Origin: Balanoglossus misakiensis
Lineage: Eukaryota > Animalia > Hemichordata
Assembly: GCA_040954595.2 (NCBI GenBank)
Contig: CM082597.2
Span: 3,741,824-3,805,823, forward strand
DNA length: 64,000 bases
Reading direction: 5' to 3'
In this document: positions 1 through 64,000 of the stretch, piece by piece
How positions within the stretch are numbered: position 1 is the first letter of the stretch
How the letters are laid out: each line of letters opens with the position of its first letter
Made by a program: the position numbers and the translations under genes
The notes under the pieces: generated by a model
Database searches by the model: none
Seen by the model: the letters and a program-made list of their open reading frames with translations, nothing else
What the model was told of the DNA's origin: nothing

Positions 1-7
1 TTCCAAT

Positions 8-6501
<6,494 letters not shown>

Positions 6502-7345
6502 ACTGAAGTGTACCCTGAAATACAACGAAACTTTAAAAAAATATTTTGTATGTAAATAGTTTTGACATGATAAAATCATTTGACGAGCTTAGCCAGTGTT
6601 TCGTTCCTGCAGATTTTTAATTATGTGCATTGCATCAACAAACAGTATAAGATTTGCTTATTAGTTTTCAAGATAGATGTGTTATTCTTTTGTCAAGTTG
6701 TAGAGCAAAGAAAAGTGAATGTTACTAGCAGAGTCCCTGCCAACCCTTATTTTGGGGGAAAATAGTGTGGTCCTATGCAGAGAACTATATGATCATAGCA
6801 TTTCTCGTCAAAATGAGGGTAAGACTGGGTTCTGTGATTTCCCCTCTGAATAATGTCAGGACTAGAAGCACGGACTGTGTATACTTATCGATTTAAAAAA
6901 TACACCACCTAAGCACCACGCAGGATAGGTATGGTGTGCTTGAAACCACCATTTGCCTGTTCAACACGGCAGATATCTCTTGGAGTATTGTGTGATGGTT
7001 GAGGCGTTTGAATATTAAAAAATGTTCCACTATGATATTATCTGTGTATGGGACTCCTCATTTCATGATTCTGCAAATTACAACCCTTAGTTTCCTATTT
7101 AGTAGTTTCCTAATTTTATTGGTATTTTAAAAATGTTTTCCTGGTTTTTTGTTTGTTTACTTTTATCAATGGAGAAATGCACACCCAAATCTTAACTTCT
7201 GAAACAGTAACTTGTTACAGCCTGTACTTTTTCAGAATTCCGTTTATTAATCTTGATACAAAAGTAAAATACTTTGTCATAAATACATGTATAGTAACGC
7301 TGAGTAAACAAAAGTGAATTGTTTGAAAGTGACGGCAGGTCAGGC

Positions 7346-10300
7346 TCAGGTGAGTTCCTCAATCAGTTTCTTCCCTGGCTTAGGGGGCTTTGTGCCTCCC
7401 CAAGTTTCTTCCAATTTGTTCTGCACTTCCTGTTGTTGCTCTTCCTCACTTTTCATGGACACTGCAAAATTGAAGAAAGAAAAGAACGCGTTCAAGAAAC
7501 ACAATCAGCTGTGATGAAGAAGGATTTGCAACTAGTTGGATAATCGTCTGAAACACTTCATTCTTGTAAGTAATTGCTCTCAACTTTTGGCAGTTCAGTG
7601 ACAGTTAAGTTTGAAACTACACTTGCCCAATCACTGATAGTTTGGTGGGTGAAAAATACATGAAAACACATTTGGACTCTACTCTTCAAAAACAAAAATC
7701 TTTACCATATTCCATATGCACCTCCAAGGCAAGTGGTTTCAGAATATCACTGTAATCAACACACCAAGCCAGCAGAAATAAGACTTTTTTTCTGGCATGG
7801 AACAACTTTGTCTTCAACTTGGCAGCTTTAGTGCTAGTAGAACTGTCATCTTCACCATCAACTTTATCGGTTGGCTTCACTTTGCTTTCTACAAAGACAT
7901 GAAAAAAAATTACTCTTGACATGCTGACGATAAAATAATTAGCAACAGGCTAAATTCAAAGTATTCAATATACATGTATATGCATACCCGATAGTAGACA
8001 TTCATATAGAGTTTGAAAAAGTCATCATTGTTTTTAAAAGCAGCTGAGAGCAAATACATGGGTTGTGTTCGACTCTGAGAGAGGCTTTTCAATTTGAAAA
8101 TTCCAACCCCCCTTCCATTATGTAGTGTTCCAAATTTACCATATAAAACAACGGATTTGGACCAAACTAGGCTAGTTGAAGGGTTAAACTTACTTCTTTC
8201 GATTGCTCTCTTGGCTACCGTCAGCAATCTGTGCAAATCTGACAATGCTGCCATAGTGTAGAGAAGTGGTTTCTGCTTACTGGGGCCCGTCAATATTCTG
8301 ATTACATCAGCCAGTGTGGAGGTCATAAAAGATATGCCACTCCTCAAAGATTTGTCCTGTAAAAATACACTTGAATGATATCATCAAATAAGGGTAGTTT
8401 TGATTTATAACTGAGCAAAATTTAGTCACAAAGAAATTCTGGTAATAGTTGTTGTAAGAGGTTAGTGTGTGGTGGTAATACATGTCTAGCCACAGTTGAA
8501 TACGACAAAGATACAATTATGTTAAAACAGGCAGCTACAGATCCCACATTTAGATTTGGAATGAACATATACCATTCCCTCTAGATGAATATGCCGTGTG
8601 TAACTAACCTGGTTAAGTCTGTGTATTACACTATGTATGGCCTCCTCAGTGCTGTTGTATGTCTTGTTTTCGGACAACGCATGCGATACACGCAGACAAT
8701 CCTGCGCCAAGACGAAGATGCCAGCATTAGTATTAAACCACAAGCAACTACAGCTATACTGACAGTGCAAATTTGCCAGTCCTCCATTTAATTATACATT
8801 CTGGAATGATGTTTTTACAATTTGTATATAATGTAACATTCCTTCTTCCCACCCAAAATAATTTAAAATGTGAGCAAATTGTTTAACTATATGTTGCATG
8901 GTCACAAAGGCAGAAATTGGTTCTCCTTTGGTTATAGCCTATCTTATAGAACTGTGGAGAAAATAATAGTTACCTGAGTTGATTGTACGGCAACGTCAAA
9001 GTGTGAGCCATTGTAGAACTGTACAATATATACATAGGTAAATCTACATAGTAGTTAAAAATTATACACATACAGTATATAGCTGACATGATCTGAACAC
9101 TGTATTTGGTTACAGTGCATTTTGTCTAACGAAAAATGTACCACTTTTACAAATAGTTACTTGAGTTGATTGTACAGCAAGATCAAAGTGAGAACCATTG
9201 TAGAACTGTACTATATATACATAGGTAAATCTAAACAGGAGTTAAAAATTAATGAATATTGAAGAAAAAAAGACAATAGGATCTTCTCTTGTTTATTACC
9301 TATATTTTACAAGTTAGTGTACAAACTTGCTATTAAGCAAATCAACTTTATAACAATATGAGGTGAATCAGGTTCAAAAGACATCACAAATATAAGATAT
9401 ATAAGATTAAAATTTAAAGGATACACGACTTCAACCAGATTGAACTGCACACAGTCAGCAGGCTTACAACTTTTCAGAAGTTCTGTCAACTTTGGAATCT
9501 TCTCAAGAACTCTTGGACACTGACACACATCTTCTGTAGTGTCTTTTTGCATTTCGTCATCCAATTTGAATTCTTCTATAAGCTTTTGATCCTGTCGCAG
9601 GAAAATTGAGAACTATTAATAAAAAATATCCAATGTCACTGACTGAAATTTCATATCCTCTATTTATGGAAAGTAACAGCAGTTACAGGCTTTAATATTT
9701 CTGCTAACATATCACAAGAAATGCCCATGTGCACATACCAGGATAGTTGTGTACTCTTTTAATGGTCAGGTGAATAAACTCAAATTGAACATTCTATGTT
9801 CGAGAGTATTACATTATTTAAAATTTTGGTAGGCTTTAATCTCTTACATTAAAACACCAAACAAACCTGCTTTTTCCACCATGGTTTCCAAAGTGTGACT
9901 AGACCCCCTAGCTTGCCCTCTTTTATCAAACGTTGGAATTCCTGCTTCTCTTCTCCTGTCAACTTTTCCCACAATGCACCTGTGTCCTTATCTGGGGAAA
10001 AAAATACAGTTAGTAATCTGAAAACTTTTCATTCGTAAAACACACACACATGACCTGATGAAGGTTTAACCCTTTCACCACCATGGTTTGGTCAAAATCC
10101 ATTAGTTACTATGGCAAAGTTGGACCTCTTCACAAGGAAAGGGGGTGAACCTTGCACGCAAAAAAAATATATATACCCACTAACCAAGATCCAGTCCAGC
10201 TAATCTTTCTTCCATGGATTTCACACTTTCATCATCATCACCACCAACAGCCTCATCATTTTCCTCCTCAACTCTCTTCAGTATTTCCAACATCTTCCTC

Positions 10301-11355
10301 TTCTCCTCATCACTAAAAAAACAGTAGGTAGATTTTTAATTCTGTTTAAATTCCTGGTTGCATGTTATGAGGTCAACCAGAATATCCAGGTAGTTCTGTT
10401 CTGTTCTGTTGAGTTTTTAACAACAACACAATAATAATATTGGCTGTGCACATACAGCCTGTGATAATAAACTTATCACATGGCATTCGAAACTGTAGCA
10501 TAGAAAAAACAAAACAAGACAATGGAACTTCAACACTTCACATATTTAAATTAAGTGAACAATCAACATCACCAACCTGCCTCTTTGTTCCTTCAATGCT
10601 TCTATAAAACATTCTTTGTAGAACTGCTCTGAACACGATGAGTGTTGCTTTCAGGTTGGGATTAAAATACAACACACAGCACAATCAATTATGATGAAAG
10701 TTAGTGGTTATACATATATATATAACCTAAATCAGCAGTGTCCATATTTATCACCTCAACATTCTAAGAACTTCTCTTGTATAGTACCACACCAGCGCTG
10801 CGAGCACTTACCTCACATCTATAGCAGTCAATGGAGCAGTACTGGATATTGCATCTTGGACAGGTGTACTTGGAAAACTGCTTCAGACAGCTGAATGAAA
10901 ATACAAAATAGCCTATAACTGTTCTGACTTCACGTTACCTCTATATAAGCTTTAGTAATATGGGTGAAAGATACAGACAAGGTCTGTTTCGCCGTTCCAC
11001 ACGGACACCGATGATTGAATGAAACAATGTCTGGCTATGTTTAGCCTTGCGTACAGGTATGTTCCCGGGGTTACACGGCCTCTACCTAACAGGCGGTGAT
11101 GTGCTGGAGGCCGTGTAACGCCGGGAACACACAGACCTGTACGCTATGGCCAGTATGGGGCTTCGAGTTGTCATTTGAAAGCCTGTGGTTACAGCGATCT
11201 AAGCGAGTATTTTGCGTGATTATGGTAAGATCGAATTTGAGATCACCCTGTATTGTCACTTACAATTTACAGACGATTTTGTTGATTCCATCGCCGGAGC
11301 CACTAGCAGTTTCTTCCGAGATGAACTGCAACGTTCCCTCGTCGTCAGCCGCCAT
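7346..11355 (-). CDS. ZNHIT2: Zinc finger HIT domain-containing protein 2 (R2TP/U5 snRNP assembly factor); ~428 aa using one of two alternative exon-7 copies
   Basis: Minus-strand exons 11355-11264, 10890-10812, 10647-10577, 10312-10185, 9991-9867, 9591-9425, [9230-9161 or 9043-8974], 8701-8609, 8356-8194, 7888-7706, 7461-7346. Total 1287 nt, in frame. N-terminal zf-HIT CKFC..YTCPRCNIQYCSIDCY..H..CSEQFY, LW..LT..EKQEF, WKPWW, AALSDL, ARKKV.FLLAW and C-terminal LIEELT*. AATAAA on the minus strand near 7243-7248. Confidence 0.88.
8974..9043 (-). CDS. ZNHIT2: ZNHIT2 alternative exon 7b (70 nt; FTYVYIVQFYNGSHFDVAVQSTQ)
   Basis: Paralog of exon 7a (7 substitutions, 6 synonymous), with the same TTTTTAAC-10nt-AG acceptor and GTAACT donor. 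Confidence 0.8.
9161..9230 (-). CDS. ZNHIT2: ZNHIT2 alternative exon 7a (70 nt; FTYVYIVQFYNGSHFDLAVQSTQ)
   Basis: Preceded by TTTTTAAC-10nt-AG and followed by GTAACT; in frame with exon 6 (phase 2) and exon 8 (phase 0). Confidence 0.8.
9231..9424 (-). other. U12-type (minor spliceosome) GT-AG intron of ZNHIT2
   Basis: The donor reads GT|GTATCCTTTAAA on the minus strand, a full match to the U12 consensus RTATCCTTT. The branch-like TTTTTAAC ends 10 nt before the exon, and the polypyrimidine tract is weak. Confidence 0.8.
10066..10150. mobile_element. Short MITE-like interspersed repeat (TTAA-CCCTTTCACC terminus, piggyBac-like), copy 1
   Basis: ttaaccctttcaccac...ccatt...ctatgg...gttgg...ggggtga; homologous to 17036-17127. 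Confidence 0.6.
11042..11152. mobile_element. Palindromic (fold-back) MITE-like element in ZNHIT2 intron 1
   Basis: gcgtacaggt..gttcccgg.gttacacggcctc pairs with gaggccgtgtaac.ccgggaac..acctgtacgc. Confidence 0.65.
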
Positions 11356-11423
11356 GCTTGCCAGGTCAAAGGTCAAAGGGAATCCGCCGCCATGCTTGCC
11401 AGGTCAAAGGTCAAATGGAATCC
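11348..11423. promoter_or_regulatory. 38-bp direct tandem duplication spanning the ZNHIT2 start codon; each copy has a perfect DR1 (AGGTCAAAGGTCA) and a YY1-like ATGGCGGC
   Basis: gccgccatgcttgccaggtcaaaggtcaaa(g/t)ggaatcc occurs twice with a 38-nt period. Confidence 0.6.
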
Positions 11424-11887
11424 CCGCCCCCTTTCCATCTGTAACATTCAACGCGAAGAGCTTGCCCACGTTTCGATGACTACAACCGCGTTTTACCTCC
11501 TTGGGATAGGTCACCAAGTCTGTGATACTGTTAATAAGTGTCGTTGTCGAAACGCTTTGGTTCAAACACGTTGGTTTCACAAGTACTTTGCTGGTGAACG
11601 GAGTCGACACTCAAACATGTACACGTGTATGTGGCCATGGGGAAGGAATTATGAGATGATGGTGTTTCATGGATCCATAAGGTAAGTTGCGTTTAATATC
11701 ATATACAAAAAAATAAACAAGAAGTATATCAGTTTTAAAGTCGTCCTTCAAATAAGCCTCTAATAAGTGTATAGTTGAAAAACGTAGTTTCTGCACAAGG
11801 TTACATAAAATGTGCGTGAATCGACTTTTAAAGATGTCTGCCCCCTTAGCTGGTACCCTGACAACAAATAATGTAGGCCTATGTGTA

Positions 11888-14712
11888 TTACACTTTTTCT
11901 TCAATGGAAGGGAAACCTTTCAACGCAGAAATTGTATTTGGTATGGCATTCACGATGCGATCCCTGGCCCCAGGCCATGCACCTGGTCCCTGCAGACGAT
12001 ACCAGTAAGGGACCATTGGGCCATACTCAAACAGCATTGCTAGTTTAGGATCCTTTAGAATGAGACTCCAGAAAGATGGTTTTACGCCAAGGAATTCAGC
12101 TGATTCTTCAATCACTGTCGAATATGGTAGCTGTGTATAAAATACATAAACAAATAATTCAAAACAGGGCGATCATATGTTATAACATTGTATTTATACT
12201 GATGTGGTAAGATAATTAGGCCTAAAGATACCACAGAAAACTTGTATATCATACAGAAGATGTTGTTTCAGAAATCGTAATTTTCCTTTATACTAGATAC
12301 AGAACAGCCTGTGTCTGTGATTTTTTGTCATTTGGCCGTCCAGTAAACATTAACGACGATATGAAGTCATTACCGAAATCGCACGAATTTTACGTTGTAT
12401 CATTGAGTGTTAAATACTAAACCCTTACGCCAATTGCTTTGTTTCCTCTGATGTTTGTTGGCTTCTGGTCGATGTCTCGCTGCATTGTTGCTCTGTCAGG
12501 CAGAACAATTTCCCCAGCAAAAACTCTTGCAGCCAATCTTGCGTGAATTTCAGAAACCGGCCAATGTGGCCCTTTGACCGGCACCAAGTTAATTAATGCC
12601 AGGCGCTCTGGGTTTTCAAGGCGTGCTGGAAATACATACTTGTACAGGAGGACGTTGTCTGATTCATCTGTAAAGGCAAGTGATGCAAGTTTACAATAAT
12701 ATTATACATTTTAGTAAACGGTTTAAATATTGATATACCACCAATTGACCAATGACATAATTGAAGGTGACAACTCCATGAAAGTATTAGCTTAGTAAAG
12801 TTGACTCCTGCCTTACAATAATTACCATAAATCCACCGTTTGTCGATAACAGGTACAGCCCACTCATATCCTGTAGCAAAGATGACTGCATCAACATTTT
12901 CTAGCGTAGTGCCATCCTTCAGTATGACGTCATTGTTTTGGAACTCTTTGATTTCCACCACGCGTTTGATTTGACCTTGTGTAATCCGGTCCTGCATGTC
13001 ATCACTGATTAAAGGGTTCGTGGGATCGACATCTTTGGTCTGAAAAAAAGTGTAATAATTAAACACAGTATGATATAAAACTATTACATAAATTTGATAA
13101 TTTGACAAATCATCCGTACATGCAAGTTTTACTTAAATCAATAAAACAGACATAGATGCAGACAGCCCATGCCAAGGAAGGCAGGACAATACGTCAAAGT
13201 TCAATGTCTGATAACTTATTCTTTTCGTTGGTAATATACAATGCATTCTGGCCAATGTATCACTCTCTGTTAGAAACATCCACATATATACGGAATGGTA
13301 TAGTATACCTACTTGAAGACCGAATACATTCTGGTCACATACTCTGGTTCCGTAACACTTTTGCAAAATCGAGGATAGTTTTGACGGCGACTTCATTACT
13401 GATCGTGTGAAAGCAGTCATGTCGTATGGTATGCCATCTCGTCCTGCGCGAGGAAGGAACGAGACGCCGCGGCGCATGCTCAGGTATACCTGGAAAGAAG
13501 GGTGCCATTTATCATGGAGAGTGTGTCCTGGTAGTCGAAAATATGGAACAGTATGGGGGTCACACACACACACAAACTCATACACCATAAAGACGCTTCT
13601 GAAGCTTCTAAGATCAAATACCGCCTTAAAAACATATGTGGACGGTCAATAGAGGTTCTGAAACGGTTTAGTCTAAACAAAATATGGAATTTTGAAAAAA
13701 AAGTATGCAGGGTTTTAGCATAATGCTTCACAATCCTGTAAGGTTGCCATAAGTCATTTACGAACCTGTCCAGCGTTACGAGAGACTTCAGAGGAAACGT
13801 CAGAACCAGTTGAAGAACCACCTGTAAAATGATTTAATTAGTCTAATTAATATATGAAGTAGTTTATTCATGTGATATTTTGTTAATATACAGACGAGTA
13901 GCTCAGCAATAACAATGGCTAGTTAGGTACGTATAGGGCAGATGGAACGTCGATTCTGTCTTACCGACAACCAAGACTTTCTTCCATTTAAATTTGCTAC
14001 TTTCCCGATATTCATTCGCATGGATCATTATTCCCTTGAAGTCTTCTTGACCGGGATAGACCGGAGTATATGCTTTGCCGTAGGCACCAGTACACACCAT
14101 GACGTAATCAAAATATTGAACGGATGCTGTGCCGTCATTGGTCAGCAGATGGAGCCTCCAGAACTCGTTCCCGTCATGCTTTTCGAGTTTGGTCACCTTT
14201 GTATCGAACCTGATGTACTTCTCGAGGTCAAAGTGGGCTGCGTAGTCTTGCAGATGTTTAATACAGAGGCGATGACCAAAATAGGGTGTGTACTCTTGTG
14301 GAAAAGGGAAATCGGAAAACGAGAACATTTCTTTGCTTATATTTGTCACAAGTGTGTCGTATATGGCGCCGCCTTGTTCAGGTCGCAACTCAGACGTGTG
14401 GTACCACAATCCACCTGAAAAGGAAGTAGGATCTTAGAAACCTAATTTACATGCACTTTCCAACAAGGCAGGTAGCGAACAGTTCTGTTTTAAGTCACTT
14501 TAAAGTCATAATGTAGTTGTGTCAAAGGTAAACTCTTTTGAATGTTAATGTACCACAATGGTGATGGTTGTTTTGCAATCAGATGTGTTACCTAGTTTGT
14601 CGTGTCTCTCGAAGCAAGTCGGCTCCAACCCATCTTCTTCCAGACAACTTTTGATCGACGTGAGGCCAGAAACTCCAGCACCTATGATAGCCACGCGTTT
14701 CTTAGCAGCCAT
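11888..14712 (-). CDS. Flavin-containing monooxygenase (FMO family, paralog B); 7 exons, ~499 aa
   Basis: Exons 14712-14592, 14414-13965, 13821-13766, 13489-13313, 13039-12826, 12667-12429, 12130-11888 (1500 nt, in frame). FAD motif [33 protein letters not shown] fingerprint [37 protein letters not shown]. Confidence 0.93.
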
Positions 14713-15581
14713 TGCGCTAGGTTGTCGTCTTCTGGAGAAAACACTGTCCCGAACCCCTTTAACATTCTGATCATTAACATCAATGTGCAATGCAATTTTT
14801 ACCCAGATCACGTGCTCATCTATTTGGGGCTACGATGACTTACCTCACTACTAAAAGTGTTAGAAAACAAAGAAAATCCAATATTTCGCTAATGTTTCTG
14901 CCATATAACCTCTAGTGGTGGACAGGTAGCCACATGTGCATTCGTTTTCTGACATGTTGCCATGCATAGTTGGTACAAAGGTAAAATGAGCGTAGCCCAA
15001 AAATAGATGGGTTAGTGTTCCGAGCGAATTTCGGTCACCCTAGCACAAATGACCTTCATGTTTCCTTCATGTACTTCTTGTGTGGTAAATACATCTGCAT
15101 CCAGACACTGTGCTCTGCCTTTCGACGAAATAGTGTACAGTGGATAGTTCACTAATTCACAAGTTTCACCAACTAATATTCAACTGTGGTGGACTTCATG
15201 TCAGAGATGAAATCTATATGTACATTAAGTGAATGTGATTAAGAAGGTCGACAACATACTGTAGTTAGAATTTTATTGATGTTTTTTTTACTTAACATTT
15301 AATTACTAAGTGGGTAAATGTTTAGGTTTATTGCCTTGTTTCCTACAACCACTCCCCTCCAAGTTCGATACTTCATGAAAACTGTTAACACTCAGGGAAG
15401 GTGAAGTAGAACGCACAAATGTTCACTATTATAGATCATACGTTTGTATGCATGTTACAGTTTATCGAAAGCAATATAAGAAGAATATTTGCAAAATATG
15501 TTTTTATCAGTATATTGTTATGCATGTAATCGCACGAAACATGCAAGGTTCTATAATTCAAGTAATCTGTTAATGCTTCCC

Positions 15582-19291
<3,710 letters not shown>

Positions 19292-20559
19292 AGCAATAAC
19301 TGATTTCTAACAGACTAAAATAAGACAGAGAGAAACGCTGACTCGGGCTTGTTTGTTCAGCACAGAGTACTCAGGTACCTGGCAAAGTACAAAGTACTGC
19401 AGGTACCTGGCAAAGGTTTCATACGTCACAATTAAGTAATAATTGCCAGGCTGCCAATTCTTGTGATTTATACTCCGTCTGGTGCCTTTTAACAATGCAT
19501 TATCTTTTTATGGATCACAATAAGGTCAAACCTTTGACCGTTTGTCTGCAGGCTCAAAAGGGGGATGGCGAATACCGTGCATTGTCCGCGATTACATTGA
19601 GAGTGACTGCACGTTTTCATCCTATAGGCGCATTTTAGTCCACGTATTCAGACTAATATTTAACATAGTTCACGATTTTGTGGAACCAGACATTTATTGG
19701 TATTTGGTGTTAGGTGTTTGGTAGAACTTCAGAATGAAGACTATAGTTGGCCTGAAAGACGGCTGCATGTTTCATGGTAATTGGTGTTAATTTGCATGCT
19801 ATTTCACATGTTTGCATATTCTAATTACCGGTAACTGTTTTTCTATTTACGTCTTCAGCGCGTAGCGGTGGGTGGAGGCGCACTGTCGTCAATGAATTGA
19901 CTGTCATTGGCTGTATAGTTCATGTAAATAAATAATATAATGCCATTGGTAAACCAACATAACCCACAGTCCCCCAACCAATAGGAATGCGATGTTAACC
20001 GACCCGCTATTTCAGTGTGGTGACTTCACTGGGGGAAACCCACAGACCACATACATGTCTGAGTGGGCATATCAGGCCTAGGCCAACTATCTTGAGCAAA
20101 AATTATTATTCATAAACCCGGAGCATTACTAGCAATGACATTGTAGTCTGAAACATTAAGTTGTATTCAATTCTGTGAGATTTGAGTGACATTGCCATCC
20201 CTTCGTCGTCGTTTAAACTGTAGCTGTTGTAATATCTTACAGACTACACTGTTCGGTATGTAAAATAGGCGGTCACGTGGTAGACAGTTATTTCGGCAAC
20301 GAGCCAAGTCTCATCAAAAGTCTTGTAGTAGAGCATGGATGTTAACAAATAAGCTTTGCGTATACCGTGTAGGACTAATTTACGGGGTGTTGTGCGCCTA
20401 TCCTTTGACATTTTCTATTCCCATCTCAAGACAAGGTGGAACTCTAGACCCGTAAAGGGTGCTTGTTATAATGTCGTTACAAACACACCACACCTGTTCG
20501 CACGTCCAGCGTTAAGGAACTGTTGGTAGGTCGACAAGCAAACGGTGAACTAGGTCAAC

Positions 20560-23500
20560 ATGGCCACCAACAGCGAGGACGTGTTTGTAGAGAGCCCCAC
20601 CGAAGCACATGGCCTCCAGGAGGCCAGCAACGAAGCAACCCAGAGTGCAACCCAGCCCCTGGATACCATGGGAACTCCGGAAACGGGTAAGAAATGGACC
20701 CAATTACATTGCCATGGAGACGCATGCACAACGTTCCATTTAGAGCGTTGATAGTGTCGAAATCAAAGGGTGGGATAACATATTCCAGGGACAGAAATTA
20801 ACCATGCCAAATTGTCTTGTAACGATTTTCACATATTGGTTATGGTGGATATGCCTTTAGATTTTAAAAATTGACGTTAATAGTTTAAAGAACTATGTCT
20901 CACTCATGGTCTATTTTGAGGATATTACTTCCTCATGCACAACTAGGTCGCCATTACATTGAATGCTGCCTCCATATCTATATTGTCGCCAGGTCCTCGC
21001 TGTTAAGGGACTCTGAATGTCATTTAATATAGGCTACAAGTCATACATTGTTAATTGAGGCAAAGAGGGGGGGGGGTTCGACTTCCGGAATAATTCAAGT
21101 GGATGGATGAGTAACAAAGCCAAAAATTCTCTTTTGTAATGCAAATTTACGACTCCAGTTCGTCGGAGGTCACCTGCGCGTGTCGTTTTAAAAGGGTCAT
21201 GACGTAGAGTATGGTACTGTGTGCAGTGTGGTGGGCACGACTGTGAGAAAGTAAACGTTTAAATGGGTCAACATTGTGGAATAAGAAAGATCAGAACCGA
21301 AGAATTCCAAAGTTCATACAATTGACGCATGTCAGCTAATGGTTTTTTCCCTCTTTTGTCACACGTCACATGCACACACGAATAAATTAGTTTTCCCGGG
21401 CTTAAAATACACACAATATGTTGTTGCTATAAAGAGACCCGTGGGAAATGGCGTGGTATAGAATTTCTGATCATTAATCGCGCAATCATTTTTCATGCCT
21501 TTGTTAAATTTCTAACAGGCATCTTTTATCCTTCGGAACAAATTAGATGATTTGTTTGTTTGTTTTGGGGGCTTCTTGGTAGATGAATAATTGAAAACTG
21601 ACTGGGGTTTCCTCACCTCTACATCAGGAGCTACGGCCGCCGACCCAATCCCCCAGAAATACCTGGAAGCGATGCAATCTATAACACGGAAAACTATCAA
21701 ACTCTTCGGGAAAAAGATGTGGTTGGAAGACAAAGACCTGGTCGAAATTGGATGCACCGACGCAGACAAGCCCCTCGAGGAAATAAAACGAGCCATGATT
21801 TTAAAATGGTTGGAGAAGTTTAAAGACCAGGCTAGTGATAAATTGATCATCAATGCTTTGCAAGGAATGACTTTATACGAGGATGCACACAGCTTACGTT
21901 ATGGTAAATATCCTTCAACACATGATACTTCTTATTATTTCATAGACTGTTTATAACAATGTCCAGGAGGGGTGATTTTGCACACAGAATTGGCCTTACC
22001 TTGGTAAAAGTGCCACAAAACAACACAACACAACCGAGTAAGCTAACTTGCACACATGTATTGATTTTGAATGCGCAAACTAACTTTTTTAAACTTGCAG
22101 ATAGTTTGACTGAACAAGAACAGGGTGCGGATAACGAATGTGCCACAGCTGGTCTTGTTGGTCATGAAGAGCCATGTGGCGCTTATGCTTCCCATGACAG
22201 ACCAAAACCGATGAGATCAGTTAGCCAGCCAGAAGGTAGTGTCACGACGGGTAATTTTTTTTGTTAATTTATACAAGCTTTCTCATCAGAGTCCAATGTC
22301 ACCACACTTTCTGCACTGATTAGTCAATTGAGTGTTAGCGGCCCAGTACTCATGAGTCTGTGTCAAATGATATCTCGGAGTGATTTTGTGTTAGAAATGG
22401 CAGTGCGTGTACTCGTTTGGCCTGCCTGTCAGATGATACAAAGACCCCAACGGTGATTGTTGTAACATCAAAATAACATCCATTGTTCTCTTCATTAGAA
22501 ATACCAATAAGGCAACCTTGCGAACTGTTCACCGGCGAGGCGCACATTGAGTGTTGCCAGAAAATAGCAGAGCGATACAAGAGGCACCGGGAGAAATACA
22601 GAGATTCCCACCGAGTATTAGTTGAGGTAAGAGACACCCCTACCCCCGGTAACTCCTTGAACAATGTGCGGACTTAATAATCCTATGTGTTGCCGGTCTT
22701 GAGACTGCTATTTGATACTGTTGAAAACACAACTTAAGGTACTGCAGGATGTTGTACATAGTAGAATGTTAACCAAGTCAGCATATAACGTTATTTGGGA
22801 AAATGAACAGGACATTTTTTACTTACAGATTCTGCATGGACTTGGAGGATGTGGGAAAAGCGAGATTCTCTGTCAATATGTTTGGAAACACAGGTCTGAG
22901 TACAAAGGGAAGGTGTTCGTTATGAATGGCCAGTCGAGTAGTTACATTGATTATGGGCTGAAGAAGCTGCTGATAGTAAGTACATGTGTAAGAGCTAGTT
23001 CAGATTAAAATGTCTCAGTTTTGTATCTTATTCATTTTTTGCAGATGTGAATGTCGTAAACGTTTCTTTGACACTCAATGGAGCGATGATTTAATATAGC
23101 TAATTCAATGACAATCGTTATATCTTTCTCTCTGTCTGTCTCTGACCCATCCTCCGTCTGTCTCTCTGTCTCTGACGCTCTCTATCTCTGTCTCTCTCAC
23201 TCTCTCTCTCTCTGTCTCTCTCTCGTCTCTGTCTCTCTGTCTCTCTCTCTCTCTCAGAATGCGAAGGTAGAGCGAAGTGACGACGAGAGCACTCCGAGTA
23301 ACATCCGACGATGGGCTCTGGAATGGCTCCACGAATGCAAGGATTGGTTGTTGGTCATCGACAACGCGTTGGATCCCGAACTCATCCAGTACTACTTTCC
23401 GAACCAGCCCCAGTTGCACGGCGGTCACATCCTGATAACCTCGAGGGTCAGCCAGGGTTGGAATAACTGGTACAACGCCGTGAAAACACCAGTGCCTTTG

Positions 23501-26500
23501 TTAACCCCCGAGGATTCGGCCATCTACCTCCTGCGTCGCCAGCAGTGCGAGTCAGACGACGCAATCTCAGTAGATGATGCGAAGAAGAGGCTGGAAACCC
23601 TCAAGGAAGAAAACCCTGCAGAATATGAGGCTGTTATGTGGTTAGGAGATGAAGGCGCCTTGCAAGGGCTGCCCCTCGCGCTATTCCAAGCCAGCATGTA
23701 TATTTCAACCTGCAAGGTGAACTTCAAGAAGTACAAAGAGCTGTTCTGTAAGTGCAGATTCGATGTCCTCAGGTGCACGAAGCGAGATCCGTTGGAGGCT
23801 TGGCTGCGGTCGAATGGATTAAAAAGCAAGTTTGGTCCAGCCATTAGAGAGATAGTCCACACCAACACAATCGTGGTGAAGAACTTGACAGACCAGCAGC
23901 TGCAGCAGACGGGCATGGACGCAGGTGAACTGGCAATGTTCAAGCAAGCCTGCCAGGACACCGATATCGGACACTTCGCTCAAATGGTCGACCCAAGCAA
24001 TGAAGACATGCTGACAACCTGGAAGATGAATTACGACCAAGTGTGTTCGTACAAAATCGCCAAAGAGTTCATGCAGCTCTGCTCCTGTCTGTCGTCGCGC
24101 ATCCAAGTGGCCTTACTTGTGGATGGAGTGCACGATCTTAAGGACAGTGACCTTAAGAATCATCTTCTAGCCAAGCACAGGGGTGGCAAAAGTGGGTGTC
24201 AGACAGAAGTCCACGAAAGGGTCCTTGAGCTATACCAGTGTCTCCAGCAGTTTTCCTTCGCCACGATGATCGTAGGGCAGTCGGAGCAATCGCGAGACAA
24301 AAGCGACAAGTCCAACCTGAACAGGCTCGGTGCCTTCACCGTTCCGAATCTGCTGAAAGAGGTGGTCTTCTTGAAGCTCATCAGCAGAGACGAGAAGATC
24401 CGGAGCCTGAACCATGCCCTGAACATGCTGGAGAAACTCTTCCCGAAGATAGAGGACGTGCAGCTGGACAGGATCGACATCCTCTACAGCGAGGCCGTCA
24501 AGGAGTACCATTCCATCATCGCACTGCACACGCTGGCCCTTGCCCACCAAATGGCGTCACTGGAAGAGGATGACGTCACGGACCTGAACAACACAAACCG
24601 TCTCTTCAGTAGTGTCGGCATATACCTACGCCGGCTGGGACGTTTCCGTGATGCGAAGCTGCTCTACAAACTGATGGCGAAATTCAGTAAATGGCGAAAG
24701 CCACCGAGAAATAATGATCTTGCTGAAGGTTTGTTACAGTCCCCGTACAATTTCCAAATGCATTAATTGATCTGTCTAAAGGCCAGTTAAGGAAATCCCC
24801 TTGATGCGATTGGTCAACTTACCCATCGAGTTCAAATTCATGATGGCTGCATGGGGCGTTAGACTTATAGTCAATGTTTTATATCATTCTGTGTGTTTTA
24901 GAGCTGCGTTGTCTGGGAAAGGTCTACTATAACATGAAACAGTTCAGAAAGGCGGAAAACTGCTTCTTGGAAAGTAGGGAACTCTTCACTACTCTGAATG
25001 GAGAAGATCACATTACTGTAGCATATGGTAAGTCACAGTTAAGGTTTGTACTAGAACCTATCCATGTGTAGTGTTGCCAAATTTTCTATAGTATCCATCT
25101 GCTTGTCAGTAGTCACTTCCTCTAATCTTCTTTAGTACTTCTCCAATACATTTCAATGTGACTGTTAAAAAGCCTGTTCAAAAGAAAACAAACCACGTGC
25201 ATCTTGATTCCTTACAGCCAATAATGTTTGATTTCAGTTAACTTCGGTATGATCATAGTTTAGATGACCAGGTATATCTACTTACCTGTTGTCTTTTGTT
25301 TCCAATTGAAGCCATGCAAGGCCTTGGCAGAGTTCTACAGAATGATAAGGACTACATGCAGTCGGAGCAGAACAGGAATGCTGTGGAGAAACTGTTGATG
25401 GACACATTGGCGAAGAAGATTGAGTATTTCAAGACAACTGGGGAGAATGACCACTACAGTATAGCCCATGGTTAGTCGCTTGTATACCAGTACATTGAGT
25501 CATAATGGAAATAAGTTCACTATAATCATAGACAATGAATATGGAAACTTAAAATAAATGTTAGATTAGTTGACGCCATTTCAGGGATTGTGAGCCCAAT
25601 ATTTGTGGAGGGGTGTTAATCCTTACAACCGCTGAGGTCTGGCCAGCAAAACCGCCTAATCTCAAATCTGAGACATTTTAGGACCACTTAAACCGTCCAC
25701 ACATAATAATTTACGCCACTATCTGATCTGAGACGTTTCAGAACCGTCTTAATGGTCCCTGTGTGACCTAATATTGCATTCAATCTCTTTCGTACAGCAA
25801 AACACCAACTTGGTCGATTCTATCAAGACACAGGGGACTGTGCTAAAGCGCACGGCTATCTGCAGGAATCGTTTGACATGATGAGCAAATATTGGGAAAG
25901 AAAGTATGGCACTATAGTGGCTGTCGACGTGGCCATGGGGATGACCAATCTGGCCAGGAATTTCCTGGTGGGAAATGGCGAGACCAGGAATGTTGATAAG
26001 GCGGAAGAACTGCTGGTGAAAGCGGAGAAGATCAAAGTGCAGAGAATGCCGGCTTCAAATGAATCTTACCAATTAGGTAAGTTACTGAATAAATGCATGT
26101 TACGTTATAGTTACGTTATTATATGTGTCCCTGAATAAGCCGGCATGGCAGCATATACTTGACCAATTGCTTGACGCTGTTTGACAGAAGATATCTTTCA
26201 TTTTGTGTCATTTTTGATCGCTATGTGTGTCTGTCGTTGTCACTCCTTCGCTCCAGTAATTTATTACCACGTGATTGTTCTGTATCAGCCATTTTGTTTC
26301 CATCATGCTCCTCGCTCTCTCGCTTCTATCTCATATACACTGTCGTATTCCCTTTGCCGGTAACAGCACTGTACTATCTAGCCACCCTGTACCGAGAGAA
26401 AGGGCAGACGGACAAGTCACAGGAGCACTTTGACAAGATAATACTTCAGGAATATCGCCAGATGCACGTGACGCTCGGCAAGGCAGAAGATACCAAGTTC

Positions 26501-26909
26501 CATGAAGGTACGCTATACGTACACACCGTCAACAAATATGCAAATGTGCCATCTGATCGTGCTTTGTACCTGTACTATGACGTTTAGACAGGATCACGTG
26601 GTGAAGGTACCACACTTTTCCCCACAACGGTATTGAAAACACTCTATTCAAATTTACCCACTATTACTATTAATTCACATGTATCCAATCATAGATTTTC
26701 AGGGGGTGGCACACACGAAAAAAGTACCCCAACACCTGATCATTCAGGGGTGTCGACTTGCATGTGGACAACATGCCTGTTTGCCCACGAGGAATACTGT
26801 ATACCTTGAACTCATGTAAATGTGTATGTCCAGTCACGACTTTGTACAATAACAAGCTTTCTTTTTTCGTTTATCAGTGTACCCACCGGAGAAGACAATT
26901 TGGATGTAA
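20560..26909 (+). CDS. Death domain - STAND NTPase (NB-ARC-like) - TPR protein (Apaf-1/NLR-like architecture) with an internal SAM-like insert; 11 exons, ~1006 aa
   Basis: Exons 20560-20686, 21628-21903, 22101-22235, 22499-22626, 22829-22975, 23258-24728, 24902-25027, 25312-25470, 25798-26076, 26367-26507, 26878-26909 (3021 nt, in frame). The death-fold exon reads AMILKWLEKFKDQASDKLIINALQGMTLYEDA. NTPase motifs: LFTG, Walker A GLGGCGKS, Walker B WLLVIDNA, sensor HILITSR, GLPLA. TPR-like repeats: LGKVYYNMKQFRKAE, HQLGRFYQDTGDCAKA, LYYLATLYREKGQTDKS. The exon 1 and exon 3 boundaries are less certain. Confidence 0.85.
23124..23255. repeat. (CT/CTGT)n pyrimidine microsatellite forming the polypyrimidine tract before the large NB-ARC exon
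   Basis: The run ends at ctctcag|aat (acceptor at 23257). Confidence 0.9.
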
Positions 26910-29900
26910 CAAAAACATCACGTGATGGATGACGATGCATCTCAGGACGTGGCACAACAGCAATGACGTCATTGAAACAAAAGGACAATCGCTATAACAT
27001 TTGAGATTAGTCATATTTTCTTGTTATCAAAACACCTTGTCTTATCATAAGTATTTACTGAAATGCCCACGATTCGACATGCTTGCAAACCTCAATAATA
27101 ATGCATGTACCAGAGAGTATTGAATACTGAAGAGTTTTTACTTCCATTATGTAAAAAAAAATAGAATGATCTGTAGTTGAAGTTTGAACACTGTCATATC
27201 TGCCGTAACATGAAAAACATGTCCACTCCATGCAGTATTCAAATTCACATATGGTGTGGAAAGGGTTTACATGTTACGGGCGTCCAAGTCGTTACACTTT
27301 TTTTGTCTGTTTTACAAAATGGGCAATGCAATATCGTGTTACGGGCATTTCTGAACAATTTATTCCCATCATGTACTTTATGTTGACTAAAAGTTACTTA
27401 ACTTAGCGCATTTACACATGGGAACTACTTCGAGATTTCTTCACATTTTTCTATTTTCTGATTAAAGAGTCTTTAAAGAGAATTTCCTCCATTTTTGTAC
27501 ACGTCAACTTTATCCCGTACTTCATATTGCATTTTCAGTTAAGAGTTATAACGTACACTGCACCTGTTATCTTGGATAATATATGTAGTATTTATCTTCG
27601 CTAATGCGAAATTGTACTTTAAAAACGATTATTATAATGTAGGTGGAGAGAGGAGATGATGACTCTTCATTTGCGTTTCAATAGTGAACTTACCTTTTGA
27701 CGATGAACCCCCTAGCTGGACGACAAAATGATCTGCACGTATCATGAACGTTAACGTTTGTGTATTTTGTTGTCACCATTTATTAATTTACTTTTTGAAG
27801 CATATATAAGCGCAATATACTTCGTGTATAGTTTCTGAGCGTATTTTGAGTGCATTTCGAGTGTATTAAAATACATTTCGTCGTACGAGGTCTCCTTAAC
27901 TCCAGTAGGAGATATTAGGGTGTTAAATATAGTAATATTTCCTTCCTGGGGGACATTTGCTTCGTTATGACATAGCACTGTGTTTGGCAGTTCTCTGTGT
28001 CAGCGCCCTCTGGAGATCGCTTTTGTTCTGTTCAAAACGACAGGTGTTTGTGTAATAGAATGTGTCATTACAGTCGACAATTTGAAAAGAGACTTTTCTA
28101 CATCCGTATCCGTTTCACGTTTTCATTAAATGTGACTTATTTGCACCAATATTCTACGTTGTGTCGTTCAGTATATTTTGATCATGTCTGTCGGCTATGT
28201 GGTAGAAAGGCTTCGTGTGGCAGTCAGTGAAGGGTATCGTCGCTATGGGGACAACCGGGGGAAAGAAACCACTGATGAAACTAGTTAACTCGAGGCACAG
28301 AGTTCGCATAACGGGTTTAACCCCCTGGTATATGCCAGTGCCCTTTTTGACAGATCTCTGTCAAGCGGAGAAGAATAGCCAGCGCCGCGGGAGACCAGTT
28401 CTTCTTCCCCGTAGGCATTGTTCTCAGCGCATAGCGAAACGCCGTCCATTGTTCCCTCTCTCTGTTGTACCCGTGTTGACACGTACTCGATATAATCACT
28501 TACACTGAGATTGGTGGTTGGCTCAATGCCCTGTGTTGTCTGAAATACAAAGAGTTCTGTGCAGGTATGGTGTGCGTGGCGTTCACAACAATGAGCGACG
28601 TCGTGCCTTGCAGTGTTTTCGGATGCATCATTCTTGAAACCCGATAGCGAGGATTTGAAATATCTTAATCAGGTCATTTGAGTTTGTCTACATAATTGTC
28701 TGATGTCAAAGAACTGTCTTTATTTAAAATATAAACCCCGGGGTTTCATGTTTTGTTGTCTGAAAACAGTGGGGAAAATACCAAGGCTGATGTACAATTA
28801 TATCATCTGTACGCTCCCAGTCAACGCCTGTGGATAGCCTTTCAGCGTTGCTGGTGTAAATGACTAAAATTAACACAGTTTGTCTTCTTGTCGTCGACCG
28901 ACCATCCGATGAAAAACTCAAAGCCGGTAGCGTCCTGGAACTTTATCCTTGTAATATTCGTGCAACAGATAATACTTTGTCAATGTAACCACATGATGCC
29001 ATTGGCTAGAACCTAAGTAATCATCTGATATACCTCTGCCCTGACTGGAACTCTATAGACAATGCTTACACTGGATTGTATGACACTGTCGCTCTACATG
29101 GTTTTGGAACGGGGCCGAAATAAATGGCGTTTCTGACATAGCCAATCGGCGCCCCGGGTGACGCTAAATGCAAGCAGTGTGTTTGACAGAAAATATTCTT
29201 GAACAATGACGGTCTGGTCTGGTTATTTAAATACACCACAATATGTGCGAATATCAAAGGTGTGAGCGCCCTCTAATGAAAAAATACCAATCATCTGCAG
29301 CTGTGTGCTTTATTCATGTGGTATTTTGCCATTTGCATGTAAAAGCAGTTTCGAACATCCATGAAAATTTATTCCCGTTGGTTAACTTTACACTGTGGTA
29401 GCGCATGCATTTGGGTTTCATTTTAAGTTTTTACCGTTGTCATTTCAGAGCTGACATGTCAACCCCGCGAACAAGTTTCCACTATCCGTTGACTGGTAGA
29501 GAAATTGATTGAAAGGGTTTTAAACGACTTCGGGTCAAAGGTCGATTTTGATGTACGCGTGGATTTTAATCGCAGAAATTGCGGCCTTTTAGGTGATATT
29601 AAATGCTTGGAGGAATCGTCGGCTGGCAGTTGAATTCCGCTCGGTCTGGAAGTTTATGTTTGCGCGGCTGTGAATGAAAGTGTAGGCAGTATCGTCTGTC
29701 GGTGTTGGAATGTTGTGCGGGCGTTCCTCGCGCAGTTGATAGCGCAGCTTGTGGGGCTGGACGCCGACGCGTACGCGCGCGTGCGTGAATCATTACTTAC
29801 ACCAAACACAGGGAAGTCGGGATAGCTGATCACAACTTTCGCGAACGCGGTGTTCCTCGTCATCCCGTGTCTCCGTGCGAGCGGAAGAAAGATACCGCCA

Positions 29901-30142
29901 ACGGACAGTTATTTTTATAGTCAGTCGGACACTGTTTCTCAAACGGGAGTTCCATTGTTTTGTTACCTCCGCAGTGATACATACAGAGCGATCTGCGTAA
30001 CCACTGGGAAATTCTAAGGGCCTCTCCACATAGTCGAGTTCGCATTGTGTTACATTGTACGCCGCTGACTACAGTGATCGCAACGCCAATCGATACAGCT
30101 AATCGACTTTTCTTCATGTCGCCTTGGTCCTAATCTACAGAC

Positions 30143-33100
30143 ATGACTTCTCGAGCAAACACGGATACTTCACGACCAGGAATGACAGCTTTGACGATTT
30201 GGGTGACTTACGTGGTTCTGACGTCGCAAGGTAAGTTTTTTTTTTTGGGTGACGATCTGAAAGCACATCCCCGTGTGTACACATCGCGTTGGTATTGTAC
30301 ATTTCATGTGCGCGTATATTTCAATGAGCGCTCTGGCCAGTAGATGGTCCCAATGTTTGTACTGCGTCTTTCCTATTGTTGTCGTGAAAACGACATTTGT
30401 TGAAACGCCAGCTCGGGAATTTGTAATCGTCACACTCAGACATACATCAAAGGGATATTTTGTTTGATTGTTAATCCTGTACACTGCCTACCCTTGTTTT
30501 TCCGACCTAACCCGAGAAAGCCAGTTTTCAACACAACACTCATAACAATCTACCACAGTTTTTTTTAAACGATTTCTGATCGCGTTGTGTGATATCGATT
30601 TTAATACCTACCAAATGTTTAGGTGATTTGATCTGATGTGGGACTAAACATCTCTCGTATCTCGAGCGAAATTATCTAACTCATTTTCTAATATTTCAAC
30701 GACACGAACCAGTTTTTAACACTATACAAAAAACTAGCACAGTTTTTAATGATCTCTGATTGAGTTGTGTGATATCGATTTTACTCGTACTGAACAATGT
30801 TTGGTTGTTTTTGCTGTGGCGTGTTACTATATGATCGCTCGTATCTCGAACGAAATCGTCACATTCTCAATAATTTGAAAAGATTATGCATGACGTGAAT
30901 ATAGCGGACTTGTTTGTTGGTTAGTGTGAGACGTGAAGGCGAGTGTCAAATTATTTGACAGGTTCAGTTAAATCCCACCTGTACAGGCTACAATGTACTC
31001 CCACCGGTACGACAATTCATTAGGCAATTATGCTAATTGACGATCGGGGCGCAGTCGGTAAAGAGACGCGGACCGATCCGCTTGCCACGTACTCAGCGCG
31101 AGGGACTTTATCGCCGACGGGCCTTCAGTCATGTCACACAGACTATTAATTTCCGCTAGCTCAGTAAAATATCTCCGTGTATAGAACAAATTACCCGTTC
31201 ATCATGTTTGCTGTGACTCGATCAGGGACAGGAACAGAATGACAACTGCAATGGGCGGTTTATCTTGATGGATTGCTTGTGCGTCGATCGCAAACAACTT
31301 TAGTCAACTTCTTCGCTATATGTAACCGCGGCGTACATGTATGTTCATCGGCGCCTACGTGAACTATCCCGGTCTGAATTCAAAGCATGTCCGGTCTATA
31401 ATTCTTAATCATTTCCTCGTCCTCCGCCAGGAATAAGCAATTAGTGGATCTTATCACTTCCCAGCACACAAAAAAATACCCCCGATGCTTGACATCACGA
31501 CTATGGATGACATTTCATCGGCAACAATTTGTACAGCACGCGGCCGGAGCGATTTCTCAATGCCGCTACGTATTCCTGTAGTAATCATGAACCAATTTGG
31601 CATAAGGGGGAAACGGAGACATCTGCCAAGTTATACCAGCTAGATTAATTCGATGAAACATGTGTACGCGGTGGTTAGTTCGTGAGTTGAATATCGTATG
31701 CACTTTAAACGACGTTCGCCATTTGTGTGAAATAGTCGGATTGGTGTCGCTGTCAGATATTTTTAATCTTTTCTAACGTTCTGTGGGGAGTATGTTTGAC
31801 CTGGGCATACTCTTAGTATGTATCTGTATACATGTACTATGCATGTAAATGTACCGGACTCAATGAGCTGCTAAGCGGTATTGTGTAATTCTTGCGTTGT
31901 ATGCAAAACCGCTGTCTTTACGTATGCTCACAAATGGAAAAGTCGCTCGCCAGTACGCTGCTAATAGTTTCTGTGCCCGCTGCGCTCATTACATAACGGA
32001 ACGACAGACAAGGGACGGCGTACTGTCTAAAGAATTCGGGGTTGGTCGGCCGTTCAACGCACTGCTGAAACACATTGTCAAAGAAGACAGCAAATTCAGA
32101 CCCCCGTACCACAGACACTGAAAACCACCGTGTATACCGACTCTCCCTAACCCAATTCTTTATCAGACACCAATTCATAACTTTACCAGAATAACCAGAG
32201 ATGCATGGCACAAATACTTTTTTCGATCACGTGGACAACTCGAGTCGATAGGGCAAATAGCGGCAGTAATTCATAACAGAAAACTGGACCCGCGACCCGA
32301 AAAGCTTGCGGCTAATAAGTATCGAAATCCACAACCTTTCCACGGGAATAGAGTTTATAATATCAAGTTTCAGATAAATCGTCCTTCGAAGCGTTCCAAA
32401 GCTTGCCATAATTAGACCTGGAAAAGCAACCCCATGCATGGATGGATGGAGAACGTGAATCTGTTTTCGAATTGATGCCACGTCAACCTCGGTACATGAT
32501 CCCCTGCGCCAACTGCAGTGTGGGTGGGTGACCCTCGGGGGAAGGGGTAAAGGGCCATGCATTATTACCAGCGCAAACTTTTTGAGCCGGCGACGTTTTT
32601 TTCGATTGTTTCAGTAAGGGCTGCCTTTTATTATAGCGGGCAGACAGACTAGCTTCCCCGGGGAGAATGCGATGTAGGTACACTACTTTCACGGTCTCGT
32701 TGCACAATGAAAGCGTGTACGAGGATCTAAAGACGATGGGACGCAGGGGCATGAAAGCGCCCCACCGGTTTACAACAGGGGAGTCAGTTACATAAAGTTT
32801 GGCCTCACGCGGCGCTTTAACATAACACCGAACAACGTCCTGGTGAGGTCGTGTCCTTGGCGGGGGGACATCGTGCAGAAGGGAAAGACAGTTGTGATGT
32901 TGAATTACGTGATGTGTGTGGGGTTTTGTGGGCAAGATCACTGTTTCAATTGAGACTTCGGTCCACTCAAATTGCCTCGCGTCCGCGTCCTTCAGCGTGC
33001 TGCGTCTCACACAGACGCGGACGCATACCTCCCTATGATCGACGCATTTAGCAAGTTCCAAGTTTATTTATAGACAAGTGCTCTCTGTCGCTTGTCGTGA

Positions 33101-36100
33101 TTGGTAGAGAACCGTACAAATTGATCCCACAACGAAAAAACAAAAGCATTTTGTCACGTTTTAGCGATGAATAATTATTGCACTTGCTACTGTACGTACA
33201 TAGAGTCTACGTTGTACATATCGTGAGTGAAGTCAGAGGAGATAGGTATATCTTTATTGCGTATATTCTCAACGAAACGTCACACTATAGTGCAGATCGT
33301 TTTCAGTCCGTAGCACTCAAATCGACACTTCCCTGATTGTTGATTTTACACGCGTGTCACCGACCAATAAGATCCATTCCAACACTTCGCGCTCGACTGC
33401 CCTTGATTGGATTAAAGTGCGCGAGCCTTTTGACGCGGGCGCGCGACGAATTAGAAGATGTCGATTTCACGACGGAAGTACAGTGACACGGAGTCGGTTA
33501 CCGATCTGTCATTGAGCCGACGCCGCGACAATCGCAACTTCCTACCCCTGCATTTCTTGCGAATTCCTCGCCTAGCTGCGATATCGACAGGGGCATTGTT
33601 TGCTCGTAATGGCATCAATAAAACTTGTATATTACCGGCAAGGGAACACTGAAAGACGCGTGCTAGCAAAAACAAAGCGTGGACCCAACACCGCGACAGA
33701 ACGTAACAGTAGAAATTTATTAAATTATCATGTTCATTCGTTTATGTAAATTATCGTTTTGCTATTTTAAAACGCGTCGGGATGATGTGATACACGGAAA
33801 GGTTTCATCATTGTAGACAATTTATATTTATAATGGATAGATTGTTTGATTGTTGAATAGATTGACAAAAAAAAATATTTTCTGAGTGTCGGCCAGTAGA
33901 GTGCTGTAGAATAGAACGAAAGAATTTGCATTCTGCACTGTGTTCTGGTCGTCGACGTCACTATTTTCTTTATTTAAGCACAACGTTTCGTCTGATTTTT
34001 CTGGTTCAAAATTATTGTGTATTCTGTTTGCTGATAAAAACATCGTACAAGCAGGCGATTAACTTGCACAAACCATCAGTGGAACCAGGCATTCATTATT
34101 GTAATATCTCGCTGACAGCCACCATCATCAGCCGTGTGCAAACAAACTTCTCCAACCCCTCAACATTTCCATATCATACGCCGACGAGATTACCTGTAAT
34201 GTCATGATCTCTGAGATACTCATCTTATCAGCTAAACCAATCAGACCGCTTAACGACGAAAATAGCCACGAAATCCGTATTCTTGTAAGATTGATCGCAC
34301 TACTTATTGCAGAAAAAGTACATAATGCAGTTTCACCTCGGCAAGGTCTGGGCAGCGAAAGTAATTATCTAACGGACTATCGTTTGATATCTGCAATTTG
34401 CGAGCCCGGCCGCTTACACCATTCTGCAGTGTACATGTAGCGGTAATTATGATATGGTAAAACAAAACACCCATCCAGAGAAAATTTGGACAGCTGTGGG
34501 TCTGCGTTTGGCTTTCAAGTGAGACAATAGGATCAGAATAATTAACGTTGGTGTTAATTGCTGATGGTGTGATCTTCAATTGATTACCGAGAAAAGTCAT
34601 CAGCATCATATCGATGTCGCGAATATGCAGATGAGCTGACAAGCAAATCGACACTTATTCACCTTCAAGTTTCGCCGTCAGCAAACGTAAGATATCGTGA
34701 AGATCAGGCAGCGATAAACGTTTAGCAAACCGTGCAGAAAGTGTTAATGCTTTCATCAAATTTGATTGCCATTAGGCAGAACCACGAGGAAAGTAATTAC
34801 ACGAACTTTCCCTTCTTTTATTGGAACAGTTCATTAAATTAAAAAATAAGGCTGGATGTAAATCGTGAAAGTGGTCGGTTATGTAACACAACAACAGCCT
34901 GAGTCAACGACCAACGGAGAGTTTTTGTGCAGAATGAATTGTAGTCGGTCGTGTACAACAAGATGGCTCACTGAACCTCTATCCAAATTTATGTGACAGA
35001 TATCGCCGTAAATCTTTACTTCTTCATAATTTCTGACTGTTTTGCACCAGCTGGTTTTAATCAATGTTATGTCCACACAACTGGTCCAAAATGAAGGTCT
35101 GAAGTTGTAGAATTTTCTCTGAAATCACTTTGTTTTGACGGAAATGCACGACAGCGGATCAACTCTGACTAAGCGGATTTTAATTAAGACGGTGTTTGTT
35201 GTGCGCATGATTCAAAACACAGACTTGCCTGTGTTCAAAACACGCTTTGCAATTCAATGCCACATTCCCGTCAAGTCTGAATACCAGTAATCTCTCCGTA
35301 GGAGACATCAAATTCCTCGCAAGATTATCCAATTCATCGTCGATGGTCTGTCTGTAGCTGGCGTAAACAAATTCGTTGCAGTTCATTATTTTTCGCCTGT
35401 CGCACTTTGTTTTGGTAAACTTATTCCAATGTAGGCCTAAGTACGTGTATACGAATTTCCCCCGTCACAAGTCCCTGCTTTCTTATATCAAGCTCTGGCA
35501 TCTTTCAATGTGTTGTTGCACCATACCTAAACCACCACCTATATGATGTGTTCCGTTCTGTAGATATTTTTCCCGACTGTGTCTGTTAGGCAGTACGTCC
35601 CTATCTCCCTCTCTTTCCCTTGTACCATCGACTCCTCACGTTCACCCCGGGGTCTGTCTCACTGCCACCCGCCACCTGTCTTTACCACAACCACTCGCCA
35701 CGTTGGTCGGTTCCTCCCCCATGCTACAGGTTGCTATGCTACTAAAATGCCAACGAACCCGGCCGAATTCCGTATCGATTTTTCCCCTTTTCAACAAATA
35801 AAGCGAAAGCACACATCTGATGCTGTCACAGCCAAAATTCATCAAATTCCCCTCCATTCCCCAAAGTAGAACATGCAAAGCATTAAACTCCTTCGCTCGG
35901 TTATGTACGTCACGCATTTTTGATTATTTGCAGAAAACCTGATCGATTCTCAAATTCAAATAAACTCTTCAACGGTCGGCTCGTTTCGATTAAAGTACTT
36001 TGCATTCTTCCGTGCCTATTTTACTCGTGACCTCGGCGCGTAACGACGGCGATTGTCACTCCGTTAAAATACGCCCGCATTCTCACCTGCTCCGAGATTT

Positions 36101-39100
36101 CAAAACGACGACGGGTCGGAAGCGTTTGTGAAACTGCCCCCGTGCCCGGATGAAGACTTCCCGGTTATGGCCACTGTAACCTTAGCTGTAGCGTCATTAC
36201 GAGTCTAGTATTTCCATGAAATAGATTCACCACAGAACGAAATTTGTTATGGCTATGTTTGAAGGATACCTCGGCAGGATATTGTCACGGGGAACTTCTT
36301 TTAATTTTCCTGTGGGTTGACACACTTCTCATAACAACATCGCATGATGATAAGACTGTTTCTACGTGGTCGTTTGACTGACGTCTTCGATTGCCAGAGC
36401 TATACGTTTCATTCGCTCGCCCGCGGTGATCTGACATATTTATTTGGATAGAACATGGATCTGATGATTTGATCTACAACATCGGTTGGGAGTTTTGATA
36501 TTTATCTCCATCGCCGACAGATATCTCCAGATAAGCGTGTACTAGTTGTACTGATCAAATGCTGACAGACACCCCTTAAATAGTAAACTGACAGACAGAA
36601 ATTCGGTTTGAAACTGAAATCATGAAAATACTGTGAAAGATATAGTCGCCTAGGCTGTAGATAAGCATAGAAACAAACATTAACCCCAGAGATATTTGTT
36701 GTGATATCTCGAATCCGCTTGCGAGGTTATACTGTTTCAGTGTAAGATTCTTTGCTGGGCAACATGGTGGCAACCACCCATTTAGTTAATGGAATAAACT
36801 ATCAAATGGCGAAATGGCGAAGCATGTTCCACGGCTGGGTTGGATTTCAATAATTAAATAGAAATCTGATGAATGGTCTTTCTCAGTGTTCATTTTTTTT
36901 CTCTCTCTCTAAAAGTGCATACAGTATATGCCCGTGGTGCGTGACTTCAACTACGCGCAGTGGCCCGCGGCGAAACGACATTATCGTTGACAACAATGCA
37001 CGCTGTCAATCACACCTTAAAATTATGACGTAATTTTTTTTAAAAGCTTTTCACCACACGCGATGAAATCAATACGACAGACCATTTAACACTCGTTTTT
37101 TATCCTTTTATTTTTTTTCTCCGAATGAAAATTGTTTGCTTTTGCCATTTGCGTGACATCAACTGAGGTTTGCATTAGATTATGAATCAAGGACTGACGC
37201 ACTGCGTCTGAAATTTATCCCATCCAAATGACTCAAATTCGTCTAATTGATCCCAATGCCCCCACGATTTGTTTAATTTGGCATGTTTTTGAACGTTAGT
37301 CATGCTGTTAGTTAAAACGAAAGTAAATAAAGGCTTGATTGGAATTATTCCAGTTCTGCGCTCACCTGTTGACCTTTGACCTACAGTCTGGTAACCCCCT
37401 TGTCTTAAGCAAATGACTTCCTAGTGCGGTGTATTATCACAGCAACAGGATAATATTTTCCAGTTGCCTGTGGTTTCAAGAAATACGGCGTGTGTCTTAT
37501 TCAAAGCTGAGCCCTATTCAACCATTTTACAAAAACTCAGTATTGAAAGTTTAACATGACTCGTGCAGTAATCAATCGACCATGGATTACAAAGTTAAAT
37601 TAATTATTTCCCTCACAATCTAAATTAATTACTGTAAAATAACACTGGTACAAATGATTAACTAGTACAACATTGGTTTTGCAAATATATTCGTTTCATC
37701 ATTTTTATAGGCGCTGTTGTCCGCAGCAACAGTACGCATAAGTACTGAGACAACCCTGGTCATTCACTGCACTGAGTTCATGTCATGGTTGCATCTACAT
37801 ACAGGGTAGCACACCCTTAAATTCGCTGCTGGACACTATTGCCTCTTTAAACATCACTGTGACGAGCGCCGTGTGAAGGTTATCAATGTATGTATATAGC
37901 GTTCCCCTCGCGTTCGAAGCTAAATACCCCTTTCGCCCATTAGTCAAAATAAACGCCACCGTGAATTCAGCGCAAACTGTTTCCAAAAAATCTCGCAGCG
38001 AGTTTCCCACTGGGAGCGCCATTAGTGACTGAATAACAGGAAAATTAAATCTCTACAATATACAAAGTGCCTTTGTGTCCCTTCCGCGAACGTTTACAGA
38101 GTCTGTTAAACTAATTGCCCGCGGTACAGGTAGCCATTAATTTTTTTTTTCGGTAAGTGAAAAATACCCGCAGCGCCGTTGCTGCCTGTGTGACGTAAGC
38201 ATTACGAGTGCGCCCCCTGGGGGTAATAATCGAGGTGTTGAGATTTTAGTAGATCGTTCGTCTTGGACCCGGGGATGAGAAATGGCGGTGCGCAGCGGAG
38301 ACTGTGTCGCTACTTAATCTCGGTTAGTGTTCCCAGTTCATCTGTGCTGAAGTGGTTTAATGCACTGCAGATTGGACACGGCTTTCCGGTTGATATCGAA
38401 TAACGGCAATCAAATAAAACTGGTTGCCGAGAAATGCATTTGTGGAGTTTACACAGCTTTGTCAATCGCTATATTTTCTCATGAATACGTCACACGGTTG
38501 TGTGTGTGTCCATTCGGCAAACATGGAACCGCGTCTCTGATAACTCGAACCGATTCAACTGCTGTTGTTCGTACCATTGCGAGATAAAACAGATAAAGTC
38601 ATCGACCACCGCATCTTATAATTGAAAGTACACAGATTTTGATGACTCGGCGGATTATGTGGTCTTGGTGTTGACAATACAAAAAGAGAACAACTAAAGC
38701 GTGCCAGTACATTTTCAGCGCCAGCTTTCATAAAATTTTCTGATAACAATGATTTCCACCCATTCCTCTCTCATTTTTTTAATTCAACGAGGCAAAATTT
38801 ATGACGTCAAAACAGTTGTGACGTCATGTTAATCATATGACTTATATCGCATTGATACCCTTTAACCTGCCTTCCTTCAGTTCTACAGATTTAATATTAT
38901 GTCTCTTCCACTTTTTGTGGTACTAAATATTTTTATTATCACTCGCACACTTGCCTGGCAAGACAAGTATTGCGTGTAGTCTCTTTCCAGACATGCCCCA
39001 CGCGTTCATTAAAAGCATGACCTTCTAATGCAGAAATTGTGTAAATTATTGTTCTAATAGAAAATGTAATTAGAAGCGGGGGATCGGTCTTCCAAAGGTT

Positions 39101-42100
39101 AGCGACCTTTGGTCTGTGTACAAAGTAATCAATTTTTGAATTCAGGGTCATTAGGGCCAGTCTTGGAAAAAAACGCTGCAGTTATTGTCTATTAAATCAC
39201 ACGGGGTGATTAATCTTAGAAATGAATATTACGTGCGCAAAATCTCGCGGTGTTTCCTCTGGCGCGATTTCTTTCTTCGAGAGATCGTTCGCGTATTGCA
39301 GAATGCCAAGTTCAATTAATCGCGAGTTTCGAAAAACTGATAACTCCATTTTAAAGCGTAAGTTTACCTGATTGTACCGTGTTTCTACTGGCAAGCCCAC
39401 TCTACAATCAAGGCGCTATAATGGAGGTTGAGATCAGTCCAGGCGCTACTTAGGTGGTACTTTGAAATGTTTTATTGCCAAAAATCTGTCACCTTAAAGA
39501 GGGAATGAGCTTAACAGTGAAGAGGGGAAACAACTTGCCAGTTCTCGTTCTTCCTAGGAGGCCCAGCAGCTTAAAAAATAATCAAGAAAGTCGTGAAATT
39601 TTTCTTCTCTGTTACACTCATCTTGGTTTCTAAACTCCTGTCTACTCAGTCCAGACAACACTTTGGTCATTTGACGAATATTTAATTATTCCAACATCTG
39701 TTGAGTATACAAACATCAATAAAACAACAATTACACGTTCAGATTTACAAAAGTAAAAATGCAATGTATACAACATTTAGAGAATTTCTCCCTAATATTG
39801 CGTTAATTTTGGACAAGAATTATGTAGAATACTTACATTAACGCATCTATTTAAGAAAAAAAATCACATGGGTAGAAAATTTGTGGCATTTTCGTGAAAT
39901 TTGAAGCTTTCTCTTCGGCAGACGACACTTGTGGCGCGCCATTGTGGCACCTCGCCTGTTGACAAATTTCATACCAGCAAGTCACAGATTCTCACATGTG
40001 AAGTCATTCAGAAATTGACCCCGGGGTCAGCTGAACACTGCCAAGATGCTCGCCTCCAAGTCTCCGGTTTCAGGAATATTGGCTGGAACTTATTAAGAGA
40101 TGCTCGACTCGTAAATTTGTCATTTTATTGGGAAATTCTTGGCCCGAGGGAAGACAAGGACAAGCTTCGGAAATACCAGAGAGCCCGAGGGGCAATTTCT
40201 ATGCGCAGATAACACAAGTGTCGACGAGTCCAGAGATTTTTACTGTATCAGATTTTAATCCCGTGTAAGAAATTTCCTTTTTTATTAATGAGCTCTTATT
40301 TGCGTCGGACATTACTGATTGTCTTCTATGTAGAAAAATGTAAGCTTATTGCTGGCTTGGGAATAAGAGACGCACAGACAAAAACACCATGTATTAACCC
40401 CTAACAATTTTACAGACGTGGTACTTCCGTCATGAACGTAACACCCGAACGACAGGTATTCTGTAAAAATTGAGAAACGACATTGATACATTCGAAATCC
40501 AGCGAACCGGAAGATAGCTTGAATGTAGTCTATTATTATAATTAAACCGGAAGTATTTTGCAACAGCAATTCTAGCATGACAGGTTATCGGCACGAGTTA
40601 CCCGGCATATTGAGTGGCGCCACCCGTTGATTGAGACATTTTACACGGTGACAGCTTGTCACCGAATGCCCTTCTCTAAATCAATGTATATGCCACCAGG
40701 TGGGCCAGGCATGTTTCGCAGATTTCGATCAATTTTCATCGGAATTCTGTTCTGGGTGTGCATTCTTGATTCGTCCGTGTGGAAATGTTTAGCTGTCGTA
40801 TTCGCGAAATGCGATGCGTCCTACATGTATACAGTATAAGGAATTTAGACACATATGAAAGCTGGAGATAATATTTGTCCTGTATGTTAAATACGAACGC
40901 ACATACAGGAAAATAGTGTCTATACCAGTTGGCGATATGGCATTGCGTCGCAAAACCACTGAAGCCGATGCGAGAGTTTGAGAGGAGTGTTTATTGAGTT
41001 GTACGTGTGGTGAAGTCAAGGCATTTTCTGTACCTTTTGCCCTTTATGCGAATTAGACGTGTTCGAAGTGAATCTTTTTCGCTAAAAACGTTTTTATATT
41101 CAAATCAAGTGCAGCCCTGGTGTTTCTCTGTCAGCAGGTGTATTAAGCTGTCGATGCTCTGATCCAATTACCCACTCCTAGATACATAAAGTTCAGTACA
41201 GACATAAACCAAAGTCCCTGCATGATTTGTTTTCAGCGCGGCCGTTTTATTTGAAAGCCCAACGACGCTCACATCTCCATTGTAAATTAAAACGACAAAT
41301 TGCATGATTTACAAACCACGGTACTCATTTTCGATTTATTGTCATTAGGGTTAAAAGCAACATCTGGGTTTTATATTGAGAAATTGTTCGAATAGTGTTT
41401 TGATTCCAACCACGGATCTACTCCGGAAGCATAATAAGTAACGGACGACGGCAATCCCCAAGATCTTTCACGGGTGGATTTTGACTTCATCCCCATGTCA
41501 CTGGATTCTAAATCACCTGCTGTGGTTAATTTAATCCTCCTGACAGTCGTATTTATTTGCTGGGGATAACAGTGCGCGATTGGAAACGTGGATGGATCTG
41601 GCAGGAAGAGATCACCAGTTGTCTCATTTTTCTTGTGTGCGTTTTAGTACCATCTGACCAGTAGCCTAGTTATATAGCTCAAAGGCAGATTAAGTTGCTA
41701 GCGCGGATTTGCCTTTTAATTAATTACAAACTGCCCTCTCTGCTCGCACTGGCTTTTGATTTTGATAATAATCAATTTAGAGACTGTTTTGGAGGTTTAC
41801 TTAGCAAGCGACGACAAGTTTTTCGATGCTTCGTAGCTGTGAGCAGCTGGGCTGGTCTGGCCCAGAGAATTAACAGATTCGATTTGATAACATTGAACAT
41901 AGTAAAACTCGAATATGAGCAATTCGTGGCTTCATAATTGTGTCCAATGCCTTGCTCCCAAACGCAGCAGTTGTCTCCATTTTCAGGCGTGGTCTCGAAC
42001 GCCAAGATCTCGCCGTCGCTTGCCGCCTGATTGAATTAACAACCTTGATACCAATTTCACTAGAAGAATTTTTATTATTAAAAGGAGTCAGGATAAATTG

Positions 42101-45100
42101 CGGTGATTACACTTGTCACAAAATTGATTTACAATCAAGCCTTCGTGGATACAATTCCAGGGGTTCTCGTCCTTCAGGGAGCTACGCGGTAAATGAAGGA
42201 TTTGGTACTCGCGATATACATCAGCGCGATTATTTCTGTGGTCAGAGTTTAGTCGGGAATATTACTGTGTATAAACTACACAGCCTATTCTAATCTTAAT
42301 AATTCAGCAAATTTAATGTTCTTTTTTCTCGTCTGTTTCTGTTGCAGGATGCATGTCATCGGAGTCCGCGCAGGCTTTGTTCGAATATCTGTTGATAAGC
42401 TACGACACCAGAATTCGGCCGGTGGAGAAGACCAACGCCACCTTGATTGTGAACTTGGGTCTCTCAATATCACAGCTGATTGATATTGTAAGTACAATGT
42501 AAATGTTGTAAAGTGATCACTGATTGGCCCTACCACAGTCATCTGTCATCATGCAAATTAAACGTTTAAGACATGATCACTTAAGGCCTGGCGCCATCAA
42601 TAGCAACGATGTCCGCATTCAGAAATTAGTTAATTGGCGAATATGTGGTTGTTGAATTATTCTTACAACAGATCCGTTACACGGATGGTCTTTGGTAATA
42701 ATTAAATCGCTACAAACGAACAACGTGTAATTAATGATTGGTATGTTCGTCCATGTTCACTGCAAGATTATGGGCTAAACAGAACTGGTATCTTTCACAG
42801 GTGAACAATAAATAGAGATAAAATAGTCCCTGTTGAAAGCGTGTTAAAATAGCAAGTTCGAGCTGTTTTTAATACCCTTGATTATTAGAATTGAAACTCA
42901 TAAAACATGCAGACATGCATCGCACGTATCAGTACAGAATGGCACAAACTAGTCGCTCTGGTATTTCATGGCTATATATGCAAATAAGGTAACACGGAAC
43001 TACTTTCTGTCTGTAAACATTCGACGATATGAGCGCCAGGGCCGATTGTTTCGATCGACAAAACATGGCCGTTATATCACATTTGGACATGCACATTATG
43101 TTATTAACTGTCGCCGGAAGAACACAAATAGTCGCCAATGTATGGGAATCTCCAAATTATTGAAAATTGCTCGCGTTCTTGAAGACTTGTCATATTCGGC
43201 TCGCCGATGCGGCATCGCGTCCTGCGTCAAACAGCTGGGAGAGGTCACCCCATGACCTCATTCTGCATAACAATAGATGCCTAATTTGGCCAATCAACGA
43301 TGGTCTCATGATTGCGTCATGCTGAAAATAATTTCAGTAGGGCACAGATCACTATGGAGCTTGCATTTGTGGTGAAGTGTCACGGACGTGTGTCTTGAAT
43401 TTGCATGGCCAGCTCATACCTGTTTCAGTATGGACAGGACTACCATGTGTCCGTTGAAGAAAGTCGATATGATAGGGAAATACCGATGCGATTACTGCTT
43501 GAAATCAAGTTTGGGCCGCGAGAAATTAACCGCTCACCGTGAAGAGTGATGACAAGAATTTCATCCGGTCAAATACGCCATTTAAATTTGATCGGTGCAT
43601 TAGACCACCGCACATTTGAGAATTTCAGCAGCTGACTGCAAACTCATCCATGAATAGAGCAAGAATGATTACATTATTACGAACTCAGGCCCAGTATATC
43701 ATTTCAGACTCTAAATCAAGTGTTAAAAGGTATATACACTTGGGAATTTATGACCACTTATGTTGAAATGGTTTTTAGTGACCGACATGCAGCTTTTTTA
43801 GACTTTAATATTTTAACTCACCGATGATGGATCACATGGCTATTTATAAATGCGGTCGGCCTCGGGCTCTGGGAAATAATTCTTGCATACATTCATGCAC
43901 GTTTGTCCTCTGAGTTTTAACCAGTACTGTTAGATATATGACAAAATATTAACACGTGAGAAGGGCGTATTCAAACTTAATGCTGCGTGAATTATGTTTT
44001 AATGCAACTAGGGAACAAGGTCGCTAGAATAATAAATGATGGTCCGGAGACAAACTCTCGGTTTGAGTATTTAAACACTTCAATAAAAAAGAACAATCGC
44101 GCTAGGTCAGACTTTTAAACTAAACACTAAACTATAATGGCTGCTCAATCCGACACGTACGTTGCTGTGAAACACTTAGTGTTATTACTAAGACTTTGAT
44201 AATACACTAAAGCTGGACTCATTTTAGGTTATTGGTGTCAGCGTGTGGTGCTGTCAATCATGTCCTTGGCGTGTTGCGTTCGTCGCCAGCTGTCAGTCAA
44301 GAATCAAAACGTCCTACGAACGATTGAGGGCGAGGAAATTAAGAGGGTTGTGATAGAACTGCCACTGTAACATATAGCCAGATCGTTTTGAATTTAGTCA
44401 AGAGTCACATACTTATTATATGCAAGTAAATAATATTTTATACTTATGCTTATTATTTGTATGATTTGTTTTACAGGATGAAACGAATCAAGTAATGATC
44501 AGCAGCGTCTGGCTCAGACAAGTAAGTATAAGGCGCCTGTACAGTTTATCCACATTACATTACACTGTAGTTGAATACATTATATTATATCACACTACAA
44601 ATACAGACATTTGTGTTAATTATTAAATGTACATGTACTATAAGATTCATGTTTGATCATGACCCACAAAAACGGCATTAATGGTATACTGAGAATAAAA
44701 ATAAGCTTTCTTTCAACATATACTCTTTATCCACGAAGTCAACGCGGTATGGTAAAGACAGAGAAGTAACAGACGAGAAATAACACGCAAACCCACGCGC
44801 AAAACAACACCCACGCACAAAGTAGTGCAAAAAGTGGTTCCAGGGGGTGGCCAAACATCCTAAAACCCTGAAGGCCTTGACTTTACCGCTGGACTAAACA
44901 ACCATCTTAGCTCGCGATTGCACAGGTTAACCGGCGGAATGCAATTTCTCTCTTTGGCCTTGCCTAAAAACCTCTATAACTTTTAAACCATATTAGATGT
45001 CTATTGACTTTAGCCCGGGGCAAAGTTGGCATTTCTTCTCTTCATAAACAATCAAAACAGTTGTCCTTGATAATTTAAACTCAATCCGGCATCTGACTCT

Positions 45101-47778
45101 AACCATGATAACCAATTTGTCTCTACTTTATCTGTGTATTTGAATTTCACAAAACTAAGGACATGAATTAGATTTTTAAAAGGAATCTGCCGTCAGGCTG
45201 TAAACTTATATACCGCCAAATCAAATAGTTTCCCCCTTATCAAGAAACGGGTCCGGCGATTCTTATTAGTCCATTGGTATTTAGGGGTGCAAAGTGACAT
45301 TGAACTTAGTCACAGGAAACGGCCATTTCGGCGTGGGAGTTTGACTGTGTCAGGGCTATGCCTCCGAACGCTGGTGACGTCATGGGTGAACGACACGGAT
45401 CGCGTCGCAGTGAACTACATTGCCGGCGTGGCTGCATGTATCGACAGGGATTGTTGATCTAGAACGTGCAGAAAACAAGTAACAATGCGGTTTTATGAAC
45501 TTGGTATCACAGCATAGCCAGAATTCCTCTCGGTTTCAGCTGTTGCTGTCCAAATCATGCCCGCGTATTCTTTGGGTCGTCTTCTCCGTCGATGATAAAT
45601 ACTCGTTCACAGAATAGTTCTAGGATTACAAGACTTGTTCTGAAGTGGCGAACAAAATAATTTATTTTTGGTCCGTTAATTGATTTGCCTGGTGGTGCGT
45701 TCGAGAACCAGGACTGTCGCGATGGGCAGGACGAAGGCGGTCAGAAACAATGCTTTTGGAATAGCGCCCCCAACGTAACTGACGTGACGACGAAGACATT
45801 TCATGAGCCATGTGGCACAGTAAAATGCAATGAAATATGTGCAAAATAATATAATATAAGTTAAGATTTTAACAAACATCATTTCATACTGACATATAGT
45901 GATTCAAGGGACATGTTCCAATATGTAATCAATGCATATGTATTTCTGTACCACTTAGGCTTGGAATGACTATCGACTTCGCTGGGATCCGAAGCAGTTT
46001 GATGGTATCAAGATGTTAAACATACCGATTGGGTCGCTATGGAGACCAGACATAACTCTTTATAACACGTGAGTTTATTCGCTTTTTTATCATTATGTCC
46101 TTGAAACACTTGTTTCATCCCAGGGGGTGATTGAAATTTCATGCAATAATGCATGAAACATAAACATTTATTGAAGTTTTGTCTTTAATGTTTATGTATC
46201 TTCAGCGCTGATGGAGAGTATGACGTCTTAGTCCCGAACAGCGCCGTTGTCCTGTACGATGGTACTGTCAAATGGTCTCCTCCAGCAGTCTATAACTCAG
46301 TGTGTAGGATAGGAAGCCGAGATTTCCCCTTCGACGAGCAGAAGTGCATCATGAAGTTCGGGTCTTGGACTTACAACGCGGATTTCTTGGATTTGGAGCC
46401 GATGTACTACCAGGTCGACCAGGCGGACTACTGGGAGAATGGCGAGTGGGCGATCGTGGAGACCCCGGTCACTAAGAACGTCATCCGCTACGACTGCTGT
46501 TCCGACAAATACGTCGACATCACCTTCACTTTCATACTGCACCGCAACCCGCTGTTTTACATAATCACGTTGGTGGTCCCGTGCCTGCTGATCTCGTTCT
46601 CCACGTTACTTGTGTTCTACCTGCCGACCGACGCGCAGGAGAGGATCACCCTCAGTATATCCATCCTTATCGCCGTGACCGTGTTCCTGCTGCTCATACC
46701 GGCGCTGGTGCCGCCAACCTCCGACGACGTCCCGCTCGTGGGACGCTACATCCTGTTCACCTTCTTCATGAGTACATTCTCAATTCTCGGGACTGTTCTC
46801 GTGATCCACGTGCATTACCGCACGGCCGACACCCACGTGATGCCCAACTGGGTGCGCACTATCTTCATTATTTACCTGCCGCGCATCATGAGGCTGGAGC
46901 GCCCCTCCAGCAAGGAGGACTACGAACATCACCTGAGGGACAGGCGACGGTCGAATCTGAGGAAAGGCTACAGCCCGAGCGGCAGCAGCCAAATCTGGAC
47001 GAACTACTCCACCAGTGGTAAGATTTACCACACTAAGAAACTGAGTAAGCAGGCCGCCAGGTTTGTCATTGAAGCTGTGAGTCCCTCTCTTCTGGAGGAG
47101 ATCGAAGGGCGGGAAAGGGGTGAGGATGAAACGTCCAGTTTCTGCTCGTCTGCAGCGCAGGCCCCAGCCACCCTGAGTCAAGCCCAGTTGCGGGTAATAG
47201 ACTGTATTCATTTCATTGTGAATCATCTGAAGAAAGAAGATGCAGAAGATCAGGTAAGACGTTAGATCCATGTTTTTTGAGGCTGTGCTGTACCCTCTGA
47301 GATGATTTCCAGTCATTCTTTTTCGCCATATAAAGAGACTGGCGGCCATTTTGAATTTCAAATATGAGACTATTTCGCTCTCTTCCCTTCAAACTTTTGC
47401 ACGGTGACCACAGTTTAATGAGAGAATGATATAATATTGTCGAGAGTAAAATATGAGAAAAAGTTTAAGACATTGATTTTTGAAGTGCATACTATTAGCA
47501 TGTAATTTGGTTACTGTTAAACTGCTATATTTTACAGTAATAATAATCTGTATATCTCTGGTCATATATTTCCGTAGATATCCGATGACTGGAAGTTCGT
47601 CGCCATGGTATTGGATCGGGTGTTGCTATGGGCTTTCTTCCTTCTCAACGTGATTATGACAGCTATCACATTCTATGGGCCCACTGTCTTCTGGGAAGAC
47701 GAGTCTCACCATATCCGACCCGTCATCGAGAGGCCCATCATCCAAAGCACGGTTGATTACAGAGGCATGTTTTCATAA
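30143..47778 (+). CDS. Nicotinic acetylcholine receptor alpha-type subunit (Cys-loop ligand-gated cation channel); 6 exons, ~543 aa
   Basis: Exons 30143-30230 (signal peptide; an alternative ATG is at 30182), 42348-42487, 44477-44521, 45959-46068, 46206-47253, 47578-47778 (1632 nt, in frame). Motifs RPV, QLIDIDE, WNDYRLRW, WRPDITLYN, Cys-loop CRIGSRDFPFDEQKC, loop B WTY, loop C YDCC..Y (vicinal Cys indicates an alpha subunit), M1-M3 and DWKFVAMVLDR-M4. The 45-nt and 110-nt exons match the conserved nAChR gene structure. Exon 1 is inferred across a 12-kb intron. Confidence 0.92.
30520..30865. repeat. Diverged ~180-bp tandem duplication near the start of nAChR intron 1
   Basis: gttgtgtgatatcgatttt at 30584 and 30764; ctcgtatctcga.cgaaat at about 30654 and 30838. 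Confidence 0.7.
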
Positions 47779-49284
47779 ATTCAAACTGACCAATGAGACT
47801 TCTCTAAACATAGACGTGGACCAATCGCACAGCCCGGCGCCCATGCACGCCACTTGCACATACACCCTGGAGTCTGGCAGTGACGTGTTGTGTAAGTCAT
47901 CCTGTAAATATACATATTCTTATTTGAACATGAGCGACGACAGGTCAGACGATCACCTGTCTCAGATGTGGCAATTGTCTGAGAAGGGAAATAAGTGTAA
48001 CAGTCATGGACTGTGTAGATAAACAATTAAATATATACTTACCAGGAAGGTGTCGTGCGAATGTATCACTCAGCATTGATACCCGAGATATCTTGGACAC
48101 CTATGTGACAAAAATTCAAATGTATGGCACAGATATTTGTTCATTTAACCGTTATATATTGTTACTTACTGGGGTATCTTCGACGCGTGACCTCACTCGA
48201 CCCCTGCTGTCCTTAGCAATTCCAGACAATGCTCTGGCATTTATTACATTTTCGCTCATTTCTCTCAATTGTCGCATCTGACAAGAATGTGTCGTCTGTC
48301 TTGAAAGGAACTGACAAGACGGGGCATATGTTCAAGTTATTTTTGCGTGTTTCTGAATATGGATGACTCAGAAATGATTAATTTAGTGAACCCATACAGT
48401 GAGGGCGTTCTTCAGCACAAATTATGATCATGCAGGCGGCAGTTTTCATCAAGCCATATCAACTTCTATGCGTGTACTTTTGGTACTGAATGATGCTTTA
48501 CCTCACGAAGGGACAACACACGTACATGTATACATAACAATCTCCATTTTATCAGTTTAATCGTAATCATTCAAAGATTTGGGGATAAACAAAAACACAT
48601 AAGTACGTTTCTCCCTGATCACATATGGATTGGTGTATCAACAACATCTATGCATTTATCAATTATTAGACTTGGAAGGGGACATTAGCGGCGATAGTTC
48701 ATTGGCTGTAATATATTGGCTAACTTTCAATTCTTATTCAGAATGAGAAATAAAACGTAAAAACACCGACCAACCCTTTTTCGGAGGGCTAACCTGTTTG
48801 ACTTAAAATTTCACTTTATAAGAAAAAAATAACGAGTTTATACGTGTTTTGAAGCTTGATTCGCTCAAACAAATATTTGAGTTATGTGTTTACAAATATT
48901 TAATTCATGTCAGCAACCATGTCATTCACAAATGAATTTTTCATACTAATTGTGCTGGTAAAATGGCTAATCATGAATGATGATGTTCAATCTAATGTAA
49001 TATTGTTATAAATTATCTTTTATATAATTATTGATATTTTATTTGTATTATATGAATTATCAAAATGTGGATTATTTTTTGCTCCGTTTATTTTTGTTGC
49101 TAATTCAAATCATGTCTAATGGTAATTTTGCACATGTGAATAAACGTTCGATTCTTTTACTCATGTTTCCGCTGTTTGATGTGTCTGGGTGTGAGATTGA
49201 AGGTGATGACAAGAATAATTCTTTCATCAATACGCAAGTTCACTTCATAGTGTGAGAATCGTACATCCCTGAGATGGACCAATT

Positions 49285-49450
49285 CTTGACTTTCTGAATT
49301 TAGATATTTTTTGGGCGTTTTTGAACATTTTTCATGGGTTATACATCATGATTTTTGTCGAAAAATGACCAATTTTCGATTTGCCGAATTTTGATTTTTC
49401 GGGCCTTTTTGAACATTTTTCATGGGTTATACATCATGATTTTTTTCGAA
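49285..49450 (-). repeat. About two diverged copies of the 88-bp satellite in inverted orientation at the array edge
   Basis: ttgaacatttttcatgggttatacatcatgattttt and ttgccgaatttt are reverse complements of the array monomer, with substitutions. Confidence 0.85.
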
Positions 49451-52400
49451 AATGTTCAAAACGGCCGAAAATCTCGAAATTCGGCAACTCGAAAATTCGT
49501 GTTTTTTCGACAAAAACCATGATGGTTAACCCATGAAAAATTTTCAAAACGGCCGAAAATCTCGAAATTCGGCAACTCGAAAATTCGCGGTTTTTCGACA
49601 AAAACCATGATGGTTACCCCATGAAAAATGTTCAAAACGGCCGAAAATCTCGAAATTCGGCAACTCGAAAATTCGCGGTTTTTCGACAAAAACCATGATG
49701 GTTAACCCATGAAAAATGTTCAAAACGGCCGAAAATCTCGAAATTCGGCAACTCGAAAATTCGCGGTTTTTCGACAAAAACCATGATGGTTAACCCATGA
49801 AAAATGTTCAAAACGGCCGAAAATCTCGAAATCCGGCAACTCGAAAATTCGTGGTTTTTCGACAAAAACCATGATGGTTAACCCATGAAAAATGTTGAAA
49901 AAGGCCGAAAATCTCGAAATCCGGCAACTCGAAAATTCGCGGTTTTTCGACAAAAACCATGATGGTTAACCCATGAAAAATGTTGAAAAAGGCCGAAAAT
50001 CTCGAAATCCGGCAACTCGAAAATTCGTGGTTTTTCGACAAAAACCATGATGGTTAACCCATGAAAAATGTTCAAAACGGCCGAAAATCTCGAAATTCGG
50101 CAACTCGAAAATTCGCGGTTTTTCGACAAAAACCATGATGGTTAACCCATGAAAAATGTTCAAAACGGCCGAAAATCTCGAAATCCGGCAACTCGAAAAT
50201 TCGTGGTTTTTCGACAAAAACCATGATGGTTAACCCATGAAAAATGTTCAAAAAGGCCGAAAATCTCGAAATCCGGCAACTCGAAAATTCGTGGTTTTTC
50301 GACAAAAACCATGATGGTTAACCCATGAAAAATGTTCAAAAAGGCCGAAAATCTCGAAATCCGGCAACTCGAAAATTCGTGGTTTTTCGACAAAAACCAT
50401 GATGGTTAACCCATGAAAAATGTTGAAAAAGGCCGAAAATCTCGAAATCCGGCAACTCGAAAATTCGTGGTTTTTCGACAAAAACCATGATGGTTAACCC
50501 ATGAAAAATGTTGAAAAAGGCCGAAAATCTCGAAATCCGGCAACTCGAAAATTCGTGGTTTTTCGACAAAAACCATGATGGTTAACCCATGAAAAATGTT
50601 GAAAAAGGCCGAAAATCTCGAAATCCGGCAACTCGAAAATTCGTGATTTTTCGACAAAAACCATGATGGTTAACCCATGAAAAATGTCGAAAAAGGCCGA
50701 AAATCTCGAAATCTGGCAACTCGAAAATTCGTGGTTTTTCGACAAAAACCATGATGGTTAACCCATGAAAAATGTTCAAAACGGCCGAAAATCTCGAAAT
50801 CCGGCAACTCGAAAATTCGTGGTTTTTCGACAAAAACCATGATGGTTAACCCATGAAAAATGTTCAAAACGGCCGAAAATCTCGAAATTCGGCAACTCGA
50901 AAATTCGCGGTTTTTCGACAAAAACCATGATGGTTAACCCATGAAAAATGTTCAAAACGGCCGAAAATCTCGAAATCCGGCAACTCGAAAATTCGTGGTT
51001 TTTCGACAAAAACCATGATGGTTAACCCATGAAAAATGTTGAAAAAGGCCGAAAATCTGGAAATCCGGCAACTCGAAAATTCGTGGTTTTTCGACAAAAA
51101 CCATGATGGTTAACCCATGAAAAATGTTCAAAACGGCCGAAAATCTCGAAATTCGGCAACTCGAAAATTCGCGTTTTTTCGACAAAAACCATGATGGTTA
51201 ACCCATGAAAAATGTTCAAAACGGCCGAAAATCTCGAAATCCGGCAACTCGAAAATTCGTGGTTTTTCGACAAAAACCATGATGGTTAATCCATGAAAAA
51301 TGTTCAAAAAGGCCGAAAATCTCGAAATCCGGCAACTCGAAAATTCGTGGTTTTTCGACAAAACCATGATGGTTAACCCATGAAAAATGTCGAAAAAGGC
51401 CGAAAATCTCGAAATCCGGCAACTCGAAAATTCGTGATTTTTCGACAAAAACCATGATGGTTAACCCATGAAAAATGTTAAAAAAGGCCGAAAATCTCGA
51501 AATCCGGCAACTCGAAAATTCGCGGTTTTTCGACAAAAACCATGATGGTTAACCCAGGAAAAATGTTCAAAACGGCCGAAAATCTCGAAATCCGGCAACT
51601 CGAAAATTCGTGGTTTTTCGACAAAAACCATGATGGTTAACCCATGAAAAATGTTGAAAAAGGCCGAAAATCTTGAAATCCGGCAACTCGAAAATTCGTG
51701 GTTTTTCGAAAAAAACCATGATGGTTAACACATGAAAAATGTTCAAAACGGCCGAAAATCTCGAAATTCGGCAACTCGAAAATTCGCGGTTTTTCGACAA
51801 AAACCATGATGGTTAACCCATGAAAAATGTTCAAAACGGCCGAAAATCTCGAAATCCGGCAACTCGAAAATTCGTGGTTTTTCGACAAAAACCATGATGG
51901 TTAACCCATGAAAAATGTTCAAAAAGGCCGAAAATCTCGAAATCCGGCAACTCGAAAATTCGTGGTTTTTCGACAAAAACCATGATGGTTAACCCATGAA
52001 AAATGTTGAAAAAGGCCGAAAATCTCGAAATCCGGCAACTCGAAAATTCGTGGTTTTTCGACAAAAACCATGATGGTTAACCCATGAAAAATGTTCAAAA
52101 CGGCCGAAAATCTCGAAATTCGGCAACTCGAAAATTCGCGGTTTTTCGACAAAAACCATGATGGTTAACCCATGAAAAATGTTCAAAACGGCCGAAAATC
52201 TCGAAATCCGGCAACTCGAAAATTCGTGGTTTTTCGACAAAAACCATGATGGTTAACCCATGAAAAATGTTGAAAAAGGCCGAAAATCTCGAAATCCGGC
52301 AACTCGAAAATTCGTGGTTTTTCGACAAAAACCATGATGGTTAACCCATGAAAAATGTTGAAAAAGGCCGAAAATCTCGAAATCCGGCAACACGAAAATT

Positions 52401-55400
52401 CGTGGTTTTTCGACAAAAACCATGATGGTTAACCCATGAAAAATGTTCAAAACGGCCGAAAATCTCGAAATCCGGCAACTCGAAAATTCGTGGTTTTTCG
52501 ACAAAAACCATGATGGTTAACCCATGAAAAATGTTGAAAAAGGCCGAAAATCTCGAAATCCGGCAACTCGAAAATTCGTGGTTTTTCGACAAAAACCATG
52601 ATGGTTAACCCATGAAAAATGTTGAAAAAGGCCGAAAATCTCGAAATCCGGCAACTCGAAAATTCGTGGTTTTTCGACAAAAACCATGATGGTTAACCCA
52701 TGAAAAATGTCGAAAAAGGCCGAAAATCTCGAAATCCGGCAACTCGAAAATTCGTGGTTTTTCGACAAAAACCATGATGGTTAACCCATGAAAAATGTTG
52801 AAAAAGGCCGAAAATCTCGAAATCCGGCAACTCGAAAATTCGTGGTTTTTCGACAAAAACCATGATGGTTAACCCATGAAAAATGTTGAAAAAGGCCGAA
52901 AATCTCGAAATCCGGCAACTCGAAAATTCGTGATTTTTCGACAAAAACCATGATGGTTAACCCATGAAAAATGTTGAAAAAGGCCGAAAATCTCGAAATC
53001 CGGCAACTCGAAAATTCGCGGTTTTTCGACAAAAACCATGATGGTTAACCCAGGAAAAATGTTCAAAACGGCCGAAAATCTCGAAATCCGGCAACTCGAA
53101 AATTCGTGGTTTTTCGACAAAAACCATGATGGTTAACCCATGAAAAATGTTGAAAAAGGCCGAAAATCTGGAAATCCGGCAACTCGAAAATTCGTGGTTT
53201 TTCGACAAAAACCATGATGGTTAACCCATGAAAAATGTTCAAAACGGCCGAAAATCTCGAAATCCGGCAACTCGAAAATTCGTGGTTTTTCGACAAAAAC
53301 CATGATGGTTAACCCATGAAAAATGTTGAAAAAGGCCGAAAATCTCGAAATCCGGCAACTCGAAAATTCGTGGTTTTTCGACAAAAACCATGATGGTTAA
53401 CCCATGAAAAATGTCGAAAAAGGCCGAAAATCTCGAAATCCGGCAACTCGAAAATTCGTGGTTTTTCGACAAAAACCATGATGGTTAACCCATGAAAAAT
53501 GTTGAAAAAGGCCGAAAATCTCGAAATCCGGCAACTCGAAAATTCGTGGTTTTTCGACAAAAACCATGATGGTTAACCCATGAAAAATGTTGAAAAAGGC
53601 CGAAAATCTCGAAATCCGGCAACTCGAAAATTCGTGATTTTTCGACAAAAACCATGATGGTTAACCCATGAAAAATGTTGAAAAAGGCCGAAAATCTCGA
53701 AATCCGGCAACTCGAAAATTCGCGGTTTTTCGACAAAAACCATGATGGTTAACCCAGGAAAAATGTTCAAAACGGCCGAAAATCTCGAAATCCGGCAACT
53801 CGAAAATTCGTGGTTTTTCGACAAAAACCATGATGGTTAACCCATGAAAAATGTTGAAAAAGGCCGAAAATCTGGAAATCCGGCAACTCGAAAATTCGTG
53901 GTTTTTCGACAAAAACCATGATGGTTAACCCATGAAAAATGTTCAAAACGGCCGAAAATCTCGAAATTCGGCAACTCGAAAATTCGCGGTTTTTCGACAA
54001 AAACCATGATGGTTAACCCATGAAAAATGTTCAAAACGGCCGAAAATCTCGAAATCCGGCAACTCGAAAATTCGTGGTTTTTCGACAAAAACCATGATGG
54101 TTAACCCATGAAAAATGTTGAAAAAGGCCGAAAATCTCGAAATCCGGCAACTCGAAAATTCGTGGTTTTTCGACAAAAACCATGATGGTTAACCCATGAA
54201 AAATGTTGAAAAAGGCCGAAAATCTCGAAATCCGGCAACTCGAAAATTTGTGATTTTTCGACAAAAACCATGATGGTTAACCCATGAAAAATGTCGAAAA
54301 AGGCCGAAAATCTCGAAATCCGGCAACTCGAAAATTCGCGGTTTTTCGACAAAAACCATGATGGTTAACCCATGAAAAATGTTCAAAAAGGCCGAAAATC
54401 TCGAAATCCGGCAACTCGAAAATTCGTGGTTTTTCGACAAAAACCATGATGGTTAACCCATGAAAAATGTTGAAAAAGGCCGAAAATCTCGAAATCCGGC
54501 AACTCGAAAATTCGTGGTTTTTCGACAAAAACCATGATGGTTAACCCATGAAAAATGTTGAAAAAGGCCGAAAATCTCGAAATCCGGCAACTCGAAAATT
54601 CGTGGTTTTTCGACAAAAACCATGATGGTTAACCCATGAAAAATGTTGAAAAAGGCCGAAAATCTCGAAATCCGGCAACTCGAAAATTCGTGGTTTTTCG
54701 ACAAAAACCATGATGGTTAACCCATGAAAAATGTCGAAAAAGGCCGAAAATCTCGAAATCCGGCAACTCGAAAATTCGTGGTTTTTCGACAAAAACCATG
54801 ATGGTTAACCCATGAAAAATGTTGAAAAAGGCCGAAAATCTCGAAATCCGGCAACTCGAAAATTCGTGGTTTTTCGACAAAAACCATGATGGTTAACCCA
54901 TGAAAAATGTTGAAAAAGGCCGAAAATCTCGAAATCCGGCAACTCGAAAATTCGTGATTTTTCGACAAAAACCATGATGGTTAACCCATGAAAAATGTTG
55001 AAAAAGGCCGAAAATCTCGAAATCCGGCAACTCGAAAATTCGCGGTTTTTCGACAAAAACCATGATGGTTAACCCAGGAAAAATGTTCAAAACGGCCGAA
55101 AATCTCGAAATCCGGCAACTCGAAAATTCGTGGTTTTTCGACAAAAACCATGATGGTTAACCCATGAAAAATGTTGAAAAAGGCCGAAAATCTCGAAATC
55201 CGGCAACTCGAAAATTCGTGATTTTTCGACAAAAACCATGATGGTTAACCCATGAAAAATGTTGAAAAAGGCCGAAAATCTCGAAATCCGGCAACTCGAA
55301 AATTCGCGGTTTTTCGACAAAAACCATGATGGTTAACCCAGGAAAAATGTTCAAAACGGCCGAAAATCTCGAAATCCGGCAACTCGAAAATTCGTGGTTT

Positions 55401-58400
55401 TTCGACAAAAACCATGATGGTTAACCCATGAAAAATGTTAAAAAAGGCCGAAAATCTGGAAATCCGGCAACTCGAAAATTCGTGGTTTTTCGACAAAAAC
55501 CATGATGGTTAACCCATGAAAAATGTTCAAAACGGCCGAAAATCTCGAAATTCGGCAACTCGAAAATTCGCGGTTTTTCGACAAAAACCATGATGGTTAA
55601 CCCATGAAAAATGTTCAAAACGGCCGAAAATCTCGAAATCCGGCAACTCGAAAATTCGTGGTTTTTCGACAAAAACCATGATGGTTAACCCATGAAAAAT
55701 GTTGAAAAAGGCCGAAAATCTCGAAATCCGGCAACTCGAAAATTCGTGGTTTTTCGACAAAAACCATGATGGTTAACCCATGAAAAATGTTGAAAAAGGC
55801 CGAAAATCTCGAAATCCGGCAACTCGAAAATTTGTGATTTTTCGACAAAAACCATGATGGTTAACCCATGAAAAATGTCGAAAAAGGCCGAAAATCTCGA
55901 AATCCGGCAACTCGAAAATTCGCGGTTTTTCGACAAAAACCATGATGGTTAACCCATGAAAAATGTTCAAAACCGCCGAAAATCTCGAAATCCGGCAACT
56001 CGAAAATTCGTGGTTTTTCGACAAAAACCATGATGGTTAACCCATGAAAAATGTTGAAAAAGGCCGAAAATCTCGAAATCCGGCAACTCGAAAATTCGTG
56101 GTTTTTCGACAAAAACCATGATGGTTAACCCATGAAAAATGTTGAAAAAGGCCGAAAATCTCGAAATCCGGCAACTCGAAAATTCGTGGTTTTTCGACAA
56201 AAACCATGATGGTTAACCCATGAAAAATGTTGAAAAAGGCCGAAAATCTCGAAATCCGGCAACACGAAAATTCGTGGTTTTTCGACAAAAACCATGATGG
56301 TTAACCCATGAAAAATGTTCAAAACGGCCGAAAATCTCGAAATCCGGCAACTCGAAAATTCGTGGTTTTTCGACAAAAACCATGATGGTTAACCCATGAA
56401 AAATGTTGAAAAAGGCCGAAAATCTCGAAATCCGGCAACTCGAAAATTCGTGGTTTTTCGACAAAAACCATGATGGTTAACCCATGAAAAATGTTGAAAA
56501 AGGCCGAAAATCTCGAAATCCGGCAACTCGAAAATTCGTGGTTTTTCGACAAAAACCATGATGGTTAACCCATGAAAAATGTTGAAAAAGGCCGAAAATC
56601 TCGAAATCCGGCAACTCGAAAATTCGTGGTTTTTCGACAAAAACCATGATGGTTAACCCATGAAAAATGTTGAAAAAGGCCGAAAATCTCGAAATCCGGC
56701 AACTCGAAAATTCGTGGTTTTTCGACAAAAACCATGATGGTTAACCCATGAAAAATGTTGAAAAAGGCCGAAAATCTCGAAATCCGGCAACTCGAAAATT
56801 CGTGGTTTTTCGACAAAAACCATGATGGTTAACCCATGAAAAATGTTGAAAAAGGCCGAAAATCTCGAAATCCGGCAACTCGAAAATTCGTGGTTTTTCG
56901 ACAAAAACCATGATGGTTAACCCATGAAAAATGTTGAAAAAGGCCGAAAATCTCGAAATCCGGCAACTCGAAAATTCGTGGTTTTTCGACAAAAACCATG
57001 ATGGTTAACCCATGAAAAATGTTGAAAAAGGCCGAAAATCTCGAAATCCGGCAACTCGAAAATTCGTGGTTTTTCGACAAAAACCATGATGGTTAACCCA
57101 TGAAAAATGTCGAAAAAGGCCGAAAATCTCGAAATCCGGCAACTCGAAAATTCGTGATTTTTCGACAAAAACCATGATGGTTAACCCATGAAAAATGTTG
57201 AAAAAGGCCGAAAATCTCGAAATCCGGCAACTCGAAAATTCGCGGTTTTTCGACAAAAACCATGATGGTTAACCCAGGAAAAATGTTCAAAACGGCCGAA
57301 AATCTCGAAATCCGGCAACTCGAAAATTCGTGGTTTTTCGACAAAAACCATGATGGTTAACCCATGAAAAATGTTGAAAAAGGCCGAAAATCTCGAAATC
57401 CGGCAACTCGAAAATTCGTGGTTTTTCGACAAAAACCATGATGGTTAACCCATGAAAAATGTTGAAAAAGGCCGAAAATCTCGAAATCCGGCAACTCGAA
57501 AATTCGTGGTTTTTCGACAAAAACCATGATGGTTAACCCATGAAAAATGTTGAAAAAGGCCGAAAATCTCGAAATCCGGCAACTCGAAAATTCGTGGTTT
57601 TTCGACAAAAACCATGATGGTTAACCCATGAAAAATGTCGAAAAAGGCCGAAAATCTCGAAATCCGGCAACTCGAAAATTCGTGGTTTTTCGACAAAAAC
57701 CATGATGGTTAACCCATGAAAAATGTTGAAAAAGGCCGAAAATCTCGAAATCCGGCAACTCGAAAATTCGTGGTTTTTCGACAAAAACCATGATGGTTAA
57801 CCCATGAAAAATGTCGAAAAAGGCCGAAAATCTCGAAATCCGGCAACTCGAAAATTCGTGGTTTTTCGACAAAAACCATGATGGTTAACCCATGAAAAAT
57901 GTCGAAAAAGGCCGAAAATCTCGAAATCCGGCAACTCGAAAATTCGTGGTTTTTCGACAAAAACCATGATGGTTAACCCATGAAAAATGTCGAAAAAGGC
58001 CGAAAATCTCGAAATCCGGTAACTCGAAAATTCGTGGTTTTTCGACAAAAACCATGATGGTTAACCCATGAAAAATGTCGAAAAAGGCCGAAAATCTCGA
58101 AATCCGGTAACTCGAAAATTTGTGGTTTTTCGACAAAAACCATGATGGTTAACCCATGAAAAATGTTGAAAAAGGCCGAAAATCTCGAAATCCGGTAACT
58201 CGAAAATTCGTGGTTTTTCGACAAAAACCATGATGGTTAACCCATGAAAAATGTCGAAAAAGGCCGAAAATCTCGAAATCCGGCAACTCGAAAATTCGTG
58301 GTTTTTCGACAAAAACCATGATGGTTAACCCATGAAAAATGTCGAAAAAGGCCGAAAATCTCGAAATCCGGTAACTCGAGAATTTGTGGTTTTTCGACAA

Positions 58401-61400
58401 AAACCATGATGGTTAACCCATGAAAAATGTTGAAAAAGGCCGAAAATCTCGAAATCCGGTAACTCGAAAATTCGTGGTTTTTCGACAAAAACCATGATGG
58501 TTAACCCATGAAAAATGTCGAAAAAGGCCGAAAATCTCGAAATCCGGCAACTCGAAAATTCGTGGTTTTTCGACAAAAACCATGATGGTTAACCCATGAA
58601 AAATGTCGAAAAAGGCCGAAAATCTCGAAATCCGGCAACTCGAAAATTCGTGGTTTTTCGACAAAAACCATGATGGTTAACCCATGAAAAATATCGAAAA
58701 AGGCCGAAAATCTCGAAATCCGGCAACTCGAAAATTCGTGGTTTTTCGACAAAAACCATGATGGTTAACCGATGAAAAATGTTGAAAAAGGCCGAAAATC
58801 GCGAAATCCGGCAACTCGAAAATTCGTGGTTTTTCGACAAAAACCATGATGGTTAACCCATGAAAAATGTCGAAAAAGGCCGAAAATCTCGAAATCCGGC
58901 AACTCGAAAATTCGTGGTTTTTCGACAAAAACATGATGGTTAACCCATGAAAAATGTCGAAAAAGGCCGAAAATCTCGAAATCCGGCAACTCGAAAATTC
59001 GTGGTTTTTCGACAAAAACCATGATGGTTAACCCATGAAAAATGTCGAAAAAGGCCGAAAATCTCGAAATCCGGCAACTCGAAAATTCGTGATTTTTCGA
59101 CAAAAACCATGATGGTTAACCCATGAAAAATGTCGAAAAAAGGCCGAAAATCTCGAAATCCGGCAACTCGAAAATTCGTGGTTTTTCGACAAAAACCATG
59201 ATGGTTAACCCATGAAAAATGTCGAAAAAGGCCGAAAATCTCGAAATCCGGCAACTCGAAAATTCGTGGTTTTTCGACAAAAACCATGATGGTTAACCCA
59301 TGAAAAATGTCGAAAAAGGCCGAAAATCTCGAAATCCGGCAACTCGAAAATTCGTGGTTTTTCGACAAAAACCATGATGGTTAACCCATGAAAAATGTCG
59401 AAAAAGGCCGAAACCGAAAATCTCGAAATCCGGCAACTCGAAAATTCGTGGTTTTTCGACAAAAACCATGATGGTTAACCCATGAAAAATGTCGAAAAAG
59501 GCCGAAAATCTCGAAATCCGGCAACTCGAAAATTCGTGGTTTTTCGACAAAAACCATGATGGTTAACCCATGAAAATGTCGAAAAAGGCCGAAAATCTCG
59601 AAATCCGGCAACTCGAAAATTCGTGGTTTTTCGACAAAAACCATGATGGTTAACCCATGAAAAATGTCGAAAAAGGCCGAAAATCTCGAAATCCGGCAAC
59701 TCGAAAATTCGTGGTTTTTCGACAAAAACCATGATGGTTAACCCATGAAAAATGTCGAAAAAGGCCGAAAATCTCGAAATCCGGCAACTCGAAAATTCGT
59801 GGTTTTTCGACAAAAACCATGGTGGTTAACCCATGAAAAATGTCGAAAAAGGCCGAAAATCTCGAAATCCGGCAACTCGAAAATTCGTGGTTTTTCGACA
59901 AAAACCATGGTGGTTAACCCATGAAAAATGTCGAAAAAGGCCGAAAATCTCGAAATCCGGCAACTCGAAAATTCGTGATTTTTCGACAAAAACCATGATG
60001 GTTAACACATGAAAAATGTCGAAAAAGGCCGAAAATCTCGAAATCCGGCAACTCGAAAATTCGTGGTTTTTCGACAAAAACCATGATGGTTAACCCATGA
60101 AAAATGTCGAAAAAGGCCGAAAATCTCGAAATCCGGCAACTCGAAAATTCGTGGTTTTTCGACAAAAACCATGATGGTTAACCCATGAAAAATGTCGAAA
60201 AAGGCCGAAAATCTCGAAATCCGGCAACTCGAAAATTCGTGGTTTTTCGACAAAAACCATGATGGTTAACCCATGAAAAATGTCGAAAAAGGCCGAAAAT
60301 CTCGAAATCCGGCAACTCGAAAATTCGTGGTTTTTCGACAAAAACCATGATGGTTAACCCATGAAAAATGTCGAAAAAGGCCGAAAATCTCGAAATCCGG
60401 CAACTCGAAAATTCGTGGTTTTTCGACAAAAACCATGATGGTTAACCCATGAAAAATGTCGAAAAAGGCCGAAAATCTCGAAATCCGGCAACTCGAAAAT
60501 TCGTGGTTTTTCGACAAAAACCATGATGGTTAACCCATGAAAAATGTCGAAAAAGGCCGAAAATCTCGAAATCCGGCAACTCGAAAATTCGTGGTTTTTC
60601 GACAAAAACCATGATGGTTAACCCATGAAAAATGTCGAAAAAGGCCGAAAATCTCGAAATCCGGCAACTCGAAAATTCGTGGTTTTTCGACAAAAACCAT
60701 GATGGTTAACCCATGAAAAATGTCGAAAAAGGCCGAAAATCTCGAAATCCGGCAACTCGAAAATTCGTGGTTTTTCGACAAAAACCATGATGGTTAACCC
60801 ATGAAAAATGTCGAAAAAGGCCGAAAATCTCGAAATCCGGCAACTCGAAAATTCGTGGTTTTTCGACAAAAACCATGATGGTTAACCCATGAAAAATGTC
60901 GAAAAAGGCCGAAAATCTCGAAATCCGGCAACTCGAAAATTCGTGGTTTTTCGACAAAAACCATGATGGTTAACCCATGAAAAATGTCGAAAAAGGCCGA
61001 AAATCTCGAAATCCGGCAACTCGAAAATTCGTGGTTTTTCGACAAAAACCATGATGGTTAACCCATGAAAAATGTCGAAAAAGGCCGAAAATCTCGAAAT
61101 CCGGCAACTCGAAAATTCGTGGTTTTTCGACAAAAACCATGATGGTTAACCCATGAAAAATGTCGAAAAAGGCCGAAAATCTCGAAATCCGGCAACTCGA
61201 AAATTCGTGGTTTTTCGACAAAAACCATGATGGTTAACCCATGAAAAATGTCGAAAAAGGCCGAAAATCTCGAAATCCGGCAACTCGAAAATTCGTGGTT
61301 TTTCGACAAAAACCATGATGGTTAACCCATGAAAAATGTCGAAAAAGGCCGAAAATCTCGAAATCCGGCAACTCGAAAATTCGTGGTTTTTCGACAAAAC

Positions 61401-64000
61401 CATGATGGTTAACCCATGAAAAATGTCGAAAAAGGCCGAAAATCTCGAAATCCGGCAACTCGAAAATTCGTGGTTTTTCGACAAAAACCATGATGGTTAA
61501 CCCATGAAAAATGTCGAAAAAGGCCGAAAATCTCGAAATCCGGCAACTCGAAAATTCGTGGTTTTTCGACAAAAACCATGATGGTTAACCCATGAAAAAT
61601 GTCGAAAAAGGCCGAAAATCTCGAAATCCGGCAACTCGAAAATTCGTGGTTTTTCGACAAAAACCATGATGGTTAACCCATGAAAAATGTCGAAAAAGGC
61701 CGAAAATCTCGAAATCCGGCAACTCGAAAATTCGTGGTTTTTCGACAAAAACCATGATGGTTAACCCATGAAAAATGTCGAAAAAGGCCGAAAATCTCGA
61801 AATCCGGCAACTCGAAAATTCGTGGTTTTTCGACAAAAACCATGATGGTTAACCCATGAAAAATGTCGAAAAAGGCCGAAAATCTCGAAATCCGGCAACT
61901 CGAAAATTCGTGGTTTTTCGACAAAAACCATGATGGTTAACCCATGAAAAATGTTGAAAAAGGCCGAAAATCTCGAAATCCGGCAACTCGAAAATTCGTG
62001 GTTTTTCGACAAAAACCATGATGGTTAACCCATGAAAAATGTCGAAAAAGGCCGAAAATCTCGAAATCCGGCAACTCGAAAATTCGTGGTTTTTCGACAA
62101 AAACCATGATGGTTAACCCATGAAAAATGTCGAAAAAGGCCGAAAATCTCGAAATCCGGCAACTCGAAAATTCGTGGTTTTTCGACAAAAACCATGATGG
62201 TTAACCCATGAAAAATGTCGAAAAAGGCCGAAAATCTCGAAATCCGGCAACTCGAAAATTCGTGGTTTTTCGACAAAAACCATGATGGTTAACCCATGAA
62301 AAATGTCGAAAAAGGCCGAAATCTCGAAATCCGGCAACTCGAAAATTCGTGGTTTTTCGACAAAAACCATGATGGTTAACCCATGAAAATGTCGAAAAAG
62401 GCCGAAAATCTCGAAATCCGGCAACTCGAAAATTCGTGGTTTTTCGACAAAAACCATGATGGTTAACCCATGAAAAATGTCGAAAAAGGCCGAAAATCTC
62501 GAAATCCGGCAACTCGAAAATTCGTGGTTTTTCGACAAAAACATGATGGTTAACCCATGAAAAATGTCGAAAAAGGCCGAAAATCTCGAAATCCGGCAAC
62601 TCGAAAATTCGTGGTTTTTCGACAAAAACCATGATGGTTAACCCATGAAAAATGTCGAAAAAGGCCGAAAATCTCGAAATCCGGCAACTCGAAAATTCGT
62701 GGTTTTTCGACAAAAACCATGATGGTTAACCCATGAAAAATGTCGAAAAAGGCCGAAAATCTCGAAATCCGGCAACTCGAAAATTCGTGGTTTTTCGACA
62801 AAAACCATGATGGTTAACCCATGAAAAATGTCGAAAAAGGCCGAAAATCTCGAAATCCGGCAACTCGAAAATTCGTGGTTTTTCGACAAAAACCATGATG
62901 GTTAACCCATGAAAAATGTCGAAAAAGGCCGAAAATCTCGAAATCCGGCAACTCGAAAATTCGTGGTTTTTCGACAAAAACCATGATGGTTAACCCATGA
63001 AAAATGTCGAAAAAGGCCGAAAATCTCGAAATCCGGCAACTCGAAAATTCGTGGTTTTTCGACAAAAACCATGATGGTTAACCCATGAAAAATGTCGAAA
63101 AAGGCCGAAAATCTCGAAATCCGGCAACTCGAAAATTCGTGGTTTTTCGACAAAAACCATGATGGTTAACCCATGAAAAATGTCGAAAAAGGCCGAAAAT
63201 CTCGAAATCCGGCAACTCGAAAATTCGTGGTTTTTCGACAAAAACCATGATGTTTAACCCATGAAAAATGTTTGAAAAAGGCCGAAAATCTCGAAATCCG
63301 GCAACTCGAAAATTCGTGGTTTTTCGACAAAAACCATGATGGTTAACCCCATGAAAAATGTCGAAAAAGGCCGAAAATCTCGAAATCCGGCAACTCGAAA
63401 ATTCGTGGTTTTTCGACAAAAACCATGATGGTTTAACCCATGAAAAATGTCGAAAAAGCCGAAAATCTCGAAATCCGGCAACTCGAAAATTCGTGGTTTT
63501 TCGACAAAAACCATGATGGTTAACCCATGAAAAATGTCGAAAACGGCCGAAAATCTCGAAATCCGGCAACTCGAAAATTCGTGGTTTTTCGACAAAAACC
63601 ATGATGGTTAACCCATGAAAAATGTCGAAAAAGGCCGAAAATCTCGAAATCCGGCAACTCGAAAATTCGTGGTTTTTCGACAAAAACCATGATGGTTAAC
63701 CCATGAAAAATGTCGAAAAAGGCCGAAAATCTCGAAATCCGGCAACTCGAAAATTCGTGGTTTTTCGACAAAAACAATGGTGGTTAACCCATGAAAAATG
63801 TCGAAAAAGGCCGAAAATCTCGAAATCCGGCAACTCGAAAATTCGTGGTTTTTCGACAAAAACCATGATGGTTAACCCATGAAAAATGTCGAAAAAGGCC
63901 GAAAATACTCTCAAGATGTGTATCTCTCGGAAAATTCGTGGTTTTTCGACAAAAACCATGATGGTTAACCCATGGAAAAATTTCGAAAAAGGCCGAAAAT
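49451..64000 (+). repeat. 88-bp tandem satellite array, ~165 copies, continuing past the window end
   Basis: Monomer ccatgaaaaatgtcgaaaaaggccgaaaatctcgaaatccggcaactcgaaaattcgtggtttttcgacaaaaaccatgatggttaac; the ORF track repeats every 88 nt. Confidence 0.99.

What the first reader, a model, noticed from the sequence alone, without database searches (positions are those of the whole stretch)
8974..9430. ZNHIT2 has duplicated exons arranged for mutually exclusive splicing by U12/U2 spliceosome incompatibility
Seen in the sequence: exon 6 ends at a perfect minor-spliceosome donor (GTATCCTTT, first intron base 9424, minus strand). Two 70-nt paralogous exons follow (9230-9161 and 9043-8974). Each has TTTTTAAC 10 nt before its AG and each is followed by a major-type donor, GTAACT. 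The copies differ at 7 positions, 6 of them synonymous third positions and one Leu/Val, while the flanking introns diverge outside the splice signals. That pattern suggests both copies are under coding selection. Established: an intron with a U2 donor and a U12 acceptor splices poorly, and this is the mechanism described for vertebrate JNK exons 6a/6b; ZNHIT2 helps assemble U5 snRNP, which both spliceosomes share; human ZNHIT2 is intronless. Including both exons or neither shifts the frame. Inference: this is an independently evolved hybrid U12/U2 mutually exclusive cassette. The two proteins are nearly identical, so it may act as a regulatory or redundancy device (for example, a minor-spliceosome sensor coupled to NMD) in a spliceosome-assembly gene.
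Basis: partly seen in the sequence, partly recalled or inferred. Interest (0 to 1): 0.85.

Follow-up and report, generated by a model that had tools for sequence, protein, structure and literature searches.

The report
Twin exons behind acorn-worm minor intron
A gene for a splicing-machinery assembly protein (ZNHIT2), likely from an acorn worm, carries two intact, near-identical copies of one exon behind a rare minor-type intron start, likely used one at a time; this is a new, probably young case of a known either-or splicing layout, and no RNA data yet show that both copies are used.

Summary
A ZNHIT2 orthologue, sister to Ptychodera flava, has a perfect U12 donor at 9424 and two 70-nt copies of exon 7. 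Each has a U12-like branch site and a U2 donor. Six of 7 differences are synonymous (dN/dS about 0.03), the flanks no longer align, and 'one copy dead since duplication' is rejected (p 0.0002-0.03). Either copy gives a 428-aa protein; both or neither give early stops. The mechanism needs correcting. JNK and TMEM87 have the mirror layout (U12 donor, U2 acceptor between the copies), and U2 donors are known to splice to U12 acceptors. Exclusion here is likely partial incompatibility plus nonsense-mediated decay. Copy A's donor is weak (lacks both -1G and +5G). No RNA, genome or orthologous hemichordate DNA was available, so use of both copies is inferred. The sensor idea is untested; the minor intron alone would do it. 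This scan noted the same kind of layout before in other genes and genomes (p38, RPB5, ZDHHC14, TUSC3, PLCb4; unchecked notes), never in ZNHIT2. New member of a known kind; moderate interest.

The parts
7346..11355 (-). ZNHIT2 coding span. Exons 11355-11264, 10890-10812, 10647-10577, 10312-10185, 9991-9867, 9591-9425, [7A or 7B], 8701-8609, 8356-8194, 7888-7706, 7461-7346; 428 aa
   Evidence: Open frame with either copy, aligns end to end with P. flava ZNHIT2-like; zf-HIT PF04438 E 1e-8 in exon 2; 68% identity, sister to P. flava 98/97
9425..9591 (-). Exon 6, ends in phase 2 inside a Val codon
   Evidence: 69% identical to P. flava protein
9416..9424 (-). U12-type (minor) GT-AG donor GTATCCTTT
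   Evidence: 9 of 9 to the recalled U12 consensus, 5 of 11 to the recalled U1 consensus; unique in first 50 kb
9290..9305 (-). Intron element predicted to pair with the acceptor and first bases of exon 7A (weak, may be chance)
   Evidence: helix probability 0.78-0.96; local z -1.83, 11 of 200 shuffles as good
9241..9248 (-). U12-like branch site A (TTTTTAAC), branch A at -12
   Evidence: two C-to-T departures from the recalled consensus TCCTTAAC
9161..9230 (-). Exon 7A, 70 nt, keeps the ancestral Leu; ends CAA
9152..9160 (-). U2-type donor of 7A (CAA|GTAACTATT), weak: neither -1G nor +5G
   Evidence: the only one of the gene's 10 U2 donors lacking both
9044..9160 (-). 117-nt hybrid intron: U2 donor, U12-like branch site and AG
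   Evidence: about 105 nt from donor to branch site, so no steric block by the <50-nt criterion of PMC5740500
9054..9061 (-). U12-like branch site B (TTTTTAAC), branch A at -12; pyrimidine-poor acceptor
   Evidence: pyrimidine fraction 0.55 at -14..-4, lowest of the 11 acceptors (others 0.64-0.91)
8974..9043 (-). Exon 7B, 70 nt, carries the derived Val; ends CAG
8965..8973 (-). U2-type donor of 7B (CAG|GTAACTATT), 10 of 11 to U1 consensus
8609..8701 (-). Exon 8, U2-type acceptor shared by both copies

Best explanation
Exon 7 of this likely acorn-worm ZNHIT2 gene is duplicated in tandem behind a minor-type donor, and each transcript likely keeps one copy, giving two proteins that differ by one Leu/Val. 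The minor spliceosome would join the single U12 donor to acceptor A or acceptor B; the major spliceosome would then join that copy's donor to exon 8. Skipping both would need a U12 donor on a U2 acceptor, the combination blocked in JNK. Including both needs a U2 donor on B's U12-like, pyrimidine-poor acceptor, which is likely inefficient but not impossible; what leaks through is frameshifted and would be removed by nonsense-mediated decay. The pair is likely kept by a dosage trap, not by two protein functions: while each copy is used in a share of messages, damage to its coding sequence, its AG or its donor wastes that share, and only a clean loss of a branch site would be free.
For: Shown: layout, frames and stops. 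Both copies: stop inside 7B after 259 aa. Neither: stop in exon 8 after 245 aa. Both stops are more than 350 nt before the last junction. A plus retained middle intron stops at 9112. Selection: 6 of 7 differences synonymous, dS 0.59, dN 0.019; 'one copy neutral since duplication' p 0.009-0.03 by binomial and 0.0002-0.002 by likelihood ratio; an unconstrained period could cover at most about 30-40% of the time since duplication. Flanks have decayed to chance while both cores and their splice signals are intact. The Leu/Val column holds L, I, M or V in relatives. Hemichordates have minor introns (Saccoglossus, PMC10639083 passage). Acanthaster isoforms X1/X2 differ by two residues exactly at the homologous junction, which fits a nearby alternative acceptor at an intron in the same place (inference from proteins only). 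A branch-site C-to-U change activated cryptic sites in WDFY1, which supports the trap idea.
Against: No RNA evidence (one search listed no run; a blank, not a negative). Copy A's donor is weak and competes with B's stronger, closer donor. Both branch sites depart from the consensus at two positions. B's acceptor is only slightly poorer in pyrimidines than ordinary U2 acceptors of the gene (0.59 at -20..-4, equal to exon 9), so the block on A+B is not demonstrated. The three P. flava isoforms carry one version of this segment; no second version was seen in the isoform sets of Branchiostoma, Patiria or Acanthaster. The selection tests rest on 7 to 10 differences and cannot exclude recent silencing.
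Confidence: 0.55

Rival explanations
1. Both copies were used for a long time, but one (most likely 7A) is now silent or rare and has only begun to decay.
For: 7A's donor lacks both -1G and +5G, unlike all 9 other U2 donors of the gene. A predicted hairpin could mask its acceptor (not significant). Up to 30-40% of the time since duplication could have been unconstrained.
Against: 7A has the residue of the three named hemichordates at the only differing position, an intact frame, AG and branch site, and lies nearest the U12 donor. The best estimate of unconstrained time is 5-7%.
Confidence: 0.2
2. The pair is an adaptive feedback device: the balance of major to minor spliceosome activity decides how many messages take a dead-end route (A+B, or A with the middle intron retained), setting the level of a U5 snRNP assembly factor.
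For: ZNHIT2 bridges R2TP and U5 snRNP (PMC5460035). Such circuits are described for SRSF10 and CENATAC (PMC8329584). Weak donor A beside strong donor B creates a dead-end route that a single exon would not have. Near-identical products leave regulation as a candidate reason for retention.
Against: The minor intron alone already couples output to minor-spliceosome activity. The sign is not homeostatic: less minor splicing would give less ZNHIT2 and less U5 (inference). No conserved intron element beyond the splice signals. The intron is absent in all 41 metagenome loci that cover the junction, and no second species with the duplication was found.
Confidence: 0.12
3. The two copies come from two former ZNHIT2 paralogues fused by a deletion, or are kept alike by gene conversion, so the synonymous bias is inherited and one copy need not be used now.
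For: Tandem ZNHIT2-like paralogues exist in a relative (three Patiria records on a contig of the same length). Identity falls sharply outside the 100-nt core.
Against: Needs two events. No other ZNHIT2 fragment in the window (tblastn). Conversion alone does not bias differences to synonymous sites.
Confidence: 0.08
4. Assembly or haplotype artefact.
For: No reads could be laid.
Against: 41% divergence at synonymous sites and unalignable flanks are far beyond allelic difference; only 100 nt are repeated.
Confidence: 0.03

Closest known systems
Vertebrate JNK (MAPK8/9) exons 6a/6b with the U2-U12 hybrid intron (PMC1874599; PMC3584512)
   Same: Tandem duplicated exon flanked by one minor and one major intron, with a mixed intron between the copies.
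   Different: Mirror image: in JNK the copies share U2 acceptors and U12 donors (middle intron U12 donor, U2 acceptor). JNK exons are 72 nt, in frame, differ at many residues and are tissue-regulated; here 70 nt, frameshifting, one residue apart, no regulation shown.
TMEM87A/B exons 11/11a (PMC6717393; PMC8329584)
   Same: Mutually exclusive exons around a minor intron.
   Different: Same polarity as JNK, 72-nt exons, shown by RNA-seq and RT-PCR.
Human MAPK14 (p38 alpha) 80-nt mutually exclusive exons
   Same: Annotated pair of 80 nt, not a multiple of three (PMC5740500 supplement row); MAPK14 is U12-regulated (PMC12637451 passage). From recall, and from unchecked scan note e1-7708314, the minor intron lies upstream of the pair, the polarity seen here.
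   Different: The upstream position was not confirmed in any paper I read. The two p38 peptides differ at many residues; here one.
SRSF10, CENATAC and dUrp minor/major competition circuits in splicing-factor genes (PMC8329584; PMC3584512)
   Same: A splicing-machinery gene whose output depends on a minor intron, with stop-codon-bearing alternative products.
   Different: Those use nested introns or competing donors and are conserved or tested; none is a duplicated exon, and nothing regulatory is shown here.

Membership tests
ZNHIT2 orthologues | N-terminal zf-HIT finger and full-length similarity to named ZNHIT2 proteins | tested here: met
   PF04438; end-to-end alignment; tree
U12-type GT-AG intron | 5' splice site GTATCCTTT | tested here: met
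   9 of 9 at 9424; consensus recalled
U12-type GT-AG intron | TCCTTAAC-like branch site 11-13 nt from the 3' end | tested here: inconclusive
   TTTTTAAC with branch A at -12 in both copies fits the distance in PMC3584512 but has two C-to-T departures; no intronIC score run
U12-type GT-AG intron | Excision depends on U11/U12/U4atac/U6atac | not testable with these tools
   needs knockdown
Mutually exclusive exon pair | Neighbouring homologous exons of the same length and phase with intact splice sites | tested here: met
Mutually exclusive exon pair | Both copies under coding constraint | tested here: met
   dN/dS about 0.03; p 0.0002-0.03 against one neutral copy; few differences
Mutually exclusive exon pair | Each copy seen in mRNA, never or rarely both | not testable with these tools
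   no RNA run listed; no protein of this species found
JNK/TMEM87-type hybrid intron | Middle intron has a U12 donor and a U2 acceptor | tested here: not met
   middle intron has a U2 donor and a U12-like acceptor
Steric-hindrance mutually exclusive exons | Donor to branch point under 50 nt | tested here: not met
   117-nt intron, branch A at -12
Docking site / selector mutually exclusive exons | Competing complementary elements, conserved across species | tested here: inconclusive
   no convincing pairing in one sequence; conservation not testable
Minor-spliceosome feedback circuits (SRSF10, CENATAC) | Isoform ratio and protein level respond to minor-spliceosome activity | not testable with these tools
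   needs knockdown and NMD inhibition

The most novel reading that the evidence does not exclude
A lineage-specific exon duplication turned a minor intron in a U5 snRNP assembly gene into a major-versus-minor spliceosome balance sensor: two copies that encode the same protein are kept because competition between weak donor A, strong donor B and two U12 acceptors routes a tunable share of ZNHIT2 messages into decay.
Probability: 0.12. Interest if true: 0.75.

Novelty: new member of a known kind. Interest (0 to 1): 0.42.

Why it matters
Published U2/U12 mutually exclusive pairs are few (5 of 629 human clusters in PMC5740500) and old, with diverged peptides. This one looks young and its products are near-identical, so it may show how such cassettes arise and persist before the copies gain different functions: an exon next to a minor intron can duplicate with either-or splicing largely built in. 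It is also a compact (about 900 nt) natural minigene for an open point: how well a U2 donor is kept off a U12 acceptor.

Tried and rejected
No whole genome is held. No RNA holder was listed; this is no evidence either way, and no reads could be laid. A search with exon 6 found 1 protein among 4 candidates, none from this species. Isoform sets checked for a second exon-7 version: P. flava 3, Branchiostoma 4 (X1/X2 differ at the C-terminus), Acanthaster 2 and Patiria 3: none. 84 of 122 stored proteins matched an exon-7 profile, none twice. Metagenome scan: best 80 of 155 confirmed loci kept; 41 of 80 cover the junction, in 13 sequence groups, one holding 25 loci; all 41 read through it in frame (39 by an automatic pattern, 2 by eye), none has two copies; their taxa were not determined and none resembles a hemichordate protein closely. 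Competing RNA structure: of 9 segment pairs, one (exon A with intron 7) beat 40 of 40 shuffles, but it has large internal loops and the real sequence was scanned more finely than the shuffles, so I do not count it. Steric block rejected (117-nt intron). Rfam: no match in the window. Literature: 'ZNHIT2' with 'minor intron' gave 0 papers; 'duplicated exons', 'U12-type intron', 'mutually exclusive', 'tandem' gave 1 review, seen as a listing only; ZNHIT2 had 0 hits in the one held supplement of PMC11347168 and in earlier scan findings. Appendix Fig S18 of PMC5740500, which names the five human cases, was not found in the held supplements, so their polarity is unknown to me. intronIC was not run.

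Full report
Observation. The minus strand holds a complete ZNHIT2 gene from 11355 to 7346. With either 9230-9161 (7A) or 9043-8974 (7B) as seventh exon the frame is open for 428 residues and aligns end to end with Ptychodera flava ZNHIT2-like isoforms. Exon 2 carries the HIT finger. A 14-protein tree places it beside P. flava with 98/97 support, inside a four-row hemichordate clade, so the source is likely a ptychoderid acorn worm. Exon 6 ends at GTATCCTTT (9424), the only such 9-mer on either strand of the first 50 kb. The two copies lie in a 100-nt repeat, 90% identical, 187 nt apart. Each has TTTTTAAC, eight bases and AG in front, and GTAACTATT behind.

Are both copies alive? The 23 full codons differ at 7 sites, 6 synonymous and one Leu/Val; dS is 0.59 and dN 0.019. 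If one copy had been neutral since the duplication, so strong a bias has p 0.009 to 0.03 depending on transition weighting. A likelihood test gives 0.002 on coding sites alone, 0.0009 with the 8-nt spacer counted as neutral, and 0.0002 with splice signals counted as constrained. The upper limit for an unconstrained period is about 30-40% of the time since duplication, best estimate 5-7%. Outside the core, none of 8 alignments beat shuffles (p 0.16-0.99). The counts are small, the region was picked for its similarity, and one of the six synonymous changes is also a splice-site position. Recent silencing is therefore not excluded, nor is an origin from two once-separate paralogues.

Splice signals. 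The branch A sits at -12 in both copies, inside the 11-13 nt optimum given in PMC3584512 (passages). The motif has T for C at two consensus positions (consensus recalled); one such change weakened a human U12 intron (PMC1874599, parts 1-3 of 5 read). Acceptor B has the lowest pyrimidine share of the gene's 11 acceptors close to the AG (0.55), but over a wider window it ties with exon 9 (0.59). Donor A (CAA|GTAACT) is the only one of the 10 U2 donors lacking both -1G and +5G; donor B (CAG|GTAACT) matches 10 of 11 U1 consensus positions. That such donors are weak is recalled knowledge. Both copies give a stop inside 7B, neither gives a stop in exon 8, each over 350 nt before the last junction, and A with the middle intron retained stops at 9112.

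Mechanism. In JNK the middle intron has a U12 donor and a U2 acceptor, and TMEM87A/B are the same (PMC6717393 passages; PMC8329584 section 7 read). Here it is the mirror image. This matters: U2 donors splice to the AG acceptor of U12 introns in WDFY1 mutants, in CENATAC and in MAPK12, and donor point mutations convert GT-AG minor introns to major ones. So skipping both copies is the strongly blocked path, while including both is likely only discouraged and then cleared by decay. The middle intron is 117 nt, too long for the steric criterion of PMC5740500 (passages). I found no convincing competing RNA structure; a hairpin over acceptor A is matched by 11 of 200 shuffles. My best reading is one-or-the-other use with retention by a dosage trap. 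The layout, frames and constraint are shown; use of both copies, minor-spliceosome dependence, decay and the trap are inferred.

Relatives. No genome or RNA run was available. No relative's protein set shows a second version of this segment. Acanthaster isoforms differ by two residues exactly at the junction, as a nearby alternative acceptor would give, which suggests the intron position is shared with sea stars; its type there is unknown. All 41 of 80 metagenome loci that cover the junction lack an intron there (13 groups). One intron-rich locus, L072, shares four intron positions exactly, including the one after exon 7, and a fifth within one column, but not this one (my model of L072 is unreliable after its seventh intron). 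So the minor intron is either lost in those lineages or confined to deuterostomes. Both copies share Gln and Phe where P. flava, Glandiceps and Saccoglossus differ, which points to a duplication within this lineage (inference). Saccoglossus has minor introns (PMC10639083 passage).

Regulation. ZNHIT2 links R2TP to U5 snRNP (PMC5460035 passages), and its C-terminal domain, which likely includes exon 7, binds RUVBL1-RUVBL2 (PMC8789047 passages). Minor/major circuits in splicing-factor genes exist. But a single minor intron already senses minor-spliceosome activity, the sign would not be homeostatic, and nothing regulatory is conserved or shown. I give the sensor reading 0.12.

Novelty. I found no paper on a minor intron or exon pair in ZNHIT2, within a library that lacks most subscription journals. 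The kind is known: five human clusters (the figure naming them was not visible). MAPK14 has an annotated 80-nt pair (supplement row) and, from recall, the same polarity as here. PMC11347168, PMC6865273 and PMC12637451 were seen as passages. Earlier notes of this scan report such layouts in at least six other genes (unchecked). This is a new member of a known kind, distinguished by youth, near-identical products and its host gene. Interest 0.42.

Noticed in passing
window 11345-11428, minus strand: A 38-nt tandem duplication spans the ZNHIT2 start codon. The upstream copy gives an out-of-frame ATG at 11393 opening a six-codon ORF that stops at 11373, 17 nt before the main ATG; if transcribed it could lower translation.
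   Followed up: partly
window 49449-64000: Satellite of 88-nt units, 165 copies, 97% matches, strong AT skew; the ZNHIT2 gene lies about 38 kb from it.
   Followed up: no
window about 11890-13500, minus strand: 3' exons of a flavin monooxygenase gene (PF00743) end about 530 nt upstream of the ZNHIT2 start, same strand.
   Followed up: partly
window 8108-8196 and 10057-10145; 11057-11132: An 89-nt inverted pair (74% complementary) in introns 9 and 4 brackets the exon pair; a 26-nt-arm hairpin lies in intron 1. Possibly short mobile elements.
   Followed up: no
window 36260-36282, minus strand: Two U12-donor-like motifs 13 nt apart; I saw no obvious exon context on reading the stretch, so probably chance.
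   Followed up: partly
proteins P0056 and P0010 (Acanthaster planci isoforms X1, X2): Differ by two residues at the junction homologous to the minor intron.
   Followed up: partly
proteins P0008, P0054, P0055 (Patiria miniata): Three ZNHIT2-like records over 90% alike on a contig of the same length: probably tandem paralogues.
   Followed up: no
L072 1007-3884: Intron-rich ZNHIT2 sharing most intron positions with the window's gene but lacking the minor-intron position and having an extra intron 15 columns upstream.
   Followed up: partly
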